Both the position numbers and the translations under genes were made by a program. Below are positions 1 to 64,000 of a DNA stretch of 64,000 nucleotides, in pieces; the stretch's first letter is position 1, and each line of letters starts with the position of its first letter. Below the pieces are notes generated by a model that worked only from the letters and a program-made list of their open reading frames with translations, searched no databases and was not told the DNA's origin. The stretch is from Candidatus Sumerlaeales bacterium (lineage in GTDB: Bacteria > Sumerlaeota > Sumerlaeia > Sumerlaeales > Sumerlaeaceae): positions 3,314-67,313 of the forward strand of contig JBBSQY010000012.1 of assembly GCA_038243585.1 (NCBI GenBank), in the 5' to 3' direction.

Positions 1-1803
1 TTCGGTAATATTATGCGCACCTGGCGTTGATGGACGATTTCCGCGTAACATAAGAATTGTGCCGCCGCGAGGTCTCATTGATATGTATCCGTCATTAAAT
101 GTGTTGTATGGATTTATAATACTTCCATTTTCTGGGCCGGTATATGTCGTATCTACATAAATACTGCCTAATGCCTCAATCGCCCGGCTAAGGTTGACTC
201 TACCAGTTGTTCGATTGGCTTTAGGATCATGAATACCGTCGGCAGTCTGCCTTAGGAGGGGTTCCAGTGTATGAGGCGCTCCGTATCGTCCGATTCTCAC
301 CCGTTCCGCATGTTGCAGGCACGCCGCCGCTCCTGCTACGTATGGGCATGCGGCGGAAGTTCCACCAAAATTGGTAACAAAATTTCCAGAATTATTTCCA
401 CCTGCACCTATCGTATCACATGTATACGCGTTGTTAGAAGAACCCAGCAAAGACAACTTAGGCGAGGAATTGGAATAAGCTGTCACTTTATCCATAATAG
501 CGTCCTCAAAGAAAGCGCGTCCGCTTCCACAACTCGAAGATACGTGGGAGAGGCAGGATCCGGAATTTACGCACCAACCAAGTGTTCCTAAATTTGCCTC
601 ATATACGGCACCAACCGCCACTACGTTTGCGTTGCAAGCGGGGCTTCCCATAGAATTACAGAATCCATCATTACCTGAAGATGCAAAAATAGTTATGTTG
701 GCGGCATTACAGGCCGCTGCTATAGCGGTGTAATTACCAGTGTTGCACGTATTAGTATAATTGCCGCCGCCAAAACTAGTACTGATAATCATAATCGGGT
801 TATTCGGGTCTTTCTGCTGGTTCCGAAGACACCAATCCCAAGCGGCTTCTATAGTACCGGCGGCGGAAGATTGATTGGGGTCCGAATTTTTAGTAAGTTT
901 TAAAGCGTAAATTCGTGCAGCGTGCGCAACCCCACCAATATAATCTCCCACCGAACCTTCAGGCGGAATATCCCCCGCTGCTATTCCGGCACATGCCGTG
1001 CCGTGGTTCGCGGAAGAATGGTCTGGAGGAAGTGGATTAGTGTCTCCATCCCCATAGTCGTACCCGCCAATTACCTTTCCATTAGGGAATCCGCCGTTTC
1101 CAAGGTTTGGGTGGCGGTAGTCGACCCCTGTGTCTACAATTGCTATTGCAAGCCCCGAGCCATTGAACTCAGATCGTGTTTGCCCCGCCTGAATCAAAGG
1201 TATGCCTTGCCTGGTGTGTGGGATGACAATTTCGTCTGGAGAAATTGCCACTACATCAGGATCATTTTGCAAGAGTTGCAGTCCTTCAAAAGTGACATCA
1301 GCCGAAAAGCCAGGCACTGTCGTATATTTATGCTTGACTTTAATGATACCTGATAAGTTTCGGGCCAGCGCTTGTTCAACCTTTGTTTCATTGGTTTGTA
1401 CCAATGATTTCACCGAAGCGGGTTCGGTGTACACTGTTGTCAATTGTTTCGATTCAAATGCGAGTCTCACGATTACGGCCGTTACGGAAGTGCCTTCGCT
1501 GAACGGTTCCAGTATTTCGACATCGCTGTAAAGCTTATTGATAGGTGGTGGTGGAATCTCCAAAAAGGCCTTGTTGGCGACTGGAATGGAAGTTAAATCA
1601 AGCTGGGATGGAAGCATCGGATTTTGTGCAAGTGCAGTGGTGGAATAATCAGCAAGCGAAAGCATTGGAATTTGTGTTAGTGTGGTAGTGGCCCCGCACA
1701 CCAGCGGTAGAAGGATAAGCCCAACTGTCAGGAGCGGACGGATTTTTGGGTGTTCGAGAGCCGCTTTGAAGGGATTACTCGCTAAAATTTTATATACTGT
1801 CAC
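1..1803 (-). CDS. S8 subtilisin-like serine protease with signal peptide and I9-like propeptide; the C-terminus runs off the left edge of the window
   Basis: It is absent from the ORF track because no stop lies in the window. Hand translation of the minus strand is open from GTG 1803..1801 to position 1. The catalytic triad motifs are present: IAIVDTGVDY (Asp, near 1134), NHGTACAGI (His, near 995) and GGTSAACPYVAGAAA (Ser, near 345). A hydrophobic leader (LLTVGLILLPLVCGA) is also present. The GTG overlaps the upstream stop as GTGA; the start choice is uncertain. Confidence 0.85.
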   Translation of the reverse strand, partial: MTVYKILASNPFKAALEHPKIRPLLTVGLILLPLVCGATTTLTQIPMLSLADYSTTALAQNPMLPSQLDLTSIPVANKAFLEIPPPPINKLYSDVEILEPFSEGTSVTAVIVRLAFESKQLTTVYTEPASVKSLVQTNETKVEQALARNLSGIIKVKHKYTTVPGFSADVTFEGLQLLQNDPDVVAISPDEIVIPHTRQGIPLIQAGQTRSEFNGSGLAIAIVDTGVDYRHPNLGNGGFPNGKVIGGYDYGDGDTNPLPPDHSSANHGTACAGIAAGDIPPEGSVGDYIGGVAHAARIYALKLTKNSDPNQSSAAGTIEAAWDWCLRNQQKDPNNPIMIISTSFGGGNYTNTCNTGNYTAIAAACNAANITIFASSGNDGFCNSMGSPACNANVVAVGAVYEANLGTLGWCVNSGSCLSHVSSSCGSGRAFFEDAIMDKVTAYSNSSPKLSLLGSSNNAYTCDTIGAGGNNSGNFVTNFGGTSAACPYVAGAAACLQHAERVRIGRYGAPHTLEPLLRQTADGIHDPKANRTTGRVNLSRAIEALGSIYVDTTYTGPENGSIINPYNTFNDGYISMRPRGGTILMLRGNRPSTPGAHNITE

Positions 1804-3137
1804 TGTAGGTTCACCAACACTAGGACTAGGCCTGTTCCTTCTTTAAGTTCTGTCATGGCTTTGCCGATGACTGCTCCGTGAGAAATTTCTGTGTCTGTCG
1901 CTTTCATGGCGTGACCGGCAGTGTTGGAGGTGGTAAGTAGATCGCCAGGCGCTATTGATCCATTTTCAGCACTTACCTTTGCGTACACCCGTCCGGCCAT
2001 GGCGATCAGGTTGTTGCCGTCGGCCACGCCGTCTTGAGTGAGCTTAAGGCCCGGCCGTACGCCGCCAGCGCCGCTGATGATGCCGGCGACTTTGCGGTCG
2101 TAGGCGGTGGCGCTGGGTTTTACGTTGCCGGGATTGGCTTCGTCGATCACCATAACCGTTCCTGGTTCGGCGGAGGAGCCGTCGGTCTGATCGAAGCCCT
2201 CGGCGACGTCCGCGCCGCGAACTTCGACTACGGAAGCAGAGAGACTGTGACTAAAATACGCACCACCTAAGGCACGCACATTAAACGTCCCGACTCCTCT
2301 TGAATGGAACTCTACATCATTCTCGGTGTCAACATATCCATTAAAAACGAAGGAGCCGGCATGGTCAGCTTTTGCTTTTCTTCCAGCAGCAAAGGACGCT
2401 ATTCCGCCGGCTCGATTAAACGCTCCGCCAGGAATAGTGGCTTGATAGCCATCGGCATTATTATCGGCTCCACCTCCTACAACTCCCGTAGTATTCGGCC
2501 CACTTCCAACATTATTAGAACTGCCACCACCAATTACACCTCGGTTGGTATAAACATGATTATCAACTCCACCCGCTATTACTGCCCCGAAGATATCTGG
2601 AGCAATCTGGTTGCTTGCCGCACCGCCAATAATATTAGGGCCTAATGGGTTACGCTCAATACGCAATCCTCCACTAAGCCCCTCGGCCATTACCGCCATG
2701 GGCACTGCCTGAACCTGCGTGTGGGGCAGTAGAACGTTGTCTTCTACGCCACCGGCGACGGAGAGGTAGACGGACATGCCCGCTGGTGCGTTGTAATCCG
2801 CCGGTTCCAAGGTCTGCCCGGCGGCGGGTGTGCCTGTGCCGACGGCGTGGTTGACTACTCCGTCGGGTGACAGGACAACTTCGGCAGTTTCGGCGTAGAC
2901 GATTGTGCCGGGGTCTGTGGGGGTGGTTTTGTGGAGTATCTTGAACCACATGGTTTGGTTGCCGGAAAGCGGCGCGCCGGTAGGGGTGAAGGCTTTGCCT
3001 TGGTAGTTGAAGGTTAAGGGGACGTCGGCAAATGCTGAAGGTGCGCCGAAGATTGTGGCGGCTAGAAGAGCATACATCGCCGGCCTTGCCATAATACCAG
3101 GCGCAAACGGCCTGGCGGAAATCATTAGTTGTGTCAT
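1800..3137 (-). CDS. Secreted modular fibre/adhesin-like protein, paralog A (conserved N module, Gly/Asn-rich variable centre, conserved C module)
   Basis: 445 aa ORF with a signal peptide (ALLAATIFGAPSAFA/DVPL). Its N and C modules are about 85-92% identical to those of the two upstream paralogs. The centre is rich in GG..N..G repeats. The start overlaps the upstream stop as ATGA. Confidence 0.8.
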   Translation of the reverse strand: MTQLMISARPFAPGIMARPAMYALLAATIFGAPSAFADVPLTFNYQGKAFTPTGAPLSGNQTMWFKILHKTTPTDPGTIVYAETAEVVLSPDGVVNHAVGTGTPAAGQTLEPADYNAPAGMSVYLSVAGGVEDNVLLPHTQVQAVPMAVMAEGLSGGLRIERNPLGPNIIGGAASNQIAPDIFGAVIAGGVDNHVYTNRGVIGGGSSNNVGSGPNTTGVVGGGADNNADGYQATIPGGAFNRAGGIASFAAGRKAKADHAGSFVFNGYVDTENDVEFHSRGVGTFNVRALGGAYFSHSLSASVVEVRGADVAEGFDQTDGSSAEPGTVMVIDEANPGNVKPSATAYDRKVAGIISGAGGVRPGLKLTQDGVADGNNLIAMAGRVYAKVSAENGSIAPGDLLTTSNTAGHAMKATDTEISHGAVIGKAMTELKEGTGLVLVLVNLQ

Positions 3138-4414
3138 TGCAGGTTCACCAGCACCAGGACGAGGCCTGTTCCTTCTTTGAGTTCTGTCATGGCTTTTCCT
3201 AAAATAACGCCGCGTTCCGGGCCGGTGTCGTCGGCGCGCATGGCGTGACCTGCGGTGTTGGATGTGGTGAGGAGATCGCCGGGAGTGATCACGCCGTTTT
3301 CGGCGCTGGCTTTGGCGTAAACGCGTCCGGCCATGGCGATTAGATTGTTACCGTCGGCCACGCCTTCCTGAGTTAGCTTGAGGCCGGGTCTCACGCCGCC
3401 CGCGCCGCTGATTACGCCGGCGACCTTGCGGTCGTAGGCGATGGCGCTGGGTTTTACGTCGCCGGGATTGGCTTCGTCGATGACCATTACAGTGCCGGGT
3501 TCGGCGGCGGAGCCGTCGGTCTGATCGAAGCCCTCGGCGACGTCCGCGCCACGGACTTCGATCAGACTGGCAGACAGCTTACCATTTCCTTGAACAGCAA
3601 CTTGGCCATTATTAAAAATTTCAAGACCTTGTGTGACATTTCCATTTTCATCTGTTACTGTCCCAAATCGAATACCACCGGGCGCTTTTACATTAAATGA
3701 ACCAGCAATCGGTGGCGGTTGGTAATAATCTTGGTTATCACTAATCCAACTGCTCCATACGAAACATCCATTGGCGTTGGGACTACTTGCGCGAAAACCA
3801 GCGGGAAGTGAATGGTTACCTGTCGCATTGTTGTAGGAGCCTCCTGGGACAAACGAAAAATTTCCTGATGCAATGTTTTGATTACCGCCTAGAGACGCGG
3901 AATAAGCGCCGGTTGCCTGATTATTAGTTCCCAATGCGAACTTTTCCCCACCCAAAGTTTTCGCTATAACCGCCATGGGCACTGCCTGAATCGGCGTATG
4001 GGGCAGCAGAACATTTTCTTCTATGCCTCCGGCGACAGAAAGGTGGATGGTTGTTCCTGTGGGGGCGTTAAAATCCGCCGTTTCCAGTGACTGCCCGGCG
4101 GCGGGTGTGCCTGTGCCGACGGCGTGGTTTACTACTCCGTCGGGTGACAGGACAACTTCGGCAGTTTCGGCGTAGACGACTATACCGACGTCGGTGGGGG
4201 TGGTCTTGTGGATTATCTTGAACCACATAGTTTGGTTTCCAGAAAGCGGTGCGCCGGTTGGGGTAAAGGCTTTGCCCTGGTAGTTAAAGGTCAGCGGGAC
4301 TTCGGCAAACGCGGAGGGTGCGCCGAAGATTGTGGCGGCTAGAAGGGCATACATCGCCGGCCTTGCCATAATATTTGGCGTGAACGGCTTGGCAGAAATC
4401 ATTAGTTGTTTCAT
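3134..4414 (-). CDS. Secreted modular fibre/adhesin-like protein, paralog B
   Basis: 426 aa ORF with the same leader and the same N and C modules as paralog A. The central segment is different (LGTNNQATGAYSASLGGNQNIASGNFSFVPGGSYNNATGN...). It has ATGA overlaps at both ends. Confidence 0.8.
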   Translation of the reverse strand: MKQLMISAKPFTPNIMARPAMYALLAATIFGAPSAFAEVPLTFNYQGKAFTPTGAPLSGNQTMWFKIIHKTTPTDVGIVVYAETAEVVLSPDGVVNHAVGTGTPAAGQSLETADFNAPTGTTIHLSVAGGIEENVLLPHTPIQAVPMAVIAKTLGGEKFALGTNNQATGAYSASLGGNQNIASGNFSFVPGGSYNNATGNHSLPAGFRASSPNANGCFVWSSWISDNQDYYQPPPIAGSFNVKAPGGIRFGTVTDENGNVTQGLEIFNNGQVAVQGNGKLSASLIEVRGADVAEGFDQTDGSAAEPGTVMVIDEANPGDVKPSAIAYDRKVAGVISGAGGVRPGLKLTQEGVADGNNLIAMAGRVYAKASAENGVITPGDLLTTSNTAGHAMRADDTGPERGVILGKAMTELKEGTGLVLVLVNLQ

Positions 4415-5859
4415 TGCAGGTTCACCAGTACCAGGACGAGGCCTGTTCCTTCTTTGAGTTCTGTCATAGCTTTGCCGATAACTGCGCCGTGGGAAATTTC
4501 TTTGTCGGAGGCTTTCATGGCGTGGCCGGGGGTGTCAGCGGTGGTTAAAAGATCGCCTGGGGTGACGGGGCCGTTTTCGGCACTGACCTTGGCGTATACC
4601 CGGCCGGCCATGGCGATCAGGTTGTTTCCGTCGGCCACGCCGTCTTGAGTGAGCTTGAGGCCCGGCCTTACGCCGCCCGCGCCGCTGATGATGCCGGCGA
4701 CTTTACAATCGTAGGCGGTTGCGCTGGGTTTGACGTCGCCGGGATTTGCTTCGTCTATCACCATAACCGTTCCAGGTTCGGCGGAGGAGCCGTCGGTCTG
4801 GTCGAAGCCCTCGGCGACATCCGCGCCGCGGACTTCTATTGTTTTTGCGGAGAGAAGATCAGATACAAAGACAGGGCCGTCAAATGATCCAGCTCTGAAA
4901 TCCGATCTTGCGTATATACCGACTGCACCATTAGTTCCAATGCCTACCACCCCTGCGTGATTTACAGCACTAGTGTATCCTCCAATTGCGTCATTGTTAG
5001 TGCTTTCGCTACGTATTTCAGGGGATTGTATAGAAGTAGCATAGATAGGCCCATCAAATGCACCAGCTCTTCCAGTATCGGATCTACCATAAATTCCCAC
5101 GCCACCGTTAGTACCTATGCCTGTTATGCCTGAGTGATTTGCAGTTGTACTGTATCCTGCAATTGAATCAGCGACTGGGCTACTTGCTCTTATTGTGCCC
5201 GCTGCCAAGCTATCCAACTTTAGACTGTTGGTTGTAATAGTAGTAGCCAGCACAGCCACGGGTACTGCGTGAATTTGCGTGTGAGGCAGCAGAACGTTTT
5301 CTTCTACACCTCCGGCGACGGAGAGGTGGATGGTTGTGCCTGCTGGGGCGTTATAGTCTGCCACTTCCAGTGTTTGTCCGGCGGCGGGTGTGCCTGTACC
5401 GACGGCGTGGTTGACTATTCCGTCGGGTGACAGGACAACTTCGGCGGTTTCGGCGTAGACGACTGTGCCGGCGTCTGTGGGAGTGGTTTTGTGGAGTATC
5501 TTGAACCACATGGTTTGGTTGCCGGACAGCGGCGCACCGGTGGGGGTGAAGGCTTTTCCCTGATAGTTGAAGGTGAGGGGGACGTCGGCGCGGACGGCGG
5601 TGGGAGCGAGAAGTAAAATGGAGGCGGCTGTTAAGTAATGTGTCGCCTGTATGACAGTGTAGCTCTTGGGAGCGCCGGCATCCCGTCGGCTTAGGCTCCG
5701 CATGACAGCCGCTCTGCTTGCGCCGGAGAGACTTGCGACTGGAATTTCATTCATTTTCGCGGTGTCTGACTGTGCGCCTGGGATTAGACCGCCGGGATGC
5801 CGGAGCTCCCAGGAAATGCCGCTGGCTTGGGTTTTTGTTGAACTTTTAAATGGTGTCAT
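4411..5859 (-). CDS. Secreted modular fibre/adhesin-like protein, paralog C (divergent leader, internally duplicated central cassette)
   Basis: 482 aa ORF. The conserved N module starts at aa 92 (DVPLTFNYQGK) and the C module ends LVLVLVNLQ. The ATG at 5859 sits at the same CAATGA junction as in paralogs A and B. Internal starts at 5754 or 5703 (MRSLSRR...LLLAPTAVRA) are also possible. Confidence 0.75.
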   Translation of the reverse strand: MTPFKSSTKTQASGISWELRHPGGLIPGAQSDTAKMNEIPVASLSGASRAAVMRSLSRRDAGAPKSYTVIQATHYLTAASILLLAPTAVRADVPLTFNYQGKAFTPTGAPLSGNQTMWFKILHKTTPTDAGTVVYAETAEVVLSPDGIVNHAVGTGTPAAGQTLEVADYNAPAGTTIHLSVAGGVEENVLLPHTQIHAVPVAVLATTITTNSLKLDSLAAGTIRASSPVADSIAGYSTTANHSGITGIGTNGGVGIYGRSDTGRAGAFDGPIYATSIQSPEIRSESTNNDAIGGYTSAVNHAGVVGIGTNGAVGIYARSDFRAGSFDGPVFVSDLLSAKTIEVRGADVAEGFDQTDGSSAEPGTVMVIDEANPGDVKPSATAYDCKVAGIISGAGGVRPGLKLTQDGVADGNNLIAMAGRVYAKVSAENGPVTPGDLLTTADTPGHAMKASDKEISHGAVIGKAMTELKEGTGLVLVLVNLQ

Positions 5860-5940
5860 TGCAGGTTTACCGGCTCCAAAGCTAGGCCTGTGCTTTCTTA
5901 GGGTTTTGTATTGCGATGATAGCTTGATGTGACATCGGTT
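5856..5940 (-). pseudogene. Vestige of the 3' end of a fourth paralog of the fibre-like gene family
   Basis: On the plus strand, 5853-5912 (gtgtcattgcaggtttaccggctccaaagctaggcctgtgctttctt...) aligns by hand at about 45/59 nt with the 3' ends of paralogs A to C (gtgtcattgcaggttcaccagcaccaggacgaggcctgttccttctt...). It keeps the CAATGA junction but carries an in-frame TAA. Homology fades by about 5940. Confidence 0.6.
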
Positions 5941-5955
5941 GAGTCTTTAATGGGA

Positions 5956-6003
5956 AAGCGGTATCTGAACGGGTAACCCCGTCCTGCTACCGCACTCCAA
6001 ATT
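5956..6003 (+). repeat. 48 nt hairpin repeat ending in CCGCACTCCAAAT (family R3), copy 1
   Basis: aagcggtatctgaacgggtaaccccgtcctgctaccgcactccaaat has an outer stem GCGGTA/TACCGC. It is near-identical in length and ends to 32717..32764. Confidence 0.7.
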
Positions 6004-6066
6004 TGCTGGCTGTGGTTGCCGGGTTGGTTATTGTTATTAAGGCGTTCATTTGTGAATTTATTATGC

Positions 6067-6348
6067 TTAATCAGACGCATAGAGGTGCCAGAGGCGAGCG
6101 GCGGTTGGCTGTGGTGGGAAATATCCGGCATCCCATAGGTATGAGAATCCAAGAGCGGCGGCTGAGCCGTTTGCCGTCTGGGACATTCCTACGAGGGGCT
6201 GGCCCACGGTGGAGAACATGACTACTCCAACGCCCTGGCTGAATCCACCGCCGGAATTGATGGTGTCGGTGGCTGCGCTATAGCCGGATCGCGGGAGTAC
6301 AAGCAGAATGCCCAGGGCTACAAAAGTAAATCCGAATGCTAATCTCAT
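6067..6348 (-). CDS. Small secreted hypothetical protein (93 aa)
   Basis: The ORF has a clear signal peptide (MRLAFGFTFVALGILLVLPRSGYSA) and lies directly upstream of the paralog array on the same strand. No family was recognised. Confidence 0.4.
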   Translation of the reverse strand: MRLAFGFTFVALGILLVLPRSGYSAATDTINSGGGFSQGVGVVMFSTVGQPLVGMSQTANGSAAALGFSYLWDAGYFPPQPTAARLWHLYASD

Positions 6349-6504
6349 GTTTTATTCCTGATGTGGAAAGTAGAAAACAACCGTCATTGGTTCGGACAGA
6401 CGGCCATTCGGAATTCTTCTTAGCGGGATATTTTTTGGTGGCAAGCACTATCTTCAGGATTATAGTGTTTTGGGTTATAACTGGCCAAAAACGCGAATAT
6501 CGAT

Positions 6505-6596
6505 CTATGGCACCCTTTTAGGATGGGGGTTAAGACCCAAGGGTGTCGCTTCGCTTCCTGACACTTGGATATCTTATATGCCCTTTCGGGGCGGGG
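6505..6596 (+). repeat. ~100 nt structured intergenic repeat (family R4), copy A
   Basis: ctatggcacccttttaggatggg..ggttaagacccaagggtgtcgcttcgcttcctgac...atgccctttcggggcgggg aligns by hand to 8815..8922 in the same orientation. It contains several short hairpins. Confidence 0.65.
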
Positions 6597-6745
6597 TTTT
6601 CTCAGCAATCGTCGCGGAGTTTGTTCGCAATGGTACCGGATTTGGATATTGGGCCAGGTTTCTGGTCTTTCTGGATGCGCTCCAGTCTGGTCTTCATTTC
6701 TTCGAGGAACTTATCATCTCCAGTTGGGTTAACGACAGCTTGCAA

Positions 6746-7744
6746 TCAGCATTTACTCCAGAAGAAATGCACCAGATTGTCAACTTGATCCACCCCCAGC
6801 TTCTCTGGAAAATAATTAATATAGCCACACAGTGCCGATGGCGTCAGGACTTTCGCATAGGATTTTGCGGGCTTAGGCGGCAGGCTGCTGCGGGTTGCGA
6901 TTATGGTGCGAAGTTTTGTTTCCATACCGGCTTCTTTGAGCATCCTGTAGCAGAGGTAAGAGGCGCGGGCTACCTGCTTGTAGGGGTCATGGAAGTTTCC
7001 GGAGTCGGTGAAGTTCCGGCTCCAGAGTTTTACCTCGATGAGGTATACCCCCGGCGGACCAACGACGACGTAGTCAATTTGTGCCGTCTTTAAATGCTCC
7101 CCTTCGTAGTACAGGTAGCGGTTGTATTCCAGTCGCACATCGGCCAGGACGGTGAAGGAATCTGGCAGAGATTCCAAGTGGCGAAGGACGTCGATTTCGG
7201 CAACAGCGCCGGCGTATTCTTTACTCTCTAAGGCTGCGGTCGCTCCATCTAGTTTTTTGCGGAAAGGTTGGCGGTAGGACTCCACAAGATGGTGTTGGCT
7301 GTTGATATGATTTTGGAGGATCGCTTCTGTATGGAGGGGTAGTTTTTCCAAGTCGATGGCGCGCCGGGCATGCTGCTTTTGCAGATAGAGGCGGCGCAGT
7401 TTCAAGGGTCCCCAGAGGAACCACCTCTGCATCTGGCGGGCTGTGGATATTTTACCTTCTGGACTAAGGCGCTGATCAAGCTCAGCAATGTCGTAGGTAT
7501 GTTTGGTTTGCAGAGCGGCCAGTGCGGTGACATACTCCGCACGCTTCAGCGACACCAGATCTGTCAGTTCCCGCGTGGTGAGATTGAAGGCGTCCAGAGC
7601 GTCGATTTCGCTTTGGTTCCAGTCCTTTTCCAGTTGCGGCACCAGTGCGCGTAAATCATCTGGGGTGTCGGGATATAAGCCTATACATTTTAGCGGGGTT
7701 TGTATGTCTGTCCAGGCTCCGCTCTTGCCGTATACCTGGGCCAT
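6746..7744 (-). CDS. NERD (nuclease-related domain) protein with a helical N-terminal region
   Basis: 332 aa ORF. The C-terminal half has the NERD-like core AQIDYVVVGPPGVYLIEVKLWSRNF, preceded by GAVAEIDVLRHLESLPDSFTVLADV. Confidence 0.7.
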   Translation of the reverse strand: MAQVYGKSGAWTDIQTPLKCIGLYPDTPDDLRALVPQLEKDWNQSEIDALDAFNLTTRELTDLVSLKRAEYVTALAALQTKHTYDIAELDQRLSPEGKISTARQMQRWFLWGPLKLRRLYLQKQHARRAIDLEKLPLHTEAILQNHINSQHHLVESYRQPFRKKLDGATAALESKEYAGAVAEIDVLRHLESLPDSFTVLADVRLEYNRYLYYEGEHLKTAQIDYVVVGPPGVYLIEVKLWSRNFTDSGNFHDPYKQVARASYLCYRMLKEAGMETKLRTIIATRSSLPPKPAKSYAKVLTPSALCGYINYFPEKLGVDQVDNLVHFFWSKC

Positions 7745-7802
7745 TTAAATGCTGCCTGTTTTATATAGGAATTTTACGAAGATGATGAGCCTCAATTGCA
7801 TG

Positions 7803-8519
7803 TTACAGGCTCAAATCCTTTGGCCACAGGAAGTATGGCCCGAACCTTTTAGAGTAGCGATATTCTCCGCCAGCGGCTTTGCCGGTCTCTGTGAGGGTGT
7901 GTTTGGCGGGTTCTCCTTCGAGAAATCCCTTCGCCAGCAGCTTTTCTATGAGTTCCTGAGTTTTACAACCCAGTTCTTTTGCAAGCCTGGACGTGGTGAG
8001 CTTTTCTGACTCTTCCTCTTCGGCGGCTATCAGGGCTGATTCATCGGGTTCTTTGGTCTTCTCAACAGTCTCGGCAGACAGACGAATCTCTTCGCTTACA
8101 CGGATCAGCCGCTGAGCCTCTTCATAGGTGTCTTTATACAGATCCGGCTCTTTGTCCCGCTCTACGAACACGCCCATTTCGTTGTTATTAACCTGGCTGA
8201 ATTCGTAGAGGTTCATGGAGGTGATAATTGCGGATGATTCGTTGAGGTAGCACTTTGCGTGAAGGTTCTGGCAGAAGCTGGTCCTGACAAAATCGAGGGA
8301 GCGAAGCCACTTTATCTCCTGGGGTTGCAGTTCGCTTTTGCCGAATACCACGCGGACGTCGATCTTGAGTCGGTTTTTATCCTCGAGGAGTTCTTTCATG
8401 CGGTCGTTGAACTTGAGGAACGGGCTGATGATGATCAACCGGTCTTTTGCGCCTTTGATGAGTTCTTCGAGGAAGTAGTTTGTCGCGCTGGTATTTAGGA
8501 ATTTAGCCATGGCGACCAT
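7803..8519 (-). CDS. Phospholipase D-family (HKD) nuclease-like protein with a C-terminal helix-turn-helix-like tail
   Basis: 238 aa ORF with a single HKD motif context (NLHAKCYLNESSAIITSMNLYEFSQVNNNEMGV). The layout is Nuc/restriction-endonuclease-like (DRLIIISPFL...). The C-terminal ~70 aa is basic/helical (TTSRLAKELGCKTQELIEKLLAKGF). Confidence 0.7.
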   Translation of the reverse strand: MVAMAKFLNTSATNYFLEELIKGAKDRLIIISPFLKFNDRMKELLEDKNRLKIDVRVVFGKSELQPQEIKWLRSLDFVRTSFCQNLHAKCYLNESSAIITSMNLYEFSQVNNNEMGVFVERDKEPDLYKDTYEEAQRLIRVSEEIRLSAETVEKTKEPDESALIAAEEEESEKLTTSRLAKELGCKTQELIEKLLAKGFLEGEPAKHTLTETGKAAGGEYRYSKRFGPYFLWPKDLSL

Positions 8520-8652
8520 GACATACGCCCGCTGTCAAAGGGATCAAGCTTTTTTGTTTGGTAAACGCTAGCGAAGTTAATGGGGAGATTGATGATAAAA
8601 TATGATTTCGGCTGATTCCGGATTTTCGTGGGGTGGTCGCTCCGCTTGGGTT

Positions 8653-8680
8653 AAGGCGGTGATGAATCACCGCACTCCAG
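8653..8680 (+). repeat. Short variant of hairpin repeat family R3 (GGCGGTGAT/ATCACCGC + ACTCCAG)
   Basis: aaggcggtgatgaatcaccgcactccag has the same terminal CCGCACTCCA motif as the copies at 5956 and 32717. Confidence 0.5.
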
Positions 8681-8814
8681 GATGTTGGTCTTGGTTGTTT
8701 GCGGGTATGTGGTAGGTGGTGGGACGGGGGTGGGTTTTGGGACTGGCGGGATTGCCTTTCGTCCTGACGCAGGCGGGGTGCTTATGCTCCTTATTTAATT
8801 TCAGAGCTTAAGTT

Positions 8815-8922
8815 CTATGCCACCCCTTCAGGGTGGGACTTGGGGTGGGGTTGAGACCCAGGGCTGCGTCGCTTTGCTCCTTACCCGGGGCTAACGTCTG
8901 GGACCACTCCGTGGTCGGGTGG
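8815..8922 (+). repeat. ~100 nt structured intergenic repeat (family R4), copy B
   Basis: ctatgccaccccttcagggtggg...ggggttgagacccagggctgcgtcgctttgctccttacccggggct...gggaccactccgtggtcgggtgg. Hairpins include CCACCC/GGGTGG and GACCAC/GTGGTC. It is a direct repeat of 6505..6596. Confidence 0.65.
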
Positions 8923-9072
8923 AAGTTATCTATTGTGCTTTGCGGGAAACCCCACACAGGAAATGAATTCATTCCTACATAGGAATGTTGGAATAATGGT
9001 GTAGGGCATAGCAAACACTTTTTGGCCGGCGGGATATGATGGCCAAAATTACTATTGTGGCCGGGAGTTGAG

Positions 9073-9327
9073 ATGGAAGATGATCGTAAGCAACAAATCA
9101 AAGATGCAAATACCATGCTTGGTGCTGGTGCGGGTCTGGCTACTTTCGGGGCGGGCAGTGCCATGTTGTTAGGGTCTGTCTGCCCGTTATGTATAATTGC
9201 TGCTCCTGTGCTGGTTGGCATTGGGGTGGTGGGCAGGATCAGGGCTGGTAAACAGCAAAAGGCAGTTGAGGGCGATAATGACTTAAGTGAGGAGCGAGCC
9301 GATGCCGTCAGTTACGAACCGAACTGA
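9073..9327 (+). CDS. Small hypothetical membrane protein with a CPLC motif
   Basis: The ORF-track ORF is 9055..9327, with an internal ATG at 9073 (MEDDRKQQ...). A Gly/Ala-rich hydrophobic stretch contains CPLC. No family was recognised, and coding status is uncertain. Confidence 0.3.
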   Translation: MEDDRKQQIKDANTMLGAGAGLATFGAGSAMLLGSVCPLCIIAAPVLVGIGVVGRIRAGKQQKAVEGDNDLSEERADAVSYEPN

Positions 9328-9349
9328 ATCAGTTACAAACCGAACTGAA
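9308..9349. repeat. Tandem direct repeat, 2 x 21 nt
   Basis: tcagttacgaaccgaactgaa / tcagttacaaaccgaactgaa are 20/21 identical and directly adjacent. Confidence 0.8.
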
Positions 9350-9486
9350 GATGAGAAGAATAACGGGGATTGTAGCACCCACGGATCATGTTCAAGTAAG
9401 TGGCGATGCCCGCCGTGTGTCATGATCTGGAGCATCTATGTTGTCGCTGCTTTGCTCTATTTTTTGTTTAAATGAGGCAAAAGCGG

Positions 9487-9840
9487 TTAGAGGATTCCAG
9501 CGGACCGGCTTAGTGCCTGGTGATGACGGCGGACTCCGGCGCAGACCAGATCGCAGACCTCGAACACGGTGTCGTCTTTAATAAAGTAGAATACCTGGGT
9601 TCCGGCTTTGCGCGAGCCAACTATGCCGGTCTGTTTTAAAACGGACAGGTGTTTAGAGGTGATTGGCTGATTCTGCTGCAGGTTGGCAGCCAGATCATTT
9701 ACACTCATCTCGCCGGCTTCCCGAAGTGATATCATGATTCGCAGGCGGGTCTCGTCGGCAAGTGCCCGTAGTCTTTCAACGGCAAGACTGATTATCTCTG
9801 GGGTGAGTTCTTTGGGCATAGCATAAGGCTCTATTCCCAT
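9487..9840 (-). CDS. ArsR/SmtB-family transcriptional regulator (BigR-like context)
   Basis: The winged-HTH signature is LRALADETRLRIMISLREAGEMSVNDLAANLQQNQPITSKHLSVLKQTGIV. The gene is divergent from a sulfur-handling operon. Two Cys residues lie in the C-terminal segment (FEVCDLVCAG). Confidence 0.85.
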   Translation of the reverse strand: MGIEPYAMPKELTPEIISLAVERLRALADETRLRIMISLREAGEMSVNDLAANLQQNQPITSKHLSVLKQTGIVGSRKAGTQVFYFIKDDTVFEVCDLVCAGVRRHHQALSRSAGIL

Positions 9841-9844
9841 ACAG

Positions 9845-9854
9845 GAATATATTC
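9845..9854. promoter_or_regulatory. Candidate operator: perfect 10 nt palindrome GAATATATTC in the ArsR / sulfur-operon divergent intergenic region
   Basis: The palindrome is seen directly, 5 nt from the ArsR start codon. The AT-rich region that follows contains TATAAA-like boxes. Confidence 0.3.
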
Positions 9855-9948
9855 TATTGTTATGGTCGTCTATGGCTCGGCGTTGGAATAACTATTGCGT
9901 CTTTTCAGGTCAAAATTATCATCATTATAAAATAGGTGGATTCGAAAA

Positions 9949-10407
9949 ATGGACGTTAAAGAAATCAGCGATACCGTATCAGTCGGCTCTCAGCCCACTG
10001 AGCAGGATTTGGATAATCTGGCGGAGCAGGGATTTAAATCCATAGTTAACCTTCGCACTGACGAGGAAGAAGATCAGCCACTACGTCCTGATGCTGAGGG
10101 TGATCTGGTCAGGTCGAAGGGCCTGGAGTATCGTAATATTCCAGTGTCTATGAAGAACATGGAACCGGCCCTGGTCGACAAGTTCCGCAACGATTTGGCT
10201 AGCCTGCCGACCCCGACCTATGTTCACTGTTTAAGCGGACAGAGGGCCGGAGCTTTTGTTATGATGGACCAGGGGATTCGCAAAAACATGAGCGGAAGTG
10301 ACGTTCTTGAGCAGGCTAAAAAGATGGGTTTTGAGTGTGATAAGCCGGAGCTGAAACAGTTTGTGACTCAGTATGTGGACTCACACAGTAAGAGTACTAA
10401 GGGCTAA
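9949..10407 (+). CDS. DUF442 / TIGR01244-type sulfur-transferase (phosphatase-fold) protein
   Basis: ISDTVSVGSQPTEQDLDNLAEQGFKSIVNLRTDEE...YVHCLSGQRAG is typical of the DUF442 domain found at Blh N-termini. A GGTGGA Shine-Dalgarno sequence lies upstream. Confidence 0.7.
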   Translation: MDVKEISDTVSVGSQPTEQDLDNLAEQGFKSIVNLRTDEEEDQPLRPDAEGDLVRSKGLEYRNIPVSMKNMEPALVDKFRNDLASLPTPTYVHCLSGQRAGAFVMMDQGIRKNMSGSDVLEQAKKMGFECDKPELKQFVTQYVDSHSKSTKG

Positions 10408-10427
10408 GGGGCAGAAAGGACCGTTGC

Positions 10428-11834
10428 ATGTTTCTGGAAACCATAGAATCCAAAGGACTGGCACACATCTCATACATCCTTGGCGATGATGATGTGGGAG
10501 TAGCCGTGGTTATCGATCCCCGCCGCGACATTGATGTGTATCTGGAGCGCTGTCGCAGCCATGGTGTCAGGGTGACTCATATCCTTGAAACTCATATCCA
10601 TGCGGATTTTGTTTCTGGGAGTACAGAACTGGCGGCTGTGACTGGGGCGGAAATTGTTGGGGGTGCAAGTGATGATTATGGTTTTCCGATCAGGCAGGTC
10701 AAGGAAGGCGAAGAGATAAAAGTCGGGCCCAAGATTACGATTCGGGTGTTTGAGACTCCGGGCCATACGCCGGAACACGTTTCCTACCTGGTTAGTGGCG
10801 GTCGGGGTTCGAAGGGACCATGGGGGCTGTTTACGGGGGATACGCTTTTCGCAGGTGAGGTGGGGCGGCCGGATCTTCTGGGGTCTGACCAGGTAGAGGA
10901 CCTGGCAAAACAGTTGTATCATACTCTCTTCGATAAGTTGCTGAAGCTGGGGGATGAGGTCGAGATTTATCCGGCACACGGAAAAGGCTCGCCTTGCGGA
11001 GGCAACATTGGCGACCGGCTTACGAGCACTATTGGTTATGAGCGCCTGCATAACCCCAAGTTCACGGCTAAAAGCGAAAGCGAATTTGTGGAGATGGTGC
11101 TGAAAGATCTGCCACCGGCGCCGTCATACTATCCGCGTATGAAAAAGGTTAATGCGAAGGGACCATCACCGCTTCGCTGCATTCCTACTATTCAACCAAT
11201 GGAACCGGATGATGTTGATGCAGCGCAGTCGGACTCGACGGTCCTGGTTTTGGATACGCGAGAGATAGAAGGGTTTGCAGGGGCCCATATTCCCGGGTCC
11301 ATGAACATTGCATTGCGAGACGAATTCCCGGTGTGGTCCGGTTGGATGCTTGAACCGAATCAGAAGATTCTTCTGGTTCTTGAGCGACATAGTGACCTTG
11401 ACGCCGTTCAGCGGCATTTACTGCGGATTGGTATCGAAAACATTATCGGCTTTATTCGGCTGGGCATACGTGGCTGGATCGAGGCAGGTCGACATTTTGA
11501 CCATATTGATAACGTTAGTGTCCACGAACTTCATGAGCAACTTAAGAACGGGGCAGATGGGCTTCAGCTTTTAGATGTGCGTGCAGAGTCCGAATGGAAC
11601 TCGGGGAAAATTGCGTCTGCTAAACATGCTTACCTGGGACATCTTGACGAGGAACTCGGAAGCCAGCTGGATCCGGATAAGCCGGTTTTGACCTATTGCG
11701 GATCTGGATACAGGGCCAGCATTGCCGCCAGCGTTCTTCAGCGTAAAGGATATAAAGACGTAAGGAATCTGCCGGGAAGTATGAAAGCGTGGAAAGCCGC
11801 CGGATTTTCTACTGTTGATCCTGCTGAAAACTAA
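10428..11834 (+). CDS. MBL-fold persulfide-dioxygenase-like protein fused to two rhodanese domains
   Basis: The metal-binding motif is ETHIHADFVSG...TPGHTPEH. The C-terminal rhodanese domain has the active-site loop YCGSGYRAS. The first rhodanese-like domain lacks the Cys. Confidence 0.85.
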   Translation: MFLETIESKGLAHISYILGDDDVGVAVVIDPRRDIDVYLERCRSHGVRVTHILETHIHADFVSGSTELAAVTGAEIVGGASDDYGFPIRQVKEGEEIKVGPKITIRVFETPGHTPEHVSYLVSGGRGSKGPWGLFTGDTLFAGEVGRPDLLGSDQVEDLAKQLYHTLFDKLLKLGDEVEIYPAHGKGSPCGGNIGDRLTSTIGYERLHNPKFTAKSESEFVEMVLKDLPPAPSYYPRMKKVNAKGPSPLRCIPTIQPMEPDDVDAAQSDSTVLVLDTREIEGFAGAHIPGSMNIALRDEFPVWSGWMLEPNQKILLVLERHSDLDAVQRHLLRIGIENIIGFIRLGIRGWIEAGRHFDHIDNVSVHELHEQLKNGADGLQLLDVRAESEWNSGKIASAKHAYLGHLDEELGSQLDPDKPVLTYCGSGYRASIAASVLQRKGYKDVRNLPGSMKAWKAAGFSTVDPAEN

Positions 11835-11840
11835 AAGCGG

Positions 11841-12677
11841 TTGGAAGTACTCACAACAATAATTTACGGCATCATCGTCGGGCTATCTCTAGGGATGACC
11901 GGCGGTGGTGGTTCTATTTTGGCAGTGCCAATGCTTGTGTATGGTGTACACCTGGCCCCAAATGAAGCGGCGCTGGTTTCGCTGGTGGCTGTTGGCGGGG
12001 TGGCGCTTGTCGGCGCGGGTCGCAAACTTAGAAGCGGCGAAGTGGAATGGACGGCAGGTACGGCGCTTGGCGTCGGTGGGGTCTTGGGCGCGCCAGTGGG
12101 AATTTGGGTGTCTCAGTTTCTGCCTTCACGCATAATGCTATTGATCTTTGCCGCAATTATGGTTGTGGTGGCCGCCGCCATGTGGATGCGCGCCAGCTGC
12201 GAGCGCGAAGACGCAACGGAATATCGAGACGCCGCCTTTACCCAGAATGACAGCGCCAGGCAGGGCGCCACCTGTAAAATCCACCCTTCGGGTAAGCTTG
12301 TCATAACCAGCCGGTGCCTGATGGTTATTGGAGTCATCGGAATGGCGACCGGTGTGATGTCAGGCATATTCGGGGTGGGTGGCGGCTTTATTATCGTCCC
12401 CGCTCTCACCATGTTTGCCGGATTAAGTATTCGACGTGCAGTGGCAACCTCCATGCTGGCCGTGGGTATGGTAAGTTTTGCAGGAGTATCGAGTGGCTTG
12501 TTGGCTGGAAGGAGCATCCCTATCCTGCCAACCTCCCTTTTCGCAGCCGGCGGCGTGGCAGGTCTGCTCGCAGGAATTGCGATAGGTGCCCGCCTGCCAG
12601 CGGCTGTAATACAGAAAATATTTGCGGGAGTTATAGCCGTTGTCGCCGTCTATGTGGCTATTCGAGCTGCTGCATAA
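11841..12677 (+). CDS. TauE/SafE (TSUP) family sulfite/anion exporter
   Basis: Polytopic membrane protein with the duplicated GGGGSILAVPML / GVGGGFIIVPAL motifs. It uses a TTG start. Confidence 0.8.
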   Translation: MEVLTTIIYGIIVGLSLGMTGGGGSILAVPMLVYGVHLAPNEAALVSLVAVGGVALVGAGRKLRSGEVEWTAGTALGVGGVLGAPVGIWVSQFLPSRIMLLIFAAIMVVVAAAMWMRASCEREDATEYRDAAFTQNDSARQGATCKIHPSGKLVITSRCLMVIGVIGMATGVMSGIFGVGGGFIIVPALTMFAGLSIRRAVATSMLAVGMVSFAGVSSGLLAGRSIPILPTSLFAAGGVAGLLAGIAIGARLPAAVIQKIFAGVIAVVAVYVAIRAAA

Positions 12678-12754
12678 TTCGACGCGTAAAGCAGTCCCCT
12701 TGAGCGCTTATTTCATATGGGGCAGGCACGCTGCGGATTTGGTTGTGTTCATTT

Positions 12755-13963
12755 TTAATGGTTTCCGCCGTGGCCGCCGTCACTTACGGGATATGTGTTT
12801 CGCATGCTGTCCCGATCACTTTTTTGTTCCCAGATCGCACCCCAGTCGGTGGGATCGGTTGCTGCCATAATTTCCATGTAATCGCTCACGTCCTGAGCCA
12901 GCAGTGGATCGGGCGTGGGTAGGCGTTGGAGGTAGCTTGCGGCGTCGCCACGGGCTGCTTTCGCAATTTGGGTTATTATGTGTCGCCGGGTATCCAGATT
13001 TGTTTCCACCTGGTAGCCTGCCTCCAGGGCGGTGATTACGGCGTCGTGATTTTCGGGGGTGGCCCCGCTACCCAGCGCTACGGCCGCCAGAGATCGGTTT
13101 CCTGCGACTGTCTCTCCCTGTAGCGCGTCAGTCATGGCTTCAAACACTCTTGGCGTGAGGGGGGCGTTGCTGTTCCCGATGGTCTGGATGACGACACCAC
13201 GCACGAACGGATGGTCTGTTGCTTCGCGGGCACCCAGCAGGGCCTCGGTAATAGTCTCTGCCAATTCCGGCGAGTGATTCATCCATTGCCCCATAAGATC
13301 GACCGCAGCGCCTCTAAGTTCTGGCGACGGGGCGGATTGTGCGAATTCCGTCATCTGAAGCCGTAGCGCGTCCGGGACTTTCCGCATGTAACCGAGGGCT
13401 AACATGGCCGCCTGGCGACGATCGAAATTTGAATCGTTGAAGATAATGTCTGCAAGGGATTCGTATGGAAAATCCTCGCCGATAGCTGCGGCGGCCTCGC
13501 CTAATGACTGGGCGATCAGAATCATTAACTGGGGATCCTGCTCCTCGCGCAGAAGGTCGATTACGCTGGTGGTGGAACCCTGTTCATTTACCAGATGCTG
13601 GGTCAGACTGGTGAGGGAATCGATCAGATTTTTTTCGGCTTCGGCGGTTCGGCGGTTGTTGACCTCGGCAAACTCTGCTGCCTCGGATTCGGACAGCATC
13701 AGGGTTGCGCTGAGGTTTTCTTCGACGACCAGATGGGATTTGCGAAGCGCATTTACGCGGCCGGCGGCAGCCGTTCCGGGCGAAACATTAAGTTGGCTTA
13801 TTTTGGTTAATGTTTCGGGGTTTTCCAGATTTGGCGCGCCCACGGTTTCTCTGTTGAAAATACGTGCGGCACCGCCGGTGCCGTCTGTTGTTTTACTTGC
13901 GAGGTAAACCAGCGCAATACAGACTGCGACGGCAGAGAAAATCAGCAATGGACGGAGTTTCAT
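12755..13963 (-). CDS. Membrane-anchored HEAT/ARM-like repeat protein (hypothetical)
   Basis: It has an N-terminal anchor (MKLRPLLIFSAVAVCIALVYL). Recurrent helical repeat signatures follow (RRQAAMLALGYM, ELRGAAVDLMGQW, PFVRGVVIQTIGN, NRSLAAVALGSG). Confidence 0.5.
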   Translation of the reverse strand: MKLRPLLIFSAVAVCIALVYLASKTTDGTGGAARIFNRETVGAPNLENPETLTKISQLNVSPGTAAAGRVNALRKSHLVVEENLSATLMLSESEAAEFAEVNNRRTAEAEKNLIDSLTSLTQHLVNEQGSTTSVIDLLREEQDPQLMILIAQSLGEAAAAIGEDFPYESLADIIFNDSNFDRRQAAMLALGYMRKVPDALRLQMTEFAQSAPSPELRGAAVDLMGQWMNHSPELAETITEALLGAREATDHPFVRGVVIQTIGNSNAPLTPRVFEAMTDALQGETVAGNRSLAAVALGSGATPENHDAVITALEAGYQVETNLDTRRHIITQIAKAARGDAASYLQRLPTPDPLLAQDVSDYMEIMAATDPTDWGAIWEQKSDRDSMRNTYPVSDGGHGGNH

Positions 13964-13996
13964 TCAACAGCCCCCTTAGGCTAAGACCTTGGTCGA

Positions 13997-14012
13997 CGCG
14001 AAAGCTTTCGCG
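13997..14012. promoter_or_regulatory. Perfect 16 nt palindrome CGCGAAAGCTTTCGCG upstream of the HEAT-repeat gene
   Basis: The palindrome is seen directly, about 35 nt upstream of the start at 13963. Its function is unknown. Confidence 0.2.
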
Positions 14013-14020
14013 GTTAAGAT

Positions 14021-14066
14021 AAAGAAAACGTCGGGACGACAGGCTAACAGCCGATCGCCCCGACGG
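14021..14066 (-). terminator. Rho-independent terminator of the M23 peptidase gene
   Basis: On the minus strand the sequence reads CCGTCGGGG...(internal GGCT/AGCC pairing)...CCCGACG followed by TTTTCTTT. It begins about 20 nt after the stop at 14085. Confidence 0.6.
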
Positions 14067-14084
14067 AATTATCAGAACAGTTGC

Positions 14085-14987
14085 TTATTTTACGTATTTA
14101 ATTGCGTCGGCCACCACGACATAACCACCGGCGGCCCAACAGGACAGTTGCGTTGTTGAACTTCCGCTGAGATACTTGGTGCCGAGCAGATTCCAACGAC
14201 CACCGTTATTCTGTTGATTGGCCGTTACGCTGGAGCCGTCTGGCAAGATGTATGGCGCGCCAGACGACCGGTTTGTTCCGGCGGTCCACCAGCCATATAT
14301 TTTGTAAGTGCCGGCAGTCAGGCTTGCGGTCCAGCTGGCTGGTTCACTAACAGGTGCCGTGGCGTGAAAGCGGTAGTTTGAGCCGTATTTGTCTGCGGCG
14401 GAAGTGCCCGTTGACCAGCTTCCTACAACGCTGAAGCCGGAGCTGGTGTTATCGACCACAACAGAGACGGCGGCGATGTCGTTCAGTCCGGGATATTCTT
14501 TCGGAACCTCCGTATTGCGGGTCACGTAGCTGTTGGTCGCGCCTGGTACGAGCTGGGCCACGCCGTCTTTACGCACTTCGAAGTGAAGATGCGCGCCTGT
14601 GGTGCAGCTACCTGTATTTCCGGAGCGGGCTGCGCTCACATTGCGTGTTACCGCGGTTCCAACGCCGAGAATGGCGCTGCTGCTATGGAGAAACCTGGTT
14701 TCCCATCCGCCACCGTAGCCAATTTTGTAAATGTTCCCGCCGCAACTGCTATAGGCGTAGGAAGTAACTGTGCCGTTGCCGGGCGAACCCAACACGGTTC
14801 CGCTGGGCACTGCTATATCGATGCCGTAGTGATAGTTGGAGCAGCCGCTACATGGCGAACTTCTTGGGCCAAACGGGCTGCTGACGCGTCCGCTGCAGGG
14901 CCAGACAATGCGTCCGGCTTCAAGAGTGGCAGGTGCCAGGACTGTAAACAAGATTGCGCCACAAAGTAATATCCGAGTTGTCGACAT
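14085..14987 (-). CDS. M23-family metallopeptidase with a C-terminal beta-rich accessory domain
   Basis: It has a signal peptide and the M23 motifs HYGIDIA and GAHLHFEV. The C-terminal ~130 aa is a Trp/Gly/Ser-rich domain (GSWSTGTS...GGRWNLLG...). Confidence 0.85.
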   Translation of the reverse strand: MSTTRILLCGAILFTVLAPATLEAGRIVWPCSGRVSSPFGPRSSPCSGCSNYHYGIDIAVPSGTVLGSPGNGTVTSYAYSSCGGNIYKIGYGGGWETRFLHSSSAILGVGTAVTRNVSAARSGNTGSCTTGAHLHFEVRKDGVAQLVPGATNSYVTRNTEVPKEYPGLNDIAAVSVVVDNTSSGFSVVGSWSTGTSAADKYGSNYRFHATAPVSEPASWTASLTAGTYKIYGWWTAGTNRSSGAPYILPDGSSVTANQQNNGGRWNLLGTKYLSGSSTTQLSCWAAGGYVVVADAIKYVK

Positions 14988-15564
14988 CTTTTTTTCTCCA
15001 TGAAATTAGAACGGGATTTGCAATATCGCCATTGGCGCGCAAGGCGCGAATCCTAATATCCACGGTTTTCCAAATTGCCAGGTATGGGGGGATTTTGTTA
15101 CGGCTGGAAATTTATAAAACGGCGTTTAAAATTCACGGCGGACAATGCGGCATTGCAATGATCTAGGGAAAAAACGCGAGCATAACCTCCTAAACAGAAT
15201 GTGAGAGAATCCTGGGCTAAAGCCGCACCAAATGGTAAAAAAACCATTCGGTACGTCTGGTTAATTCCGATGCGACGAGCAGTACAAATGCCAACTTTTC
15301 GAGCAATCAATGATCTAAGTAAATGCGTTAAGACGGACGATAAACAGCGACTGAAATAATTCGAAAGTAAAAAGAACTTGTGACAGCCGTTCCGTACTCG
15401 CAAGTTTTTTCTACAGAAAATGATGCGCCTACTCTTAAATCCATTACCAACCCTCTTCGCCTGGGCGTTCACCTATTCACGAGCTCAACAGAACCGCACC
15501 TCCGGCGCGAACTGCGGGATGTGGATGGCACACGATCTAATCGAAGGAACAGAGTGGGGGGTTG

Positions 15565-17664
15565 TTAACGCAGTTTCATGCCGGGGATGTATCTGCAAAA
15601 ACGATTTCTTCCGGAGCGTTTGGCGTTATATAAGGCGGTGTCTGCGAGTTGGGTTAGTTCTGTGGCGTTTACGGAATCTTCCGGGCAGGTGGCTATTCCC
15701 GCGCTTACGCCAATTGCTACTGGTTTACCATCAAGGTCATATGGCTGTGTTATGGTTTGCACGACTTTTTCACCCAGAATGATTGCGCCTTTATCGTTTG
15801 AGAGACTGGCCTGAATGATGGCGAACTCGTCGCCGCCTAGCCTGGCAACGGTGTCATCACGGCGAGCAAGCTTCAGCAAACGCCGGCCAACTTCCTGTAG
15901 CACCTGATCCCCCGCCGCGTGACCCAGGGTGTCGTTTATGGGTTTAAAAAGGTCGAGGTCGAGCATGTGAATTGCAAAGGGGCTGCCGTTGAAAAGGAAA
16001 AGGTCCATGGCCTCTTGCAAGCGCTGATCAAAGAGTTCACGATTGGCCAGGCCAGTGAGGGGATCATAGAGAGCCATTTTGAGAGCCATTTTTTCAACGT
16101 GCGCCCTGCTGAAGAAATCGAGCAGGTCCGCTTGCAATTTCGCACCGAATTCTTTTTGCGCTGCTGTCCAGGGTTCTGAATTGAAGCGGGTCTGTTGCAC
16201 CCATGTGGCAAAGGAGCTGCGCGGCGATTTGGGCTCGAGATCGCCATCCGGTTGATCAATCTGCTGGGGCTTGCCCGCCCATGAAATTGTTTTAATGATT
16301 TCCGGGCGAAGCAGCGCCACGAAGCCCTGATCGCCTAAGGGGATGAACAGAACGCCGCAGGCGCGAGAGGCGAGCTTCGGGCAAGATAGCAAGGAGCTGG
16401 GCAGTGTCTGACAGGAGCTGATTTCGCCGACAGGCAGAGTTTTAAACCAGTCGCCCAATTGTTCCAGCTCATTTTTATCGGGTATGTCTCCGGAAACGTA
16501 ATCATGTCCATCATAGCGCAGCCACGCTCCACTGGCCGAAAGCAGCTCTCGTATGAGAGGCAGGTGGAGTGACACCCCGCCTGCGATATCCTTTCGGGAG
16601 GTGGAAAGGGCGCCCTTTAAACGGGAGAGTTGCTGGCGAAGAGCCGCGCGCGTATCGCCTTCCAAAAGATCAAGCCGGGTCTCCAGGTGAATGGATAAGA
16701 TGCGGGACATTTCTTCAAACGCGAGGCGATCGCGGAGCGCCAGGGTGCGGGGCGATTTGTGGTGACAAGCGACCAGGCCGTATAATTTCCCCGCTACGAT
16801 AACGGACACGCTGAAAGATGCATGAACACCCATATTTTTCATGTATTGGATGTGAACCGGGTGAACCGCTCGCAGCATAGACCCGGTAAGATCCAGGGGA
16901 AGCGCATCGCTTTCCAACGCAAGCAGCGGTACATCCGGAGAATTAACATCGCTTATAATTCGCTGCCGGTTTATGGTGTAGAGGCGGTGAGCTGCGGGTG
17001 AGATATCGCTGGCGGGAAAATGTAGGCCGAGATAAGATTCGATGCCTGGCTGGCGCATCTCCTGGACCACCGCACCGTGCATATCCGGGAAAAACTCGTA
17101 AAGTAACACACGATCGAATCCGGAACGGTTAAACATCCACCGGACGAGCAGATTGCGGCATTGATCAAGAGTCCGGGCCTCTTCCAGTTCTGCGAGAAAA
17201 ACGATGCGTTTGCTGTAATTCCACCAGTGGCTTGTTGTTCCGGATGCCACTTCGAATTCAAAGATCAAATGATCATCCTGCTGGTGAGCGACTACGTTAA
17301 GCGGGACTGGAAAAATCCCCGTGGGCAATAAGAGCATGCCGGTTTTCAACGCTAGCTGAAGCATTTCCGGCCAGCGGGATGAAAAGAGACTTTCGGCATC
17401 TCGTCCCAGCAGATCTTCAGGTTGCATCCCTAAAACATCGGCTGAATTCGCCGAACAATAAACGATGCGGTTATGGGACGTATGGACCGCCAATAAAGCT
17501 CCGCAGGGCTGGATATGACCCATAAGGTGCAGAGGATCATTTTTGCAGTCGCTGAAGGAATTGCTAGAATAGCTTCCTGATGCCGCCCCGACCGGGGTAT
17601 TTGTTTTGGTCACTTCAATTTCGATTCCCGCTTCCGGAAAGTTCTGATTAAAGCTACAAAACAA
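15565..17664 (-). CDS. Bacteriophytochrome-like photosensor (PAS-GAF-PHY) fused to a GGDEF diguanylate cyclase
   Basis: The N-terminal chromophore Cys context is DCKNDPLHLMGHIQPCGALL. The GAF signature is HIQYMKNMGVHASFSVSVIV..LYGLVACHH. The C-terminal domain contains RLGGDEFAI. Confidence 0.85.
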   Translation of the reverse strand: MFCSFNQNFPEAGIEIEVTKTNTPVGAASGSYSSNSFSDCKNDPLHLMGHIQPCGALLAVHTSHNRIVYCSANSADVLGMQPEDLLGRDAESLFSSRWPEMLQLALKTGMLLLPTGIFPVPLNVVAHQQDDHLIFEFEVASGTTSHWWNYSKRIVFLAELEEARTLDQCRNLLVRWMFNRSGFDRVLLYEFFPDMHGAVVQEMRQPGIESYLGLHFPASDISPAAHRLYTINRQRIISDVNSPDVPLLALESDALPLDLTGSMLRAVHPVHIQYMKNMGVHASFSVSVIVAGKLYGLVACHHKSPRTLALRDRLAFEEMSRILSIHLETRLDLLEGDTRAALRQQLSRLKGALSTSRKDIAGGVSLHLPLIRELLSASGAWLRYDGHDYVSGDIPDKNELEQLGDWFKTLPVGEISSCQTLPSSLLSCPKLASRACGVLFIPLGDQGFVALLRPEIIKTISWAGKPQQIDQPDGDLEPKSPRSSFATWVQQTRFNSEPWTAAQKEFGAKLQADLLDFFSRAHVEKMALKMALYDPLTGLANRELFDQRLQEAMDLFLFNGSPFAIHMLDLDLFKPINDTLGHAAGDQVLQEVGRRLLKLARRDDTVARLGGDEFAIIQASLSNDKGAIILGEKVVQTITQPYDLDGKPVAIGVSAGIATCPEDSVNATELTQLADTALYNAKRSGRNRFCRYIPGMKLR

Positions 17665-17780
17665 ACGGGGGATTTGCTCACTCAGGGGCGGTTATGGGCG
17701 CTCCGGCACGCCTGGAAACCGGGCCGGTGCCGTGCCGAATTTCTTTTTCTTGCTGTTAAGGATCTTACTGCTCGCCCATT

Positions 17781-18422
17781 ATGGTTAAAGATGATTGTCC
17801 TCATCAGGCGCTGGTATTGGAAATCATGCGCAGCCAATCCAAGAATAGGTCGTGGCTGGTGGAATGGGCACTAGAGAGCTTAAAGGCAGTTATGCTTTTT
17901 GCCCTACTGTTTAATATTATCGCTATCACAAGCCTGCCTATTTCTGAGGGCTTTAAATTCGGATTGGTTATTGGGCTTTTTGCCGTGTATTTCCTTGTTG
18001 ATTGGGTCGGCAAACGCGTTGCACCCGCGACTCCAGACGACGATGGGTGGACCTCGCTTCACGTAATAGATGATTTTGCCCAATCGCGATGGCAATGGTT
18101 AGTCGAACTCGTGATTGGGCTTGGAAAGTTCGCTATAGTTGTCGCTGCAATGCTTTCGGCGATGCTGTTTCTAATGACCGGCGGAAACCGAATGTTGTTT
18201 GTTTATCTCGGGATGGTATTGGTGATTCTCTATGTTGCCATGGATGGAATATTATACATCACTGAGCCTGCTTGTCGCCAATGTGGCAGGCGGCTGCAGC
18301 GTCGCATTCCGCTGGGCGGAGATGAAATCTGGTATGTATGCTTCGACTGCGAAATACGGGGAGATTCCGGCCTTAGACAGGCTGAGTTTGAAGGTGGCGC
18401 GGAGGGCGGCGATGGCGACTAA
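17781..18422 (+). CDS. Hypothetical multi-pass membrane protein with a C-terminal zinc-ribbon (CxxC...CxxC)
   Basis: 213 aa ORF with about 4 hydrophobic helices, followed by CRQCGRRL...YVCFDCE. Confidence 0.45.
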   Translation: MVKDDCPHQALVLEIMRSQSKNRSWLVEWALESLKAVMLFALLFNIIAITSLPISEGFKFGLVIGLFAVYFLVDWVGKRVAPATPDDDGWTSLHVIDDFAQSRWQWLVELVIGLGKFAIVVAAMLSAMLFLMTGGNRMLFVYLGMVLVILYVAMDGILYITEPACRQCGRRLQRRIPLGGDEIWYVCFDCEIRGDSGLRQAEFEGGAEGGDGD

Positions 18423-18526
18423 CGATAGCTGGTTACAGGTGCTGTTTGGGGGCAATATTACCGTTCTGGCCAGAACCTCTATTTTCTATTGATACCGAGC
18501 CGCGGGCTGCCATACATCTATTTCTT

Positions 18527-19555
18527 ATGAACATCCAGACCCTTACACTTCACCTGCTGGAAGACCAGCCTATCGATGATATGACCGCCGAGATGCGCGG
18601 GGCGGCGGAGGAGATGCTGACTGGCGTTGCTTCTCCGGTGCAAATGGCGGCTTTTCTTACGGCGCTGCGGGCGCGGGGGGAGACTCCGCGGGTGCTGGCG
18701 GCGTTTGCGGGAGTGATGCGGGAACGGGTTGCGCCGTTTGCGACGCCGGAGGGCACGGTGGTGGATACGTGTGGGACAGGGGGCGATCATAGCGGAACTT
18801 TTAATATTTCCACTACAGCGGCGTTTGTGGCGGCGGGGGCCGGGGTGAAGGTGGCGAAGCACGGCAATCGCAGCATGACCAGCAAGTGTGGCAGCAGCGA
18901 CGTGCTTGCGGAGCTTGGCATCGATGTGGAGTGTGACGGCGCGATTATGGAGCGGGCGCTGCGGGAGGTGGGCATTTGTTTTCTGCACGCGCAGTGCTAT
19001 CACGGCAGCATGCGCCATGTGGCGCCGGTGCGGCGCGAGCTGGGGTTTCGGACGATGTTTAATATGCTGGGGCCGCTGGCGAATCCGGCGCGGGCGAGCC
19101 ATCAGCTTGTGGGGGTGTTTGGCCGGGAGCAGGCGCACCTGGTGGCGCAGGTGCTTAACTTGCTCGGGACAAGAGGCGCAATGGTGGTGCATGGCAGCGA
19201 TGGCCTGGACGAGATTACGATTACTGGCGACACCTACGCCTACCGCGTGATCGACGGGCGGGTTGAGGAGCACCTAATCATCCCACATCTGCTTGGGTTT
19301 GGCCTGGCGAGCCGGGAGGATCTGCTTGGCGGCGATGCGGCGGATAATGCCCGGATGCTGACGGAGATCCTCTCCGGCGCGACGGGGCCGAAAACGGATA
19401 TTGTGCTGTTGAACGCGGGAGCGGCCATCCATGTGGCGGAACTGGCGCCGACGCTGGCGGAGGGTGTTGCGCTTGCGCGGGAATCAATCAGCAGCGGCGG
19501 GGCGCTGAGGTGTCTGCGGGGGTTGCAGGCGCTGTCTGGTAATACTGCAGGCTAA
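18527..19555 (+). CDS. trpD: Anthranilate phosphoribosyltransferase
   Basis: DTCGTGGDHSGTFNISTTAAFVAAGAGVKVAKHGNRSMTSKCGSSDVL is the classic TrpD core. The start is taken at ATG 18527 (MNIQTL...); the ORF track extends upstream to 18446. Confidence 0.9.
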   Translation: MNIQTLTLHLLEDQPIDDMTAEMRGAAEEMLTGVASPVQMAAFLTALRARGETPRVLAAFAGVMRERVAPFATPEGTVVDTCGTGGDHSGTFNISTTAAFVAAGAGVKVAKHGNRSMTSKCGSSDVLAELGIDVECDGAIMERALREVGICFLHAQCYHGSMRHVAPVRRELGFRTMFNMLGPLANPARASHQLVGVFGREQAHLVAQVLNLLGTRGAMVVHGSDGLDEITITGDTYAYRVIDGRVEEHLIIPHLLGFGLASREDLLGGDAADNARMLTEILSGATGPKTDIVLLNAGAAIHVAELAPTLAEGVALARESISSGGALRCLRGLQALSGNTAG

Positions 19556-19609
19556 ACAAGTTACGGTGTTATCGTCTCACTTTGCGGTTTGCTGTTTCAG
19601 AATTTCGCG

Positions 19610-22600
19610 TTATGGAATGTCGAAATCCTTGTACACCTGATCCTGGTCGGGGACGGTGAATTGCTCCATGCGTAGCCCTGTATTGGCCAGCTTGTTGATC
19701 GTTCCTCCGAAGGTTATCTCATAGGGACCAGGCTCCAGATTGGGGAGAACATAGCTGCCGTTTTTCGGCTGGAAGCTATGGACGCTTTGGCCAGCTATAG
19801 TGTTTCGGGCAATGATTACCAGCGCCTCCGGTTCGCCACTTGTAAAGATTGTGCCTCTCATGGTTACGCTGCCCAGGCGGAAGTATAGTTCACGAGTTTC
19901 CCCGGATGCCAGCAGGATGGTTTGTACGGTGGATTGGGCGGTCACCGTATAGTGGCCCGGCTGGACATTTGAAAACTTAAAACTTCCGTCGGGTCCGGAT
20001 TGGCTGGTTAATTCCAGTGTCTGCCCTCTGACATTTGTCCTGGCGGTCACAGGAACGCCGGCCCGGCCCTCCCCTGTCGGGCTGGATACGACGAAGCCGG
20101 TGATGGCTGCGGATTCGCTGATCAAGATATCTCCGAGGTCGGAAAAAGCGCCTTCTTCCACCTCTATTTCTTTATCAACCGCGACCATGGGCGGCTTCGG
20201 CATGGCGGTAATTCGCAGTTTTCCGGAAGGTATGTTCGCAATCAGAAATGTCCCGTCCGCGTCGGTGACGGAGTTGCCGGCCGGGGTTGTGCTGAATTGA
20301 ACGGTTTCAAAGGCGGCTATGGGCACGTCGGGCGCCGGCTTTTTGGAATCCGCAAAAAGGACGCGGCCGCTTACGCCGGAAGGCAATCCCAGTTCGAAGA
20401 TCTTTGTCGTTTCCGATCCCGTTTTTGGGGCGACCACCTCAAAAGATTTCGTCGCGTAACCTTCTGCGGAGATTTTCAGATATGTGGATTGACCGGGTTC
20501 TAAATAGAAGCGGAAGCCGCCCGGCCCTTCGCCGTCCGTGAGTATTTCTCCTGCGCCGGGAGCTTTAAAATCCGTTATAGGCTGTCGGGTGGTCCCGTCG
20601 ATCACACGCCCCCTGATGGTCACCTGGGTGTCCATCTTAATCATCAGCTTTTTGTTGCCGGCTTTTACTGTTACCTGCTTCATCAACTGGGGATTATGGG
20701 AGATGACTATGAGTGTTACGTCCCCCGGAGACAGGCCTCCTATCTTGAAATGGCCGCTCTCGTCTGTCTTCTGGACAGGCAGCCCGGTGTGTAGAATATT
20801 GATATGGGCGGTAACGGGTTTGCCGCCTGCGCCGACCACGTGTCCCTCTACCGTCATATCTTCGCCGAGGCTTATATCCACGCCAGATTTCGTTTCTCCC
20901 GGAGCCAGATCGACTGTGGCACCGCCGGGGGCATAACCTTTGGCAAAGGCCGTAAAAGTCATCTGCCCCGGAGCCATGCTTTCGAGGCGGTAGTTGCCAT
21001 CGCTGTCGGAAGTCCCAAGAGTTCTTCGATCCACAACTGTGCTGAATCCGACTGAGTAATGGTCTGACGTATCAATTTTGGCCCCGCTGACGGGATCACC
21101 GGATGGATTTAGGACTCGGCCTTCCACTGTTGCGCCTTCGTCCAGTATAATTATTATATCGGTCTGATCGTCGCTGGAAACGGGGTATTCGATAGACCGC
21201 TTGAAAGCATAGCCCGGCGCGGTAACTTCTATCATTCCATTCTGGAAAGGCAGGAGCTCGAAGGTAAAGCGGCCGTCGGCATCGGAGGTTGTGCGGTTGT
21301 AATTGGTAGCGGAAAATTTTATTGAGCCGTTCCACGTGAGGGAGGCACCGGCTACGGGAGCGCCTTCTTTGTTTTGTATGTAGCCGCTTACTCGCACGAC
21401 GGCGGTCATTGGCATATCATGCACTAGAGAATCGGAATCCGTAGGAAGATCGACGCCGGAATATGCAGGAACGCCGTTGTGGTAGGACGTGCGGGGGTTG
21501 GCGGCAATGGTGTAACCCGGTAGTTCTACGGTAATATCCGGGCTGGCATCAGGGGGAATTTTCGAAAAGGAATATCTGCCGGCGGCGTCGGTGACGGCGA
21601 GGTCACTAGCCTGGTCACCGCTGTAGAACTGCACATTTGCGGAGGGCAGCGGTTCGCTGGTGTCTTTGTCTAAGACGGTTCCCGTCAGGTTATACCCGGA
21701 AAAGACGCGGACGGTTATGGCGGTGGTTTCTTTGTCGGTGAGTATGGGAGACAAGGCATCGGACGGTTCGCCGGGTGCGGACCAGAGGGGGATGCCGCTG
21801 TTGGCGGCTTTGACTTCGATGCTTACGGGGCCGGAGGGAAGCTGCTCCAGATTAAAGGAGCCGTCTGCCTCTGTTGTGGCGTGGGCGGCGGCTTTCCCGG
21901 CGGGAAGAACGCTGACTTTGACGCCGGCGGCGGGAGAATCGCCGGGAAACATCAACACGTGGCCGGCGATAGCGGCAGTGCCGCTGGTGATGCGAAGGTG
22001 GACGGGGCCGGTGGTGGGGACGAGAATATTGGTGGCCGTGGAGGGGCAGCCTTTCTGGGAAGGGTAGTCTCTCGCTTCCGCGCCGATGGTGGCGATGCCT
22101 GCTGGGACGTTCTCTATTATGAAGTCGCCGGACACAGAAACAGTGGTCCGCTGGTTGTCGTAATTCCAGCCGTCGCTAAGGGGGTCTTCCGAACGCAGGT
22201 GGACATTCGCGGTGCTGACGGGATTGTCGTTGAAGTCGGTTACCCGGCCGCGGATAGTATGAAGCGCGGGGATGACAAAATCCTGAGTCAGGCGGCGGAT
22301 GCGGGGTTCGGTGGTGGCATCGCTGGCGGAAGCGAGGTCTGCAATGGCGCGGACGGGTCTGCGCAGTTCGACTCGCATGGACCCGCCGTCGCGGCCGCTG
22401 AGAGTATAACGGCCGTTCGCATCTATGGGTGAAACGTCGAGGCGATAACTTTGACTGCTGACAGGCTGGAGAGGATCGCCGTTTCGCCATAGCTCAATGG
22501 TGGCGGTAGTGTCGGGAGCGCCATTTTCGAATCTAACAGTCCCGGTTACTATTAAGGTGGGTTCTGTGATTTTGCGATTATCCGGACGGGTGCGGTGGGC

Positions 22601-22870
22601 AGAGGACGCTGAATCATTTTGCGATGATCCACGATTTTTCTGTGCGCCACGAGCGCTGGTATTTTCCCTGGACTCTAACGTGGTGATTTTCGCGGCGGCG
22701 GGAGTTTCGGAGGCGATTGACACGTTGCGCGCTGGCGAATTGGTGGTAGCACCGTCATCGCAGCCGGGACATAGCAGGGCGACCATTACGGCTATGGTAA
22801 CGCAGGCGATGCGACCGCTGCGAAACATTTGAGTTACTGCGTAGAGCGAGGGGCTGGGGTGAAATGTCAT
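19610..22870 (-). CDS. Large secreted/lipoprotein made of about 10 or more carboxypeptidase-regulatory-like (CarboxypepD_reg) beta-sandwich repeats
   Basis: 1086 aa of recurring ~85 aa units of the form G.V.D..G.P...A.V.........TD..G.F.....P.G.Y.... The N-terminus contains a lipobox-like ALLCPGC. An alternative start exists at 22828. Confidence 0.7.
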   Translation of the reverse strand: MTFHPSPSLYAVTQMFRSGRIACVTIAVMVALLCPGCDDGATTNSPARNVSIASETPAAAKITTLESRENTSARGAQKNRGSSQNDSASSAHRTRPDNRKITEPTLIVTGTVRFENGAPDTTATIELWRNGDPLQPVSSQSYRLDVSPIDANGRYTLSGRDGGSMRVELRRPVRAIADLASASDATTEPRIRRLTQDFVIPALHTIRGRVTDFNDNPVSTANVHLRSEDPLSDGWNYDNQRTTVSVSGDFIIENVPAGIATIGAEARDYPSQKGCPSTATNILVPTTGPVHLRITSGTAAIAGHVLMFPGDSPAAGVKVSVLPAGKAAAHATTEADGSFNLEQLPSGPVSIEVKAANSGIPLWSAPGEPSDALSPILTDKETTAITVRVFSGYNLTGTVLDKDTSEPLPSANVQFYSGDQASDLAVTDAAGRYSFSKIPPDASPDITVELPGYTIAANPRTSYHNGVPAYSGVDLPTDSDSLVHDMPMTAVVRVSGYIQNKEGAPVAGASLTWNGSIKFSATNYNRTTSDADGRFTFELLPFQNGMIEVTAPGYAFKRSIEYPVSSDDQTDIIIILDEGATVEGRVLNPSGDPVSGAKIDTSDHYSVGFSTVVDRRTLGTSDSDGNYRLESMAPGQMTFTAFAKGYAPGGATVDLAPGETKSGVDISLGEDMTVEGHVVGAGGKPVTAHINILHTGLPVQKTDESGHFKIGGLSPGDVTLIVISHNPQLMKQVTVKAGNKKLMIKMDTQVTIRGRVIDGTTRQPITDFKAPGAGEILTDGEGPGGFRFYLEPGQSTYLKISAEGYATKSFEVVAPKTGSETTKIFELGLPSGVSGRVLFADSKKPAPDVPIAAFETVQFSTTPAGNSVTDADGTFLIANIPSGKLRITAMPKPPMVAVDKEIEVEEGAFSDLGDILISESAAITGFVVSSPTGEGRAGVPVTARTNVRGQTLELTSQSGPDGSFKFSNVQPGHYTVTAQSTVQTILLASGETRELYFRLGSVTMRGTIFTSGEPEALVIIARNTIAGQSVHSFQPKNGSYVLPNLEPGPYEITFGGTINKLANTGLRMEQFTVPDQDQVYKDFDIP

Positions 22871-23140
22871 TGGTTCGATGACTCCCTACTGTCGAAATGG
22901 ATGGGACAAACGCCTTTCTGAACTTACAAGGAGAATTGGACGGCAGGTCGGATGGGGGCGCAGCGGCGGACTTTCTATATCAACTCGTCTACGCGGTCTT
23001 GGGAATCAGTCGCGGATATAATTTGTACCCTGTAATCTTAAAATTGCTACGACCCTGGAGCCAGACCGATTTCCGCATCTTCTACTCATTCGCAAAATTG
23101 TACGCCTCGGTTATGCGTCGCTGTTGTTGGCGCGGAAGGG

Positions 23141-23974
23141 ATGTTGGGCTCGGACGTTGTTCAGGAATTGCGACGGCGCGAGATTGCCCATCTCTCTCTT
23201 GGTCGTGCGCAGTGCGACGTGACTTCCGCTGAAGCCTGTCGACAGGCTTTTGCCGACGGTCAACCGACGGTCGTCATCAATTGCGCCGCCTATACAGATG
23301 TGAACCGGGCGGAGTCTGAAATTGATCTCGCGATGGCGGTCAACCGCGACGGAGCGGCTAATGTCGCGCAGGCGTGTTCCGATATGGGCGCTTCCTGCAT
23401 CTATGTCAGCACGGATTATGTTTTTGACGGGGGCAAACCGGAACCATACGAGCCGACGGATTTAACCAATCCCATCAATGCCTATGGCCGGACGAAACTT
23501 GCCGGCGAGCAGGCGGTTGTCGCCGCGCTGCCAGATGGGAAATGGACTATTGCCCGGACCTCATGGCTGTATGGGGCCCATGGTCCAAATTTCGTAAAGA
23601 CGATGCTGCGGCTGGCTCGCGATGGTAAATATCTCAAGATTATCAGCGATCAACGCGGCGCGCCGACCTATACGGTTGATCTTGCCCGCGCTTTGGTTGA
23701 TATGGCCATTGGCGCGGCAGGCGGGGTTGTCCATGTTACCAACTCGGGCGCTTGCAGCTGGTATGAGTTTGCCCAGGAAATCTTTGCCCTGTCCGGCGTT
23801 AACCCGCTGTCACTAATCCCCTGCGCAACGGCGGATTTCCCGACGGCAGCCTGTCGCCCTTCCAATAGTCAGCTCTCGTCAACGAGCCTGGTGGATCGCC
23901 AAGTCGCCCCGTTGCCGCCCTGGCAGGACGGTTTGCGCCGGTATCTTGCCGAGACTGGTGATCTATCTCAATGA
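23141..23974 (+). CDS. rfbD: dTDP-4-dehydrorhamnose reductase (the true N-terminus probably lies upstream of the first canonical start)
   Basis: The RmlD motifs NCAAYTDVNRAE, STDYVFDG and YGRTKLAGE are present. In-frame upstream codons 23111..23140 encode LCVAVVGAEG, which completes the GxxGxxG loop. There is no ATG/GTG/TTG between the stop at 23039 and 23141. Confidence 0.8.
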   Translation: MLGSDVVQELRRREIAHLSLGRAQCDVTSAEACRQAFADGQPTVVINCAAYTDVNRAESEIDLAMAVNRDGAANVAQACSDMGASCIYVSTDYVFDGGKPEPYEPTDLTNPINAYGRTKLAGEQAVVAALPDGKWTIARTSWLYGAHGPNFVKTMLRLARDGKYLKIISDQRGAPTYTVDLARALVDMAIGAAGGVVHVTNSGACSWYEFAQEIFALSGVNPLSLIPCATADFPTAACRPSNSQLSSTSLVDRQVAPLPPWQDGLRRYLAETGDLSQ

Positions 23975-24903
23975 GCAAAAAGGACGCATCTTTTGGGCAC
24001 CTGCGCCCAACCACCGCGCCGGAAATGCTGGATCGGGCCTATGCGGTCTCTGTCCGCATTGCGCCAATTTTATGGGGATGCGCCTTTGTTTCCGCCACCG
24101 GCAGTTACGCGCTTTCTGCTGGAATGGATTGGATTGAAAGTGCAGAAACCTCAAATCCGTATATGGTCGCGGGCATCCTGCCGCTTATCCTTTTTGCGGA
24201 ATACGCAATTGCCGTTGCCCTGCTGGCGCTGTTCCAGGGGCTTATCTTTCCCCGTCGCCCACTGGGGGTTAAACCCCTGACTCGCACGGCACTGCGCAAA
24301 CTGCCCGGCTTTTTTCTCACCAACCTGCTGTACCTGTTTACGGTCATGGTTATCGCCGTTGTAGCCTATGCTGTTTTCACCCTCGAAACAATCCCTGGCG
24401 GCCTATACGGCCGAGCGCTGGCCGGAACGGCTGTCGCCATCGTCGGCCTTTGGATGACTGTTCGCCTGAGCCTCGCTCCCATCATCTGCCTTATTGAAGA
24501 CGCATCGCCATTTTCGGCCTTTGTGCGTTCACGGCTCCTGACGTCGACTCGCGCTGCCACTTCGCACCGCCGGTCGGATAATCCGGTATTCCGTTGGTTG
24601 GCTGCGGCTGCGCTGCCCGGCGTGTTGATGCTGGCCATCGCGGCGGCGTTTGGTGCCTATGCGTACCTGCGGCTGGAAATCCGAGCGCCCCTTGACTGGG
24701 AAAGTCCCCCCGTCTCAAATCTGCTGAACCTGTTCGAGTTTGCCGCCGGGATAATTGCCGCCCCGCTGTATTGGGCCGGCCTGATGGGGCTGTATGTGGA
24801 ATATCGGATGCGTCACGAGGCCCTCGATTTTTATCTGCGCCTGCGAGATCAGCGGCGAAACAACGGCGACGCCGCTGAAACCTTTGGTGTAGATGCGGAT
24901 TGA
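23971..24903 (+). CDS. Hypothetical polytopic membrane protein
   Basis: 310 aa ORF with about 6 hydrophobic helices. It is ATGA-coupled to rfbD. Confidence 0.5.
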   Translation: MSKKDASFGHLRPTTAPEMLDRAYAVSVRIAPILWGCAFVSATGSYALSAGMDWIESAETSNPYMVAGILPLILFAEYAIAVALLALFQGLIFPRRPLGVKPLTRTALRKLPGFFLTNLLYLFTVMVIAVVAYAVFTLETIPGGLYGRALAGTAVAIVGLWMTVRLSLAPIICLIEDASPFSAFVRSRLLTSTRAATSHRRSDNPVFRWLAAAALPGVLMLAIAAAFGAYAYLRLEIRAPLDWESPPVSNLLNLFEFAAGIIAAPLYWAGLMGLYVEYRMRHEALDFYLRLRDQRRNNGDAAETFGVDAD

Positions 24904-25054
24904 TAATAGCGTGAAACGTTCTAATCCGCTTGCCTTAGCTTTATCCACCCCCACAGGAATAGCATCTGCATGACACCATCGCACTTTTCCGGGCACAACG
25001 CGCCGGGAAATTTGTCAATGACTCTGGCAACTTCGCACCAACTATAATTAAGGT

Positions 25055-26782
25055 ATGACTGACATGACAAGCTTTGCTAACCAGGACACTTTCAGCGATG
25101 ACATGGACGAGGATTTCGGCGCGCTGCTGGAGAACCATCTCCCGACGAAGGTGCCCAAGCGGCAGGAGCTTGTCGATGCCACGGTCGTGCGCCTGCTTGA
25201 TGATGTGGTGCTGCTGAACTACGGCAGCAAAGAGGAAGCGAGCGTGCTCGCGGCCGAGTTCATGGATGCCCACGGCGTGGTCATGGTAAAACCGGGCGAC
25301 AGCATGCGCCTTCAGATGACCGGCCACGATGACGACGGCATACCCCAGTTCAGCTATAAAAAGGCGCTCCAGGCGGAATCTCTCGGGATGCTGGCCCAGG
25401 CGGCCAAGGCTCGGGTTCCGGTGCGCGGTGTGGTTACCAAGGCTGTAAACAGCGGAGTGATTGTGGATGTCGGCGGAGTGCAGGCGTTTATGCCGGCCAG
25501 CCAGACCGATGTGCGCCGCGTAAACGATCTGAACACTCTCATTGGCCAGACCATTGAGGCCTACGTGCTGGAGTTCGACGAAAGCCAGAACCGCGCGATA
25601 CTGTCGCGCCGGGCTCTGCTGTCTGAACGTCAGGATGCGGACAAAGAAAAGTTTATGGAGACGATCACCCCCGGCGCTGTCGTGAGGGGCAAAGTCCGCG
25701 AGGTTCTCGATTTTGGCGCGTTTGTCGAGATTGGTCCCGTTGAGGCCCTTGTGCCCCGCAGCGAAATTTCCTATGAACGCTCCGCCAAAATGGAAGATTT
25801 TCTTGCTCCTGGCCAGGAAGCCGATTTTAAGGTGATGGAAATTTCCCGGGAGTCCGGCCGCATCACCCTCAGCCGTAAGCGCCTTGGTGAAGATCCATGG
25901 AGCACCATCCGCGATACCTATGGCGTGGGAACCAACGTCTCGGGGAAAATCGTTTCCGTTCAGTCTTTCGGAGCGTTCGTCCAGCTTCAGGAAGGCATCA
26001 CGGGCTTGATTCACGCGGGCGACATCAGCTGGGACAGCGAGCGCAAAGTTGTTGAAGACATGTTTAAAATTGGCGACACTGTTACCTGTCTCGTCACGGA
26101 AGTTGACCCTGCCGCGAAGCGCCTGGGCCTGAGCCTGAAACATCTCAGCCGCGACCCGTGGACCGACCTCGTCGACCGCTACCCCGTCGGATCCCGTCAC
26201 AAGGGAACGGTGACGAAGCTGCGGGACTTTGGCGCGTTTGTCCGCCTGGATGAAAGCGTGGAGGGTCTGTTGCACATCGGCGATTTGAGCTGGGAAAAGC
26301 GCCCCACCCACCCGTCAGAATTTGTGTCGGAAAATCAGGAAATCGACGTCACAATTTTGTCCCACGACCTGGAACGCCGCCGCATCGGTCTCGGCGTGAA
26401 GCAGCTCACCGGCTCTCCGTTTGAGCAATTCACCAGCGAAAACCCTGTTGGCAGCGTCATCGTCGCGAAAGTCAGCCGCATTGTTCCTTTTGGCGCGTTT
26501 GTTGAACTTCTGCCCGGTCTGGAAGGCTTGATTCATATAAGCGAGCTGGATGAAGAGCGAGTGGATAAGCCGGAGCGGGTCGTTCGTCTTGGCGAAGAAG
26601 TGCGCGTTAAGATTCTCGATACGACGAAAGACAAACAGCGCATTTCGCTCAGCCTGAAAGAAGCTGTTCGGGATGAAGAACGGGAAAACATTAAGCAGTA
26701 TGGCGGATCGCAAGATGCGCCAAAATCCGGCAGTATGGGTTCTGCTTTCGGCGCGGCGCTTCAGGCGGCAATGAAAAAGTAA
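25055..26782 (+). CDS. rpsA: 30S ribosomal protein S1
   Basis: 575 aa with six S1 OB-fold repeats (G..V.G.V......GAFV.L..G.EGL.H.S). Confidence 0.9.
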   Translation: MTDMTSFANQDTFSDDMDEDFGALLENHLPTKVPKRQELVDATVVRLLDDVVLLNYGSKEEASVLAAEFMDAHGVVMVKPGDSMRLQMTGHDDDGIPQFSYKKALQAESLGMLAQAAKARVPVRGVVTKAVNSGVIVDVGGVQAFMPASQTDVRRVNDLNTLIGQTIEAYVLEFDESQNRAILSRRALLSERQDADKEKFMETITPGAVVRGKVREVLDFGAFVEIGPVEALVPRSEISYERSAKMEDFLAPGQEADFKVMEISRESGRITLSRKRLGEDPWSTIRDTYGVGTNVSGKIVSVQSFGAFVQLQEGITGLIHAGDISWDSERKVVEDMFKIGDTVTCLVTEVDPAAKRLGLSLKHLSRDPWTDLVDRYPVGSRHKGTVTKLRDFGAFVRLDESVEGLLHIGDLSWEKRPTHPSEFVSENQEIDVTILSHDLERRRIGLGVKQLTGSPFEQFTSENPVGSVIVAKVSRIVPFGAFVELLPGLEGLIHISELDEERVDKPERVVRLGEEVRVKILDTTKDKQRISLSLKEAVRDEERENIKQYGGSQDAPKSGSMGSAFGAALQAAMKK

Positions 26783-26842
26783 GGCAACGGATCTTGAGCG
26801 TTGCGGAGCGGCGCTAACAAAATTAAGCTTTTAGTGCAGACA

Positions 26843-26898
26843 CGCAAAGAAGGAGAGGGTGCGGAGAGATCTTTCTCTCGCCTTTTACTTCTTTGCGT
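26843..26898. terminator. Hairpin between convergent rpsA and mutS (candidate bidirectional terminator; overlaps the mutS stop)
   Basis: The outer stem is CGCAAAGAAG (26843-52) / CTTCTTTGCG (26889-98). The inner stem is GAGAGA-tctt-TCTCTC. Confidence 0.4.
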
Positions 26899-29800
26899 CC
26901 TGCTTTAGCTCCGCCAGCACTGACAACGCCTGGAACGGCGTCAGGGCGTTGATCTCCAAAGCCCGAATCTTTTCCAGCACCGGATGATCCTGCAGATCAA
27001 AGAAGGTGAGCTGTACGGTTCGCTCCTCTACCCGTAACGAGGATTCCGGTTTCCCGCCGCCACTACCCGCTGCGCCGGTCTGTACGTGGATCGCATTTCC
27101 CTTTTCCAGGTCCGCCAGTATCCGCCGCGCCCGTTGCACCGCCGTCCGCGGCAGGCCCGCTACCTGCGCCGCGTAGATGCCATAGCTGTGATCCGTATGC
27201 CCGCGGAGAATCCGGTACAAAAAGGCGACCCGTTCCTCTTCCTCATGCACCGCCACGTTGTAATTTCGCACCCGCTCCAGCGGCCCCTCAAGGCCTGCTA
27301 GCTCATGATAATGGGTTGCGAACAGCGTCTTTGGTCTGCGCCCCGGCGTGTTATGCAGATATTCTACCACCGACCATGCGATGGACAGCCCGTCATAGGT
27401 GGAAGTGCCGCGCCCGATTTCGTCCAGAATCACCAGGCTGTTGTCCGTGGCGTTGTTCAGGATGTTAGCTGTCTCGCTCATCTCCACCAGGAACGTGGAT
27501 TGGCCCTTGGCGATCTGGTCCATGGCGCCCACCCGCGTAAAAATACGATCCACAGGCGCCATCCTCGCCTCCGTGGCCGGCACGAAACTACCGATGTGGG
27601 CCATTAGAGTGATCAGCGCGACCTGGCGGATATACGTGCTTTTACCCGCCATGTTCGGGCCGGTGATGATAAGAATCTGCTCCGCCACGTTGTCCAGCCG
27701 CGTATCGTTAGGGACAAATGGTGTCTCTGAGCGGAGGGTTTCCAGCACTGGGTGGCGGCCGTCGCGGATGATAATTTCGGATGGGGGTTGCGGACGGCTC
27801 GGCGAGCTATCCCTACCTTGATCTTCGACGGTCGGTCGCACATAGCGCCGCGCGCATGCGGTTACTGCGAACGAGTAAAGCGCGTCAAGCTGCGCTACCG
27901 CCTGGGCTGTGGCCTGTATCTGCCGGGCCTCCGCGCAAACCGCCGCCCGAAGCTCCTCGAAAAGTTTGAATTCCAGTTCGTTCGCACGCTCGTCCGCGTT
28001 GAGGATGACCTCTTCTTTTTCTTTCAGCTCCGGGGTCACATAGCGTTCGCCGCTGGTCAGTGTCTGCTTTCTGATCCATTCTGGCGGCACCTTGGCGACA
28101 TGGCTGTGGCTGACCTCCAGGTAATAGCCAAACACGCGGTTGAATCCGACTTTAAGATTATTGATGCCCGTGCGTTCCGCCTCGCGCTGGCGCAGGGCGG
28201 CAATCCATGATTTGCTGTCGCCGGTGAGGGAGCGCAGCTCGTCCAGTTCAGCGTTATAACCGGCGTTCAGCATTCCGCCGTCTCGAATAGAGAGCGGCGG
28301 TTGATCGGCAATGGCAGCATTTAGCCGGGCTGAAAGCGCTTCGAGCGGATTCATTTTTGCGGAAAGAACAGTAAGAAGATTTTTCTCGTTTACCGCTTGC
28401 TTTTGCGGGGAGATATCTCTTGTCTCAACGCGTTTGATGTAGTCATTTCTGATATGAGGTGAGTCATGGATATTTTGATCGGAATCGTCATCGTCGCCGC
28501 TATCGGCGGTCTCGGGTGGCTGGCCATTCGCAACAACAAAAGCACTGACGGAACCGTCGACCATCTCGACAAAACCAGCACCTTTGACTCCGACTATGGG
28601 GACAGTGGCGGCAGCGACGATTAAGTCTCGCATCGGCCCGATCCGCTGAAGGCTGTTTTTTAGCGAAAGCAGGTCTCGCCCGTTTGCCGACCCGCAGGAG
28701 CACCGGCTTACGATGCGTTCCATGTCGGCTATGCCCTTCAGCAGGGCGCCGATTTTCTCCCGCGCCTCGTGATTTATCACCAGCGAATCCACGGCGTCCA
28801 GTCGTTGGTTGATGCGAACGGAATCCCGCAGCGGCTGCAAAATCCATGTGCGCAGCATCCGGCCGCCCATGGGCGTCGCTGTGCGGTCCAGCACCTCGAA
28901 CAGCGTATGACGCCGCGAGGCGTCGGTCAAATTGGTCACCAGTTCCAGGCTGCGCTGCGTGGTGCCGTCCAGCACCATGTAATCGCCCGGGTGGTGCATC
29001 CGCACTTCGTTCACATGGATGAGCTGTCCGCGCTGAGTCTCGGCCAGGTACTGCAGGATCACTCCCGCCGCGCGCGTCGCCAGCACGCTTTCTTCCAGCC
29101 CAAAGCCGTGCAGGTCGCGGGTCCCGAAATGTTGAATCAGCGCCTGGCGTGCTGCGTAATGGGTCGCCCCTGATGGGTCGACCGTGGCCAGCGGCAACGT
29201 CTGCCCCCGCAGGTCGTTCGCGCCGCCGGGAGAATTGTCCAGCGACAGCGCAGCGATCACATCGCCGCCCTCGAACCAGTTCCGCTGATCAGAAGTCACC
29301 ACCACTTCGCTCGGGGATAACCGCACCAGTTCCGTAATGCACTCCGCTGCGCAATCCGCCGCCGAAAACTCACAAACAAGGAACTCGCCCGTGGAAAAAT
29401 CCAGCGCCGCCAGCCCCAACGCCGTGGCACGCTTATCCTCAGTGGTATCCGCGGCGATCAGCGCCACCAGGTAATTGTTCGCCTTGTCCGACAACAGCGA
29501 TTCTTCCAGCACGGTGCCGGGCGTGACCACCCGCACAACCTCGCGCCGCACCACGCCCTTCGCTGTCTTGGGGTTCTCTGTCTGCTCACACATGGCCACG
29601 CGATACCCGGCCCGGATCATCCGCGCCAGGTAGCCGTCCACGCTGTGATAAGGCACTCCCGCCAGCGGCACAGGGCTGCCGTCTATGTCTGTCCCGCGGC
29701 TTGTCAGCGTGATGCCCATTACTTCGGAACAGGTGCGCGCGTCCTCGAAAAACATCTCATAGAAATCGCCGCACCGGAAAAACAGCACGTGATCCGGGTG

Positions 29801-29902
29801 TTCCGCCTTAATCTGCTGATACTGACGCAGCAGCGGGGTCAATTCACCGACGCCGCTTTTGGCTGGTTTGGCTTTGGACGGCTCTTTTGATTGGTCTGTC
29901 AT
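26885..29902 (-). CDS. mutS: DNA mismatch repair protein MutS (unusually long, 1005 aa, with two insertions)
   Basis: The N-terminal mismatch-binding region is LTPLLRQYQQIKAEHPD..LFFRCGDFYEMF. Walker A is GPNMAGKSTYIRQ and Walker B is LVILDEIGRGTSTYDG. Confidence 0.9.
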   Translation of the reverse strand: MTDQSKEPSKAKPAKSGVGELTPLLRQYQQIKAEHPDHVLFFRCGDFYEMFFEDARTCSEVMGITLTSRGTDIDGSPVPLAGVPYHSVDGYLARMIRAGYRVAMCEQTENPKTAKGVVRREVVRVVTPGTVLEESLLSDKANNYLVALIAADTTEDKRATALGLAALDFSTGEFLVCEFSAADCAAECITELVRLSPSEVVVTSDQRNWFEGGDVIAALSLDNSPGGANDLRGQTLPLATVDPSGATHYAARQALIQHFGTRDLHGFGLEESVLATRAAGVILQYLAETQRGQLIHVNEVRMHHPGDYMVLDGTTQRSLELVTNLTDASRRHTLFEVLDRTATPMGGRMLRTWILQPLRDSVRINQRLDAVDSLVINHEAREKIGALLKGIADMERIVSRCSCGSANGRDLLSLKNSLQRIGPMRDLIVAAATVPIVGVKGAGFVEMVDGSVSAFVVANGQPPETADSGDDDDSDQNIHDSPHIRNDYIKRVETRDISPQKQAVNEKNLLTVLSAKMNPLEALSARLNAAIADQPPLSIRDGGMLNAGYNAELDELRSLTGDSKSWIAALRQREAERTGINNLKVGFNRVFGYYLEVSHSHVAKVPPEWIRKQTLTSGERYVTPELKEKEEVILNADERANELEFKLFEELRAAVCAEARQIQATAQAVAQLDALYSFAVTACARRYVRPTVEDQGRDSSPSRPQPPSEIIIRDGRHPVLETLRSETPFVPNDTRLDNVAEQILIITGPNMAGKSTYIRQVALITLMAHIGSFVPATEARMAPVDRIFTRVGAMDQIAKGQSTFLVEMSETANILNNATDNSLVILDEIGRGTSTYDGLSIAWSVVEYLHNTPGRRPKTLFATHYHELAGLEGPLERVRNYNVAVHEEEERVAFLYRILRGHTDHSYGIYAAQVAGLPRTAVQRARRILADLEKGNAIHVQTGAAGSGGGKPESSLRVEERTVQLTFFDLQDHPVLEKIRALEINALTPFQALSVLAELKQDAKK
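27792..27819 (+). repeat. Dispersed ~27 nt motif R1 (GGACGGCTCGGCGAGCYATCCCTACC), copy inside mutS
   Basis: ggacggctcggcgagctatccctacctt is read on the opposite strand, in frame, as GRDSSPSRP within MutS. Confidence 0.75.
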
Positions 29903-29954
29903 GGGTTTGGTTACGGATCAGTTATGAGTTCGTGGCCGGGGTATTCCTTGAACG

Positions 29955-29981
29955 GGTAGGGATGGGCCGCCGAGCCGTACG
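29955..29981 (-). repeat. Motif R1, inverted copy in the mutS / amidotransferase intergenic region
   Basis: ggtagggatgggccgccgagccgtacg matches the reverse complement of R1 at about 24/27 by hand alignment. Confidence 0.55.
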
Positions 29982-30055
29982 AAGCCCATGCGAATTGTGC
30001 ACGCGGATAAGCTGGCCCACGGAATACTGAACCGGCAAACCGGGTAAACAGGTTC

Positions 30056-30826
30056 ATGTATATCTCAAAAATTCTTCCAGTGGCGCTCATACTTGCCACA
30101 TCTGCCCTCGCGCAGGCAGCCCCTCTTATCGGCATTAACGTCGACGCTTCCGGCGACTCCGTGACCGATACCCGCTTTGTCCTCTCGTCCAGTTACGTCG
30201 ACGCCATCACCAGCGCTGGCGGCATTCCCCTGCTGCTGCCTCCGGCACTCAATCCTGACGCAGTTGCGCGTTATGCGGAGCTGTGCGACGGCTTTCTATT
30301 CACTGGCGGGCGCGACATAAACCCCAGCCGCTATGGCAACGAGATGAGCACTTATACGAAACTCGTAAACCCGCGCCGCGAAAACTTTGATTTCGCGCTC
30401 ATTGATGCGGTTCTGGCAGCAAAAAAGCCGATTTTGGGTATTTGTCTCGGATCGCAGGAGTTAAACGTGGCGCTGGGCGGCAGCATGATTCAGGATCTGC
30501 CCACGGAAACGTCGTCTACCGTTGCCCATAAGCCGGGCAACGTTGAGAACTATGCGCACTTCGTGGAAGTAACCACGGGTACGAAGCTACAGGACATCAC
30601 TGGCACGACCACCCTGCAGGTAAACAGCAGCCACCACCAGGCCTGTGACCGCCTGGGCAGCGGCGTTTTGGTAATGGCCCGTGCGCCGGATGGCATCGTG
30701 GAAAGCTTTCAGGTGGAAAATCAACCTTTCGCCATGGGAGTTCAGTGGCACCCGGAACACCTGACCACCGCGCCGGAACATCTGGCAGTATATGAGGCGC
30801 TGGTAAAAGCCGCCGAAAAGAAGTAG
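30056..30826 (+). CDS. Class I glutamine amidotransferase / peptidase C26 (gamma-glutamyl-GABA hydrolase-like)
   Basis: The motifs are PILGICLGSQELNVALGG (nucleophile Cys), SHHQA and GVQWHPE. It has an N-terminal signal-like leader. Confidence 0.8.
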   Translation: MYISKILPVALILATSALAQAAPLIGINVDASGDSVTDTRFVLSSSYVDAITSAGGIPLLLPPALNPDAVARYAELCDGFLFTGGRDINPSRYGNEMSTYTKLVNPRRENFDFALIDAVLAAKKPILGICLGSQELNVALGGSMIQDLPTETSSTVAHKPGNVENYAHFVEVTTGTKLQDITGTTTLQVNSSHHQACDRLGSGVLVMARAPDGIVESFQVENQPFAMGVQWHPEHLTTAPEHLAVYEALVKAAEKK

Positions 30827-31031
30827 CATAGGCGTCCCGCCTGTGTGACGCGGGCGGGAAATATAACCCTAAATAGCCATTCATTCACCCAAACATGATC
30901 GGCTTGGTTTCAACGCTGTAACCTGTTGGCGGGGGGTGCGGGCGTTTATCGCCTCCGCCGGCAGTCCGGGGTTCGTGCCGCGTACGGTCACGTCCCGGAG
31001 GCGGAGGATCCAGTTTAAAGTTTCTCCGGAA

Positions 31032-31481
31032 TCAATATTGGACAGCCTCATTCCAATCGACTTGAGCCGGTGCGGTTTCAGGTTCAAAATACCACAAATC
31101 GTTTTGCCGTAAAATACGGGGATAGGGGTCATAGCTAACTATTCCGCCAAATAGCCAGAGCCGTCCCGATGCGCCATACCAAGCCGGCGCATGCGAGCGG
31201 GCACCGGGATGTGCTGTAACTCCTTCCGCTGGATAAACTGCCATTTCATCAACTCGGGATGACCCATTAATCCATGTCCAGTTTCCGGTTGCAGTATTGT
31301 AGTTCCATAAAGCTGCTGAAGTTTCATTTGCCGGCCCGACAATTCCACCCATAAGCCACAGATGGTCTGTGGAATCATTCCATCCTATAGCTCCAAATGC
31401 CCGCGGTGGATTATTGCCAGGCGCGGGAACCCCTTGTTCACCGTATATGGCTTCTCCTGTTGGCCGATCAACACCCTTCAT
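31032..31481 (-). CDS. Kelch-repeat beta-propeller protein, C-terminal fragment (continuous in frame with 31482..32522 across a TAG)
   Basis: It contains the repeats HLWLMGG...WNYNTATGNWTWINGS...RLWLFGG...NDLWYFEP. Its first codon directly abuts the upstream TAG. Confidence 0.75.
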   Translation of the reverse strand: MKGVDRPTGEAIYGEQGVPAPGNNPPRAFGAIGWNDSTDHLWLMGGIVGPANETSAALWNYNTATGNWTWINGSSRVDEMAVYPAEGVTAHPGARSHAPAWYGASGRLWLFGGIVSYDPYPRILRQNDLWYFEPETAPAQVDWNEAVQY

Positions 31482-32522
31482 CTAGGTCCAAAGCCCCGTT
31501 GACGGCGTAAACTTCCATAGATCGTTAAGGAAGCCGCCTGACGTAGCGCCAAATCCAGACCCTCCAAACAGCCATAAGTTTCCTTGAGAATCCGTCCAAG
31601 ATACACTGCCGTCTCTTGCACCGGGAATGTTGTCTGGCGCCTGCACTCCCTGCACCCCATACGTTCCACGGCTGTTAAAAGTGTTGCTTCCTCCCACCCA
31701 TGTCCACCTGTTGGATGTCGGATTATATCTCCAGAAATCATTCAACGCTACCTGTTGCGAACCGGAGGTTGTTCTTCCTCCGAACATCCACAGATCGCCT
31801 TTGCTGTCTGCCCATGAGGCAGCCCTATACCTGGCGCCAGGGCAGGTTTCCGTAGTTGCGATATCACGAATTCCGTAATTGCCCGGCTGGTTTTTCTGGT
31901 CGCTGCCATGCTTCCATGTCCAATTGTCTGTTAAAGGCTCATATTTCCACAGGTCGTTAAAGCTAGATCCCGGTGATCCGACGCTCCCCCCAAACAACCA
32001 CAAAATTCCGGAACTATCGACCCATGTAGATGCCGCATCTCGCGCCCCTGGAGAGTTCGCGGGGTTACCCTCTCCCTTTGTGCCATATATGCCAGGTGCA
32101 TTAGGACTACTGCTTCCTTTCATCCACGTCCAATAGCCGGTTTCGGTGTTATACTTCCACAGGTCATTCATGATTCCGTAGCTATTTCCGCCGAAGAGCC
32201 ACAAATTCCCATCTGTTCCTGTCCGTGCGGAGGCACTAGACCTGACTCCCGGCCAATTTGCAGGCGCGGATTCTCCCAGTGCTCCGTAAAACGCGTCGCG
32301 GGGCTGAGGGCTCCCATTAAAGCAGGTCCATTGATTAGGAGCGGCGTGAGATGAGTGGGATAATAGGACGAAGATTAGTAGCGCCGGAACCGTGCGCAAG
32401 GCACTGTGGAAGCTGCGCAAAAGTCTTGCCGGTAAATTAAGTTTTGCCATCGGGCAAAAACTGATCTGGTTGCCTTTAAACATACGTCGGCTTTCGAGTA
32501 ACGATATAGGCAACAATACCAT
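31482..32522 (-). CDS. Kelch-repeat beta-propeller protein, N-terminal fragment (ends at an in-frame TAG replacing a conserved Trp)
   Basis: It has a signal peptide (likely start MAKLNLPA... at 32450). Five repeats of the form NLWLFGG....NDLWKY.....WTW(M/K/V).GS follow. It ends at ...STGLWT-TAG. Confidence 0.8.
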   Translation of the reverse strand: MVLLPISLLESRRMFKGNQISFCPMAKLNLPARLLRSFHSALRTVPALLIFVLLSHSSHAAPNQWTCFNGSPQPRDAFYGALGESAPANWPGVRSSASARTGTDGNLWLFGGNSYGIMNDLWKYNTETGYWTWMKGSSSPNAPGIYGTKGEGNPANSPGARDAASTWVDSSGILWLFGGSVGSPGSSFNDLWKYEPLTDNWTWKHGSDQKNQPGNYGIRDIATTETCPGARYRAASWADSKGDLWMFGGRTTSGSQQVALNDFWRYNPTSNRWTWVGGSNTFNSRGTYGVQGVQAPDNIPGARDGSVSWTDSQGNLWLFGGSGFGATSGGFLNDLWKFTPSTGLWT

Positions 32523-32716
32523 CTATAGCAGGATCGCTGTCAACTACTAGCCTGGCTAGCTAACAGAAACAGGTAAAACCCGCGTCAAAGTTAATATTTT
32601 CAACCGCGCCGTGATGCTCTTGTATAAGCCGAGGAAACCATCTGTACCGCATACCCACCTCAAATCCAGGCGCATCACCGTTCAGCCAGACTCCCTGGTG
32701 GCTTTGGTCTATAGAA

Positions 32717-32764
32717 AAGCGGTAGCCGGGCGGGCACTACCCGCTCTGCTACCGCAGTCCAAAT
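32717..32764 (+). repeat. 48 nt hairpin repeat family R3, copy 3
   Basis: aagcggtagccgggcgggcactacccgctctgctaccgcagtccaaat has the same length, ends and stem (GCGGTAGC/GCTACCGC) as 5956..6003. Confidence 0.7.
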
Positions 32765-32836
32765 ACGCGCATGTTGGTGCCGGGGTTGAAGTTGCAGATA
32801 CGGAATCTGCCAAGCAGAATCGCAAATATGGGTAAT

Positions 32837-32868
32837 AAAAAAACCGCCGCCTTGCGGGCGGCGGTTTT
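32837..32868 (-). terminator. Rho-independent terminator (9 bp GC stem, T7 tail on the minus strand)
   Basis: aaaaaaACCGCCGCCttgcgGGCGGCGGTtttt lies 5 nt downstream of the minus-strand stop at 32873. Confidence 0.85.
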
Positions 32869-32872
32869 AATG

Positions 32873-33466
32873 CTATTCTTCGTCGTTTTCCTCGTCGTCG
32901 TCGTCATCGTCCGAGTCATATTCTTCTTCGTCCATCTCACGAATGCGAAGCACGCCTTCCTGATCGTGAAATCCGATGCAGACCACAACTTCTGGATCCG
33001 GCAGGATATCAACGCAGCGGCCAAATGCCGCTATGGTGCGGGCAATCAGGTAACCATTAATGCCACGATCTTTGTCTTCGGTGTCAAAAGACGCTTCAAA
33101 GAGATCGGCCAGCTCGGGAGCGGCGGGGCCTTCGATTTCCTCATCGGGAACCGTTGCCCAGTCGTCGTCTTCCTCTTCTTCTGAGTTGTACTCAGAGCAA
33201 AGGAAGAACGCGCCGGTCCAGTGGTTTTCCATTTCGTATTCGAAATAGACCGCCACGGCGTCAATCTCTTCCGCCTCTTCGTAAGAGCGTTTCAGGCCTT
33301 CTTCAAGCTCTTCCATGTAATCAGCCAGGTCAACTTCGGCGATTTTTTTTGCCGAGTCTTTCCCGGCAAGTTTTTCGCACCTTTTTTTGGCTGCTTTTTC
33401 CAGACCATCCCAATCGCCTTCGGCGATGTAGTCTTTCATCTCTTCTATCTGATCATATATACGCAC
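32873..33466 (-). CDS. Highly acidic hypothetical protein
   Basis: The ORF-track ORF is 32873..33697, but its 5' part overlaps treS. The likely start is GTG 33466 or ATG 33439. It has a poly-Asp/Glu tail (EEEYDSDDDDDDEENDEE) and a core reading YFEYEMENHWTGAFFLCSEYN. Confidence 0.5.
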   Translation of the reverse strand: MRIYDQIEEMKDYIAEGDWDGLEKAAKKRCEKLAGKDSAKKIAEVDLADYMEELEEGLKRSYEEAEEIDAVAVYFEYEMENHWTGAFFLCSEYNSEEEEDDDWATVPDEEIEGPAAPELADLFEASFDTEDKDRGINGYLIARTIAAFGRCVDILPDPEVVVCIGFHDQEGVLRIREMDEEEYDSDDDDDDEENDEE

Positions 33467-33632
33467 GGTGCCGGTCTCCGGTTTTACAGTCGCTCGAAAC
33501 AGCCGGCATGGTGCCCGGCTCCGAGAAAACAACCGTAAAGAGCATGGCACAAAAAATTTCCCTTGCGCCCATAAATCAACATACTCAAAATAATTTTGTA
33601 TATCCGGCACGGGTTTTGTAGATGCTCTCACT

Positions 33633-35345
33633 ATGAGTGAAAATTTTGCATCTGTTCCGGGTGACCTAGGCGAACTTCCGAGCCAGGACGCGGGCATCGG
33701 AAACCTTTGGTATAAAGACGCTGTATTTTATGAAGTCCATGTTAGGGCGTTCGCAGACAGCAACGGCGACGGCATCGGCGACTTTAAAGGTCTAACCAGC
33801 AAGTTGGCCTATATCCGCGATTTGGGAGTCACCTGCATATGGCTGCTGCCCTTTTACCCGTCGCCTTTGCGGGACGACGGATATGATATTGCCGATTATT
33901 ACAATGTAAACCCGGACTATGGCACCATAGAAGACCTGGTGGAATTCCTGGATACGGCTCATCATATGGGTATTCGCGTTGTTGCGGACCTCGTAATGAA
34001 CCATACGAGTAGTGATTGCGAATGGTTTCAGGAGGCTCGACGGGATCCGGACTCGCCATACCGCGATTATTTCGTTTGGAGCGACGACCCTACGAAATAC
34101 GCCGACGCCCGTATTATTTTCTGCGACACGGAGGCCAGCAACTGGACTTTCGATCCCGTGGCGGGTCAACACTTCTGGCATCGCTTTTTCAGCCATCAGC
34201 CCGATCTGAATTATGAGAACCCGACCGTGCAGGAAGAGATGCTAAAGGCGCTGGACTTCTGGATGTCAAAGGGCCTGGACGGCTTCCGAGTGGACGCCAT
34301 TCCCTACCTGTTCGAAGAAGAAGGCACCAACTGCGAAAACCTTCCGAAAACCCATGAGTTCTGCAAACGCCTCCGTAAGCACTTCGACGAAAGATATCCA
34401 AACGGGCTTCTCCTGGCCGAAGCAAATCAGTGGCCTCAGGACGTGGTGGAGTATTTCGGCAAGGGCGATCAGTTTCATATGTGCTTCAATTTCCCGCTGA
34501 TGCCGCGCATGTTTATGGCTATCCGGCGGGAAGACGCGACCCCCATCATCGACATCATTCGTCAGCTGCCTCTAATTCCTGAGAACTGCCAGTGGGCAAC
34601 GTTTCTGCGCAATCATGATGAGCTGACGCTGGAAATGGTGACCGACGACGACCGCGATTATATGTGGAACGAATATGCCAGTGATCCCAGAATGCGCCTG
34701 AACCTGGGCATCCGTCGCCGCCTGTTCCCACTTATGGACAATGACCGTCGCCAGGTTGAACTGCTTCACAGCATGTTGTTTACCCTGCCAGGAAGCCCGA
34801 TTCTATATTACGGCGATGAACTGGGCATGGGAGACAATATTTTCCTCGGCGATCGCAACGGGGTTCGGACGCCGATGCAGTGGAGCAATGATCGGAATGC
34901 AGGATTCAGTCGCGCAAACCCGAGCCGTCTCTATAGCCAAGTCATTATCGATCCGTCTTATAACTACGAGGCCGTCAACGTGGAGAGCGCCATGGCGCTG
35001 CGGTCATCGTTTCTCAACTGGCTACGCCAAACCATCCAGATTCGCCAGAGCCACAAAGCCTTCAGCCGTGGGAAGGTCGAGTTTTTCGATAATCCTAACA
35101 AGAAGGTACTGGCCTATATGTGTCGGTACAAAGACGATCTCGCTCTTGTCGTAAACAATCTGTCCAGGTTCAGCCAGTTCGTGGAGCTTGATCTGTCTGC
35201 TTACGACGGCTACGAGCCTATCGATTTATTTGGTCATACCCGGTTTCCAACCATAGGCTCCATGAGTTACCTGCTTACGCTTGGCCCTTATGGTTTCTAC
35301 TGGTTCCGTCTGATTAAAAAGGAAGCGCCAGAGGTTTCAACTTGA
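33633..35345 (+). CDS. treS: Trehalose synthase (maltose alpha-D-glucosyltransferase), GH13
   Basis: [64 protein letters not shown] is the canonical TreS N-terminus. [11 protein letters not shown] and [11 protein letters not shown] are also present. Confidence 0.9.
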
Positions 35346-35355
35346 GATAGCCGCA

Positions 35356-36156
35356 TTAAATTCCTCGCAGCTCGGGGATACCTGCGCCCGGTTCGTCCAA
35401 GCGCATTAGCGACTCCCCTACCAATATTGCGTCGGCTCCGTAACCGGCCACTACCTCGGCATCGTCAGGGGTGTGGATTCCGCTTTCCCCGATGAAAACA
35501 TATCCCGGCAGCGGCGCGCCCAGGAGTCGCATCACTCGTTCTGTCTGCTCGATATCTACTTCAAAATTCTTCAGGTTTCTGTTGTTGATCCCGATGATTT
35601 TCGCGCCGGACTCCGCCACGATGTCGGCTTCGGCTTCGCTGTGAACCTCTGTCACAGAATCCATCTGGAGGCTTGCTGCCAGCTCTCGAAAGTCCACAAG
35701 CTGATAACGGTCGAGAATAGACGCGATCAGCAGGATGGCTGACGCCCCCGCCTCTCGCGCCTCATATATCTGGTACTCGGTAATGGTGAAATCCTTACGC
35801 AGCAGAGGCGTCTGTGGCAGCGCCTTCCGAATCTGGCGGAGGTAATCGAGGTGTCCCTTGAAAAACTCTTCATCGGTCAGTACGCTAATCGCCGAAGCCC
35901 CGTGCTCCGCGTAACTTTCCGCGATATGCACCGGGTCGAAGTCTTTTCTGATTATCCCTTTGCTGGGCGACGCTTTTTTCACCTCGGCTATAACATTGAG
36001 GGGGGCGTCGGGCTTGCGCTGTATGGCCGCACCGAACGCAGGGGGCAAATCAAGCCCGTCCAGTCGTGCGCGGATGTCCGCCAGGCTGCGCGTCCGGCTG
36101 ACGTGATCTACAAACTCTGTTTTATACGCAACGATTTGATCTAGAATATGAGCCAT
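35356..36156 (-). CDS. trpC: Indole-3-glycerol phosphate synthase
   Basis: The motifs are ILDQIVAYKTEFV, IAEVKKASPSKG, SVLTDEEFFKG and LRKDFTITEYQIYEAR. ATG 36156 gives 266 aa; the ORF track allows an upstream TTG at 36231. Confidence 0.88.
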   Translation of the reverse strand: MAHILDQIVAYKTEFVDHVSRTRSLADIRARLDGLDLPPAFGAAIQRKPDAPLNVIAEVKKASPSKGIIRKDFDPVHIAESYAEHGASAISVLTDEEFFKGHLDYLRQIRKALPQTPLLRKDFTITEYQIYEAREAGASAILLIASILDRYQLVDFRELAASLQMDSVTEVHSEAEADIVAESGAKIIGINNRNLKNFEVDIEQTERVMRLLGAPLPGYVFIGESGIHTPDDAEVVAGYGADAILVGESLMRLDEPGAGIPELRGI

Positions 36157-36341
36157 GGCTGATAATTTCCCAAAATCGGCGGGATATTCATCTTCGAGCG
36201 TCGGAACCGACGTTTCGTCCGACAAATACAAAAACTGATTATCCCGCCTTCTTTCTTTGTTGATACGGTTTTAGCAACACCGGCCAACGATTATCGTTTG
36301 CGCTGGCTAACCCGATTTCCTCCGTAAGGCAACGACTCCCG

Positions 36342-38177
36342 ATGGCCTCGTTAACCCGCATCTTTTACCGCTTTCGCAGTTTTATCCCCCGGCAGCTTTT
36401 ACACAGCCCGCTGCTACTGATTTATCTATTTACCCTAACGGTGTATCTGGCAAACGGAAGAGGAATCGCCTTTGTGGATACAGGACCCGCCCGTCACCTG
36501 GTCCTTTCTCTGATCAGGGATCATGATCTTGATTTGTCTGAAATTCGAAACCAGGCAGAAACCCTTGAATTGTCTTATGTTATTAAAGAAGTCGACGGAA
36601 AGCTCATTTCTCAGTATCCTGTCGGCGCCGTGTTCATGGCGGTGCCGTATTATGTCGCGGGCATGCTGGCCGGGCTTTCACCGGATCAGTTTGATGGACT
36701 TGCGAAGCTGGAAAAATGGGCCGCAGCTAACCTTGGCGCGTTATTATCGGTGCTTTTCTGGGTGCTGCTGAGGCGCAGAACTAATGCGTCAGTAGGCATT
36801 CGAATCATTGTGTGGCTTGCTTTCGCGTTCGGGTCATCTAACTGGGTGGTCAATTCCCAGGGGTTGTGGCAACATACTCCGCTCCAGATTTTTGAGATAC
36901 TCGCTCTGCTTGCGCTGCCCCGCCATCTGGAATTTAAAAAGAGCTTTTTCAGAGTCGCGTTGTGTGGTGTGCTGTTGGGGCTTGCCGGATTTATGCGCCC
37001 TACTGGCTATGTTCTGATTCCCGTGTGGGGACTCTACCTCATGTGGAAGAATTATCGCTTTGCCCTGCCCTACGGCATCGGCGTTGTACTCGGATTTATC
37101 CCGCAGGTGTTGTACAATCTAACTTATCTCCCCAGAAACGAGGGGGGGTATTTCCAGCTGATATTTACCAATGGATATTTCGACGAGCTGGAGCCGGTCC
37201 ACAATTTCCTGGCCCTGTTGTTTAACCCCAGCAGAGGCATAGTCATTTTTTCGCCTTTTGTGCTGGTACTGGTGCTGTGGGCGTTTAAGCGAATCCGCAG
37301 ATCTGTCGCGCCTGATTTCAGATCAGGGCTGCTTGCTCTGTCGTCGCTGGGGATATTTGTCGTGTATCTTGGTTTTGAGATTTGGTGGCAGGGGTGGTGT
37401 TACGGAGCTCGTTTCCTAAGCGACATCCATCCGTTCCTTTTGCTGCTTATGGTCCCTCCTCTTGAGTACATCATGTCCCGGCGCGGGCTGGTATCGATTC
37501 CTGCAATGGCGTTTGTTTCAGTGTGCCTTATCTGGTCTATTGGGGTTCAGGCGCTTGGGGCATGGCGCTACGACGGTGCCTGGGACGGGCGAGTCGTAAT
37601 CGCGGGATTTGACGATGTCGCCTGGGACTGGCGTGACAATATTATCGCCGATGCCTGGTCTGGCAATGCCGATCCCTATTACAGATTTCAATCGCCTGAC
37701 TATTATGAAGTCGTCCCTGGGCACATCTACAAGGTTGGGATGCGGGAAAGCGCTCAATTTCTGTATTCCGGTTTTTATGGTCAGGAGGACTGGGGCACAT
37801 GGACCAGAGGAGCGATGCCGGGCGTTATGACGATGCACTTCAACGAGGTCCCCGGCAAATTGTACATTGCCGGGATGGGCACAGGCAGCAGTTATGCCCC
37901 GGCGCGCTTTACCATCAGCCTGAACGGCAACCATGTAAAGAAAGCCCTGATTCATCCCAGCGCATTTGTTAAGTGGAAAACGGAGATTGTTGAGATACCA
38001 ATCAAGGAAAAGAACCTGACCGGCGGAGTGGAGCGGGTGTCCATTGTGTCTCACGACGGAGCTCGCGCCATGCCTACAGGCAGGTTCTATGGGATGGGTA
38101 TAAAATATATGCTTTACGTGCCGACGGCAATGAAGGATGTGTCCACATCGGCCATTGAACAGCTAAGGCAAATGTGA
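36342..38177 (+). CDS. Polytopic membrane protein, putative GT-C-type glycosyltransferase (ArnT/PMT-like) with a C-terminal soluble domain
   Basis: 611 aa with about 11 hydrophobic helices in the first 400 aa, then a soluble ~200 aa domain. The family assignment rests on architecture only. Confidence 0.4.
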   Translation: MASLTRIFYRFRSFIPRQLLHSPLLLIYLFTLTVYLANGRGIAFVDTGPARHLVLSLIRDHDLDLSEIRNQAETLELSYVIKEVDGKLISQYPVGAVFMAVPYYVAGMLAGLSPDQFDGLAKLEKWAAANLGALLSVLFWVLLRRRTNASVGIRIIVWLAFAFGSSNWVVNSQGLWQHTPLQIFEILALLALPRHLEFKKSFFRVALCGVLLGLAGFMRPTGYVLIPVWGLYLMWKNYRFALPYGIGVVLGFIPQVLYNLTYLPRNEGGYFQLIFTNGYFDELEPVHNFLALLFNPSRGIVIFSPFVLVLVLWAFKRIRRSVAPDFRSGLLALSSLGIFVVYLGFEIWWQGWCYGARFLSDIHPFLLLLMVPPLEYIMSRRGLVSIPAMAFVSVCLIWSIGVQALGAWRYDGAWDGRVVIAGFDDVAWDWRDNIIADAWSGNADPYYRFQSPDYYEVVPGHIYKVGMRESAQFLYSGFYGQEDWGTWTRGAMPGVMTMHFNEVPGKLYIAGMGTGSSYAPARFTISLNGNHVKKALIHPSAFVKWKTEIVEIPIKEKNLTGGVERVSIVSHDGARAMPTGRFYGMGIKYMLYVPTAMKDVSTSAIEQLRQM

Positions 38178-38469
38178 GATAGCTTCCACTGCCCTGGCGG
38201 TGGCGCAACTCAAGTCCGCATTACAATAGGGGAATTTTCCAGTTTCAAATGCGCGGCTGGTTCTAGTCTAAAAAACATCTACTATGCCGGTACTGGCGCT
38301 AAAGCGGTAAACAAGCCACGCCGAAGCGCGCTGTAAATCTTTACAAATCAGCAACACCTATAAAATGAGGGTGCAAAGATGGATCCGGCTAAAGCCGGAA
38401 ACTCGTCCTTCCTATATTATGCTGAGTTGCGCTCTCTGGCGGCACCCGGACCACTTAGAATTTAACCGT

Positions 38470-39753
38470 CTAATCTGGCAGAGGCTTCCCTTTGGTCTCG
38501 GGAGCAAACCAGATCACTATCATTCCCAGTACGTATACCATCGATATGGCCATGCCGGCCCGAGCGTAGCTTTGATCAAAGAAGCCCATCAGCGCGCCCA
38601 TGTTCCAAGCGCCGATTGCAGCCAATATACGACCTGCGTTAAAGGCCAACCCTTGCGCGGTAGCGCGTACTCTCGTAGGGAATAGCTCTGGCAGATAAAG
38701 CGGCAGCCATCCAAAGAACGACGCGGTGAAGAAGCCGACCAGTCCGGTGGCAAAGATAAACAGCGGGCCGTACTCTTTCACATAGATGAACAGGAAGTAG
38801 GTCGCCGCGACAGAGAACGCGCACAGGAGAAAATAAGTGGGACGACGACCTATCTTTTGTCCTACAAGCGGAGCGGCCAGGCTGCCCATAATCGCGCCCA
38901 GGGCAACCACGAAATGGCTGTAGCCTTTCGCCGCCGGACGCTCTGGCCCCGCCAGCATATCTGTCCAGAGGGGAATCCACTGAACAATGCCCCAGGTTAC
39001 AATCAGCGGGATGGATGCGAAAAGAGTCGCCAGGATAGTTCGGCTCAGCAGCGGCGCAGAAAAAATCTCCTGCAGCGGCTGAACGTTTTTCCCCTTTACC
39101 GCGTGTTTCCATTTTTCCGACTCTGGCACAAACAGTCTAATAAAAAAGGTCAGCAAGGCTGGCGATGCGCCAACCAGCAACAGCCACCGCCAACTGTCCG
39201 GGGTAACAGGCCAAATAATTCCTATAATCCCAACAATTACAAAACCAAAGTTGGCTGCGGCCCCGATAATGCCGGCCATCAGAGGCCGCAGACGAGCCGG
39301 CCATATCTCCATGACCAGCGCCACGCCCAGCGACCACTCGCCGCCCATACCCAGAGCAGCCAGAAACCGCAACACGCCAAGGTGCCATGGCTCCTGCGCG
39401 AAATAACAAAGCCCCGTGAAAATCGAGTAACAAAGAATGCTGTACGTCATGGCGCGCACCCGGCCAATCCGGTCGCCCAGCCAGCCAAAGACCAATCCGC
39501 CGCCGGCCGCTCCAATAAGAAAACATGCCGTAACGATACCCATCCAGACCTGAACAAATCCTTCATCAAAAACAGCGCCCGGCGCTTGCATTTCCATCAG
39601 CGCGGGACGCGCGATTAAAGGAAATATCCCCATCTCCATGCCGTCGAACATCCAGCCGAGGAAAGCCGCAAGGAGGGTCAGAATTTTTGCTTTGTTCGAG
39701 ATGATTTGAGGCGTGGCCTCGCCTGTAGCGGACACGGGGACTTCGTTGGTCAT
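38470..39753 (-). CDS. MFS transporter
   Basis: It has 12 predicted helices and the MFS loop motif GWLGDRIGRVRAM. Confidence 0.8.
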   Translation of the reverse strand: MTNEVPVSATGEATPQIISNKAKILTLLAAFLGWMFDGMEMGIFPLIARPALMEMQAPGAVFDEGFVQVWMGIVTACFLIGAAGGGLVFGWLGDRIGRVRAMTYSILCYSIFTGLCYFAQEPWHLGVLRFLAALGMGGEWSLGVALVMEIWPARLRPLMAGIIGAAANFGFVIVGIIGIIWPVTPDSWRWLLLVGASPALLTFFIRLFVPESEKWKHAVKGKNVQPLQEIFSAPLLSRTILATLFASIPLIVTWGIVQWIPLWTDMLAGPERPAAKGYSHFVVALGAIMGSLAAPLVGQKIGRRPTYFLLCAFSVAATYFLFIYVKEYGPLFIFATGLVGFFTASFFGWLPLYLPELFPTRVRATAQGLAFNAGRILAAIGAWNMGALMGFFDQSYARAGMAISMVYVLGMIVIWFAPETKGKPLPD

Positions 39754-39851
39754 GAGTAAGCCTTGTTTAAATTCTGTAAAATGTTATTAATGATCAGTGT
39801 AGGTAAACGGCCCGTGGGCAGTGTAAACAAAAACCCGCTGCTGGTAAATCC

Positions 39852-41306
39852 CTATACCTGATTAGGGATTTCAAAACCGGATCGATACGTTGTCGTCAAA
39901 AATGCGTTGGCCGCCGCTTCCTGCTCACCAGTAAATTTCTGGGCAGCCGGATCAAAAGTCAGCCATGGACCCAGCATACGCTGGTTCTTCTGAACGTCCA
40001 CGCCGTTTACCAGCAGATGCTCATTAAACTGATCGATCATTCTGCTCAACTGAGGAAATTCTGCGGCTGACTTCAAAATTTCCGCGCCGTTTGCCGGCTT
40101 GCCCAGTTTGTGGGAAATGTTGCCCATGTGCGCAAGTCCCGCCGCCAAATGTCCTGATTCGATATTGGCCGCCACTGTTTCCGCTTTGCGCGACCGCACG
40201 GCATCAATGAAATTCTGATGGTGAGATCCGCCCCCATCGCCCTTGAACTGCTTTACACGTTTGCCTTTATTATCGTAAACCCAGCCGCCGTTGTTGTAGG
40301 CCAGATAATAGCCTTCCTTGCCTTTGACTTCAATCCCCACTCGCAGGCCATTCAAGTTGTCGGCTTCGCTTGCGCCTTTCGATGCGGGCAGGTTCCGAAG
40401 CTCACAAAAGATCGGTACAGGTTTGTAATCATACAGGACCGTTTGAGTGTTGGGCGTCGGTGCGTCGTCATCAAACCCGAACCGTCCGCCTACGCTTACG
40501 ACTCGCGTAGGGAATTCCTTAATATCCAGAAACCACGATGCGAGGTCCATCATGTGTACCCCATTGTTTCCCAGTTCTCCGTTGCCGTAAGGCCAAAACC
40601 AGTGCCAGTCATAGTGCAGATTTTTTCGCGTCAGAGGCTCGTCTGGGGCTGGCCCAAGCCACAGGTTATAGTCCACTCCGGCGGGCGGCGCTTGCGGACC
40701 AGTTACCTTGGGCAGCGGCTGACGCAGGTTGTAGTAAATCCCCCGGATGTAATCCAGCTCGCCGATGTTGCCTTCTTTGATATACTGCCGCGCGCCCTGC
40801 AGGCCAGCGTCGGACCTGGACTGCATTCCTACCTGTACAATGCGGTTATGTTTTTTCGCCGCGGCAATCATCTGCTGACCTTCCCAGATCGTGTGAGATG
40901 CCGGCTTCTCCACGTAGACGTCTTTACCCGCCTCGCACGCCCAAACAGTCACCAGCGCATGCCAGTGATTCGGAGTGGCCACGCACACTGCGTCCACTTC
41001 CTTGTCTTCCAGAAGCCTGCGCACATCGGTGTATGTCTTCGGCTGCGTGCCTGCCTCTTTAAAATGTTTTTTTAGGGCTTCGGCCACGCGATTGCTATCG
41101 ACATCGCACAGCGCCACGACTCTCACGCCGGGCATTGACTTAAACATTGCCACATGCTGGCTGCCCTTATTGCCTACCCCCACCACGGCCACGCGGATGT
41201 CTTCGTTTGCGCCAAAAATACGCGCATGAGGTAAAATTGTAACGGCAGCGGTAAGTGCTGCTGCTTTTTTAAGAAACGCGCGACGCGTATAGGACTCTTC
41301 CACCAT
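39852..41306 (-). CDS. Gfo/Idh/MocA-family oxidoreductase with a Tat signal
   Basis: The twin-arginine leader is TRRAFLKKAAALTAAV and the Rossmann motif is IRVAVVGVGNKG. Confidence 0.8.
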   Translation of the reverse strand: MVEESYTRRAFLKKAAALTAAVTILPHARIFGANEDIRVAVVGVGNKGSQHVAMFKSMPGVRVVALCDVDSNRVAEALKKHFKEAGTQPKTYTDVRRLLEDKEVDAVCVATPNHWHALVTVWACEAGKDVYVEKPASHTIWEGQQMIAAAKKHNRIVQVGMQSRSDAGLQGARQYIKEGNIGELDYIRGIYYNLRQPLPKVTGPQAPPAGVDYNLWLGPAPDEPLTRKNLHYDWHWFWPYGNGELGNNGVHMMDLASWFLDIKEFPTRVVSVGGRFGFDDDAPTPNTQTVLYDYKPVPIFCELRNLPASKGASEADNLNGLRVGIEVKGKEGYYLAYNNGGWVYDNKGKRVKQFKGDGGGSHHQNFIDAVRSRKAETVAANIESGHLAAGLAHMGNISHKLGKPANGAEILKSAAEFPQLSRMIDQFNEHLLVNGVDVQKNQRMLGPWLTFDPAAQKFTGEQEAAANAFLTTTYRSGFEIPNQV

Positions 41307-41513
41307 GACAGTTCTCCGAAAGAAAATGAGGATGCATACAAAATCGCAAATGACGATTTACGCCAAGAACAATAGAAGCAAAGGCATGAAACTTAAGAAT
41401 CAACAGGAAACTTAAAACGGTTGGTTATAGGGCGCAACTCAGTTCCATGAAAACTGGCTTTAGCCGGAAATTCGTAGTCATAGGCGTTCGTGCATTTTGG
41501 GGCGGACGGCTCG

Positions 41514-41560
41514 GCGAGCGACGGACGGCTCGGCGAGCCATCCCTACCTTTGTGCATAAG
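41514..41560 (+). repeat. Motif R1, 1.5 tandem copies, intergenic
   Basis: ggacggctcggcgagc-gac-ggacggctcggcgagccatccctacctt. Confidence 0.75.
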
Positions 41561-41622
41561 AAGTTTGTTCCGTGATAGGAAAGAATACCATTACTTCGTA
41601 ACTTTTCCCGGAGGCATTTCTC

Positions 41623-43071
41623 GTGTTGACGAATTCAAGCCGCGGCGCCGGTCGCCTGTTGCTTCTGCTTTGCGTTTTAGTTTTTGCGCAGGTTGCCTGC
41701 GCAAAAGATGAGTACCGGGTCCTTTGGGTGGATCTGTTTCACGCTGGACTGCGGAGCCAGGCCGAGGCCGACACTATGCTTAAGACGGCGCGAGACGCGG
41801 GCTATAACACCGTTGTCATAGAAGTTCGCAAGGCCTGCGATGCTTATTATGAATCCAGCATTGAACCCAAAAACCCGGAGGTCCAGGCGGGTTTTGATCC
41901 GCTGGCGTATATTATTGAGCAGGCACACCGTGCCCCGCGCATGGAGGTTCATGCCTGGCTGGTCACCTATCGCGCGCGCATCAGCGGTGATTCCATGTGG
42001 AAAAATCCGGCTCATGTTTTTCAGCAGCATCCTGAATGGATCAGCGAGAAGAGCAACGGCACCAAGGTGGGCCCTAACAGCACCTACTTCCTCGATCCGG
42101 GCGTCCCGCAGGTAACTGATTATAACCTGACGGTGGTGCGGGATATCCTGTCACGTTACGACGTGGATGGAATCACGTTTGATTACCTACGCTATCCTGA
42201 CTATGACGGTGCCGGCAATGAATGGGGTTATAATCCCATTGCTCTTGCCAGGTTCAATAAGCTGTACGGGCGAACCGGAAAGCCGTCTGCTTCTGATCCG
42301 CAATTTTCTGAGTTTCGCAGAAAGCAGATCTCCGACCATACGAGAAAAATCTATGCCCATGTGCGGGCGTGGCGGCCGCGGGTGAAGATTGGCGCGGCGA
42401 CCATCACCTGGGGCGGGCTCAGTGAGAATTTCAAGGGAAGTTCCGCTTACTCCAACATCATGCAGGACTGGGAAACCATGGCGCTGGAGGGCTGGCTGGA
42501 CGTGATTATGCCCATGAATTACAAGCGGGAGGCCGTGGCAACACAGGCACGGGATCATAGAGAATGGGCGCATTTTCTTGCGGACCTGAGCGAGCGTTCG
42601 GGCCGAGCCGGCGTTAATATCGTGGATGGCGAAGAGCTCAATTCGTTGTCGGGCATCTTAACCCAGATCTCCGCGACCAGGTTTTTGCCGGGCATGGACG
42701 GCATCGCGACATATGCCTATGCGGAGCCCCGCGCCTCCAGTGGCAAGATTCCGGATTTGGAATTTTTCAACACTATCAGGCGCGACGTCTTTACGGGATG
42801 GGCCAATGTGCCGGAGGCGACGTGGCTGACGCGACCAGCGGAGGGCCTTATCAAAGGGGTCGTTTCCAAAGACGGGCTGCCGGTGGACGGCGCGACCGTG
42901 CAACTGGGCAACAGGTCCACTAGGACAGACGGCACGGGTTTTTACGCTTTTGCGCGAGTGCAGCCAGGCAACCAGACGGTTACGGCGCAGAACGGCGATG
43001 GGGCTATTGGAACAATAAAGGTCACAGTTCAGGCGGGCAAAGTGGCGGAAGCGCCGATCGGGAGCAAGTAA
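41623..43071 (+). CDS. Glycoside-hydrolase-like GHL10 (DUF187/YngK-type) protein with a C-terminal CarboxypepD_reg domain
   Basis: It has a signal peptide. The core includes YRVLWVD...AGYNTVVIEVRKACDAYYES..GFDPLAYIIEQAH..MEVHAWL. The C-terminal segment reads DGATVQLGNRSTRTDGTGFYAF. Confidence 0.7.
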   Translation: MLTNSSRGAGRLLLLLCVLVFAQVACAKDEYRVLWVDLFHAGLRSQAEADTMLKTARDAGYNTVVIEVRKACDAYYESSIEPKNPEVQAGFDPLAYIIEQAHRAPRMEVHAWLVTYRARISGDSMWKNPAHVFQQHPEWISEKSNGTKVGPNSTYFLDPGVPQVTDYNLTVVRDILSRYDVDGITFDYLRYPDYDGAGNEWGYNPIALARFNKLYGRTGKPSASDPQFSEFRRKQISDHTRKIYAHVRAWRPRVKIGAATITWGGLSENFKGSSAYSNIMQDWETMALEGWLDVIMPMNYKREAVATQARDHREWAHFLADLSERSGRAGVNIVDGEELNSLSGILTQISATRFLPGMDGIATYAYAEPRASSGKIPDLEFFNTIRRDVFTGWANVPEATWLTRPAEGLIKGVVSKDGLPVDGATVQLGNRSTRTDGTGFYAFARVQPGNQTVTAQNGDGAIGTIKVTVQAGKVAEAPIGSK

Positions 43072-43102
43072 GAAAGAAATTCTAGCGTTTGTAAGCCGTG
43101 GT

Positions 43103-43504
43103 TTACACTTTTCCGGACTCTTCCAGCGCGTTTAACGCTGGTCCGACGAGGTAGAGGGAGCCGAACAGGATAACGTATCCGCCGCTTTCCTGAGCGGCGG
43201 AACGGGCTTCTTGCAGAGCTTCCTCCACGGATTGGGCGATTGTAATTTGTTCGGGCGTCAGGAATTGACTGAGCGCCTTTTCAATGTGATCTGCCGATAC
43301 GGCTCGGGGACTTGGTGGGACTACTGCCACCGCACGGGACACCGGCAGTTGGTGGAAAATACCGCCCAGCAGCTCGGTTCCGGCTTTATCTCGGAGAAAC
43401 CCGGTCACGATCACGGCGGGACGTGAGCCAAAACGCCGATGGCAGGCACGGCCAAGGGCATTGGCGGACATAGCGCAGTGGGCACCGTCAATAACCACGG
43501 GCAC
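43103..43504 (-). CDS. folC: Folylpolyglutamate synthase/dihydrofolate synthase, C-terminal fragment (Mur ligase C domain)
   Basis: VVIDGAHCAMSA... is followed by a Mur-ligase C-terminal fold. It is in frame with 43535..44608, separated only by TGA plus 10 sense codons. Confidence 0.8.
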   Translation of the reverse strand: MPVVIDGAHCAMSANALGRACHRRFGSRPAVIVTGFLRDKAGTELLGGIFHQLPVSRAVAVVPPSPRAVSADHIEKALSQFLTPEQITIAQSVEEALQEARSAAQESGGYVILFGSLYLVGPALNALEESGKV

Positions 43505-43534
43505 GAGACCGTCTATCAGCTGGAAACGACCCGG

Positions 43535-44608
43535 TCACGCCGTGTGCTCTATACCGGCTTTGATGGTATCAGGGTTTAGCTGAGGCCACTCGTAACCACC
43601 AGGACTTGTGGCGAATTCAGGCTTTGCGAGTTCTGTTTCCAGATGCATTAGCGCTGTCAACGCGGTCGCGACGTTTGACGCCTGGTGAGCCCCTTCGAGA
43701 GACGGGCACAAGGTCATGCCATCGGCCAGCGCGTCGGAAAGATCCGTGGTCGCGGGCGTTTCAGTTGGGGTGGATTGAAAACGATAGCCGCTTAAACTTT
43801 CTGCCACGCCGGACATTTGGGACGGATTGATCGCCATTATCGGCTCAGCGGCTCCAATGTCATCACACCGGCGTCTTATTACATCGGTCACGGCACGCGA
43901 AGTACCCGGCGGCTGCGGCGCGACAATCGTTATGCCGTGAGGGCGGATAATTCCCGCCTTCTCCGCCGCGATGGCATGGACGCTATCTCCAAGAATTGCC
44001 GTATGATCCAAACCTATGGCCGTAATGATGTTGAGCAGCGGGCCCGCTGCCGGCCGATCGAACATATTTGTGGAATCCAGACGACCGCCCAAACCAGTCT
44101 CTACGATGGCTATATCGACCTGCTGCTCTGCAAAATGGACAAACGCTGCGGCGGTCAGTATTTCAAAGACCGTTCGAAATCCCGGATCGCCAACCGGCCG
44201 GACAGGACTGGCGCCGGTCTCGCCGTCATCTGTCATCATACGCCCAAGGTAACCGACCAGTCGGCAAAAATCGGCGTCCGATATCTCCGCGCCGTTTATC
44301 CGGATTCTTTCAGTAAAGCGGAACAGGTGGGGGGAAGTATACAGGCCGGTGCGAAAACCGCACCGGCGCAGGGCGGATTCTAAAAACGCGCAGGTGCTTC
44401 CTTTGCCCTTGGTTCCGGCGACATGGATGACAGCATAGCGCAGATGGGGATCTCCCAAAACGGTCAATTGTGCCCGAAACCTGTCCAAATCAAAAGCATG
44501 GGTATCATACTGTACAGCGCCGGTTCCCAGCATCCGCTCATAGTCGGTCATGGATAGCAGCCAGGCTTCGGCCTGAGAGTAATCAGAAATTGGAGGCATT
44601 ATGGGCAT
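43535..44608 (-). CDS. folC: Folylpolyglutamate synthase/dihydrofolate synthase, N-terminal fragment (ends at an in-frame TGA at a conserved Trp)
   Basis: The P-loop is HVAGTKGKGSTCAF, followed by LYTSPHLFRFTERIRING. The ORF ends ...GIEHTA-TGA-PGRFQLID, where FolC proteins have WPGRF. Confidence 0.85.
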   Translation of the reverse strand: MPIMPPISDYSQAEAWLLSMTDYERMLGTGAVQYDTHAFDLDRFRAQLTVLGDPHLRYAVIHVAGTKGKGSTCAFLESALRRCGFRTGLYTSPHLFRFTERIRINGAEISDADFCRLVGYLGRMMTDDGETGASPVRPVGDPGFRTVFEILTAAAFVHFAEQQVDIAIVETGLGGRLDSTNMFDRPAAGPLLNIITAIGLDHTAILGDSVHAIAAEKAGIIRPHGITIVAPQPPGTSRAVTDVIRRRCDDIGAAEPIMAINPSQMSGVAESLSGYRFQSTPTETPATTDLSDALADGMTLCPSLEGAHQASNVATALTALMHLETELAKPEFATSPGGYEWPQLNPDTIKAGIEHTA

Positions 44609-44923
44609 GGCATTATACTATACAGCAGCAAGAGGCCTCAACTCATTACGGATTTTGGTTTGCGCAATGCCGGTGTCTCTCTTGCGGCCAGCGCTCCAAA
44701 GCGGTAATAGTTACCTGTTGTAAGTTTCGCCCATTTTTAAAATTTGTACTTCATTAATTAAAATGAGGAACGATTTCTGCTTAATTCCTTGTTGAATACG
44801 GAATTCCACCTGTTGGATATGCGTAGCATTCGATAACGAAGCAAGGCCGGTTAAAATTTTACAAGTATCCAACCATTGATCTTATCTAAAATCCCAATCT
44901 TTTTAACTACTAAGGAACCGCGG

Positions 44924-46609
44924 ATGCCCGCAGGACAAGCTGCCCGTGCAATAACTGTATCCATGATGGTGGCCTTTTCCATCTGCGCAGGTGCTGTCCA
45001 GTGCGAAACCGTTTGGTCTGGCGACGCTGATTCCGCTGTGTTCATAAAACAACCACTGGAGCTGGCGCAGATACTGGAAGCGCCGACAGAGGAGCAAGAA
45101 GCACCCGAAGCTGCCGCTGACAGGCCCTCCTCAGCCGATCCTGATTCGTCTTCGCCTGAAGCAAATGCCGATACATTAAGCACGGAAGACGCCGACAGTG
45201 GCGAATTTGTTTTCGCAGGCGACCTGGCGAAGACGTTGAGAAAAATCGATCCTAAGGCTAAGGTGGATTGGGACGGGAAAATGCTTCGCATCCGGGCCAA
45301 CGGTCAGGATTTTTCGATCTTCCCAACCGGCGAGGAAATGGTGATCAACGGAGATGTTGAGGCCAAGACCCCTCCATTGAAGTTTAGAAATGGGGAAGTT
45401 TATGTGCCCCAGAACATCGTTTCCCGAATTGGGGTGGAACTGGAAAAGAAGGTTGCCCCCGCGGTTACTGATTTACCGTCAACGGCATCTGCCGCGCTTA
45501 CGCCTACGCCCGCACCCATTCTGACTCCGACGCCCGTAGTTTCGCCGGAGCCGTCGCCTTCAGGCGGAATCCTGCCGGATGTCGGACCTCTGATAGCGAC
45601 GCCAACTCCAAAAACAACAGATACACCGGCATCCATATTACCTGATGTAGTCCTATCTCCCACCCCGGCGGCAACGCCTGTTCCGGTGGTTGTAACTCCG
45701 GCCACATCTGAGGCTACCCCGTTTCCGCAGGCTACCGCTGCCCCTACGCCAACCCCGACACCCACTCCGACGCCAACGCCGACTCCAACACCAGCACCTA
45801 ATAAGGCAGAGATATCTGAAGCCGCGAAGCGCAATGCCACGCTGAGCACGGAGAGTTTTAAAGCGGCGCTGCGCGACCGGGTATCGGTGAGCACACAGGC
45901 CATGGCAACCTTTAACATGACCCAGCTTGAAGCGATGGCAGCCACCCGCAAGGTTACTAAAATCGTTATACATCCGGATGAAAGCGGTCTGGAGCGGGAA
46001 GATGAATACGGCAAAGAAAGTGCCCGCATTTCTCTCGAAATTGCTCAAAAATTGAAAAACCAATTGGACACGGCCGGGATTGATGCGGAACTTTCCAGGC
46101 AGAACGAAGATCCCGTGACAATCGGCAAAAGCATAGAACTGATCAGCAAGAGCGGCGCGCAGGCGCTTATTGTGGTCTCGGTCGGCTACAGCACAGCTTT
46201 TAAAGATCTTGGCGGCTATCGTGTATTTTATATGAACGAGTCCGTAGATTTTAACAGCCTGCAACCGCGCACGTTCGACGGCTCGGAGGTTGTACCGTCT
46301 GAGCTGAACTACCGTCCTTTTCAAGGGGCTAGCAAGGTACTTGCTTCTTCCGTTAAGAATAGCATAAGTGCTACCCTTGATCGTGAACCAGTGGGTACCA
46401 ATCCTGCTCCTCAATATCTGACCAGGCGGGCGCCCATGGCTTCTGCCGCTGTAGTGGTGGGCTATTTAAGCAACCCTGCTGATGCACAAAGACTTACGGA
46501 TGTGGCACAGCAGGACGCCATGGCCAAAGCCCTGGCTGAGGGGCTGCTAAATTTTGCAGCCCAGGTAAGCCAAGGCAAAGCCGCCGGCGATGGATCGGGA
46601 GAACAATGA
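44924..46609 (+). CDS. Secreted amidase_3-like (N-acetylmuramoyl-L-alanine amidase fold) protein with a stalk domain and Pro/Thr linker; the catalytic His ligands appear substituted
   Basis: An AAGGAA Shine-Dalgarno sequence precedes ATG 44924. The N-terminal domain is copper-amine-oxidase-N-like (FRNGEVYVPQNIVSRIG). The amidase_3-like core reads IVIHPDESG...KESARISLEIAQKL...ALIVVSVGYS...GYRVFY. Confidence 0.6.
   Translation: MPAGQAARAITVSMMVAFSICAGAVQCETVWSGDADSAVFIKQPLELAQILEAPTEEQEAPEAAADRPSSADPDSSSPEANADTLSTEDADSGEFVFAGDLAKTLRKIDPKAKVDWDGKMLRIRANGQDFSIFPTGEEMVINGDVEAKTPPLKFRNGEVYVPQNIVSRIGVELEKKVAPAVTDLPSTASAALTPTPAPILTPTPVVSPEPSPSGGILPDVGPLIATPTPKTTDTPASILPDVVLSPTPAATPVPVVVTPATSEATPFPQATAAPTPTPTPTPTPTPTPTPAPNKAEISEAAKRNATLSTESFKAALRDRVSVSTQAMATFNMTQLEAMAATRKVTKIVIHPDESGLEREDEYGKESARISLEIAQKLKNQLDTAGIDAELSRQNEDPVTIGKSIELISKSGAQALIVVSVGYSTAFKDLGGYRVFYMNESVDFNSLQPRTFDGSEVVPSELNYRPFQGASKVLASSVKNSISATLDREPVGTNPAPQYLTRRAPMASAAVVVGYLSNPADAQRLTDVAQQDAMAKALAEGLLNFAAQVSQGKAAGDGSGEQ
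45743..45799 (+). repeat. Low-complexity (Pro-Thr)n coding repeat
   Basis: It encodes PTPTPTPTPTPTPTPAP within the linker of the amidase-like protein. Confidence 0.8.
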
Positions 46610-47211
46610 GTATGGAGCCGAATCAAAGAGACCCGGGATTTGCACGGTTCGCCTTTACGGTTATCACAATTGCCTTGGTGGTTGTGACGCTGGGGCTTAC
46701 GGGCATCTATTATGTATTCCAGGCAGGCGGCCCCGGCGGCGCGAAACGGTCGCTCAATATTTTGCGTGACAGAAACGCTCTTCCTCCAAATCAGGCCATG
46801 CTATACTATACCAAGGATGGCAAGCAACTGGTGGGAACCCCAGTGACCCTCGGTGATCTTGGAATGAACCACAGCGAAAAAGCCCGCCGAATTGTGGTGG
46901 CTTTGCTGGAAGGTGAGCGCAATGTGGGAATGAAGTCAGCGGTGCCCGAAGGCACAAGCCTGAAGAACGTCTTTGTGAACGATGAAGAAGTCGTGGTAAA
47001 CCTTTCATCGCACATGATTTCAAATCTGCACGGAGGAATTGACGCGGAACTGCTGGCCGTGTATGCCGTGGTCAACAGTCTTCTGTTTAATCTCGAAGGC
47101 ATTGACGCGGTGCAGATTCTTGTGGAAGATGAAAAGCTGCCCACGCTTGGTGGAAACATAGACATCAGTATTCCGCTGATTGCCAACGCTGCCATTACGC
47201 GCACCGGGTAA
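46606..47211 (+). CDS. GerMN domain-containing protein
   Basis: It has an N-terminal anchor. The GerMN-like core is ARRIVVALLEGERNVGMKSAVPEGTSLKNVFVNDEEVVVNLS...AVYAVVNSLL.LEGIDAVQILVEDE. It is ATGA-coupled to the upstream gene. Confidence 0.7.
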   Translation: MSMEPNQRDPGFARFAFTVITIALVVVTLGLTGIYYVFQAGGPGGAKRSLNILRDRNALPPNQAMLYYTKDGKQLVGTPVTLGDLGMNHSEKARRIVVALLEGERNVGMKSAVPEGTSLKNVFVNDEEVVVNLSSHMISNLHGGIDAELLAVYAVVNSLLFNLEGIDAVQILVEDEKLPTLGGNIDISIPLIANAAITRTG

Positions 47212-47355
47212 TTCTAGCAAAGAGCCTCGCCTGCGTCAGTGGATGCGATGCCAGGACAGGCACTTAACAAACTTTTCGCTGATCGCCCGCCGAACAAAGC
47301 CGGAGCGCTTTTCCTTCTTTTGAATTCTCCGTGTAAACGCGGGTTTAGCTTTTTA

Positions 47356-48399
47356 ATGGAACCCGACAATAATCAACCCGGTCAAACTGACCCGCTGCCT
47401 GACGGCCAGCACGTAGACAGCCTCTCAAACTCCGCAGTTGCCGGCCCGGCCGGCGAAGAATTTCGTTCTGGATTTGTTGCCATTCTTGGCAAGCCGAACG
47501 CTGGAAAGTCTACCTTGATGAACGCCATTGTTGGCGAAAAGGTAGCCATAACCTCCGACAAACCACAGACCACCCGCGACAGGATCGCCGGAATTTTTAC
47601 AACAACGCGGTTCCAGATGATTTTCCTGGATACGCCGGGCGTTCTGGTGCCGCAGGATCGCTTTAATGAGGCGCTGGTTCACCGCGCCGCTGACGCCCTT
47701 CAGGGCGTGGATGTTATCTACCATCTGATCGACGCCTCTGATCGGGAACCGCCTAACGAACGGATCGCCCAGATACTTAACAAAGTTCCTAAATCGACGA
47801 TCCGTTTCCTGGTCATCAATAAAATCGATAAAAAATTTCCGGGCGGTTCGGATGGAAAACCGTTTGTGCCGCCGGGCGTGAACACTGCGGATTACGATCA
47901 GATGTTTATGATCTCCGCCCTAAAAAAACACGCGCTGGATATTCTGATTGAGAGTACCTATCGCCAGCTAAAGCCCGGTCCTCTCTTTTATGACGCTGAA
48001 CAGGTTTCAGATAAAGACATGAGATTTCTCGTGGCGGAGATCGTGCGGGAAAAAGTATTCCGCCGCACCGGAGCTGAAATTCCTTATTCTGTTTATACGG
48101 AGACGGAAGAGTTCGTGGAGCGGACGGGAAAAGATTTCATCCGCGTGATGATTTATACCGAACGCGACAGCCAGAAAGGTATCATTATTGGCGACGGCGG
48201 ACGGGTGCTTAAGGATATCGGGACTGACGCCCGACGCGCCATTGAAACTCTGACGGGGAAGCCATGCTTTCTGGAACTCTGGGTGAAGGTGCGCAAAGAC
48301 TGGCGCAAGAAGGAATTCGATCTCAATCACTTTGGCTTCAAGCTGCCAAAATCACGGAAGCCTTCCAAACCCAAAAAAGGGAACCCTCCCATCACATGA
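47356..48399 (+). CDS. era: GTPase Era
   Basis: The G1 motif is GKPNAGKSTL, G2 is QTTR and G3 is DTPG. The C-terminal KH domain contains VREKVFRRTGAEIPYS. The start is taken at ATG 47356; the ORF track starts at 47239. Confidence 0.88.
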   Translation: MEPDNNQPGQTDPLPDGQHVDSLSNSAVAGPAGEEFRSGFVAILGKPNAGKSTLMNAIVGEKVAITSDKPQTTRDRIAGIFTTTRFQMIFLDTPGVLVPQDRFNEALVHRAADALQGVDVIYHLIDASDREPPNERIAQILNKVPKSTIRFLVINKIDKKFPGGSDGKPFVPPGVNTADYDQMFMISALKKHALDILIESTYRQLKPGPLFYDAEQVSDKDMRFLVAEIVREKVFRRTGAEIPYSVYTETEEFVERTGKDFIRVMIYTERDSQKGIIIGDGGRVLKDIGTDARRAIETLTGKPCFLELWVKVRKDWRKKEFDLNHFGFKLPKSRKPSKPKKGNPPIT

Positions 48400-49748
48400 A
48401 CGGTTGCAACTTTTCAGGCTTTTTCGTATCAATGCAGGTGTGTCGACAAGCCGCTACAACACTCTGCCTTGCTCTTGCGACAGCTTTTTCTCCAGCCCCG
48501 GCAACCGCTCAGCAGCCGACAACCACCACACAGGTGGCTGATACTCAAGATACGTCTACGGATTTTTTGAGTGATGACGGATGGCGCTCCCTTTCCCGGG
48601 AGCAGCGCCACGAGCGTTCGCGGCGCGCCATGATTGCCCGTTATATTCCTGACGGCAGTGCCCCAAAGGTTGAAGACCTTGACCGCTATGTGGAAAAATT
48701 TGGCGCTTTTACTGTTTACGATCCCCGCTATTATCTGTATAAAGTAACTGCGTCCCATGTGCCCGGCACCACCGGTTCTGTGGTACTCAGTGGTGAAAGT
48801 TATCCGCATCATTACGGCGCCGGAGTGCAAGATGCGCTGGAATCGCTGGGCTTCAATGTCACAGAAAACAAGGTGACAGCGCTGCCGAACCTGGCCGCCG
48901 GCCAGGCGCCTTACGGCATATCTACGACGAGTGCAGCCACCTTGCGGCGCGAACCCCGTGCCCGGGCCGAACAACTTAACAGTATCGCTCTTGGCGGTTG
49001 GATCCGCGTGTTACGTTCTGCCAATGATACAGACCTCTCCGCAGGAACAACGAGTTTCCGGCGTGGTCCGGGCGCTGACAAGCTTGAGAATGATATTCCC
49101 GGCGACTGGGTTCTTGCTCAAACTATGGAAGGTTATTTAGGATTTGCGCGCAAAGCGGACTTTGAAATGCGCGAGGACTACCAGCTTCCAGACGGAATTT
49201 TGACACTGCCACTGGCCGCGTCTGATGCCGCCACGACTTTGCCGGCGGGTGTATTTGTTTATGGCGATCCTCAAGCCGGATGGCGTTTATTTTCCGGGGA
49301 AAAACTTCCGGCCACGGCCAGGGTGTCTGATCTACGGTCCAATTTTACCGCCGAGCAGATTGAAGCGCTGATGAAACCGTTTATGGAAACCCGCTATGTA
49401 TGGGGCGGCGTGACGGACGAAGGAATTGATTGCAGCGGCTTTTCTCAGTTTTTTATGCGGACTGCCGGAGTGATGATTCCGCGCGACGCGGTCCAGCAGG
49501 CTACGGGCGGGCATATCGTGGCATGGGGCCAGGATGTTTTAAAAAAGGCGAAGCCGGGGGACCTGATTTTCTTTGCCACCGATTCCGGGCGAATCAACCA
49601 TGTTGCCGTCAGCCTGGGGAATGAACGTATTATACATTCCGCCGGCAAGGGTGTCCATTTGACGCGGCTGGATGAGCCTAAAGATTCTGACTCAGATGAA
49701 GCGTATGGCGGACGGGTGTTGTTTGCCAGGCGAATGGCGGCGCGGTAG
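48396..49748 (+). CDS. NlpC/P60 (C40) cell-wall peptidase with N-terminal SH3-like domains
   Basis: The C-terminal region YVWGGVTDEGIDCSGFSQFF...INHVAVSL...IIHS carries the Cys-His catalytic motifs. It has a signal peptide after the ATG at 48396, which overlaps the era stop as ATGA. Confidence 0.8.
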   Translation: MNGCNFSGFFVSMQVCRQAATTLCLALATAFSPAPATAQQPTTTTQVADTQDTSTDFLSDDGWRSLSREQRHERSRRAMIARYIPDGSAPKVEDLDRYVEKFGAFTVYDPRYYLYKVTASHVPGTTGSVVLSGESYPHHYGAGVQDALESLGFNVTENKVTALPNLAAGQAPYGISTTSAATLRREPRARAEQLNSIALGGWIRVLRSANDTDLSAGTTSFRRGPGADKLENDIPGDWVLAQTMEGYLGFARKADFEMREDYQLPDGILTLPLAASDAATTLPAGVFVYGDPQAGWRLFSGEKLPATARVSDLRSNFTAEQIEALMKPFMETRYVWGGVTDEGIDCSGFSQFFMRTAGVMIPRDAVQQATGGHIVAWGQDVLKKAKPGDLIFFATDSGRINHVAVSLGNERIIHSAGKGVHLTRLDEPKDSDSDEAYGGRVLFARRMAAR

Positions 49749-49845
49749 GCGCGGAGTAAAGCATTTGACGCAAAGTCGCAAAGGACGCTAAGGAAAAGCT
49801 GAAGCAAGAGGAGTATCAGGAAATTAGCTGAGCTGATGTAAATCT

Positions 49846-52554
49846 TCAGTCCCTGTCCATGCTGCCCCGTGTCACGCCCAGTTTGCTTACTGCCTTTAGT
49901 TCTTTCCAGACCTGGCGGCCATCTTTTTCGCCTCTAATGGCGGGCAGGTAGGCGGTTATGGCTTTTGCAGTTTCGTCTGCTGTTTGCGCTATCAGTTCTA
50001 TGCGGTATCGCCGGACGCCAGCGCCCAGCAGGCGATCCAGATATGCGCTGCCGCTTTGCGGAATGGCATTATAGACGGTGTTGCGGCACCCGGCGTCGGC
50101 CTTTACCGGGTGGTGGTACCCCAAGCGATCGCGTAATTCTATTTCATGACTTTCGCAGGGCCTGCCACAATTGGTAAAGTCTGTACCTTCGCTTAAAAAC
50201 CGGCAAAACACGCAGTGCTCCATGTGAAACATGGGCAATTGCTGATGGATTGTTACTTCGAACCATTCCGGATGGGAGTGGCCGAGCAAATCGCAGAGCT
50301 GATCAATGTTGAGATCATAGCTGGGCGTGAGGCGGGCGAAGCCGTTTTCCATAAGGAGGGCAGCGGTTAGATCATTGGATACGTTGAGGCTGTAATCCGC
50401 AAGCAATGGCAGGTTTGGCGTGGTGCGCAGAATCTCCCATGCGGCCAGGCTACGGACAAGCACGGCGTCGGGCTGGGATTCCATGAGTTTTCGCACAAAG
50501 GGGGCTTCGCCCGGCTTTATGACACGAAGGGTCGCGGGGATGAATCGCTTCTGGCCGGGCGAAATGAGGGCGCGGGCTTCGCGGTGGAGGCGGATGTCCT
50601 CGAAGTCTGTATAGATGGTGTCGACGCCGGGGTGATCTATGGATGCGCGGACCTGGTCGAGGGTGCGGCAGAGGACGGAGAGGGATGCAGTGGCGGGGGT
50701 GGTTGCGGCGGAAGAAACCATCGGTTCAGTTGGTGTAGATTTGGAACCTGAGGTGACCTGATTGATCCTGGCGCTAATTTCGTCCCGGATTCGCACGTCC
50801 GACAGCGTGGGAACTGGCTCGCTGGACGCCGGGGCTCCGAGGGAGAGATTTTCAGGGCGGGTCCCGGTTCGGCGGTTGGTATTTCTTTCGGCGAGGGTTT
50901 GTAACAGCGCATCCACGGCCGTGCGGCGGAGCGCGTTCAAGCGACTCATGGGGACCATCAGGTCTCCCTGGAGATCGGCATCTATTTTTTCAAGGAAGAA
51001 AGGGGTGCCGCCGAGGCGGCCTATCTGATCTCGCAGGACTTGTTCAGTAAGCGGACGTGCCATAGCATATTCCGCTTGCTCGACATCTTCGACGAAAACG
51101 GATTCTCCCTGGGCGTGGGTGAGAGTCAAACGCAGGGGCGCCCCAACCCGGCCCTGAACATGGGCATGGACCGGACGTCGAAAACGGGGGGCCTCTCCGG
51201 CAAAGGTTTCCGCGAGGCGCTTATCGAGGGCGGGGTCGCTTGTTTTCCAGACCCGATCGCCCGGGTTAATGCGGGAAAAATTTAAAGCACCGCGCCCAAA
51301 GCGGAGAATGGCATCCAGGGGACTATCTGGAGAGGTAATATTTGCCGTCTCAGAATTGGCTCGCCGAGGCGCCCGGGAAGAACTCTCGTGTTCTTCTATC
51401 TCGTAAACCCGCCCACCTTGCTCATCGCCGTCGGGGCGTCCGGCGTCAAAGACCACGCCATCGCCCGGTTTCAGAGGAGCGACCAGACGCATGGCGACAC
51501 TATCACGAGAAACGTCCAGAACTTCGCCCAGGTAAAGACCGCGCTTCTTGGGGAATCGCCCCTCTACCACAGCCTGGTGATCTGTCGCGTGGAGGTATCC
51601 GCCGGTAAATCCCCGGCTGAAGGTCATCTCAAGCATCTCGCGGGTGTCCATGTCCATGACCGGATCGATGACCTCCCCGGCGGCACCCATCACTTCATCC
51701 ACGGCCTTGCGGTAAGCCTGCACCGTCGCCGCAACGTACTCCGGGCTTTTAAGCCGTCCTTCGATTTTAAGGCTGACTATGCCGGCGCGGATAAGGGCAC
51801 CGATATCTTCGTAGCCGGCGAGGTCTTTTGGCGACAATAGATAGCGCACATCGCCCAGATCCTGCTTTTGGTCATCGACGATCAAATCATAAGGAAGGCG
51901 GCATGCCTGGGCACACTCGCCCCGGTTGGCACTGCGCCCGCCGAGGGCTTCGCTGGTGAGGCACTGACCGCTGTACGCCACGCAGATGGCCCCATGGACA
52001 AAAACCTCGATCTCTTTATCTGTGCCCCGGCGCATCGTGCGAAGTTCTTTCAGGCTGGTCTCTCGGGCGGCTACTACACGTTCCAGACGCAGCCCAAGGG
52101 CTTCGGCTCCGAGAATGGATTCGGCAGCGGTAAGGGTCATTTGCGTGCTGGCGTGGACAGGAAGGTCTGGGGCAATCTGCGCGCATAAATGCGCCAGCCC
52201 AAGATCCTGGACGAGCACTGCGTCTACCCCGGCGCGGCTGCAGGCCATGACCACCTGCGCGATAGCAGGCAGTTCCGATGCAAAAACCAGCGTGTTCAAG
52301 GTCACATAACCACGCACGCCTCGAGTGTGCAGCCAGGCCATGATCTCCGGCAATTCAGCGAGGGAGAAGTTTGCGGCGCGTATGCGGGCGTTGAATTCCT
52401 GCAGGCCAAAATATACGGCATCCGCTCCGTTTTCGATGGCAGCGCGCATCATTTCGCGGTTTCCAGCAGGGGCGAGGATTTCCGGGCGGGAAGCGGCTGG
52501 CAAAGGCTGATTTTCGGGAGATTGTTCCCGGGCAATTTCAAGGATATGGTTCAC
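49846..52554 (-). CDS. Peptidase U32-family protein, long fused form (U32 + DUF3656-like + second U32-like C-terminal module)
   Basis: The N-terminus ILAPAGNREMMRAAIENGADAVYFGLQEFNARIRAANF is typical of U32. A Cys-rich segment reads EALGGRSANRGECAQACR. Total length is 902 aa. Confidence 0.75.
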   Translation of the reverse strand: MNHILEIAREQSPENQPLPAASRPEILAPAGNREMMRAAIENGADAVYFGLQEFNARIRAANFSLAELPEIMAWLHTRGVRGYVTLNTLVFASELPAIAQVVMACSRAGVDAVLVQDLGLAHLCAQIAPDLPVHASTQMTLTAAESILGAEALGLRLERVVAARETSLKELRTMRRGTDKEIEVFVHGAICVAYSGQCLTSEALGGRSANRGECAQACRLPYDLIVDDQKQDLGDVRYLLSPKDLAGYEDIGALIRAGIVSLKIEGRLKSPEYVAATVQAYRKAVDEVMGAAGEVIDPVMDMDTREMLEMTFSRGFTGGYLHATDHQAVVEGRFPKKRGLYLGEVLDVSRDSVAMRLVAPLKPGDGVVFDAGRPDGDEQGGRVYEIEEHESSSRAPRRANSETANITSPDSPLDAILRFGRGALNFSRINPGDRVWKTSDPALDKRLAETFAGEAPRFRRPVHAHVQGRVGAPLRLTLTHAQGESVFVEDVEQAEYAMARPLTEQVLRDQIGRLGGTPFFLEKIDADLQGDLMVPMSRLNALRRTAVDALLQTLAERNTNRRTGTRPENLSLGAPASSEPVPTLSDVRIRDEISARINQVTSGSKSTPTEPMVSSAATTPATASLSVLCRTLDQVRASIDHPGVDTIYTDFEDIRLHREARALISPGQKRFIPATLRVIKPGEAPFVRKLMESQPDAVLVRSLAAWEILRTTPNLPLLADYSLNVSNDLTAALLMENGFARLTPSYDLNIDQLCDLLGHSHPEWFEVTIHQQLPMFHMEHCVFCRFLSEGTDFTNCGRPCESHEIELRDRLGYHHPVKADAGCRNTVYNAIPQSGSAYLDRLLGAGVRRYRIELIAQTADETAKAITAYLPAIRGEKDGRQVWKELKAVSKLGVTRGSMDRD

Positions 52555-52694
52555 AGGAAAAGGGACAGCGGGCGCGGGGAAGCATTCGGATTGGTTGGAG
52601 GTGTCTTTTACTGATGCGCGTTGATTAACCTTCGACGGAAACTATTTACGTAAATACGACTCTAACCGGTAGCACGGGCACTTTGCTATTTTTC

Positions 52695-52723
52695 TTGACG
52701 CGTGTATACGCGTTTATCATATT
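52695..52723 (+). promoter_or_regulatory. Candidate sigma70-type promoter (TTGACG-17-CATATT) with ACGCGT-gtat-ACGCGT in the spacer
   Basis: It lies about 55 nt upstream of ATG 52780. Motif match only. Confidence 0.3.
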
Positions 52724-52779
52724 CGACATTATGCGAGCTAAGTACCGCCCGTGATCATTTGCAGCAAAAAAGGGAGACC

Positions 52780-54363
52780 ATGTTTAAAGGCAAATCACAC
52801 TTATTTTTTACTGTCGCAGCATTGGCATCAATGACAGGAGCTTCATCGGTTTCAAATGCAACCGTGTTTACAGTTGACGGCACACCGTCTACTTACGTTA
52901 CGCTTTCAGCGGCAGTAGCGGCGGCGCAAGCTGCGCCAGGCGGACCACACATAATCAACATAACGGCGGATTCGCTGCCTACACCAGATGGCGAAATAGT
53001 TATCACGCAGCCAATCACCATTAACGGCAACGCTGACGGAGATGTTACCGGACCGGAAACAAAATGCGACATTCTGGTGGATATGGCGGCTATTAAGCTA
53101 GTTGGCACCAGCGCCGGCCAGGCGGAAAAGTGTTACATTGAAATCCAGACTGTCGGCGATGTTGTCATCAATGATCTCAGAATTCATCCCAATGCGGATG
53201 GTGGGACTGTTGCTGCGGAACAAGTCGATGGCGTGCGGATGTATCGTCCGGACGGCGGCACGGGAAACTATACGCTGAATCGTGTGTGGATTTCAGGCAG
53301 CGACGCAAATAACGCTTACGTGCCTCTCGACACCAGCGCTGACCTCTACAATTCAGGCGCAAAGCGCTGGGGCGGCGGCAGCAGCGCCTCCCGCGCGGTT
53401 GTTCAGCTGACGAGAGCGCCGGATACGGCGACCGGCAATTATAATGCGACACTTAATAGTTGCCATGTGGGCCTCGGGCAATCCGCGGCTATCAACATTC
53501 CAAACGACGATGCCAACATAGCTATAAACTCCGGAGTATATGGCCATTCCGCCCGAGACGGCATTCGGGTATCCGCTACTGGCGGGGATATAACGCTGAA
53601 AGGAACGGCGACGGATCGGCTGCGAGTGGTTCGCTCTCCAGGAATCAGTGGGGGCAATTCCCATGGGGTAGAAGTTGCCGGAGGAAGCGTCTCACTTATA
53701 GAATATGTGGATATCGCCACGATTCAAACAGGTAATAATTTAAGTCTGACAGGGAGTACTAATGTCCAAATGGCACGGTTTGTTCGAGCTATGGGAAAAA
53801 TCGCTGATACCGCGCCATCAACAAATCATCTTATTTTTATGGGTGCCGCCGCTTCAATGACAGCTGAGGATATTACGGTGCATGCAAACGGTACAGTTGG
53901 AACGGATATCAATCCGTTTCAGGGGACGGCGAATTCGGATGGAACGATCTCGTTCACAGACTCTATTTTCACAAGCGCCAATCTGGGCACCGTTGATTAT
54001 CAAAATAGCGACGCGGTCGGCACATTGTCTTTTACCAACAGTGCTCTGCCTACAGATGGGGCTGTCGGTGAATCTCTTGCAACTCCGCCGATTATCGGAG
54101 CAGCCGCGGCAGCGGTTACACTGACCCCCAACCCGCAGCTTGCTGTAAGCCCTAACTACCTGCTCACTCTCGCAAACTACGACTGGAGCGAAGCACAGGG
54201 GTCTCTTGATCCGCTAAATGGCCCAGGCAACCGTAATGTGTATCGTCCGAATCCCACGAATATACCTTATGCTACAGCGGCTTCAGGCGGCGAGGCACTA
54301 ACGGGTGGAGCTGGCCCTCTTCCAGCCGGTATCGATGCATCTGAGTGGATGTTAATGCAGTAG
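52780..54363 (+). CDS. Secreted beta-helix-like hypothetical protein, paralog 1
   Basis: A GGGAGA Shine-Dalgarno sequence precedes ATG 52780, and it has a signal peptide (LFFTVAALASMTGASSVSNA). Roughly half of its residues are shared with 54511..56076 by hand alignment, including the identical C-terminal SEWMLMQ. Confidence 0.7.
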   Translation: MFKGKSHLFFTVAALASMTGASSVSNATVFTVDGTPSTYVTLSAAVAAAQAAPGGPHIINITADSLPTPDGEIVITQPITINGNADGDVTGPETKCDILVDMAAIKLVGTSAGQAEKCYIEIQTVGDVVINDLRIHPNADGGTVAAEQVDGVRMYRPDGGTGNYTLNRVWISGSDANNAYVPLDTSADLYNSGAKRWGGGSSASRAVVQLTRAPDTATGNYNATLNSCHVGLGQSAAINIPNDDANIAINSGVYGHSARDGIRVSATGGDITLKGTATDRLRVVRSPGISGGNSHGVEVAGGSVSLIEYVDIATIQTGNNLSLTGSTNVQMARFVRAMGKIADTAPSTNHLIFMGAAASMTAEDITVHANGTVGTDINPFQGTANSDGTISFTDSIFTSANLGTVDYQNSDAVGTLSFTNSALPTDGAVGESLATPPIIGAAAAAVTLTPNPQLAVSPNYLLTLANYDWSEAQGSLDPLNGPGNRNVYRPNPTNIPYATAASGGEALTGGAGPLPAGIDASEWMLMQ

Positions 54364-54510
54364 AATTATTGATGTAATTGTCAGGCAGGTGCGGTTTCCT
54401 TTAATAGAAGGAAGCCGCGCCGGCAACAGTTTAGCCGGTCAAACTGGTATTAAGTTTCCCTTTAACAAATTCTTAAATATAAATCCCATTAAAGAAATGA
54501 AAGAGCCCCA

Positions 54511-56076
54511 ATGTCAGGTTTCAAACTCCAAAATATTTTAAACACAGGTCTGGTGATGGGCTTTGCGGCGCTTGCCGCCTCGGCTGACGCTATGACGTTG
54601 AACATCAATGACGGAAGCACGTATACGCTTTCCGCGGCAGTGGCCGAAGTTTATGCGGCGGCAGATGGCCCAGACGTCATTAATCTTAACGTCGCTGCCC
54701 TCCTGACCCCCGACGGTCAGATTGTGCTGGACAAGCCGATCACGATTAACGGCAACGCAAATAGCCGTCCCGCACCAGATTCCCACTGCGATATTCTTGC
54801 CGATCAGGGATCAATACAGCAGGAGACTACAGCTGACGCAGGCCAACTTGGTAAGGCTTACCTGGAAATCAGCGCTCCGGGCACAGTAACTATCAACAAT
54901 TTGAAGATTCATCCGAGTGCGAACGGTAAATTTGGCGCAGCTGCGAAAGTTGCCACGATTGTTGCGGGAATCCGTATGTGGAATCCAGTCGGAGCTACAG
55001 ATGTGGGAAACTACAATCTGACCAATGTGCTTGTATCCGGTAGTGAAGCCAATAGCGGCAACGCGTTTATCCCTTTGGATTCAGGGGCCGACCTGTATAA
55101 CGGAAGCAACAAAAAATGGGGCGGTTTTAATGGCGCTCAGCATGTTAATGTCGTGCTTTACGGCACCATTCAAGCTGACAATGGTACCGGCGCAGGAATT
55201 TTCAATATTGTACTGGATCATTGTAACGCGGGCATCGGATTTGGCGGCGCAGTTAACATAAATTCCACTGGCGGCACAACTTTAATAAAAGGTGGAATCT
55301 ATGGCCATAGTGGCCGGGACGGCATTCGCGTTGCGAGCACCAGCGTAACACTCCAGGGTACTCACGACGATCGTCTGCGCGTTGTTCGCAGCACGAACAT
55401 CACCGCTGGGAATTCGCACGGCGTGGAAATCGCCGGTGAGGTTACGTTGATGGAGTATGTAGACAGCGCGAGTGTTCAGACCGCAAACGCGTTTAGTATC
55501 CAGGGAGGCACAAAACTTGACGTGATGCGTTTTTGTCGCGCATTGGGCAAGTTCGACGCCGGGGCCAATGAGGCGTTCTATGTCTCAGGAACCGATACAA
55601 CTATTGGTGTCGTTGAAGATAGCACGTTTGTCGGGAGCGGCAGCAACTTTAATCCTATGAACGTCCCCGCCGGTGTCGCTGATCCATTCACGCTGACTAA
55701 TAGTATTTTTACCAGTGAGAATAATGGTACCGTCATCATCGCATCGCCTGCGGCCATTGAATTTGTAAATTGTGCCCTGCCTACGGACGGGTTTGTTGCT
55801 GAGTCGCTAGCGAATCCGCCTTTTACCGGCGCGGGCACTCCAACTGCGGCCCCTGTGATTTCTCTCAGCCCAAACTACATGCTTAGACTTGCCGATTATG
55901 ATTGGAGCGAGGCTCAGGGTGCGGGTAAGCCAGGCAATGCCGTTGGAAACGCCAATGTGCTGCGTCCGTCTAATCCTGCGTACCAGACGGCTTCATCCAC
56001 CAGTGGCCCTCTTAACGGCGGCGCGGGTGCGCCTGCGGCAGGCATTGATCCATCTGAATGGATGTTGATGCAGTAA
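54511..56076 (+). CDS. Secreted beta-helix-like hypothetical protein, paralog 2
   Basis: It has a signal peptide (GLVMGFAALAASADA). Blocks shared with paralog 1 include PITINGNA, CDIL, LKIHPSANG, GIYGHSGRDGIRV, DRLRVVRS, GNSHGVE, ALPTDG, SPNYML.LADYDWSEAQG and SEWMLMQ. Confidence 0.7.
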   Translation: MSGFKLQNILNTGLVMGFAALAASADAMTLNINDGSTYTLSAAVAEVYAAADGPDVINLNVAALLTPDGQIVLDKPITINGNANSRPAPDSHCDILADQGSIQQETTADAGQLGKAYLEISAPGTVTINNLKIHPSANGKFGAAAKVATIVAGIRMWNPVGATDVGNYNLTNVLVSGSEANSGNAFIPLDSGADLYNGSNKKWGGFNGAQHVNVVLYGTIQADNGTGAGIFNIVLDHCNAGIGFGGAVNINSTGGTTLIKGGIYGHSGRDGIRVASTSVTLQGTHDDRLRVVRSTNITAGNSHGVEIAGEVTLMEYVDSASVQTANAFSIQGGTKLDVMRFCRALGKFDAGANEAFYVSGTDTTIGVVEDSTFVGSGSNFNPMNVPAGVADPFTLTNSIFTSENNGTVIIASPAAIEFVNCALPTDGFVAESLANPPFTGAGTPTAAPVISLSPNYMLRLADYDWSEAQGAGKPGNAVGNANVLRPSNPAYQTASSTSGPLNGGAGAPAAGIDPSEWMLMQ

Positions 56077-56101
56077 CCAGTACGCTCGAATTGTTATAAT
56101 T

Positions 56102-56136
56102 AAAAAGCCGGCCCTTACTCGGGCCGGCTTTTTTTT
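56102..56136 (+). terminator. Rho-independent terminator
   Basis: aaaaAGCCGGCCCttactcGGGCCGGCTttttttt lies 26 nt after the stop at 56076. Confidence 0.85.
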
Positions 56137-56381
56137 GCTCCAGATAATCTACAGGTGCACCTTTTAGCCGCATATTCCTATGAAAAAAAGCAACAAATAC
56201 CGCAGATTCTTTCGTTGGTGAATGTTTCGTAAATTAACATTACTCAGCTTGTCACGGAATTTGCCTGCAATTGTCCCGGTAAGCAACCTCATCTATTTCT
56301 TCCGCATTGAGAGTATCCGTGGCTTTCTTCTTCTCCTGGGATTTTAATAATTCCGTCGTCGACTCCAGGCATTTTCGCCTG

Positions 56382-57707
56382 ATGTTGCTTGCCGTATCTG
56401 GGCTCCTTTTGTTTTCTGGATGCAAAAGGGAACAATCTGCCCGTCCGGCACCGCCGCCGGCTGAGGTCGAGGTTTACGTGGCGAAGGCGACAAGTGTACC
56501 GCTGACCTTCGAGTATATCGGGCAAACCGAAGCCAGCCAGGAGGTAGACGTGCGTGCCCGGGTGCAGGGAGTGGTATGGGAGCAGGGCTTCTCAGAGGGA
56601 ACCTCTGTGACCGCAGGCCAGTTTCTGTATCGTATCGACCCGCGCCCATTTGAAGCTGATTTGCAGGTTGCCGATGCTCGGTCGTATCAAGCCAAGGTTG
56701 CCGTGCAGGCGGCTCAGCGCGACCTAAATCGAACCCGTTCTCTGACCGAGTCGGCAAGCATTGCCCGGGAGGAACTGGATGACGCTACCAGTCTTTACGA
56801 GACGTCTATGGCATCTTTGCGGCTGGCGGATGCGCAATTGCTTAAAGCAAGGCTTGAACTGAGCTTTACGACGGTTACGGCACCGGTTGGCGGCAGGATT
56901 GGTTTAGCTCTAAAGAGAGTAGGCGATCTGGTAGATACCGGCGAAAACAGTCTACTGTGTCGGATCACAACCCAGGACCCCATGTACGTCAATTTTTCTA
57001 TTAGTGAGAAAGACATGCTGGAGTATCGGAACAACCTGAAGGCTGGACGGATTGAAGCTCCTCAAACCGAAGATTTCATAGTTGAAATCGGTCTTTTGGA
57101 CAAAAGCACTTACCCCGAACGGGGACGTATTAACTTTTCTGATGTTACCATAGATCCTCGCACGGGCACGGGAACGCATCGGGCCGCGTTTCCAAACCCC
57201 GAGGGGCTGCTTCAGCCGGGCCAATATGTGGAAGTGCGCATCATCGGCGCTAACCGCACAAAAACAGTTATGGTTCCACAGGGCGCTGTGATGTTCGGAA
57301 TGCAGGGAAGCTATGTTTATGTGGTCGGCGATGACGATAAGGTAGAAATGAGACCGGTGACCGCGACAGACTGGGAAGGTCTTAATTGGATAATTGAAGA
57401 GGGTCTCGCTGCGGGAGAACAAATCATTATTTCAGGCATTAACAAGACGCAACCTGGCGCGGATGTCAGTGTGACCACGGTAACGACTGAACTTGATAAG
57501 GAAACTCCAGTTGCGGACAGCTCGAAGAGCCAAGGGATAACCCCCGCGGCGGACAGCTCGGCGAGCCGTCCCTACCCAAAAGACAGCAAGATGCCGGCCT
57601 CGCCGAGGGAAAAAGCTGAGGCTCAAGCCAGGGCGGCGGGAACAACGCAAACTGTGTCAGCCGAGACCTTGACAACCACCAAAAGTGCGTCGGCCGAGAC
57701 GGAATAA
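56382..57707 (+). CDS. RND efflux periplasmic adaptor (membrane fusion protein), lipoprotein
   Basis: The lipobox is LLLFSGC after ATG 56382. HlyD/AcrA-like motifs are present (PLTFEYIGQTEA, RIDPRPFEA, LELSFTTVTAPVGGRIG). The Ser/Ala/Thr-rich C-terminal tail contains motif R1. Confidence 0.85.
   Translation: MLLAVSGLLLFSGCKREQSARPAPPPAEVEVYVAKATSVPLTFEYIGQTEASQEVDVRARVQGVVWEQGFSEGTSVTAGQFLYRIDPRPFEADLQVADARSYQAKVAVQAAQRDLNRTRSLTESASIAREELDDATSLYETSMASLRLADAQLLKARLELSFTTVTAPVGGRIGLALKRVGDLVDTGENSLLCRITTQDPMYVNFSISEKDMLEYRNNLKAGRIEAPQTEDFIVEIGLLDKSTYPERGRINFSDVTIDPRTGTGTHRAAFPNPEGLLQPGQYVEVRIIGANRTKTVMVPQGAVMFGMQGSYVYVVGDDDKVEMRPVTATDWEGLNWIIEEGLAAGEQIIISGINKTQPGADVSVTTVTTELDKETPVADSSKSQGITPAADSSASRPYPKDSKMPASPREKAEAQARAAGTTQTVSAETLTTTKSASAETE
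57505..57577 (+). repeat. Motif R1, 1.5 diverged tandem copies inside the adaptor C-terminal tail
   Basis: ggacagctcgaagagcc...ggacagctcggcgagccgtccctaccc is translated in frame as ADSSKSQGITPAADSSASRPYP. Confidence 0.65.
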
Positions 57708-57713
57708 TTACCC

Positions 57714-60700
57714 ATGTTCAGTAAGTTTTTTATCGATCGACCAGTTTTCGCATCAGTACTTTCCATCATCATTACCCTGGCGGGATTGGTTGCTATCTGG
57801 AACTTGCCGATTGAGCAGTTTCCCGAGATCACGCCGCCTACCGTTAGCGTAAGTGCCAACTACCCTGGCGCCAGCGCCGAAGTTGTCGCTCAGTCTCTGG
57901 CGGCGCCGATAGAACAGGAACTTAGCGGCGCTCAGCACATGCTCTACTTCCAGACACAGTGTGCGAACAACGGCTCGCTGAACATCACTGTCACTTTTGA
58001 AACGGGAACCAACATCGATCTGGCGGCGGTAGAAGTGCAAAACCGCGTAAAGAGAGCGGAGCCGCGCCTGCCGCAGGAATCCATTCGCCAGGGCATAGTC
58101 GTCACGAAGAAGAGCACCGCGATTTTGATGGTGGCCGCGCTTCAGTCTGAAGGTGAGCAGTATAACGAACTGTTTCTCAACAACTACGCAACCATCAGTG
58201 TGCTCGACAGTATAAAGCGGGTCCCTGGCGTGGGCGATGCAACCGTGTATGGGGCAAAAGATTATAGCATGCGGCTTTGGATCAATCCAGATCGTATGGC
58301 AAACCTTGGCATTACCACCACGGACATTGCAACCGCCGTCAGTGAGCAGAACGGTCAGTTCGCGGCGGGAACGGTAGGCCAGGAGCCGAACAAGGACCCG
58401 GTTGTACTGACTTTCCCGGTTATTACCAGGGGACGGCTTGAAGAGCCTAAAGAGTTTGAAAATATTATTCTGCGCGCAAACCCGGACGGCAGCAAGGTCC
58501 TGATGAAGGATGTGGGCCGCGCGGAACTGGGCGCTCAGAGTTATGATTTGTTTGGCCGTCTGAACGGCAAGCCGACAACGCTGATGCCGATCTATCTCCA
58601 GCCGGGGGCGAATGCGTTAAATACCGCCAAGGCGGTGCAAGCGACACTGGATGAGCTGGCGAAAAGCTTTCCCAAATCTGTGTTTTACAAAATCCCCTAC
58701 GATACCACCATCTTCGTTGACGCTTCTATTAACGAGGTCATGCACACGTTTATGGAAGCCGTTGCGCTGGTGTTGCTGGTGGTGTTTATATTTCTTCAAA
58801 GCTGGCGGGCCACTATTATCCCGCTTGTTGCGGTTCCGGTGTCAATCATCGGCGCCTTTGCCGGAATGATCGCGCTGGGGTTTTCGATCAACACGCTTAC
58901 CCTTTTCGGTCTTATCCTGGCGATCGGCATCGTGGTGGACGACGCGATTGTGGTGGTGGAAAACGTTGAGCGTATCATGGAGGAAGAACACCTGCCCGTG
59001 CGCGAAGCAACCATAAAGGCCATGGAAGAGGTTACTGGTCCTGTTGTCGCAATCGTGCTGGTGTTAAGCGCGGTGTTTGTTCCGGTCGCATTTCTTGGGG
59101 GGCTTACGGGGCAACTTTACAAACAGTTCGCCGTTACCATAGCCATATCTGTCGCCATATCGGGACTTGTTGCGCTTACACTGAGCCCGGCCCTTTGCCG
59201 CCTGTTACTTCGGCCGAGCCATAAAGCACGGCGGGGACCATTCAAGTGGTTCAACAGCGCTTTTGACTGGTTTACCAGGGCGTATGTGTGGACTACGCGT
59301 CAGTTCATCCGGTTTGCGTTTGTTTCCCTATTGATTTTCGGTGCGTTGCTCTACGGCATTTTTCTTTTTTGGAATGCCACGCCCAGTGGATTTGTGCCGG
59401 AAGAAGATCAGGGCAGCTTTATCGTCGCAATCCTCCTGCCGGACGGCGCTTCGCTGGACCGGACGGATATTCTAGCGAAAAAGGTTGAAAGTTTTTTGCT
59501 GAAGCAACCAGAGGTGGCCAATATCGTCACCCTTGGCGGACTTAATTTTCTGTCTGGCGGCACCAGTAATACCAATGCCTCGGCGTTTTACGTGGTACTG
59601 AAAGACTGGAAACTGCGGGAGGGCGAAAACAGCAATGTTAACGCTATCGTGGGGCGCGTTATGGGGAACTTTGGGAAAACTCCCGAAGGCATCGTGATGG
59701 CTTTTAATCCACCGCCGATCCGAGGGCTTGGTCTCCGCGCCGGCTTCGAAATGCAGCTTCAGGCCAAGGCTGGACAAAATGTGCGGGAACTGGCAGAGGT
59801 GTCGCAAAACTTTATCGCGGAACTTGGCAAGCAGCCTCAGATTCAGGCACCCAGCGGCACGCTGAGTGTGAAACTGCCGCAGCTTTATGTGGACCTGAAT
59901 CGGGAAAAAGCCAAGTCTATGGGGATACCGATCAATACGGTGTTTGCGACATTGCAGTCCTATTTTGGCGCGCTTTACGTGAACGATTTCAATAAGTATG
60001 GCCGGGTTTACCGCGTGCAGCTACAGGCGGAACCGGAGTACCGCAGCAAGCCGGAGGATATCGGGAAGCTTTTCGTGAGAAGTGGCGCGGGCAATATGGT
60101 TCCGCTTAGCGAAATTGTAACAACCAGCTTTCGCGCCGGACCGAATGTCGTCAGCCGGTTTAACGGATTTACAAGCGTTCAGGTGACCGGTGCCGCGGGC
60201 AGCGGGTTCAGTTCCGGGGATGCAATGGCTGCGGCGAACAAGGTGGCGGAGAATCTGCCCCCTGGCTATGGCTACCAATACAGCGGGGTTTCCTACCAGG
60301 AAATCATTGCGGGAAACCAGGCGCCAATGGTGCTGGGTTTTGGGCTGCTGGTAGTGTTCCTGGTGCTTGCCGCCCAGTATGAGCGGTGGAGCCTGCCCTT
60401 TGCGGTTATGCTTGCGGTCCCAATGGGGATTTTCGGCGCACTGGTCGCTATTTACCTTCGGGAGATCAACCGGGACGTTTACTTCCAGATTGGGTTGCTT
60501 ACGCTCGTTGGGCTGTCGGCCAAAAATGCGATTCTCATCGTCGAATTCTGCGTGGTGCTTCGAGAGAGTGGCAAGGGCGTGATTGAGTCAGCCATGGAAG
60601 CGGCACGCCTTCGGTTCCGTCCGATTCTGATGACGTCTCTAGCTTTCATCCTGGGTGTGGTGCCGCTGGCCCTCAGCACGGGGGCCGGGGCGAGCGGCAG

Positions 60701-60875
60701 ACAGTCAATCGGTACCGGAGTGATGGGTGGTATGATAGGCGCCACGGTTCTGGCTGTTTTTTTCGTGCCTCTGTTTTTCGTGCTTGTCACTAAACTGACT
60801 GATAAATTATCCGGCCGTGGTCAGAAAGAATTGGTGTTACCGCCTGCGCCCGAGCCTCCACCAACAGCGGAGTAG
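57714..60875 (+). CDS. RND multidrug efflux permease (AcrB/HAE1 family)
   Basis: 1053 aa with the N-terminus MFSKFFIDRPVFASVLSIIITLAG and a 12-TM architecture. The VVDDAIVVVEN motif is present. Confidence 0.9.
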   Translation: MFSKFFIDRPVFASVLSIIITLAGLVAIWNLPIEQFPEITPPTVSVSANYPGASAEVVAQSLAAPIEQELSGAQHMLYFQTQCANNGSLNITVTFETGTNIDLAAVEVQNRVKRAEPRLPQESIRQGIVVTKKSTAILMVAALQSEGEQYNELFLNNYATISVLDSIKRVPGVGDATVYGAKDYSMRLWINPDRMANLGITTTDIATAVSEQNGQFAAGTVGQEPNKDPVVLTFPVITRGRLEEPKEFENIILRANPDGSKVLMKDVGRAELGAQSYDLFGRLNGKPTTLMPIYLQPGANALNTAKAVQATLDELAKSFPKSVFYKIPYDTTIFVDASINEVMHTFMEAVALVLLVVFIFLQSWRATIIPLVAVPVSIIGAFAGMIALGFSINTLTLFGLILAIGIVVDDAIVVVENVERIMEEEHLPVREATIKAMEEVTGPVVAIVLVLSAVFVPVAFLGGLTGQLYKQFAVTIAISVAISGLVALTLSPALCRLLLRPSHKARRGPFKWFNSAFDWFTRAYVWTTRQFIRFAFVSLLIFGALLYGIFLFWNATPSGFVPEEDQGSFIVAILLPDGASLDRTDILAKKVESFLLKQPEVANIVTLGGLNFLSGGTSNTNASAFYVVLKDWKLREGENSNVNAIVGRVMGNFGKTPEGIVMAFNPPPIRGLGLRAGFEMQLQAKAGQNVRELAEVSQNFIAELGKQPQIQAPSGTLSVKLPQLYVDLNREKAKSMGIPINTVFATLQSYFGALYVNDFNKYGRVYRVQLQAEPEYRSKPEDIGKLFVRSGAGNMVPLSEIVTTSFRAGPNVVSRFNGFTSVQVTGAAGSGFSSGDAMAAANKVAENLPPGYGYQYSGVSYQEIIAGNQAPMVLGFGLLVVFLVLAAQYERWSLPFAVMLAVPMGIFGALVAIYLREINRDVYFQIGLLTLVGLSAKNAILIVEFCVVLRESGKGVIESAMEAARLRFRPILMTSLAFILGVVPLALSTGAGASGRQSIGTGVMGGMIGATVLAVFFVPLFFVLVTKLTDKLSGRGQKELVLPPAPEPPPTAE

Positions 60876-60945
60876 CGCTTTAACGGGAAGGTCGGATCTT
60901 CTGGAACGTTGACATCTTCGATCTTGTCTCACAGGCACTCAACTT

Positions 60946-62244
60946 ATGTCAGACATTCCTCACGCAAAAATCCCGCAAAACGCTCCCTTGGCGGATCCTC
61001 TGCTTCGCCGCGTGGGCAGGCGTGTCAATATGGGTGTGTATTTAAGCAAGGCGGCAGGGCCTGTGGCCGCAGTGGTGATTGCGTTTGCCATCCTGTTTCT
61101 TTTTTCCAGGATGCTGGCGCCGGCATACAGTCGCTATGCCTTTATTGCCCTTGTGGGCGTCCCTGCGGCGCTGGCGTGGGCGTGGGTAGTATGCCGTCGC
61201 GACCGGTTGTTTTTTAATGAAACGGAACTGGTGGAACTTGCTGATCATCTGACCGGCAGCGATGGACTGGCGGCCACTGCCTATGAACGGTCAATCCCTG
61301 GCAGCAACAGCTGGGAAAAAATTGGAAATCGCCTGGACACCTTACCGCTAAGGCTTAACGGTGCCTGGTTCGCGTGGCGAATCCTGCCCGCTTTAGTGTT
61401 TGCCGGCGCGGTGTTTCTGGTTCCGCCCCGTAAGCAGCCCCCCGACGCCAACGACAATATTATGTTGGCGATAACGCAGCCCCTTGCCGAGAAGATCGAA
61501 ATGACGACAGATGTGCTGCCCGAGGCGGAGCGGGAAAAATTGAAGCAACAACTGGAGCAGGTGCAGGCGGCACCAGAGGGAATATCGCGTGAGAAATGGG
61601 AAGCCGTCGAAGATATGGAACAGCGCCTGGAAAACGCCCTGGCCCAGAGCGAGGCATCTACCTATCAACTATCTTCGTCCATGAATCAACTGGCGGGGCT
61701 GATATCGCAACAGGAATCGAAAGCGCCCAACGTGAATAGCGCAGAGTTGCAATCGGACATTGAATCCCTAGCGGCTTCGATTTCGGAGCAGATGAAGAAA
61801 AACAATGTCCCGCTGAGCAAGGAAATGAAGGACGCTTTGGAAAAAGCCACGGGAGATTGTAAGGCTGGGAATTGTAAATCCGGCGAACTGAGCGACCTAA
61901 TGAAACACGTCGAAGGACTTTCGAAAAAGCTTAGTAAGGCGGGTTCGGACGGTAAGGACTTCGGGAGCGGTGGGGTAGATCGCGAACGAGGAGATGCGCC
62001 GTTTGTTATCGGCGATGAGAGGGTTCTGGAAAATGCGGCCTTTGATTCCAAACAACTGGAGAATCAGTTTTTCGAAGCCGCGGACCTGACCGACATCGGC
62101 ATCACGCCCATGGACCCGAAACCTGATCCGGGGATGTTTCAGGCGGGAACGGTGAAAGACTTCGGCGCACAGCAGGGAACAAACGTAAGCCGGACGCAGA
62201 TAAGCCCCAGCCAGCGAGGTGTCGTGTCGCGATACTTCGAGTAA
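60946..62244 (+). CDS. Hypothetical membrane-anchored coiled-coil protein
   Basis: 432 aa with 3-4 N-terminal helices, followed by Glu/Lys/Gln-rich helical regions. It ends SQRGVVSRYFE. No family is confidently recognised. Confidence 0.45.
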   Translation: MSDIPHAKIPQNAPLADPLLRRVGRRVNMGVYLSKAAGPVAAVVIAFAILFLFSRMLAPAYSRYAFIALVGVPAALAWAWVVCRRDRLFFNETELVELADHLTGSDGLAATAYERSIPGSNSWEKIGNRLDTLPLRLNGAWFAWRILPALVFAGAVFLVPPRKQPPDANDNIMLAITQPLAEKIEMTTDVLPEAEREKLKQQLEQVQAAPEGISREKWEAVEDMEQRLENALAQSEASTYQLSSSMNQLAGLISQQESKAPNVNSAELQSDIESLAASISEQMKKNNVPLSKEMKDALEKATGDCKAGNCKSGELSDLMKHVEGLSKKLSKAGSDGKDFGSGGVDRERGDAPFVIGDERVLENAAFDSKQLENQFFEAADLTDIGITPMDPKPDPGMFQAGTVKDFGAQQGTNVSRTQISPSQRGVVSRYFE

Positions 62245-62254
62245 GGTTTGTAGC

Positions 62255-64000
62255 TTACACCGCGGCCACTACCGGTTTTACTTCAGGCCCCGCGTTTACG
62301 GCCTCTTCGGGGCCGTAATCTGGCACAAGGTCGGGGAGTTTGGTTCTAATTCCCTGGGCATCATTCGCCTCTGCGAGCCGCTCAAGCTCCGCCAGCTGGC
62401 GTCGTAGTGTATCGACATCGACCTCTTCCGGCTGGGTTACAAAGATTTTTCCGATGTCGGTGCTCTTCACGTCCTCGCCATCGGTCAGAAGTTCTTCCTT
62501 CAGCTTTTCTCCCGGTCGCAGACCGGTAAAGACGATCTTAATATCTTTGTCGGGCTCAAAGCCGCTTAAGCGAATCAGGTTGCGCGCCAGATCCTCGATA
62601 CGGACCGGCTGTCCCATATCGAGTAGAAAAAGATGACGTTGTTGATTCAGGCTGCCTGCCTGGATCACCAGAGAGACTGCCTCTGGAATGGTCATAAAGT
62701 AGCGCGTTACGTCGGGGCTCGTGATGGTAATTGGTCCGCCCGCCGCTATCTGTTTTTTGAACAGAGGAACTACGCTGCCCCGGCTGCCGAGTACGTTTCC
62801 AAACCGGACGGCCATAAATTTTGTGGAGGAAGTGCGCGCCAGGGAAAAGACGATCATTTCCGCCAGACGTTTGGTGGCCCCCATTACATTGGTCGGGCGA
62901 ACGGCTTTGTCGGAGCTGATCAGGATGAAACGGTCCGCACCGAATTCGTCTGCCAGTCGCGCCACATTCCGCGTGCCTGTCACGTTATTTTTGACGGCCT
63001 CTTCCGGGTGGGCTTCCATGAGCGGAACATGCTTGTGGGCGGCGGCGTGGAAGAAAATGGCCGGACGGTAGCGCTCGACGATGCTCCGCAGCTTCGCGGC
63101 GTCTCGGATGTCGCCAATGACGGGGTGGATCAGGTCTGCGTGTTCTCCCCGTTTAAGTTCCTGGGTAATTTCGTAAATGGAGTTTTCGCCGTGGCCATAC
63201 ATGATGATACCCGCGGGTTCGAGACTCAACAGTTGCCGACAAAGCTCGCTGCCTATGGACCCACCGGCGCCGGTGATCATGATCATCTTGCCGCGCACAT
63301 AATTGCTTTCATCGGTCAGGGTCAATTTGACCGGATCGCGGCCCAGCAAATCTTCGATTTCGACAGGGCGAATCTGGTTCAGGCTCACCCTGCCGCTCAT
63401 TACGTCATGTACGGATGGCAGAATCTGAAACCGCACATTGGCATCGGCGCAGGCGGATACGATCTCGCGCAGCTTTTCTGGCGATATACCTTTTAGTGCG
63501 ACAAGGACATCTTCCACCTGGTGGCGGCGGATGATGCGGCCGATGTCGGACAGTCCACCCTCTACCGTCAGACCGTGGATACGCAGTGACTGCTTTTCTT
63601 TATCATCGTCAACCATGGCCACCGGTTTCCATGGACGATTAGGGCTGGCATTTATCTGCCGAAGGGCCGTGTCTGCAAGATCTCCTGCGCCCACTATGAG
63701 CAGGCGACGAGGCCGCTGTGCGCCAGTTTCTTCTGCGATATTGAGAACCTGATAGATAAGAATGCGCCGGGAGAATCGGACAAATGCCACGCCGAGAAGG
63801 CTCAAAACCCCTTCAAGAACCAGCACCGCCATGGGTACTCGTCCTTCTATTCCGCGGAAGTATGTGGCCAAGGGTTCCACGAGCCAGGTTTCCAACGGGA
63901 GGCGTTCATATATAAGATTCAGGCCGAACAGGATAGCTGTGCCGACAGCTACAGACGCGCTTATTGCCAGCATTTCTCCGAGGCCCGCATATCGCAGTAC
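62255..64000 (-). CDS. Polysaccharide biosynthesis protein, CapD/PglF/WbpM-like membrane-bound NDP-sugar 4,6-dehydratase; the 5' end probably lies beyond the window
   Basis: The motifs are MITGAGGSIGSEL, FFHAAAHKHVPLME and ISSDKAVRPTNVMGATK. The reading frame remains open from 63973 to the right edge. Confidence 0.85.
   Translation of the reverse strand, partial: VLRYAGLGEMLAISASVAVGTAILFGLNLIYERLPLETWLVEPLATYFRGIEGRVPMAVLVLEGVLSLLGVAFVRFSRRILIYQVLNIAEETGAQRPRRLLIVGAGDLADTALRQINASPNRPWKPVAMVDDDKEKQSLRIHGLTVEGGLSDIGRIIRRHQVEDVLVALKGISPEKLREIVSACADANVRFQILPSVHDVMSGRVSLNQIRPVEIEDLLGRDPVKLTLTDESNYVRGKMIMITGAGGSIGSELCRQLLSLEPAGIIMYGHGENSIYEITQELKRGEHADLIHPVIGDIRDAAKLRSIVERYRPAIFFHAAAHKHVPLMEAHPEEAVKNNVTGTRNVARLADEFGADRFILISSDKAVRPTNVMGATKRLAEMIVFSLARTSSTKFMAVRFGNVLGSRGSVVPLFKKQIAAGGPITITSPDVTRYFMTIPEAVSLVIQAGSLNQQRHLFLLDMGQPVRIEDLARNLIRLSGFEPDKDIKIVFTGLRPGEKLKEELLTDGEDVKSTDIGKIFVTQPEEVDVDTLRRQLAELERLAEANDAQGIRTKLPDLVPDYGPEEAVNAGPEVKPVVAAV

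Follow-up and report, generated by a model that had tools for sequence, protein, structure and literature searches.

Three modular fibre-like proteins with a phi29 gp12 D4-like C-terminal module are encoded with a tail-bearing S8 subtilase in a widespread bacterial gene cassette

Results

The analysed DNA, hereafter the window, is a stretch of 64,000 nucleotides from a Candidatus Sumerlaeales bacterium (contig JBBSQY010000012.1). Its left end carries minus-strand genes for a small secreted protein (6067..6348, 93 aa), three fibre paralogs named A (4411..5859, 482 aa), B (3134..4414, 426 aa) and C (1800..3137, 445 aa), and an S8 subtilase (1..1803). The three fibre ORFs were confirmed at these coordinates, and the same three proteins (P0001-P0003) were obtained from a public gene caller. 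Direct reading of the sequence has revealed ATGA overlaps at the A/B and B/C junctions and a GTGA overlap that couples C to the subtilase gene, whose GTG start is also used in the database protein P0124. The tandem paralogs of common architecture, the overlap at every junction and the small upstream ORF with its hydrophobic leader had all been described in a sequence-only reading of this DNA, and all were found. Sec-type leaders are present in the three fibre paralogs; the annotated start of A at 5859 gives a leader of 91 aa, and translation probably begins further inside, at an ATG like that of M53 (MRSLSRR...). A sigma-70-like promoter match (TTGGCC-18-TATAAT, 6459..6488, minus strand), which precedes the small ORF by about 110 nt, is a possible operon start; it agrees with 10 of the 12 consensus positions, a likeness that is in itself no proof of function.

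In each fibre, two constant modules enclose a variable segment. The N module (112 aa) was located at 5251..5586 in A (aa 92-203), 3968..4303 in B (aa 38-149) and 2691..3026 in C (aa 38-149), with amino-acid identities among paralogs of 85-88%, and the C module (138-141 aa) shows identities of 85-93%. Over both modules, identity at codon position 3 is only 61-74% versus 91-95% at positions 1+2, so the modules are under purifying selection, beyond what recent duplication alone would give. The N modules matched the model NF053851 (Bdello_MAT_N) with E-values of 4.7e-7 (A, 29.7 bits), 1.2e-7 (B) and 2.4e-6 (C); these matches span half of the model and, at 27-32 bits, all lie below its cut-off of 60 bits. 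The same model matched 20 of 76 relatives, and the family profile matched crystal structures of the mosaic adhesive trimer (MAT) fibres of Bdellovibrio (Bd2133, 8ond, E 9.7e-7). Within the limits of these sub-threshold scores, the N module is a distant relative of the MAT N domain. In related loci, sibling genes combine the same N domain with other tips, either S74 or C1q with a gp5-like helix. The earlier picture of secreted modular fibre-like proteins, in which both ends are constant and the segment between them can be exchanged, agrees with the MAT structure and the N-domain matches.

The shaft of A (4828..5250) consists of two Gly-rich repeats of about 55 aa (..GY.T..NH.G..GIGTNG.VGIY.RSD..AG.FDGP.., read from the alignment). 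A similar type of repeat also precedes the C module in locus L080. The shafts of B (3551..3967) and C (2217..2690) contain Gly/Asn repeats that resemble YadA heads in B and YadA/UspA1 heads in C, followed by a common connector motif (..FVW/FVF....F.V(K/R)A.GG..), although they have diverged and differ in length; the family consensus for the B type is ..SFAAG..A.A...GSFVW.D....F...A.GGV..GT. The three centres had been considered unrelated to each other, which holds for A, the only one of a different kind, but not for B and C. The head-like repeats could also indicate trimeric autotransporter (type Vc) adhesins, a likeness suggested earlier. However, Pfam did not find a YadA-type C-terminal membrane anchor in the window fibres, their C-terminus is a soluble beta-tulip module according to the structure model, and the match of the C shaft to the UspA1 head (3ntn) is marginal (E 0.1), so that the likeness is confined to the repeats and a type Vc origin can practically be discounted.

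The C modules are located at 4414..4827 (A, aa 345-482), 3137..3550 (B, aa 289-426) and 1803..2216 (C, aa 308-445). No family for them was found in Pfam or NCBIfam. The copy of paralog C was modelled with AF2 (pLDDT 90.4), and a Foldseek search with this model retrieved the phi29 gp12 C-terminal fragment (3gqh) and pre-mature gp12 (3suc), with TM 0.60-0.64 and probability 1.00, as well as trimeric lambda-gpD-like cement proteins. Phage tail-fibre-like C-termini were matched in BFVD (TM 0.75-0.81, E down to 2e-12), some of them named 'preneck appendage protein'. Identity to the phage counterparts is 24-34%. A family HMM places the invariant D-x-x-E-x-F of the module on gp12 S691/D692-F-A-E-Y-F in an alignment spanning gp12 residues 691-736, the sequence match being weak alone (6.6 bits, with an E-value that holds for a one-sequence search only). 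The 3gqh chain has 163 residues and corresponds to gp12 692-854, so the released gp12 fragment begins at D692. The D4 domain of gp12 is a pair of beta-tulips that acts as autochaperone, for which sequence homology to bacterial adhesins has been noted (bioRxiv 10.1101/216911), and it is cut off after folding (PMC3357383). On the basis of its tandem beta-tulip fold and its site motif, the C module is a compact homolog of gp12 D4. The sequence-only reading had left this module unassigned, and the search has found in it a tail-fibre chaperone domain, an outcome which that reading had set against its own proposal.

The predicted self-cleavage site lies between A346 and D347 in A (D codon 4819..4821), and the equivalent residues are D291 in B (codon 3542..3544) and D310 in C (codon 2208..2210). 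All 118 aligned sequences keep the G, D, E and F of the GADxAExF motif without exception, and the P1 residue is Ala or Gly, in place of the Ser of gp12. A phmmer search with the C module gave 17,935 representatives of 50%-identity clusters at E <= 1e-3. Among the 120 database matches listed, the alignment extends over the module to its last position in 119 and to the end of a cut protein in the other one, and in 118 it finishes at the last residue of the protein; a common architecture that reaches the C-terminus across this set is no chance resemblance. By analogy with gp12, the C module is probably released by self-cleavage at GA/D-V-A-E-G-F. A cleavage boundary at EVRGADVAEGF had been anticipated from the sequence, and it coincides with the gp12 self-cleavage site, but cutting by the subtilase is unlikely.

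Retention of the C module has also been considered. It would then be a permanent distal trimerisation knob that docks the hydrolase tail, the small protein or both, the middle segment being merely a spacer or secondary binder. The module is 50-72% identical across more than 12 phyla, compared with the 24-34% to phage counterparts, which suggests additional interaction constraints; this far exceeds the needs of a mere folding aid and could mean retention instead of release. In addition, the gpD-like cement proteins, which are structural relatives of the module, form stable trimers and remain in position, and the tail of the partner hydrolases is co-conserved. Nevertheless, the exact conservation of D-x-x-E-x-F at the N-terminal edge of the module is hard to explain without processing, MAT-like siblings carry at the equivalent position S74, which is a released domain (PMC10769870), and the receptor-binding tip is normally the variable part of a fibre. 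Retention is therefore the less likely outcome, although it keeps some weight.

The subtilase matched Pfam Peptidase_S8 (E 1.5e-32) over a catalytic domain at 202..1161 with an intact catalytic set (D224/H267/N378/S483), preceded by a propeptide at 1225..1419 with a weak Inhibitor_I9 match (E 2.9e-4), as proposed before. The gene leaves the window at the left end, with the last 15 codons of the full 616-aa protein (P0124) outside. Its C-terminal tail domain (1..168, aa 546-616) was recognised by a tail HMM with E 4e-12 in the window and 2e-20 in P0124. This tail of about 70 aa is common to hydrolases of many families encoded directly behind C-module fibres. According to PDB profile matches, its sequence is similar to the part of right-handed beta-helix enzymes that forms their N-terminal cap and first rung; its structure model is of low confidence (pLDDT 59), and it showed no homology to cohesins, dockerins or phage adaptors. 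Among 120 S8 homologs, a strong tail was found only in P0124 (the window protein), P0125, P0141 and P0162, and all four genes are directly downstream of a C-module fibre, whereas the tail-less homologs P0127 and P0157 lack fibre linkage; the expected linkage of S8 proteases to homologous fibres was thus found in the three other cases.

Of 73 genome loci, 44 have a tail-bearing ORF immediately next to a C-module fibre, and 55 contain such an ORF at any position. In about three-quarters of the fibre loci, the next gene downstream of the fibre codes for a hydrolase. The Pfam census of 62 tail proteins included reprolysin-like (11), trypsin-like (7), astacin (6), S8 (3) and C10 (3) peptidases, one each of M4, M6, M23, M43, M66 and C39-like, and also Sortilin/BNR (8) and Kelch (1) proteins. 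A C10 peptidase with a different tail was found in 10 further loci, and S8 is a rare partner (5 of 82 loci). The gene linkage between fibres and proteases is real and recurrent. Regulation in common or export by the same route would account for it as well, and the tail may bind the fibre system physically.

The sequence-only reading had suggested that fibre maturation may depend on the subtilase, which as a dedicated maturase would cut at or near EVRGA/DVAEGF or at another pro-segment and without which the fibres would be inactive. The GTGA coupling, the recurrent position of tail-bearing S8 genes beside fibres and the predominance of proteases among the partners agree with this, and the leader and propeptide of the enzyme imply that its activity and the fibres share one compartment. 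However, the partners belong to at least 10 peptidase families of differing mechanism and specificity, and at least 9 of the 62 are BNR or Kelch propellers and no proteases, while the boundary motif is invariant; a directly downstream partner is missing in about one-quarter of the loci, several loci encode 2-4 tail proteins per fibre (L037, L063 and L012, for example), and self-cleavage is known at the gp12 site onto which the motif aligns. The diversity of partners together with the invariant site makes maturation by the subtilase unlikely, and we regard a dedicated maturase as doubtful.

The small protein is a short, divergent member of a fibre-linked family with the pattern W.TIDGGGG.S.GG.Y.L.GTIGQP....GG.Y.L.GGFW, which is present in 52 of 82 loci; in the set of 73 genome loci, 49 contain it. 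As sole phmmer query it gave weak matches (E about 1e-3), and it keeps the nearly invariant G33, G49, Q50, G67 and W72 of a 44-sequence alignment. The dockerin-like, T9SS or other anchor tails of its relatives are absent from it.

The cassette was surveyed in 79 genomes of more than 12 phyla, including non-predatory Planctomycetota, Verrucomicrobiota, Bacteroidota and others. It is widespread in many bacterial phyla, and limited literature searches found no description of it. Tandem paralogy, which had been expected in homologous loci, recurs: of 82 loci, 10 have two or more C-module fibres, and the number rises to 37 when every fibre type is counted. A prophage or tailocin tail-fibre remnant, with no cellular system behind it, would account for a C-module fold otherwise known from phage and giant-virus proteins, but this origin is very improbable given the Sec-type leaders of all three proteins, the ordinary chromosomal neighbourhood of the window (MutS, TrpD, TreS and an RND pump, with no phage genes), the cassettes flanked elsewhere by ECF sigma factors, Ser/Thr kinases or sensor kinases, a tblastn search without matches in 50,697 phage genomes and a single locus found in IMG/VR.

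Discussion

The locus is probably one copy of a fibre cassette composed of three MAT-type fibres with a self-removing C module, a docked tail hydrolase and a small protein. The firm part of this explanation comprises the architecture, the C-module homology in fold and site motif, the conservation under purifying selection and the gene linkages. As regards the trimeric state, the self-cleavage, the binding pairs and the biological role of the fibres, we infer the following scheme. After export through the Sec leader, the conserved N domain would be the cell-proximal attachment end and the swappable shaft/head segment would determine specificity. The C module, by analogy with gp12, would nucleate trimerisation from the C-terminal end, and its release by self-cleavage would expose the variable segment as distal tip. 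The S8 subtilase would be one of several interchangeable secreted hydrolases, mostly proteases, and no dedicated maturase. The common tail would couple the hydrolase to the fibre system, so that adhesive fibre and degradative enzyme would be presented jointly by the cell, and the small upstream protein would be a third conserved component, possibly a lineage-specific anchor.

A constant docking module on interchangeable enzymes beside a fibre or scaffold would be analogous to phage branched receptor-binding complexes or cellulosome-type docking, although the tail lacks detectable homology of this kind and its binding is hypothetical. Trimeric autotransporters such as YadA and UspA1 share the Gly/Asn-rich head-type repeats of shafts B and C, but the window fibres have no membrane anchor domain and differ in the logic of export and anchoring. 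With Peptidase S74 (K1F endosialidase, T5 pb1, MyRF; PF13884) the C module shares the C-terminal position and presumed job of a self-released trimerisation chaperone, and both alternate on sibling fibres of the same cassettes; their folds and motifs are unrelated (SDxxxK in S74), and Pfam gave no PF13884 match in the window proteins.

The closest counterpart of the C module, phi29 gp12 D4 (3gqh, 3suc; Xiang et al. 2009), shares its C-terminal tandem beta-tulip fold, the boundary motif (S or A)/D-x-A-E-x-F, the hydrophobic ...G.G(V/L).(I/L)VLV end and the placement behind a beta-helical trimeric shaft. The window module differs in being about 25 residues shorter, without the insertion between the tulips, in its marginal pairwise sequence similarity and in its P1 Ala/Gly, and the window fibres are cellular and Sec-exported whereas gp12 is viral. 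An ATP-dependent release step has reportedly been described for gp12; since the fibres are Sec-exported, any release of this type could not work outside the cytoplasm.

The fibres as a whole are best compared with the MAT fibres of Bdellovibrio bacteriovorus (Caulton et al. 2024, PMC10769870). The window N module scores half the NF053851 cut-off, the window fibres have 426-482 aa versus roughly 920 to over 1,030 aa in the two MATs compared, and the window fibres end in a conserved module of the gp12 D4 type instead of S74 or a variable tip. The cassette fibres also occur in non-predatory phyla, and their genes are linked with those for tail-bearing hydrolases and for a small GQP protein, neither of which is mentioned in the protease-related passages of the MAT paper. 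In both systems, a signal peptide precedes a conserved N domain rich in beta structure, the shaft is built of trimer-type repeats, the distal modules can be exchanged and each genome has several paralogs; some cassette relatives end in S74, as 13 of the 21 MATs do.

Organization of the fibre operon

Five co-directional open reading frames (ORFs) were found in the minus strand of positions 1..6348 of the window: a small ORF coding for 93 amino acids with a hydrophobic leader at the N-terminus (6067..6348), the genes of the three fibre paralogs A (4411..5859, 482 amino acids), B (3134..4414, 426 amino acids) and C (1800..3137, 445 amino acids), and the gene of an S8 subtilase, which has a GTG start at 1803 and continues past the left edge of the window. 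The A/B, B/C and C/S8 junctions are CAATGAAA, CAATGACA and CAGTGACA, with ATGA, ATGA and GTGA overlaps, respectively. An independent gene caller returned the identical four proteins (fibres P0001-P0003 and subtilase P0124), and together with the junction sequences this has confirmed the arrangement of three overlapping paralogs described in the sequence-only reading. The full-length subtilase P0124 has 616 amino acids, 15 of which fall beyond the window. A candidate sigma-70-like promoter match is located about 110 nt 5' of the small ORF (6488-6459, minus strand), and the sole terminator-like hairpin on the minus strand lies within gene C (2370-2354), which makes a single transcription unit plausible.

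Two minus-strand genes directly upstream of the operon may constitute a defence or nuclease pair: one (6746..7744) codes for a NERD nuclease-related protein (E 1.9e-13), the other (7803..8519) for a PLD-like protein whose C-terminal segment is IF2_N-like. The remaining window is ordinary chromosome that includes genes for MutS, TrpD, TreS, a phytochrome-GGDEF protein and an RND pump, and no phage genes were found in it. A prophage origin was rejected after a tblastn search of the C-terminal module of the fibres against 50,697 phage genomes gave no match and an IMG/VR scan gave a single locus. Other proteins encoded in the window are a secreted peptidase of the M23 family in fusion with a Golvesin_C domain (14085..14987, minus strand), the bacteriophytochrome-GGDEF protein (15565..17664, minus strand), a 1,086-aa protein made up of eight CarboxypepD_reg repeats (19610..22870, minus strand) and a protein with a weak match of its last 80 residues or so to the anammox S-layer glycoprotein family Kustd1514 (41623..43071, plus strand; E 9e-7, far below the cut-off). 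Relatives of the window S8 and fibres show affinities to Planctomycetota and Verrucomicrobiota, and these affinities and the S-layer match give a hint of a host from the PVC group.

Constant and variable modules of the three paralogs

In a MAFFT alignment of A, B and C, the N modules (112 aa) were 85-88% identical and the C-terminal stretches (141 aa) 85-93% identical. Codon positions 1 and 2 of these constant modules were 91-95% identical and third positions only 61-74%, and this stronger divergence of third positions indicates that both modules are under purifying selection and are not fresh copies. The leaders of B and C are nearly alike, and that of A is different and over-long, so that translation of A probably begins at an ATG further inside the ORF. 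The central segments had been considered unrelated between copies; this holds for A, whose centre is of another kind with two Gly-rich repeats of about 55 aa, but not for B and C, which share Gly/Asn-rich repeats of the YadA/UspA1-head type (UspA1 head match weak, E 0.1) followed by a connector, ..FVW/FVF....F.V(K/R)A.GG.., that is also present in the family consensus. A repeat type similar to that of A precedes the C module in locus L080. A fibre system whose ends are constant and whose middles can be swapped is real. An assignment as trimeric autotransporter was rejected, as no YadA-like anchor was found in Pfam and the C-terminus was modelled as a soluble pair of beta-tulips.

Directly after the leader, A, B and C match NF053851 (Bdello_MAT_N; E 1e-7 to 2e-6), the NCBIfam family of mosaic adhesive trimer (MAT) chimeric fibre proteins, which covers a beta-rich N domain of about 130 aa; these matches reach 27-32 bits against a cut-off of 60 and span profile positions 4-80 of 162. 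The same family matches 20 of 76 relatives, all far below the cut-off (best E 1.6e-8; E 1.2e-7 corresponds to 31.7 bits). The N-terminal consensus of the wider family is ..YQG.L...G.P..G.....F.L.D...G......V.V..G.F...L.FG...F.....WL...V....L.PRQ.L...PYA, from which the window version is divergent. Moreover, a profile of the whole family (A1) matches four solved Bdellovibrio MAT fragments: 8ond (Bd2133, E 9.7e-7), 8ojn (E 2.6e-4), 8oml and 8ol4. In their published description, MAT fibres have a signal peptide, a conserved N domain of about 130 aa that is presumed to lie at the surface of the cell, shafts that are trimeric and tips that can be swapped, and 13 of 21 MATs end in a self-cleaving S74 chaperone (PMC10769870).

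Pfam gave no match to Peptidase S74 (PF13884, with the motif SDxxxK) in A, B or C. S74 ends sibling genes with the same N domain in loci L053 and L082, and a C1q domain after a gp5-like helix ends such a gene in L033; in L089 a short protein ending in S74 directly precedes the S8. Judging from this domain order, the gp12-type C module of the window fibres fills the slot held elsewhere by S74, which lends independent support to its acting as a chaperone. The most fitting description of the window proteins is that of short MAT-like mosaic fibres whose C-terminal end is of a third kind.

Family, fold and homology of the C-terminal module

The C module is not covered by any family of Pfam or NCBIfam. 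At E <= 1, Pfam gave no match for A or B and only a chance one for C (CdsD_PD2, E 0.25), and the search of the three fibres against PHROGs gave nothing significant, with one chance match of B to phrog_14221 (E 0.18). A word-indexed protein search returned more than 2,226 matches in which only the last 140 residues or so were aligned, with 50-72% identity across phyla. Among the 120 matches listed, 119 reach the end of the module and the other one the end of a cut protein, and 118 end at the last residue of the protein. A filter-free phmmer search of 1.84 billion representatives of 50% identity clusters recovered 17,935 proteins at E <= 1e-3, 3,071 of them at E <= 1e-30.

The AF2 model of the C module, built from an alignment of 118 sequences, was all-beta and confident (pLDDT 90.4). 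In Foldseek searches against the PDB it matched the released fragment of phi29 gp12 (3gqh) and pre-mature gp12 (3suc) with probability 1.00 and TM 0.60-0.64, as well as trimeric lambda gpD-like capsid cement proteins. Among the predicted viral structures of BFVD it matched the C-termini of uncharacterised phage fibre-like proteins (E 2e-12, TM 0.75-0.81); several matches are annotated as 'preneck appendage protein' or 'tail fiber', the former with TM 0.71-0.75. The modelled fold corresponds to the tandem beta-tulip. The D4 region of gp12 consists of two beta-tulip domains around a three-fold axis and works as an autochaperone, and its sequence similarity to 'some bacterial adhesion proteins' has been noted (bioRxiv 10.1101/216911); it is cleaved off after folding (PMC3357383).

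When the family HMM was aligned to gp12 from the phi29 genome, the invariant boundary motif G-A-D-(L/V)-A-E-x-F fell on W-S691-D692-F-A-E-Y-F of gp12, with a score of only 6.6 bits, the HMM segment ADLAEPFE being aligned on residues 691-698. The D, E and F of this motif are invariant in 118 sequences. Since the 163 residues of 3gqh correspond to gp12 692-854, D692 is the first residue of the released fragment. The C-terminal ends are also alike, with ..GYGVAIVLVK and ..GTGLVLVLVNLQ each followed by the stop. Despite the low pairwise score, the agreement in fold, position, site motif and C-terminal strand makes the C module very probably homologous to gp12 D4, and the module, which had been left without assignment in the sequence-only reading, has thereby been assigned. 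The bond between A and D of the motif is the predicted processing site of the window fibres, with the D codon at 4819-4821 in A, 3542-3544 in B and 2208-2210 in C (all minus strand), in the place where a cut had been expected in the sequence-only reading. A relative (L091, 1..513) has the boundary GGS/DLSEQF, with Ser at P1 as in phi29 gp12 (S691/D692).

After Sec export, the C module would trimerise and template the shaft, as gp12 D4 and S74 do, and would then be shed by self-cleavage between A and D, so that the variable segment would be left as the distal tip. Attachment to the cell would be the task of the N domain, with a small choice-of-anchor protein as a possible link. The release step of gp12 is reported to need ATP; outside the cytoplasm, an ATP-dependent step of this type cannot operate. 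Compared with its phage counterparts, the C module is far more strongly conserved, and therefore it may be retained on the fibre as a trimerisation knob and docking platform rather than shed.

Hydrolases encoded behind the fibres

The window S8 matches PF00082 (E 1.5e-32), with D224, H267, N378 and S483 in canonical motifs. Clustering of all the ORFs of the loci surveyed in other genomes, together with HMM searches, has revealed a C-terminal tail of about 70 aa common to genes directly 3' of the fibres, a family defined in this analysis and unnamed, with the consensus VIYVDAAYSGPEDGTFANPFNTVSEAVNAAPNGGTLVIKPGTYSETLTINKPMTLRAPGGTVTIGQ followed by the stop and the pattern ..YVD...G.E.G....P(Y/F)NT..E......GG...I..G.Y......I.KPMT....G.V.IGQ at the end of the protein. 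In the 73 loci with enough downstream sequence, a tail ORF abuts the fibre stop in 44 and is present somewhere in the locus in 55, so the link of the fibres with proteases proposed earlier is real. A tblastn survey with the window S8 had indicated almost no such link (2 of 79 loci), but it was misleading because the catalytic domain of the partner is interchangeable, and the HMM and cluster analysis overturned it.

A Pfam census of 62 tail proteins assigned the partner domains to reprolysin-like M12B (11 proteins), Sortilin/BNR propeller (8), trypsin-like (7), astacin (6), S8 (3) and C10 (3), with only one protein each for M4, M6, M23, M43, M66, C39-like and Kelch. In 10 further loci (L043, L048, L054, L058, L061, L064, L068, L075, L076 and L079) a C10 peptidase directly 3' of the fibre carries another, unrelated conserved tail (..YRYFDQDA.G....F.AGQ.LQ.L.PG..), which replaces the beta-helix-cap-like tail in most fibre-linked C10 (streptopain-family) peptidases.

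The window S8 has the first tail (HMM E 4e-12 in the truncated copy and 2e-20 in P0124, aa 546-616). Among 120 S8 homologs, a strong tail was found only in P0124, P0125, P0141 and P0162, and the genes of the last three each begin 27-32 nt behind that of a C-module fibre. P0211, whose tail is weak, comes after a protein that ends in S74, the tail-less homologs P0127 and P0157 are not fibre-linked, and P0201, with a weak and partial tail match, is not fibre-linked either.

In searches of the PDB, the tail profile is similar to the part of right-handed beta-helix enzymes and phage tailspikes that forms the N-terminal cap and the first rung (PL6 alginate lyase 7o7t, E 1.8e-5; Pel9A; 8fqc; 9rkv), although the tail sits at the extreme C-terminus whereas the matched beta-helix part is an N-terminal cap. 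An AF2 model of the tail from 12 sequences was poor (pLDDT 59), with Foldseek matches that were not significant, and a tail-profile search of a large protein database returned just 9 short fragments. In L082 (9722..11103), the tail-bearing S8 is followed by a 171-aa ORF with no Pfam match and then by a 289-aa right-handed beta-helix protein with a dockerin, which is curious given the beta-helix N-cap likeness of the tail.

Dependence of fibre maturation on the subtilase, the other part of the earlier interpretation, is improbable. The cleavage motif is invariant while the partners comprise at least ten peptidase families of unrelated specificities as well as non-protease propellers, about one quarter of the loci are without a partner hydrolase directly downstream, and in some loci each fibre is accompanied by two to four partners, which together make a maturase role unlikely. 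A constant tail on variable enzyme bodies looks instead like the pattern of a docking or targeting tag, and on this basis the S8 is read as a putative effector coupled to the fibre system, which would combine adhesion with local proteolysis for particle feeding, matrix remodelling or attack on other cells.

The small GQP protein and the distribution of the cassette

A third member of the gene neighbourhood is a small secreted protein, found in 49 of 73 loci, with the core W.TIDGGGG.S.GG.Y.L.GTIGQPDAG...GG.Y.L.GGFW. This unnamed family, also defined in this analysis, has a leader followed by a GGG..S.GG....L.GT(I/V)GQP ... GG(F/Y)W core, its gene adjoins the fibres, and its C-terminus differs by lineage (dockerin-like, T9SS sorting domain or YLP box). 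The 93-aa ORF of the window reaches only E about 1e-3 in a single-sequence search, but it keeps all five nearly invariant columns and is on that account assigned as a putative short member of the family. A CPR_pilus_PamT identity of the small proteins was discarded, the NCBIfam match (E about 1e-3 against a cut-off of 240 bits) being judged uninformative. A 131-aa metagenomic protein (P0251) contains in series the GQP...GFW motif, a NYPNPF T9SS-like stretch and a tail-like segment; either the gene call is chimeric or frameshifted, or the small protein and the tail are naturally fused in it.

The scan of one genome per species yielded 79 loci, from Planctomycetota, Verrucomicrobiota, Bacteroidota, Calditrichota, Krumholzibacteriia, Zixibacteria, Chloroflexota, Fibrobacterota, Desulfobacterota, Deinococcota and others. 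Two or more C-module fibres are present in 10 of 82 loci, and two or more fibres of any kind in 37; there are three C-module fibres in L041 and four in L052, in both cases with tail proteins behind them, an arrangement like that of the window. Of the 82 loci, 28 have an ECF sigma factor and a Ser/Thr kinase (in many cases with WD40 or TPR repeats) in the flanks of the cassette, and 17 have Y_Y_Y-type sensor kinases or response regulators there, which suggests dedicated regulation; a survey of the first 12 kb of the window gave neither kind of regulator.

The only cultured carrier found, Engelhardtia mirabilis Pla133 (L003, 9839..12009, NZ_CP036287.1), has a minimal version of the cassette: a 205-aa protein with little beyond the C module and without N domain or obvious leader, then a tail-bearing zincin (HELGHNLGANH), with an ECF sigma factor and a Ser/Thr kinase upstream. 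Complete fibre or fibre and C10 cassettes were also found in bins assigned to an ANME-1 Methanophagales archaeon (L057), to Heliobacteriaceae (L028) and to Thermotogae (L043), groups with very different envelopes, as a result of either horizontal transfer or mis-binning.

Significance and comparison with known systems

The analysis provides a structural and mechanistic assignment for a very large module without a Pfam or NCBIfam family (about 18,000 clusters at 50% identity), and carries the idea of the mosaic adhesive trimer beyond predatory Bdellovibrio, to phyla that include Planctomycetota, Verrucomicrobiota, Bacteroidota and Chloroflexota. It also reveals a conserved cassette with three parts, an anchor-like small protein, a fibre and a tail-bearing hydrolase; in the last of these, the tail is constant and unrelated protease families interchange. 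Should the tail serve for docking, it would represent a new bacterial way to display degradative enzymes, and protein engineering would gain a portable tag. In the literature searched, the wider cassette, to which the GQP protein and the interchangeable hydrolases with the tail belong, appears to be undescribed, and it deserves experimental follow-up; the predictions are testable because the cultured strain Pla133 has the minimal version.

A general surface system of fibre and docked enzymes in many phyla, with MAT-like fibres fixed by the GQP anchor protein, a gp12-type module that assembles the trimer and is then shed, and interchangeable proteases or propellers docked by the tail, is conceivable, though on balance we would not expect it. 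In such a system, the dockerin-like, T9SS or other ends of the GQP protein would suit whatever envelope the lineage has, and the extreme conservation of C module and tail would reflect a universal docking interface. Such a cellular system would have its phage counterpart in the tailspike-depolymerase complexes and would serve to grip and digest particles, biofilm matrix or other cells.

The window fibres themselves are MAT-like and gp12-like, and thus related to known kinds. MAT fibres have a variable tip, with or without S74, whereas the window fibres have a conserved C-terminus, with neither variable tip nor S74. In phi29 gp12, D4 is likewise placed at the extreme C-terminus of the fibre protein, the position that the C module occupies in nearly all the listed matches.

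Follow-up and report, generated by a model that had tools for sequence, protein, structure and literature searches.

How can three adjacent genes keep the same GC-rich modules at both ends and carry between them AT-rich centres that cannot be aligned with one another? The initial annotation of this 64-kb window (the whole stretch of DNA that was analysed) had ascribed such a mosaic to the exchange or acquisition of cassettes between flanks homogenised by gene conversion, and considered slow divergence after duplication a poorer fit. From the ORF list and the alignments, genes C (4411..5859), B (3134..4414) and A (1800..3137) form a head-to-tail tandem array on the minus strand, with all reading frames intact. 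Gene C comes first in the array and encodes 482 aa if translation begins at the ATG at 5859, arranged as a long leader, the N module, centre C and the C module; its true start may be a Met downstream of that ATG. Genes B and A encode 426 and 445 aa, and the start of each overlaps the stop of the preceding gene as ATGA. Each of the three is a full-length gene with its own start codon and a signal peptide predicted from the sequence. On the same strand, the constant N modules occupy 5248..5583 in gene C (aa 93-204, GC3 0.64), 3965..4300 in gene B (aa 39-150, GC3 0.62) and 2688..3023 in gene A (aa 39-150, GC3 0.72); the variable centres C, B and A occupy 4855..5247 (aa 205-335, GC3 0.28), 3578..3964 (aa 151-279, GC3 0.31) and 2244..2687 (aa 151-298, GC3 0.33); and the constant C modules occupy 4414..4854 in gene C (aa 336-482, GC3 0.68), 3137..3577 in gene B (aa 280-426, GC3 0.71) and 1803..2243 in gene A (aa 299-445, GC3 0.63).

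Protein and nucleotide alignments, together with computed GC, bear out the division into GC-rich constant modules and AT-rich variable centres. Identity between the copies does collapse sharply, as had been described: the constant blocks end in BLASTN at 2225/2227, 2686, 3561/3562, 3963, 4836/4839 and 5246, which is 1-15 nt from the boundaries first drawn, and the centres are mutually unalignable at the nucleotide level. All six boundaries lie at the same domain linkers; in the model of gene B, a low-confidence linker at aa 146-156 coincides with the boundary between the N module and the centre. The hand-counted GC values were reproduced in 100-nt windows (0.37-0.43 at 3601-3750 and 0.71 at 3351-3450), and overall GC is 0.44-0.49 in the centres and 0.57-0.63 in the constant modules, the mean of the 64-kb window being 0.543. 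The step is almost wholly at third codon positions, where GC3 is 0.28-0.33 in the centres against 0.62-0.72 in the flanks, while GC2 in the centres is equal to or above that of the flanks. Maximum-likelihood change points in GC3 are 1-17 codons away from the boundaries of identity (LLR 23-29, permutation maximum 11.6).

The centres also stand apart from the rest of the window. Background ORFs have a mean GC3 of 0.60±0.05, and none of the 1,218 windows of 130 codons from 32 such ORFs has a GC3 below 0.39; intergenic GC is 0.49, and the GC3 of the centres is lower still. C-ending and T-ending codons are distributed differently between constant modules and centres (Fisher p = 2e-41), and RSCU correlates with the rest of the window at r = -0.41 for the centres and r = +0.56 for the flanks. 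These correlations, computed from sequence, favour native flanks and non-native centres. As a control, the GC3 of the centre minus that of the C module averages -0.03±0.06 in 75 family genes from other genomes, whose centres are not below background GC3. Among these genes the trough of the present ones is exceptional, and the idea of a family-wide low-GC3 centre that causes translational pausing was rejected by this control.

The explanation that we favour, with slightly more confidence than doubt, is that the products of the array are secreted surface fibres similar to phage tail fibres, made from a native scaffold with foreign, swapped-in centre cassettes. Tandem duplication within this lineage would have given rise to the array. 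Both constant modules would have kept their native C-ending codons under purifying selection since the duplication, and the centres would have been swapped at inter-domain linkers for cassettes that are not orthologous to them and that came from a foreign, AT-rich gene pool of phages or of other bacteria. Replacement of the centres would account for both the sharp collapse of identity and the third-position GC step.

The flanks had been described as highly identical. They are shared modules with 80-87% nucleotide identity, but they are not near-identical, since dS between them is 0.40-0.82 (dN/dS 0.09-0.17). That they were recently homogenised by gene conversion is not supported, given this synonymous divergence and the failure to detect conversion tracts, Sawyer-type run tests and a site-pattern runs test being non-significant (best uncorrected p = 0.04 of six). 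A 69/70-nt stretch of the N module (p = 0.009, permuted mismatch positions) was rejected as evidence of conversion, as it is confounded by amino-acid constraint. With dS of 0.4-0.8, dN/dS of ~0.1 and no tracts, purifying selection on assembly domains suffices to explain the conservation of the flanks. The N and C modules of genes A, B and C are by far each other's closest relatives, and the C module is the most conserved part, with 86-91% identity between copies and ~64% across phyla. Neither in GTDB genomes nor in JGI metagenomes did scans with the N module return sister loci, and the collections searched held no close relative of the three genes. In a tandem pair of the family from elsewhere (L001), dS is 0.05 in the N module and 0.33 in the C module, and the centres have 13-33% amino-acid identity; this pair shows exchange module by module.

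The centres themselves are of different kinds. Centres A and B carry YadA/UspA1-like head repeats of the GG-x-x-N-x-A-x-G type, followed in B by an SFVW...F.V.A.GG motif, and centre C differs from both in having two ~44-aa repeats of the G-x-G-[IV]-x-G type and almost no relatives. Centre A aligns weakly with the UspA1 head (E 0.1), and homologues have weak matches to the UspA1_rep and LbR_Ice_bind models. Over 120-137 aa, centre A is 43-47% identical to proteins of other phyla, compared with 34% identity to centre B over 96 aa (E 3e-14). The searches for cassette donors gave nothing above 47% amino-acid identity for any of the centres. Most homologues of the centres are part of proteins with a C-terminal Peptidase_S74 (PF13884), and some of these proteins share the same N domain. 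The preference of the initial annotation for cassette exchange or acquisition over slow divergence is thus supported by the foreign codons, the differing repeat types and the incongruence between centres and flanks, to which are added a centre GC3 below intergenic GC and the closeness of centre A to outside proteins rather than to centre B.

The foreign material may not be limited to the centres. Gene D (1..1803, minus strand; partial, at least 600 aa, running off the window edge) encodes a subtilisin-like S8 peptidase with an I9 propeptide and is translationally coupled to the array, its GTG start overlapping the stop of gene A as GTGA. Its codon usage is unlike that of the rest of the window, its RSCU showing no correlation with the background (r = 0.03) and one of r = 0.38 with the centres. 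Since this gene is also AT3-rich (GC3 0.41), the foreign unit may exceed the cassettes. On an alternative that we regard as unlikely, the whole operon, fibres and S8 peptidase, is a foreign AT-rich island whose N and C modules turned GC3-rich later, either because native paralogues located elsewhere in the genome converted them, because GC-biased gene conversion acted between the copies, or because codon selection on the conserved domains was strong. The codon usage of gene D speaks for such an island, as do a C module whose GC3 exceeds the local background by 0.058 (p = 3e-7, across the 71 family genes whose locus gave a usable background) and a third-position C/(C+T) of 0.82 in the constant modules, the highest in the window. 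It is at odds with the lack of conversion tracts, the flank dS of 0.4-0.8 and the native GC3 of the gene C leader and of the genes upstream of the array. Moreover, no further copy of the fibre family was found in the 64-kb window, and the N module has no close relative in any collection searched, none outside its own cluster falling below E 1e-18 when 1.84 billion representative proteins were searched with an HMM.

Several candidate relationships between the array and its surroundings were rejected. The S8 peptidase is not a conserved neighbour of the fibre family, being present in 1 of 79 other loci only; the leaders of genes A and B are not derived from the signal peptide of gene D (p = 0.2); and positions 1-1800 hold no decayed family copy, the stretch being the S8 gene. 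Just upstream of gene C, a relic at 5853..5909 on the minus strand comprises the 3' end of a C module and a gene junction with an in-frame stop, and is what remains of a lost upstream copy. Further upstream, a candidate sigma-70-like operon promoter lies at 6459..6488 on the minus strand, judged by a 10/12 match to consensus only. One neighbour gene has its closest relatives in Abditibacteriota and Armatimonadota. An 88%-identical version of a neighbour gene was found in Logan contigs, which end before the array.

Could the centres have changed in place? Fast diversifying selection after duplication might have made codon selection and GC-biased conversion ineffective there, so that GC3 decayed towards AT. 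The homology of centres A and B is still detectable at the identity given above, the third-position shift from C to T has the usual direction of mutational bias, and the tandem pairs of L056 and L001 show milder dips in their centres. However, decay of this kind fails to explain why centre GC3 lies far below the intergenic GC of 0.49, and a flank dS of 0.4-0.8 represents too few substitutions to bring GC3 from ~0.65 to 0.30. The different repeat type of centre C, the outside proteins that are nearer to centre A than centre B is, and the 75 other family genes without centres below background also argue against it, and we hold divergence in place to be decidedly improbable.

That the mosaic was made during assembly, by stitching cassettes or alleles of different strains or organisms through the conserved modules, is very unlikely. 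It might be suspected because the proteins are singletons on one 76.6-kb NCBI contig, probably a MAG, and because exact repeats of 42-49 nt are present between the array copies. Yet every reading frame is intact and the six boundaries share the same domain linkers; the copies differ by 13-20% and so are not collapsed repeats; exact repeats of at most 49 nt fall short of the usual length of reads and of final k-mers; and family members from different phyla, at ~64% amino-acid identity, have no long exact words in common. Programmed variation by a diversity-generating retroelement, a shufflon or invertible cassette, or a pilE/pilS-like expression site with silent cassettes is hardly credible, for its likeness to variable cassettes between constant sequences is superficial: each of the three genes is complete, with a start codon and a signal peptide of its own; no conversion tracts were detected; none of the centres has a second copy, as a template repeat would be, anywhere in the 64-kb window; positions 1-10500 hold no Rfam element; and the 30 neighbouring ORFs that were scanned encode neither a reverse transcriptase nor a recombinase.

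To understand what such fibres may look like, we return to the reading of a native scaffold with exchanged centres. The products would be secreted fibres, probably trimeric, in which the signal peptide and the constant N domain, a putative distant relative of the MAT N-terminal domain, would hold the fibre on the cell, and the central beta-roll or beta-helix cassette would be the exchangeable, exposed part that binds ligands. The N modules match NCBIfam NF053851 (Bdello_MAT_N) at E 1e-7 to 2e-6, with 27-32 bits against a curated cut-off of 60, and 13 of 41 full-length relatives match it at E<=1e-3. In the structure predictions, which are of monomers only, the N module of gene B is modelled as a beta-sandwich (pLDDT ~92).

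The ~147-aa C domain is covered by no Pfam or NCBIfam model, and none of the three proteins contains a Pfam domain at E<=1, including Peptidase_S74 and the YadA-type C-terminal anchor. The AlphaFold model of the C module of gene A (pLDDT 87) resembles in Foldseek the C-terminal fragment of phi29 gp12 (3gqh_A, E 2.5e-3, TMq 0.60) and pre-mature gp12 (3suc, TMq 0.64), as well as gpD-like phage cement proteins and the C-terminal parts of tail fibres from phages. For the full-length model of gene B, pre-mature gp12 (3suc) is the best PDB match (E 8e-7), so that a gp12-type C-terminal fold follows a beta-helical body, at the level of the fold only. Against BFVD, the C module matches down to E 5e-12 (TMq 0.72-0.79), including a 'tail fiber protein', and 'preneck appendage protein' entries match at E 1e-9 to 1e-8. 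In sequence, 19 IMG/VR contigs encode homologues with 30-50% identity, where they form the very C-terminal end of proteins with matches to tail-fibre PHROGs. A tblastn search of 50,697 phage genomes with the C module and a PHROGs search with proteins A, B and C both gave no match, and the C-module profile had no match among PDB sequences, including gp12. The C domain, with its predicted gp12-like (gpD/beta-tulip-like) fold, would act as a trimerisation auto-chaperone at the position taken by the S74 intramolecular chaperone in related fibres, and may be removed by autocleavage after assembly; G308, D310, E313 and F315 (gene A numbering), which are invariant where the domain begins, are candidate residues for these roles.

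The closest comparison is with the MAT (mosaic adhesive trimer) fibres of Bdellovibrio bacteriovorus, which are secreted, have a conserved N-terminal domain and occur as several paralogues per genome; they are ~1,000 aa long and vary at the C-terminal tip, and one subfamily ends in an S74 chaperone (PMC10769870). The three proteins are likewise secreted mosaics with several paralogues, in which the part for presentation is kept and another part is diversified, and relatives of their centres carry S74 exactly at the position of the C module. They differ in their sub-threshold N-module scores, in their length of ~430-480 aa, in a variable part that is internal between two constant modules, the C terminus being the most conserved, in a C domain of another, unannotated fold family without S74, and in a host that is not a known predator.

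Exchange of binding modules is typical of phage tail fibres and tailspikes. In the phage proteins phi29 gp12 (3gqh, 3suc), K1F endosialidase and the S74 domains of T5 pb1, a C-terminal auto-chaperone is present (PMC3357383, PMC4690869). The three proteins share with them a conserved C-terminal domain that comes after a body of beta-helix or beta-roll type, a modelled C fold close to those gp12 structures, and sequence homologues at the C-termini of tail-fibre-like proteins on viral contigs. Unlike phage fibres, they are chromosomal and have Sec-type signal peptides, with no phage genes among the neighbouring ORFs scanned, and they match neither Peptidase_S74 nor the sequence of gp12. With the trimeric autotransporter adhesins YadA and UspA1 they have in common the head-type repeats of centres A and B, by a weak alignment, but they have no YadA-type membrane anchor; as the N and C modules also differ, the route of export and anchoring must differ. 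They differ from diversity-generating retroelements in the lack of a template repeat in the window and of a reverse transcriptase among the scanned neighbours, and from pilE/pilS and vlsE in being three full-length genes with leaders, without detectable conversion tracts from silent cassettes.

It is conceivable, although we hold it only tentatively, that the array belongs to an unannotated class of bacterial fibres, of more than 2,200 proteins in more than 10 phyla, which share a gp12-like C-terminal auto-chaperone with phage tail fibres and act as cellular 'host-range' adhesins; here, a native anchor-and-chaperone scaffold would have repeatedly captured foreign AT-rich binding cassettes, possibly derived from phage, and the coupled S8 protease may mature the fibres. 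If correct, the logic of MAT and tail fibres, in which constant anchor and folding modules surround a swappable binding part, would reach well beyond predators and phages, and a widespread C-terminal domain without a Pfam or NCBIfam model would likely be a trimerisation or auto-chaperone module. The codon-usage step within a gene would then be a clean, computable footprint of cassette import, with which further genomes could be screened for adhesin modules that were exchanged recently.

The array at 1800-5859 (minus strand) consists of three fibre-like genes arranged head-to-tail, namely gene C (4411-5859, 482 aa), gene B (3134-4414, 426 aa) and gene A (1800-3137, 445 aa), and each start codon lies on the stop of the preceding gene in an ATGA overlap. 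Alignment of the three proteins gives, in order, a leader, an N module of 112 aa, a variable centre of 129-148 aa and a C module of 147 aa, the C modules being encoded at 1803-2243 (A), 3137-3577 (B) and 4414-4854 (C). In BLASTN, a constant block of 877 nt recurs at 84% identity (2686-3562 versus 3963-4839). It joins the leader and N module of one gene to the C module of its upstream neighbour, and further constant-block matches lie at 1800-2225 and 5246-5589. These edges fall within 15 nt of those that the initial annotation had placed by reading the sequence. No additional copy of the array modules was found by BLASTN across the 64-kb window. Directly upstream of gene C, a 57-nt relic (5853-5909) carries an in-frame stop and preserves the 3' end of a C module together with the inter-gene junction. 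The array thus formerly comprised at least one further copy, upstream of gene C, which has since been lost.

The GC content of the centres is 0.44-0.49, that of the N and C modules together 0.57-0.63 and that of the whole window 0.543. The initial annotation had described AT-rich centres set between GC-rich constant modules, and we showed that this step is real and is located at third codon positions. GC3 (GC at these positions) in A, B and C is 0.33, 0.31 and 0.28 for the centres, 0.72, 0.62 and 0.64 for the N modules, and 0.63, 0.71 and 0.68 for the C modules. Since GC2 in the centres is the same as or above that of the constant modules, amino-acid composition is not the cause of the step. 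For the same amino acid, the constant modules favour C-ending codons (GGC, GCC, AAC, GAC, ATC, CCC) and the centres favour T- or A-ending ones (C3 versus T3, Fisher p = 2e-41). Two-change-point fits place the GC3 steps 1-17 codons off the identity boundaries, with log-likelihood ratios of 23-29, where permutations gave at most 11.6. Across the 32 other ORFs of the window the background GC3 is 0.60±0.05, and none of their 1,218 130-codon windows falls below 0.39; pooled intergenic GC is 0.49. When RSCU was compared with that of the rest of the window, the correlation was positive for the constant modules (r = +0.56) and negative for the centres (r = -0.41).

As a family control, we used 79 C-module-encoding loci from species-representative genomes. 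In 75 family genes of other genomes, GC3 of the centre minus that of the C module is -0.03±0.06 and never lower than -0.22; centre minus background GC3 is +0.03 for the 71 of these genes whose locus offered a usable background. The same two differences reach -0.30 to -0.40 and -0.27 to -0.32 in the window genes, an exceptional GC3 trough that the family as a whole does not share. Outside the window, the lowest centre differences belong chiefly to tandem pairs (L056 and L001), joined by one single-copy gene (L015). The L001 pair, at 5651-8432 of a Phycisphaerae MAG (JAUIHS010000001), has N modules with 98% nucleotide identity (dS 0.05), C modules with 91% identity (dS 0.33) and centres with only 13-33% amino-acid identity. 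Module-wise exchange is plainly visible in this pair, more so than in the window itself.

In their flanks, A, B and C are by far each other's closest relatives. Their N modules are 85-88% identical, and the best match outside the array, in a set of 1.84 billion representative proteins, reaches only 82 bits; their C modules are 86-91% identical, compared with at most 70% to outside proteins. Centre A matches other lineages at 43-47% over 120-137 aa, above its 34% to centre B; the best outside matches of centre B are at 41-45%, and centre C has hardly any relatives. Three features, namely this incongruence between flanks and centres, codon usage in the centres that looks foreign, and a repeat type in centre C unlike that of A and B, lead us to suggest that the centres were replaced rather than diverged in place, as the initial annotation had proposed. 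In the model of gene B, the N/centre boundary falls at a low-confidence linker (aa 146-156). No donor was found for any of the three centres, and no sister genome was found in the collections searched; samples SRR27433005, SRR27433007 and SRR27433009 contain an 88% relative. The accompanying proposal that the flanks were homogenised by gene conversion is not borne out: with dS at 0.40-0.82 they have not been homogenised recently, and run tests for conversion tracts were not significant. With dN/dS at 0.09-0.17, the conservation of the flanks is accounted for by purifying selection on assembly domains.

The foreign unit may be larger than the cassettes, and on this rests a less likely alternative in which the whole operon is a foreign AT-rich island. 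Gene D (1-1803, minus strand), whose GTG start codon lies across the gene A stop and which runs off the window edge, encodes a subtilisin-like S8 peptidase with an I9 propeptide. It is AT-rich at third positions (GC3 0.41), and its codon usage is nearer to that of the centres than to that of the genome. The peptidase might act on the fibres of the array, but among the 79 other loci just one (L077) has an S8 gene beside a family gene. The contig is probably part of a MAG. Misassembly of the array is unlikely, since exact repeats between the copies do not exceed 49 nt.

Elsewhere the window has the content of an ordinary chromosome, with rpsA, mutS, trpC, trpD and era among its genes; one neighbouring gene has its nearest matches in Abditibacteriota and Armatimonadota (58-62% identity). 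Nuclease-type genes with NERD and PLD-like domains and native GC3 (0.61-0.63) lie a short way upstream of the array, at 6746-8519 (minus strand), and could be defence-related. A 93-aa ORF (6067-6348, minus strand) with a signal-peptide-like N-terminus and no family match separates gene C from a promoter-like site (6488-6459) and may be the operon's first gene. A weak direct similarity of 70 nt between 5955-6023, upstream of the array, and 32716-32784 (74% identity, E 5e-4) may be due to chance.

The C module is very widespread, with more than 2,200 protein matches at ∼64% identity across phyla and, in GTDB species representatives of over 10 phyla, more than 580 matches. The region preceding it is often of the collagen, FG-GAP/VCBS or beta-roll kind. 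It is covered by neither Pfam nor NCBIfam models and its profile matched no PDB sequence, making it a candidate new domain family. Its AlphaFold model (pLDDT 87) resembles phage cement/decoration proteins, and the predicted fold matches the C-terminal fragment of phi29 gp12 (3gqh, TMq 0.60; 3suc, TMq 0.64). For the full-length gene B model, the top PDB match is pre-mature gp12 (E 8e-7). Searches of BFVD returned large Caudovirales proteins (E down to 5e-12, TMq 0.72-0.79), including 'preneck appendage' and 'tail fiber' entries. Moreover, the module is found at 30-50% identity in 19 IMG/VR contigs (L083-L101), at the extreme C-terminus of proteins matching tail-fibre PHROGs. These contigs are AT-rich (GC 0.33-0.42) except L083 (GC 0.64), and the protein of L085 also carries repeats of the centre-C type (35% identity over 111 aa). 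In the K1F and phi29 spikes, the C-terminal domain serves as an auto-chaperone (PMC3357383), and T5 pb1 has a cleaved intramolecular chaperone (PMC4690869). Since most relatives of the three centres terminate in the Peptidase_S74 chaperone domain, some of them with the same N domain, the C module stands at the S74 position. The gp12-like predicted fold, the viral tail-fibre C-termini and this position lead us to infer that the C module is a putative trimerising auto-chaperone.

The A-C proteins have no match in Pfam or PHROGs. Their N module weakly matches the NCBIfam model Bdello_MAT_N (E 1e-7 to 2e-6; 27-32 bits, below the cut-off of 60), titled 'mosaic adhesive trimer family chimeric fiber protein', which is also matched by 13 of 41 full-length relatives. 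Centres A and B are mutually homologous and consist of YadA/UspA1-head-like repeats, while centre C has another repeat type, G-x-G-[IV]-x-G. In mosaic adhesive trimer (MAT) fibres, the N domain is invariant and is thought to be located at the predator surface, the tips are variable, and an S74 chaperone ends one subfamily (PMC10769870). We place the array, putatively, among the known mosaic trimeric fibre adhesins. It differs from the known members in that its C-terminal domain is not yet in domain libraries and its variable cassette is internal to the fibre.

Follow-up and report, generated by a model that had tools for sequence, protein, structure and literature searches.

Two adjacent genes on the minus strand of the window (the whole stretch of 64,000 nucleotides that was analyzed) encode predicted active nucleases, a PLD-family protein with a winged-helix-like tail (PLD-wH) and a NERD protein with a coiled-coil arm. 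PLD-wH proved to be a member of a very widespread and highly conserved family of predicted mobile-element nucleases that is also found alone, and its link with NERD- or Mrr-type nucleases is specific but optional, with the pair recurring above chance. With moderate confidence, we interpret PLD-wH as an uncharacterized, horizontally mobile, restriction-like nuclease accompanied by an optional second nuclease, the two forming a dual-nuclease islet for defense or for the exclusion of mobile genetic elements (MGEs).

Homologs of PLD-wH made up more than 7,400 clusters at 60% to 89% identity, drawn from many phyla. The dN/dS values of the family (0.02 to 0.10, with saturated synonymous sites) indicate strong purifying selection; conservation this high is unusual among defense genes and as such speaks against a restriction-like role. 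PLD-wH was encoded in 620 plasmid records, of which 576 were conjugative, as well as in 63 inovirus-sized IMG/VR contigs, all but one of which (62/63) carried PLD without a partner, and in 7 Vibrio inoviruses, where it lies beside a putative AbiC gene. In IncHI plasmids, the hosts of which are E. coli, Klebsiella, and Salmonella, PLD-wH adjoins a thermonuclease gene and is located near psiA, DUF1173, Dcm methyltransferase, and H-NS genes, i.e., genes of the leading-region type. This setting would also suit a role in plasmid establishment. In chromosomal defense islands, type II CBASS was found directly beside PLD-wH at L102/L103 and nearby at L003, and further neighbors matched the models for PbeA, MADS, SoFic, HNH, and Type IV REases. 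PLD-wH of the window is a full-length match to PHROG 9329 (E = 3e-107), annotated as "unknown function"; it is among the more abundant and best-conserved families so labeled on conjugative resistance plasmids, in Vibrio filamentous phages, and in defense islands.

When the surroundings of the PLD gene were compared across 80 genomes, the sole recurrent immediate neighbors of the family were NERD or Mrr-type PD-(D/E)xK nucleases, positioned directly beside PLD in about 20% of the genomes. The NERD/Mrr motif signature was detected in 18 of approximately 150 adjacent genes but in none of the 518 remaining genes within ±6 kb (Fisher P = 9e-13), and Pfam analysis of 139 immediate neighbors identified Mrr_cat in 10 and NERD in 7. 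Mrr-like Type IV enzymes or PDC-S02 candidates were the commonest partners in other genomes. The gaps between co-oriented PLD and partner genes measured only 6 to 9 nt in L042, L045, L070, and L080, and on Acidovorax plasmid pAOVO01 a different NERD gene follows PLD after 17 nt; gaps this short (6 to 17 nt), seen in at least five lineages, imply that the two genes share a transcript there. The adjacency of the two nuclease genes, first pointed out in a sequence-only reading of the window, therefore extends to other genomes, evident in these neighbor counts, in pAOVO01, and in three contigs related to the window. The partners are scattered over the PLD tree and may be upstream, downstream, or divergent, a variability of position and orientation that fits loose as well as tight coupling. 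About 80% of the PLD genes in the 80 genomes had no NERD/Mrr partner, with absence scored by gene calls that may hide pseudogenes at other loci, so cooperation is not required. No description of a PLD-NERD pairing was retrieved by literature searches.

In the clade to which the window belongs, the two genes form an ancestral, coinherited pair. The NERD subfamily of the window adjoins PLD in the three related contigs, and every member with at least 50% identity and visible flanks is beside PLD. The ancestral arrangement in this clade is a divergent pair; the PLD gene of the window has been inverted, and the adjacency outlived the inversion. Between L005 and L003, dS was 0.62 for PLD and 0.48 for NERD. 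Locus L091 is identical to positions 6518 to 8677 of the window and hence does not count as independent evidence; a Candidatus Sumerlaeota MAG is the closest of the named relatives of the pair. In two close relatives (L100/L101 and L102), a NERD pseudogene lies beside an intact PLD gene; these decayed NERD genes, at P0014 and P0016, were revealed by tblastn searches. The distant NERD relatives P0007 and P0008, on the two contigs examined, had no PLD neighbor. The two families are very unequal in size, as only 11 homologs of the NERD subfamily were found against the more than 7,400 PLD-wH clusters, and none of them was among the plasmids or viral contigs searched. Altogether, the recurrence of the pairing bears out part of the two-gene module that the sequence-only reading had proposed, but the module is not an obligate one, since PLD is mostly alone and NERD decays beside intact PLD.

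The PLD-wH gene (7803 to 8519, minus strand, 238 amino acids) encodes a Nuc-like single-HKD nuclease domain, an acidic linker, and a winged-helix-like tail. The catalytic domain (residues 1 to 150; 8070 to 8519) begins with a conserved, cytoplasmic-looking N terminus (MAKFLNTS), as judged from its sequence, and matches Pfam PLDc_2 over residues 18 to 128 (E = 7e-9; 36.0 bits versus a gathering cut-off of 27). Its motif H87-x-K89-x4-E94...S101-x-N103 has all five residues invariant in family alignments of 36 and 42 sequences. Structural comparison with Foldseek matched the PLD model (pLDDT of only 76) to NucT (6ehi), Nuc (1byr), Zucchini (4ggj), and SauUSI (7clg), with E values of about 3e-5 and target TM-scores of 0.58 to 0.65 for NucT, Nuc, and Zucchini. 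The acidic linker (residues ~151 to 172; 8004 to 8069) is predicted to be disordered, with pLDDT below 50 at residues 153 to 170, and varies in both length and sequence in the family alignment. The C-terminal tail (residues 173 to 238; 7806 to 8003) has the conserved pattern KLT...G-x3-GG-E...GPYFLWP, and residues 173 to 233 were modeled as a winged-helix-like domain with the secondary structure E-H-H-E-E-H-E-E, which gives substance to the "HTH-like tail" noticed earlier. A profile search of the tail against PDB sequences yielded only weak matches to DtxR/MarR-type wHTH domains; in this sequence-level test, DpnI was not retrieved from all PDB sequences at E ≤ 10. The Pfam matches, to ANT/WH_AprA, were likewise weak. 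This tail domain also occurs in fusions with NERD, DUF2726, and DarT proteins and with further PLD proteins, and may therefore be a module for targeting or sensing that different DNA-damaging enzymes can reuse. The tail also matches PADLOC PDC-S69 (E = 9e-16); membership in PDC-S69 was rejected, with just positions 4 to 68 of the 289-position model aligning, to the tail, and PDC-S69-type proteins having two N-terminal copies of the tail and an unrelated C-terminal domain.

The second gene (6746 to 7744, minus strand) encodes a coiled-coil NERD protein of 332 amino acids. Residues 179 to 282 match Pfam NERD (PF08378) with an E value of 1.9e-13 and a score of 51.3 bits, compared to a gathering cut-off of 22.1, and the catalytic triad D224/E237/K239, located in the PD-(D/E)xK core (residues 196 to 332; 6749 to 7159), is invariant in an alignment of 11 sequences. 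The N-terminal region (residues 1 to 195; 7160 to 7744) starts with MAxxxGxSGAW and comprises an antiparallel helical hairpin, formed by helices 28 to 93 and 101 to 148, and two further helices. The hairpin was modeled with confidence (pLDDT 91, and 91.2 for the whole protein), in keeping with the helical N-terminal region described from the translation, and Foldseek matched this arm to the coiled-coil arms of SMC/Rad50 proteins. The best Foldseek matches of the core were Bax1 (6p4o, E = 3e-4) and Can2. The protein lacks a DNA-targeting domain, a zinc ribbon, and transmembrane segments, and PADLOC returned no match whatever. In both proteins, the motifs quoted in the sequence-only reading are present, and a nuclease-type domain for each gene, as that reading had claimed, is supported by Pfam scores above the gathering cut-offs and by invariant catalytic residues.

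As also noted in that reading, the two open reading frames are 58 nt apart. This spacer, which runs from the PLD stop to the NERD start (7745 to 7802, minus strand), contains no terminator-like site on the coding strand, and cotranscription of PLD and NERD in the window is plausible. The non-coding stretch upstream of PLD (8520 to 8812, minus strand) is the presumed promoter region; a scan of this stretch gave no convincing match to a sigma-70 promoter. The flanks are as initially described: on the left are three paralogous genes, which have no Pfam matches, and on the right are an ArsR gene and a sulfur operon. For the right-flank gene, the closest relative is P0139 (88% identity), which has different upstream genes on short contigs.

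The pair is bracketed by an imperfect direct repeat on the plus strand, with a left copy of 60 nt (6503 to 6562) and a right copy of 72 nt (8813 to 8884) containing 11-nt and 2-nt insertions. The copies are approximately 83% identical, with a local alignment score of 45 compared to 23 ± 2.5 (maximum, 35) for shuffled sequences. A direct repeat is thus real, but it is shorter than the ~100 nt first assigned to it and is not significantly structured: DNA folding of both strands gave z-scores of −0.65 to −1.07, and different structures were predicted for the two copies. Rfam contained no match, the 64-kb window has two copies, and no further copy was present in the 90 loci examined or in the metagenome collection. 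We considered whether the repeat is an integron attC site, a MITE, or a small RNA, none of which agrees with the absence of a significant fold and of an Rfam match or with a repeat of only two copies found nowhere else; an attC or other structured element would also call for a conserved imperfect hairpin that recurs in arrays. A coding remnant was unconvincing by inspection, as the copies share a frame over the last ~7 codons only. Because the repeats are short, unstructured, and private to the window genome, bracketing by "structured repeats" adds little. The description of the segment as slightly AT-richer holds weakly, with a GC content of 51.4% compared to 54.3% for the window (8th percentile); its tetranucleotide distance is in the top 6%.

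No named defense system matches the pair, and the closest described class is that of the PLD-wH Type IV restriction candidates. PADLOC-DB v2 and NCBIfam assign neither protein, in line with the earlier statement that the pairing is not a named system. The PLD-wH fusion endonucleases Aba4572I and CbaI have been proposed to be 6mA-dependent Type IV restriction enzymes; only 27 members were found, by homology to the wH domain of DpnI, and CbaI is reported beside a "restriction endonuclease" gene (PMC11037411). In Aba4572I and CbaI, as in PLD of the window, one polypeptide has a PLD nuclease at its N terminus and a winged helix at its C terminus, and many PLD-wH genes of the window's family also adjoin restriction endonuclease-type genes. 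Compared by description only, the window's family differs from these enzymes in its number of clusters and in a tail profile that misses DpnI; of the features of the class, the C-terminal wH on PLD is present in the model, and homology to a DpnI-type 6mA reader was not found by sequence search. Identity with CbaI or Aba4572I was considered and set aside; the gene neighborhood of CbaI is not matched at the Chloroflexota locus L032.

PLD of the window has the fold of Nuc (pKM101/Salmonella), NucT, and Zucchini and, like them, an HxK...SxN half-site, implying a nuclease that acts as a homodimer and needs no metal; Nuc, like PLD-wH, is also plasmid-borne. Unlike PLD of the window, however, these proteins have neither a winged-helix tail nor an acidic linker, and identity to them is only 10% to 18%. 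In the restriction enzymes BfiI and SauUSI, a PLD catalytic domain is likewise tethered to a DNA-reading domain, but the reader is B3-like in BfiI and SRA-like, with an added helicase, in SauUSI, whereas PLD of the window has a wH tail; neither enzyme has such a tail or a PD-(D/E)xK nuclease partner. Mokosh type I is a named system that joins NERD and PLD, in the MkoA helicase with its NERD domain and the MkoB PLD nuclease. It is centered on a COG1112 RNA helicase, whereas the window pair has no helicase or ATPase, and membership was rejected because no helicase ORF is adjacent and the MkoB match covers the PLD domain only (26 bits). DISARM was dismissed as well: NCBIfam DISARM_DrmC_I scored 31.8 bits against a cut-off of 133, and the neighborhood has no helicase, DUF1998, or methyltransferase gene. 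The lack of helicase, methyltransferase, and ATPase partners had been noted before and was upheld. Matches to MADS and Dpd were at the domain level and far below cut-offs. The Mrr-like Type IV enzymes and PDC-S02 are PD-(D/E)xK nucleases like NERD of the window, which differs from them in being of the coiled-coil type, with no zinc ribbon, transmembrane segments, or PADLOC match.

In the explanation that we favor, the core element would be the PLD-wH gene, an autonomous, mobile, restriction-like DNA nuclease. By the precedents of Nuc, BfiI, and Zucchini, two PLD-wH monomers may each contribute a single HKD half-site to a shared, metal-independent active site and cut DNA via a phosphohistidine intermediate. 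The flexible acidic linker would tether the two winged-helix tails, which would choose the DNA substrate; this is probably a characteristic of foreign DNA entering the cell, e.g., a modification or structure. NERD would serve as a second nuclease, of the PD-(D/E)xK type and dependent on Mg, carried on a coiled-coil arm. This optional companion would either back up PLD or cooperate with it as an effector; it is probably cotranscribed with PLD in the window and, across the family, may have been gained repeatedly beside PLD-wH genes and readily lost. From genomic context only, we infer a defense role for the pair. If PLD-wH is restriction-like, the movement of plasmids and phages in clinically relevant bacteria would be affected by it, and the tail common to NERD, DUF2726, and DarT effectors would be a DNA sensor open to reuse; the optional, statistically specific second nuclease offers a tractable case for studying how a core immune gene gains and loses accessory effectors. 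More tentatively, and with low confidence, PLD-wH and an adjacent NERD/Mrr nuclease might together constitute a modular restriction system of two nucleases that is so far undescribed. In such a system, the wH tail would read incoming DNA, for example single-stranded DNA during conjugation or inovirus entry or a base modification, and would license the metal-independent HKD cut and the Mg-dependent PD-(D/E)xK cut together; NERD, DUF2726, and DarT effectors would use the tail as a portable sensor too.

A real, if somewhat unlikely, contender is that the two are independent, stand-alone nucleases that became neighbors since defense and MGE cargo piles up at variable spots, with no functional interaction. 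Each gene is found alone elsewhere, the type, side, and orientation of the partner vary, the context is that of defense islands, and the Mrr-type partners match the Type IV REase models and PADLOC PDC-S02, in which we take the "S" to mean "single-gene candidate." Such piling up is hard to reconcile with enrichment confined to the directly adjacent gene, with the shared transcripts implied by the short gaps, and with the finding that PD-(D/E)xK nucleases alone recur, other defense genes not being recurrent neighbors. At the other extreme, we regard as unlikely an obligate two-component complex, with DNA sensed by the wH tail and NERD as the recruited or activated effector, or with these roles reversed, and with neither protein working alone. 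The constant company of PLD and close NERD subfamily members, the survival of the pair through the PLD inversion, the lack of a targeting domain in NERD of the window, and the existence, in other lineages, of tight operons with different NERD or Mrr genes would suit it. Against it are the many solitary PLD genes in genomes and viral contigs, the NERD gene pseudogenized twice with PLD intact under strong purifying selection, and the NERD relatives without a PLD neighbor.

Rather improbable in our estimate is a factor for MGE establishment or competition that aids entry, excludes rivals, or counters host restriction, with the chromosomal copies being remnants of integrated elements. Carriage by conjugative plasmids, the gene neighborhood on IncHI, the presence of PLD-wH as inovirus cargo, and the mildly atypical composition of the segment between its direct repeats agree with this role, but many chromosomal copies have CBASS and Type IV REases beside them in defense islands, the part of the window examined (about 1 to 15 kb) showed no genes for integrases, transfer, or phage functions, and the window contains no tRNA genes. 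Defense genes are commonly MGE-borne, and this alternative accordingly overlaps heavily with the restriction-like nuclease that we favor. A DNA repair enzyme, e.g., a Tdp1-like HKD phosphodiesterase that clears protein-DNA adducts, is very improbable. Some UniRef/GenBank records label PLD-wH a "DNA repair protein," a label for which the literature searched gave no traceable experimental basis; a topoisomerase-type zinc ribbon is present in 9 of the 139 immediate neighbors, and Tdp1 is a member of the HKD superfamily. However, PLD-wH is patchy and MGE-borne rather than distributed like a core gene, its nearest folds are Nuc, NucT, and Zucchini, and it has one HKD unit, like Nuc, in contrast to the two-HKN architecture of Tdp1.

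As the sequence-only reading had described, two open reading frames lie 58 nt apart on the minus strand of the window: the PLD-wH (or PLD) gene (7803-8519, 238 aa), encoding a single-HKD nuclease with a winged-helix tail, and, downstream of it, a coiled-coil NERD gene (6746-7744, 332 aa). The predicted nuclease-type domains were borne out, as Pfam PLDc_2 (E = 7e-9) and NERD (E = 1.9e-13) matched the respective products with scores exceeding the gathering cutoffs, and alignments revealed invariant catalytic residues in both families (H87, K89, E94, S101, and N103 in PLD; D224, E237, and K239 in NERD). In the NERD structure model (pLDDT 91), the N-terminal part, already recognized as helical, forms a long antiparallel hairpin (helices 28-93 and 101-148) followed by a PD-(D/E)xK core similar to Bax1 and Can2. 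In the PLD-wH model (pLDDT 76), a disordered acidic linker joins a Nuc/NucT/Zucchini-like domain to a tail whose HTH-like character was modeled confidently as winged-helix-like (residues 173-233). Because no terminator-like site was found in the 58-nt gap, the NERD gene is probably co-transcribed with the PLD gene in the window.

Among 80 genome loci, PD-(D/E)xK nucleases were the only recurrent immediate neighbors of PLD, with Mrr_cat, another nuclease type of this fold, in 10 and NERD in 7 by Pfam, often with a topoisomerase-type zinc ribbon. The pairing recurs in other genomes: a NERD/Mrr signature motif was present in 18 of approximately 150 PLD-adjacent genes versus none of the 518 remaining genes within ±6 kb (Fisher's exact test, P = 9e-13). 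Co-oriented partners are separated by 6-9 nt at four loci (L042, L045, L070, and L080), and plasmid pAOVO01 of Acidovorax has a NERD gene (207 aa) that begins 17 nt after PLD. In the PLD tree, partner-bearing proteins were scattered, NERD and Mrr partners were interleaved, and even very close PLDs differed in having a partner; therefore, the association has repeatedly formed and dissolved. No PLD neighbors the distant NERD relatives P0007 and P0008, and on viral contigs an Mrr-motif neighbor was detected for 1 of 63 PLD genes. This sole case among the 63 IMG/VR contigs is a co-oriented ORF 27 nt upstream of PLD (L164, 3209-3973).

Within the window's clade, coiled-coil NERD adjoins PLD in loci L001/L005 (a Candidatus Sumerlaeota MAG), L002, and L003, where the two genes are divergent and approximately 220-240 bp apart; DNA alignment showed that the PLD gene is inverted in the window relative to these loci, producing the tandem order PLD then NERD. 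Three further close PLD relatives had no NERD by gene calls, and tblastn uncovered decayed NERD in some. NERD pseudogenes occupy the ancestral divergent position beside intact PLD in L100 (1138-2137), L101 (449-1436), and L102 (3987-4759), where gene callers reported small ORFs only; they are disrupted by several frameshifts and in-frame stops and, in L102, by a deletion. In L004, a DUF6602 gene takes this divergent position. L102 and L005 are very recent relatives (PLD dS of 0.17), and between L005 and L003 the dS values of PLD (0.62) and NERD (0.48) are similar. From the divergent pairs, pseudogene positions, and similar dS, it follows that this clade inherited the two genes together from an ancestral pair, yet that NERD is dispensable for PLD retention. 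The proposal of a two-gene module therefore holds in part: the adjacency is specific and its statistics favor a functional link between PLD and its partner, but PLD often lacks a partner and NERD is decayed in relatives, which rules out obligate PLD-NERD dependence.

Just beyond the NERD stop codon in L005 (4507-4679) and L002 (675-847) lies a PLD fragment (residues 58-88) that is 97% identical to the window PLD and shares the strand of the intact gene; NERD in these loci is therefore flanked by direct repeats of PLD sequence, which could provide a route to its deletion. A type II CBASS locus adjoins PLD or lies within two genes of it in L102 (6266-10580), L103 (1508-5822), and L003 (1-3155), with CD-NTase, E1/E2, and JAB genes in all three; L102 and L103 also have a patatin effector gene.

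The two families differ in size and constraint. The NERD subfamily is rare, with 11 members among 5.8 billion proteins and none found among plasmids or viral contigs, whereas the PLD-wH family exceeds 7,400 clusters (60-89% identity) across Proteobacteria, Cyanobacteria, Planctomycetota, Chloroflexota, Actinomycetota, Hydrogenedentota, and Sumerlaeota. PLD-wH is under strong constraint, with a dN/dS of 0.02-0.10, compared to 0.18-0.24 for NERD, and its synonymous sites are saturated. Its full length aligns with PHROG 9329 (annotation "unknown function"), and it occurs in 620 plasmid records (576 conjugative), in 63 IMG/VR contigs, mostly inovirus-sized, and in the accessory region of 7 Vibrio inoviruses, adjoining a putative AbiC gene. 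Among the plasmids are IncHI types from E. coli, Klebsiella, and Salmonella; in these, PLD-wH adjoins a thermonuclease gene, with psiA, DUF1173, Dcm methyltransferase, and H-NS nearby. On two of these (L088, 3507-4022; L089, 4396-4890; E. coli and Klebsiella), the thermonuclease-family gene, a third kind of nuclease neighbor after NERD and Mrr, precedes a PLD-wH gene whose product is 40-43% identical.

An exhaustive search with the tail (residues 165-238) returned 386 representative clusters. The tail was found at the C terminus of PLD proteins in one to three copies, at the C terminus of NERD proteins P0277, P0286, and P0355, on a plasmid-encoded DUF2726 nuclease from Vibrio, in four copies on a DarT ssDNA thymidine ADP-ribosyltransferase (P0301, 646 aa), and, duplicated, at the N terminus of PDC-S69-like proteins. 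Judged by these architectures, it behaves as a portable module, putatively for DNA binding or sensing, of DNA-damaging effectors. The tail's Pfam matches (KilAC/ANT, AprA-WH, and HemN_C models) were weak; among PDB sequences, DtxR/MarR-type winged helices were the only matches, also weak, and DpnI was not matched. In a Chloroflexota MAG (L032, 6001-6942), PLD-wH carries two near-identical tandem tails, pointing to a recent internal duplication.

The pairing did not correspond to a named system, as PADLOC-DB v2 and NCBIfam yielded sub-threshold, domain-level matches only (DrmC, MkoB, DpdK, and MADS6), with no PADLOC match for NERD. NERD and PLD domains also come together in Mokosh type I, a system centered on a helicase; as first noted, the surroundings of the window pair contain no gene for a helicase, ATPase, or methyltransferase. 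Among described enzymes, the class closest to PLD-wH comprises Aba4572I and CbaI, PLD-wH fusion endonucleases, not yet purified, that are proposed from their toxicity in E. coli to be Dam-6mA-dependent type IV enzymes (PMC11037411). Their architecture is the same, a likeness drawn from the published description rather than sequence; unlike this proposed 6mA-reader class, the window tail has no homology to the DpnI reader detectable by sequence. We infer that a PLD-wH dimer would form one HKD active site and cut DNA chosen by its two tethered winged helices, so that this MGE-borne nuclease would work autonomously in restriction or exclusion, and that coiled-coil NERD, which itself lacks a targeting domain, would be an optional second nuclease. 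Overall, a restriction-like nuclease with a DNA-reader domain and an optional companion nuclease is a variation on a known type; the main interest is that the PLD-wH family is so abundant and conserved, yet still uncharacterized.

The pair was also thought to be bracketed by structured repeats of about 100 nt. The direct repeat is real (6503-6562 and 8813-8884; approximately 83% identical with indels; alignment score 45 versus 23 ± 2.5 in shuffles) but smaller, and its folding test was not significant. It occurs as two copies only within the 64-kb window, had no Rfam match, and was absent from 90 compared loci and from the metagenome collection. The bracketed 2.4 kb is AT-richer, as suggested, if only mildly, and mildly atypical in tetranucleotide usage. 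On the left, three paralogous minus-strand genes (1800-3137, 3134-4414, and 4411-5859) lie in tandem with 4-nt overlaps, and none has a Pfam match. The products of the latter two have the N-terminal block VPLTFNYQGKAFTPTGAPLSGNQTMWFKI in common, as well as C termini (~130 aa) that are nearly identical and end in GTGLVLVLVNLQ; the 5' part of gene 4411-5859 contains a 26-nt inverted repeat (5664-5689/5789-5814; arms 88% complementary, 99 nt between). The right flank holds an ArsR regulator and a sulfur-detoxification operon. Between the pair and the ArsR gene, the stretch 9055-9349 holds a small hydrophobic ORF (90 aa) with a CPLC motif, and at and just past its 3' end a 21-nt sequence is repeated in tandem almost perfectly (9308-9328 and 9329-9349).

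Follow-up and report, generated by a model that had tools for sequence, protein, structure and literature searches.

A GTAG-type REP in the coding sequence of mutS and its probable cognate RAYT in a Sumerlaeota bacterium

The mutS gene and the R1 copy in its coding sequence

The window, by which we mean the whole 64-kb stretch of DNA that was analysed, is part of contig C12 of a 3.43-Mb genome assembly comprising 99 contigs. By the names of its MutS homologs, the organism falls in Sumerlaeota (BRC1), family Sumerlaeaceae. It contains an intact mutS gene on the reverse strand (26885..29902), which encodes a protein of 1005 amino acids (P0001) with all five MutS Pfam domains. The product matched E. 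coli MutS structures with an E-value of about 1e-187 and had all the invariant positions of the MutS alignment, which are present by construction of the list and include the Walker A motif GPNMAGKST. Within the coding sequence, we found a copy of a short repeat, R1 (GGACGGCTCGGCGAGCCATCCCTACC), whose core lay at 27792-27817 on the forward strand, or at 27791-27817 when the conserved C preceding it was included. This copy had one mismatch to the genome consensus (25 of 26 bases identical) and also carried the conserved GC lead. On the sense strand of mutS the sequence was GGTAGGGATAGCTCGCCGAGCCGTCC-G, and the conserved 27 nt (27791-27817) corresponded to nine whole codons specifying GRDSSPSRP, residues 696-704 of MutS. 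Translation confirmed the original prediction that R1 contributes this peptide on the coding strand, within the segment RPTVEDQGRDSSPSRPQPPSEIIIRDGRHPVLE (also given as RPTVEDQGRDSSPSRPQPPSEIIIRDGRHPV).

In the AlphaFold model of MutS (48 homologs; mean pLDDT 83.4, pTM 0.81), the R1 residues were located in a coil loop. This coil, residues 693-708, connected a helix (659-685), which is the last helix of the core domain, to a strand (709-715), which is the first strand of the ATPase domain; the block pLDDT was 71-73 in the loop as compared with 95-97 in the flanks. The predicted location of R1 just N-terminal of the ATPase domain, in a loop, was borne out. It had also been proposed that the equivalent spacer of E. 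coli MutS is about 12 residues shorter, and that the repeat and its flanks represent an in-frame insertion of about 36 nt. The alignment with E. coli MutS had 12 gap positions at the loop, in agreement with the first of these proposals. As for the second, the in-frame repeat in an intact mutS was upheld and the size was not: R1 gives 27 nt, and the remaining difference in length from E. coli MutS is ordinary loop variability, the loop being 7-25 residues long among 20 relatives.

We searched for a mutS allele lacking the insertion in these 20 relatives, the 13 best database matches, and, at the DNA level, the nearest relative. The loops of the relatives fell short of that in this MutS by 4-9 residues or exceeded it by up to 7, and they were unrelated in sequence. 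Within the same genus, the loop was 9 residues shorter in G001 and 4 residues shorter in G002. The nearest database relative, P0002, which showed 91% identity in protein and about 84% identity in DNA, had a loop that was 4 residues shorter and of the unrelated sequence AVGAQAAGESEGAS, and the extra residues were not shared by relatives without R1. No mutS allele without the insertion was found among the 20 relatives and the 13 best database matches, and a clean insertion boundary could not be drawn because the loop was too diverged among the relatives. Alignment of orthologs, which had been suggested as a way to delimit the insertion, showed that the residues are absent from relatives and revealed a hypervariable loop in place of a clean empty site. 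Judged from these sequences, the R1 copy clearly appears to be young and foreign to the mutS loop, and it may have replaced part of the native loop instead of simply extending it.

Distribution, hairpin structure, and intragenic copies of R1

R1, a 26-mer of the form GGACGGCTCGGCGAGC(C/T)ATCCCTACC, was present in 4 copies in the window and, when up to five mismatches were allowed, in 86 copies in the whole genome, spread over 38 of the 99 contigs. The reversed genome searched at the same threshold gave no matches, and there were none in 100 dinucleotide-preserving shuffles of the window. Twenty-six of the 86 copies were exact and a further 20 had one mismatch, so that 46 copies had at most one. 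The idea of a dispersed motif of about 27 nt, repeated elsewhere in the genome, was thus substantiated by this census. Besides the copy in mutS, the window contained a degenerate copy with three mismatches on the reverse strand (29955-29980), in a divergent intergenic region, 53 nt before the start codon of mutS. A half copy (41506-41521) followed by an exact copy (41523-41548) was found on the forward strand in the intergenic region between the divergent ORFs 39852..41306 (reverse strand) and 41623..43071 (forward strand). Another pair on the forward strand (57514..57576), in which a degenerate copy preceded a copy with two mismatches at 57551-57576, was inside an HlyD-type ORF. The copies listed previously, in mutS and in the regions of 29955 and 41514, were all recovered, and the list was incomplete in that the copy at 57551-57576 had been missed.

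The copies were arranged in 62 loci, consisting of 45 singletons and 17 local clusters (arrays), nearly all of which were head-to-tail. Neighbouring copies formed 22 direct pairs and 2 inverted pairs, and the spacers within the arrays were conserved; it looks as if local tandem duplication adds to these arrays. The predominance of singletons and head-to-tail arrays indicated that the unit is a single REP and not a REPIN, the inverted REP doublet as a mobile unit, which was rejected on these counts. Apart from the intragenic copies described below, most R1 copies had either no long ORF across them or a location at the extreme N terminus of an ORF.

A position-by-position count over the 86 copies showed that the ends of R1 are sharp. 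The base at -1 of the core was C in 74 copies and that at -2 was G in 57 copies, and conservation dropped just beyond this GC lead; at the other end, each position of a CTACC tail, the reverse complement of which is GGTAG, was kept in 78-82 copies. Between the (G)C lead and the CTACC tail of R1 lies an imperfect hairpin of 9 bp, closed by a 3-nt loop; the reverse complement of R1, G-GTAG-GGATGGCTC-GCC-GAGCCGTCC, has a GTAG head, the 9-bp stem, and the 3-nt loop. On the GTAG strand, where a G-T pair contributes to the stem, the folding energy was -7.5 kcal/mol (z = -2.5), and on the other strand it was -5.2 kcal/mol. Compensatory stem variants in which both arms were changed occurred in the same genome and in G031. 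In the mutS copy, a single C-to-T change weakened the stem from -7.5 to -2.9 kcal/mol, and the weakened hairpin was no better than shuffled sequence. The same C-to-T variant recurred in one ATPase-gene copy. The conserved unit may be 27 or 28 nt long; at 28 nt it would not, on its own, preserve the reading frame. The 27-nt unit is equivalent to nine codons and is free of stop codons in five of the six frames; in the remaining one, a reverse frame, its only stop is a TAG.

About 15 copies at about 13 loci were intragenic, that is, in long ORFs away from the N terminus, and mutS is one of these loci and not a special case. Besides mutS, eight host genes were supported by Pfam. The gene for a DnaE-like polymerase III alpha had two separate copies, and those for a type II/IV secretion ATPase (T2SSE family) and the UDP-GlcNAc 2-epimerase WecB had two tandem copies each; CysS, ArgS, a family-2 (GT2) glycosyltransferase, and a heparinase-like protein each had an in-frame copy. 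The eighth host was the HlyD-type efflux membrane-fusion protein of the window (ORF 56307..57707; Pfam HlyD_D23 and HlyD_3), which had R1 in its C-terminal tail, where both copies at 57514..57576 were translated in frame (ADSSKSQGI...ADSSASRPYP). A more degenerate copy was present in a putative Mfd, named from the ORF sequence alone. At the WecB and T2SSE ATPase sites, all orthologs compared had clean gaps of 16-22 residues. The CysS site and both DnaE sites were hypervariable linkers, at which the loops of relatives were similar in length and left no clean gap. No difference between the intragenic copies and the rest was seen in mismatches (p = 0.89) or in folding energy (p = 0.42). Of the five open frames, the 13 intragenic loci used three (GRDGSPSRP, GRLGEPSLP, and DGSASHPYP), for which the chance is about 0.001 by our own arithmetic, (3/5)^13. 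Unverified long ORFs across the copies in other phyla use the other two open frames too, and the frame bias is suggestive only.

A RAYT gene flanked by R1 and the occurrence of the pair in other genomes

A gene for a REP-associated tyrosine transposase (RAYT, TnpA-REP) of 161 amino acids was found on the reverse strand of contig C27 (G000:C27:22415-22897). The product scored 97.9 bits against NCBIfam NF047646 (REP-associated tyrosine transposase), for which the cut-off is 80, and 19.4 bits against Pfam Y1_Tnp, under the cut-off of 23. It aligned to E. coli TnpA-REP (PDB 4ER8) with an E-value of 2.9e-12 over a region spanning both the HUH motif (PDHIHGLF) and the Tyr motif (ADYIIQNPV). The gene was bracketed by R1 copies at 22120 (reverse strand) and at 22290, 22391, and 23039 (forward strand), and its stop codon was the TAG of an R1 head. 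Eight matches to Y1 transposases were obtained in the genome, of which the C27 RAYT was the weakest, yet it was the sole one surrounded by R1; there were four other strong Y1_Tnp genes, none of them near any R1 copy. As in REPtrons, a RAYT-family gene with HUH and Tyr motifs was flanked by cognate REP copies. The C27 RAYT, an HUH/Y1 enzyme by homology, is most likely the cognate enzyme of R1. R1 itself is a stem-loop with an imperfect palindrome in the range of 20-40 nt and GTAG at one end, as GTAG-type REPs are, and its copies are numerous, dispersed, and mainly intergenic (86 copies on 38 contigs), as those of REPs are. Because it has the published GTAG-REP layout and a RAYT gene bracketed by its copies, R1 is, on sequence grounds, a GTAG-type REP with its own putative RAYT. 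In a search of Rfam, there was no match in the window, the RAYT locus, or the 400-nt repeat.

Contig C27 had the most atypical tetranucleotide composition among the 56 contigs longer than 20 kb. The gene adjoining the RAYT had 70% identical orthologs in both same-genus relatives, and the gene order downstream of the RAYT was kept in G001, G002, and G009; on this evidence of conserved neighbours, C27 is native to this organism. The upstream neighbours differed in these three genomes, in which an empty site for the RAYT therefore could not be compared cleanly.

The R1 22-mer, searched with up to two mismatches, was absent from all 17 relatives, both same-genus genomes included. In 30 relatives there was no ortholog of the RAYT, and the best matches were 28-38% identical fragments of other Y1 proteins. 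The exact 26-mer was present in more than 117 contigs of other phyla; among the matches listed were Verrucomicrobiota, Lentisphaerae, Kiritimatiellales, Planctomycetota, Acidobacteriota, Rhodothermales, and others. RAYTs that were 52% and 44% identical to the C27 enzyme, and bracketed by the identical 26-mer, occurred in two genomes, one from Verrucomicrobiota and one unclassified, which contained 26 and 34 R1 copies with none in the controls. At both of these loci (L082 and L038), RAYT and R1 were arranged as in C27. The informative RAYT homologs came from scanning loci that had been fetched with R1 itself; a peptide-word search of genome contigs for relatives of the RAYT gave one weak match only. 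Since the pair is absent from relatives and the identical 26-mer accompanies RAYTs in other phyla, the simplest reading would be that the RAYT/REP pair was acquired horizontally and that a recent burst of copies followed.

Spread of R1 and comparison with known systems

We consider it very likely that R1 is a GTAG-REP with a probable cognate RAYT, which was acquired horizontally, multiplied, and has been tolerated in gene loops including that of mutS. The lineage would have gained the transposase-and-repeat pair horizontally, after which single R1 units would have been copied to new sites via a single-strand DNA mechanism, by analogy with known enzymes, until the unit had grown to about 86 copies. 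RAYTs that have been studied act on single-stranded DNA, in which they bind the REP in its folded form and cleave and rejoin the strand beside GTAG (PMC3333891, PMC3479197, PMC8266576). From its adjacency to R1 and its homology to these enzymes, we infer that the C27 RAYT mobilised the R1 copies; the spread of REPs in general is still called poorly understood (Corneloup 2021, PMC8266576). Copies within genes could survive because the nine-codon unit is frame-neutral and stop-free in five of six frames. Those in tolerant surface loops or linkers would persist as in-frame additions, and selection would presumably remove just the copies that hit structured or functional parts of proteins. In mutS, the copy would add, or partly replace, nine residues (GRDSSPSRP) in a hypervariable loop; MutS is intact, and the most likely status of the nine residues is that of a neutral passenger, not of a functional module.

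A functional role of the REPs in and upstream of mutS, either as an expression-tuning hairpin or as a RAYT-addressable switch (contingency mutator locus) at which cutting, excision, or deletion at the hairpin toggles mismatch repair, seems improbable to us. Such a role would suit the presence of two copies at mutS, one in the coding sequence and the other 53 nt ahead of it, and it would suit the 3 of about 13 intragenic loci that are replication/repair genes (mutS, the dnaE-like gene, and mfd, the last named from the ORF alone), which echoes the published enrichment (PMC3733652). However, the hairpin of the mutS copy, at -2.9 instead of -7.5 kcal/mol, is no more stable than shuffled sequence, and the intragenic copies do not differ from the others in divergence or hairpin energy. 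Functionally, the hosts also range widely, from a glycosyltransferase and an epimerase to an efflux adaptor, which fits landing wherever a copy is tolerated. We hold similarly little credence in a joint reading, in which a recent cross-phylum jump, a gene-adapted nine-codon unit, targeting of replication and repair genes, and RAYT-addressable hairpins that modulate the mutation rate would act together. The landings cited for the targeting are mutS and its leader, the dnaE-like gene twice, and mfd, again named from the ORF alone.

The resemblance between R1 and the mutS sequence might be thought a coincidence, given that in many relatives the Gly/Ser/Pro-rich, low-complexity loop of MutS varies and has a high content of small and polar residues. 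However, the mutS copy agrees with the consensus at 25 of 26 bases and has the conserved GC lead as well. No match came up in 100 shuffles of the window or, at five or fewer mismatches, in the reversed genome, and relatives without R1 have loops of unrelated sequence. The shuffles, the reversed genome, and the loops of the relatives effectively refute coincidence, the probability of which we consider negligible. It is also unlikely that R1 spread without the flanking RAYT, by means of another Y1 enzyme (IS200/IS605-type) or of local duplication or recombination, with the RAYT as a mere neighbour. Four strong Y1_Tnp genes elsewhere in the genome would offer alternative enzymes, and the head-to-tail arrays with conserved spacers at 17 of the 62 loci resemble tandem duplication. 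Against this, the other Y1 genes are not near R1, just the NF047646-type RAYT is bracketed, the pairing recurs in two genomes with RAYTs of 44-52% identity, and the 45 sharp-ended singletons require a dispersal step.

Taken as a horizontally acquired GTAG-REP with a probable cognate RAYT, R1 closely resembles the REPtrons described in other bacteria (PMC3733652; Nunvar 2010, PMC2817692; Ton-Hoang 2012, PMC3333891; Messing 2012, PMC3479197; Corneloup 2021, PMC8266576). The shared features are an imperfect palindrome of 20-40 nt with a GTAG end and G-T stem pairs, copies numbering in the tens, a RAYT flanked by copies, the TAG of a REP as a stop codon, and a minority of copies in frame in genes, notably those for replication/repair and tRNA synthetases. 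In published GTAG-REPs, too, the TAG of a REP terminates an adjacent gene (PMC3733652). Intragenic GTAG-REPs, many of them in replication/repair and tRNA synthetase genes, have also been published (Di Nocera, De Gregorio and Rocco 2013, PMC3733652), and are most numerous in Opitutus terrae (PMC3733652). The list of intragenic REPs in that paper (PMC3733652) has neither the R1 sequence nor the peptides SPSRP and GEPSLP, and does not name MutS as a host; nor does the paper cover Sumerlaeota (BRC1), the host phylum of R1. A new mechanism was rejected as an explanation, an in-frame REP in a gene being a known kind of event (PMC3733652). What is new is the host phylum, the host gene (MutS), and the cross-phylum REP/RAYT pair. 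There were also differences from the known arrangements, in that R1 occurs mostly as singletons or head-to-tail, whereas in Proteobacteria REPs typically form inverted dimers (BIME or REPIN), and in that the two REPs nearest to the C27 RAYT are in direct orientation, unlike those of typical REPtrons.

Among the Rickettsia palindromic elements (RPE), RPE-1 is about 100-150 bp long and has no known transposase, whereas R1 is 27 nt long and has a putative cognate RAYT. As described by Ogata et al. 2000 (cited in PMC3733652), RPEs are like R1 in being palindromic, in occurring in frame in functional genes, and in being tolerated at the protein surface. Elements of the IS200/IS605 type (TnpA Y1, subterminal hairpins) share the HUH/Y1 fold and the recognition of single-strand hairpins with RAYT. 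R1 differs from them in being gene-less and in consisting of one hairpin instead of two element ends, and the C27 RAYT is under the Pfam Y1_Tnp cut-off and over the RAYT-specific cut-off.

With near-identical copies, what appears to be a single 27-nt hairpin as the mobile unit, a RAYT that is present, and same-genus relatives free of both, this genome resembles one at an early stage of invasion, and it is a good natural case for questions on the mobile unit and landing sites of REPs. MutS and Sumerlaeota join the core proteins and the phyla that tolerate REP-encoded loops, and the same REP/RAYT pair in other phyla argues for horizontal movement of the pair. With regard to annotation, R1 explains the peptides GRDGSPSRP, GRLGEPSLP, and DGSASHPYP that recur in the proteins of this genome.

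Repeat and transposase genes in relation to R1

A repeat of ~400–490 nt, present in seven copies in the Sumerlaeales genome, was found joined to R1, the GTAG-type REP hairpin repeat. All copies lay outside the window, on contigs C15 (~48890–49290), C17 (~34070–34470), C20, C33, C41, C47, and C66. Five of the seven aligned across 350–500 nt with 83–89% identity, and the common part of the C20 and C41 copies was the last ~130 nt only. The end of the repeat (...GGGTACTTAAATGAGATTTTG...GGCGAGC) directly abutted an R1 copy or array. There was no long ORF in the repeat of this genome, and an Rfam search with it gave no match. The genome also had four IS200-like Y1 transposase genes, at C62:15368–15697, C28:40980–41315, C16:55219–55554, and C67:11620–11961, which scored strongly against PF01797 (75–84 bits); R1 copies were not associated with any of these four strong genes.

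R1 copies within coding sequences

A 1188-aa ORF on C2, encoding a DnaE-like polymerase III alpha, contained two separate R1 copies, at C2:30092 and C2:31028. One copy was read as CRDGSPSRP and was located between the NTPase domain and the finger domain; its counterpart, read as GRDGSPSRP, was within the HhH domain. Relatives had a second paralog with ~35% identity. Among the near-consensus R1 copies, only those at C45:5023 and at 27792 of the window, the latter in mutS, carried the stem-weakening variant GAGCTATCC, which changed GRDGSPSRP to GRDSSPSRP. Both were intragenic and in the identical frame; they could represent an R1 subfamily, or the sharing could be a coincidence. Among the matches listed from contigs of other phyla, 18 of 131 R1 copies (L030–L146) were within frames that stayed open for 300 codons or more, which are putative genes, and these 18 copies used all five R1 reading frames that lack a stop codon.

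Variable regions of MutS

In the MutS of a relative from the same class (locus L014, genome G017), the loop equivalent to the R1-bearing loop consisted of 25 residues and held a perfect 8-bp palindrome differing from R1, CATCGGCA-TCC-TGCCGATG (G017:C85:58231–58251). Three more matches to this palindrome were found in the G017 genome at three mismatches, whereas controls gave none, and two of the three had compensatory stem changes. These matches hint weakly that the MutS loop may independently have become host to another hairpin repeat in this relative.

Elsewhere in the window's MutS, residues 440–505 of domain III (66 residues; 28388–28585 of the window) formed a segment rich in acidic residues that was predicted to be disordered, with a modeled pLDDT of ~33. 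Most of this segment was missing from the 942-aa MutS of the nearest database relative (P0002), and the equivalent segments of Sumerlaeaceae MutS proteins differed greatly in length.
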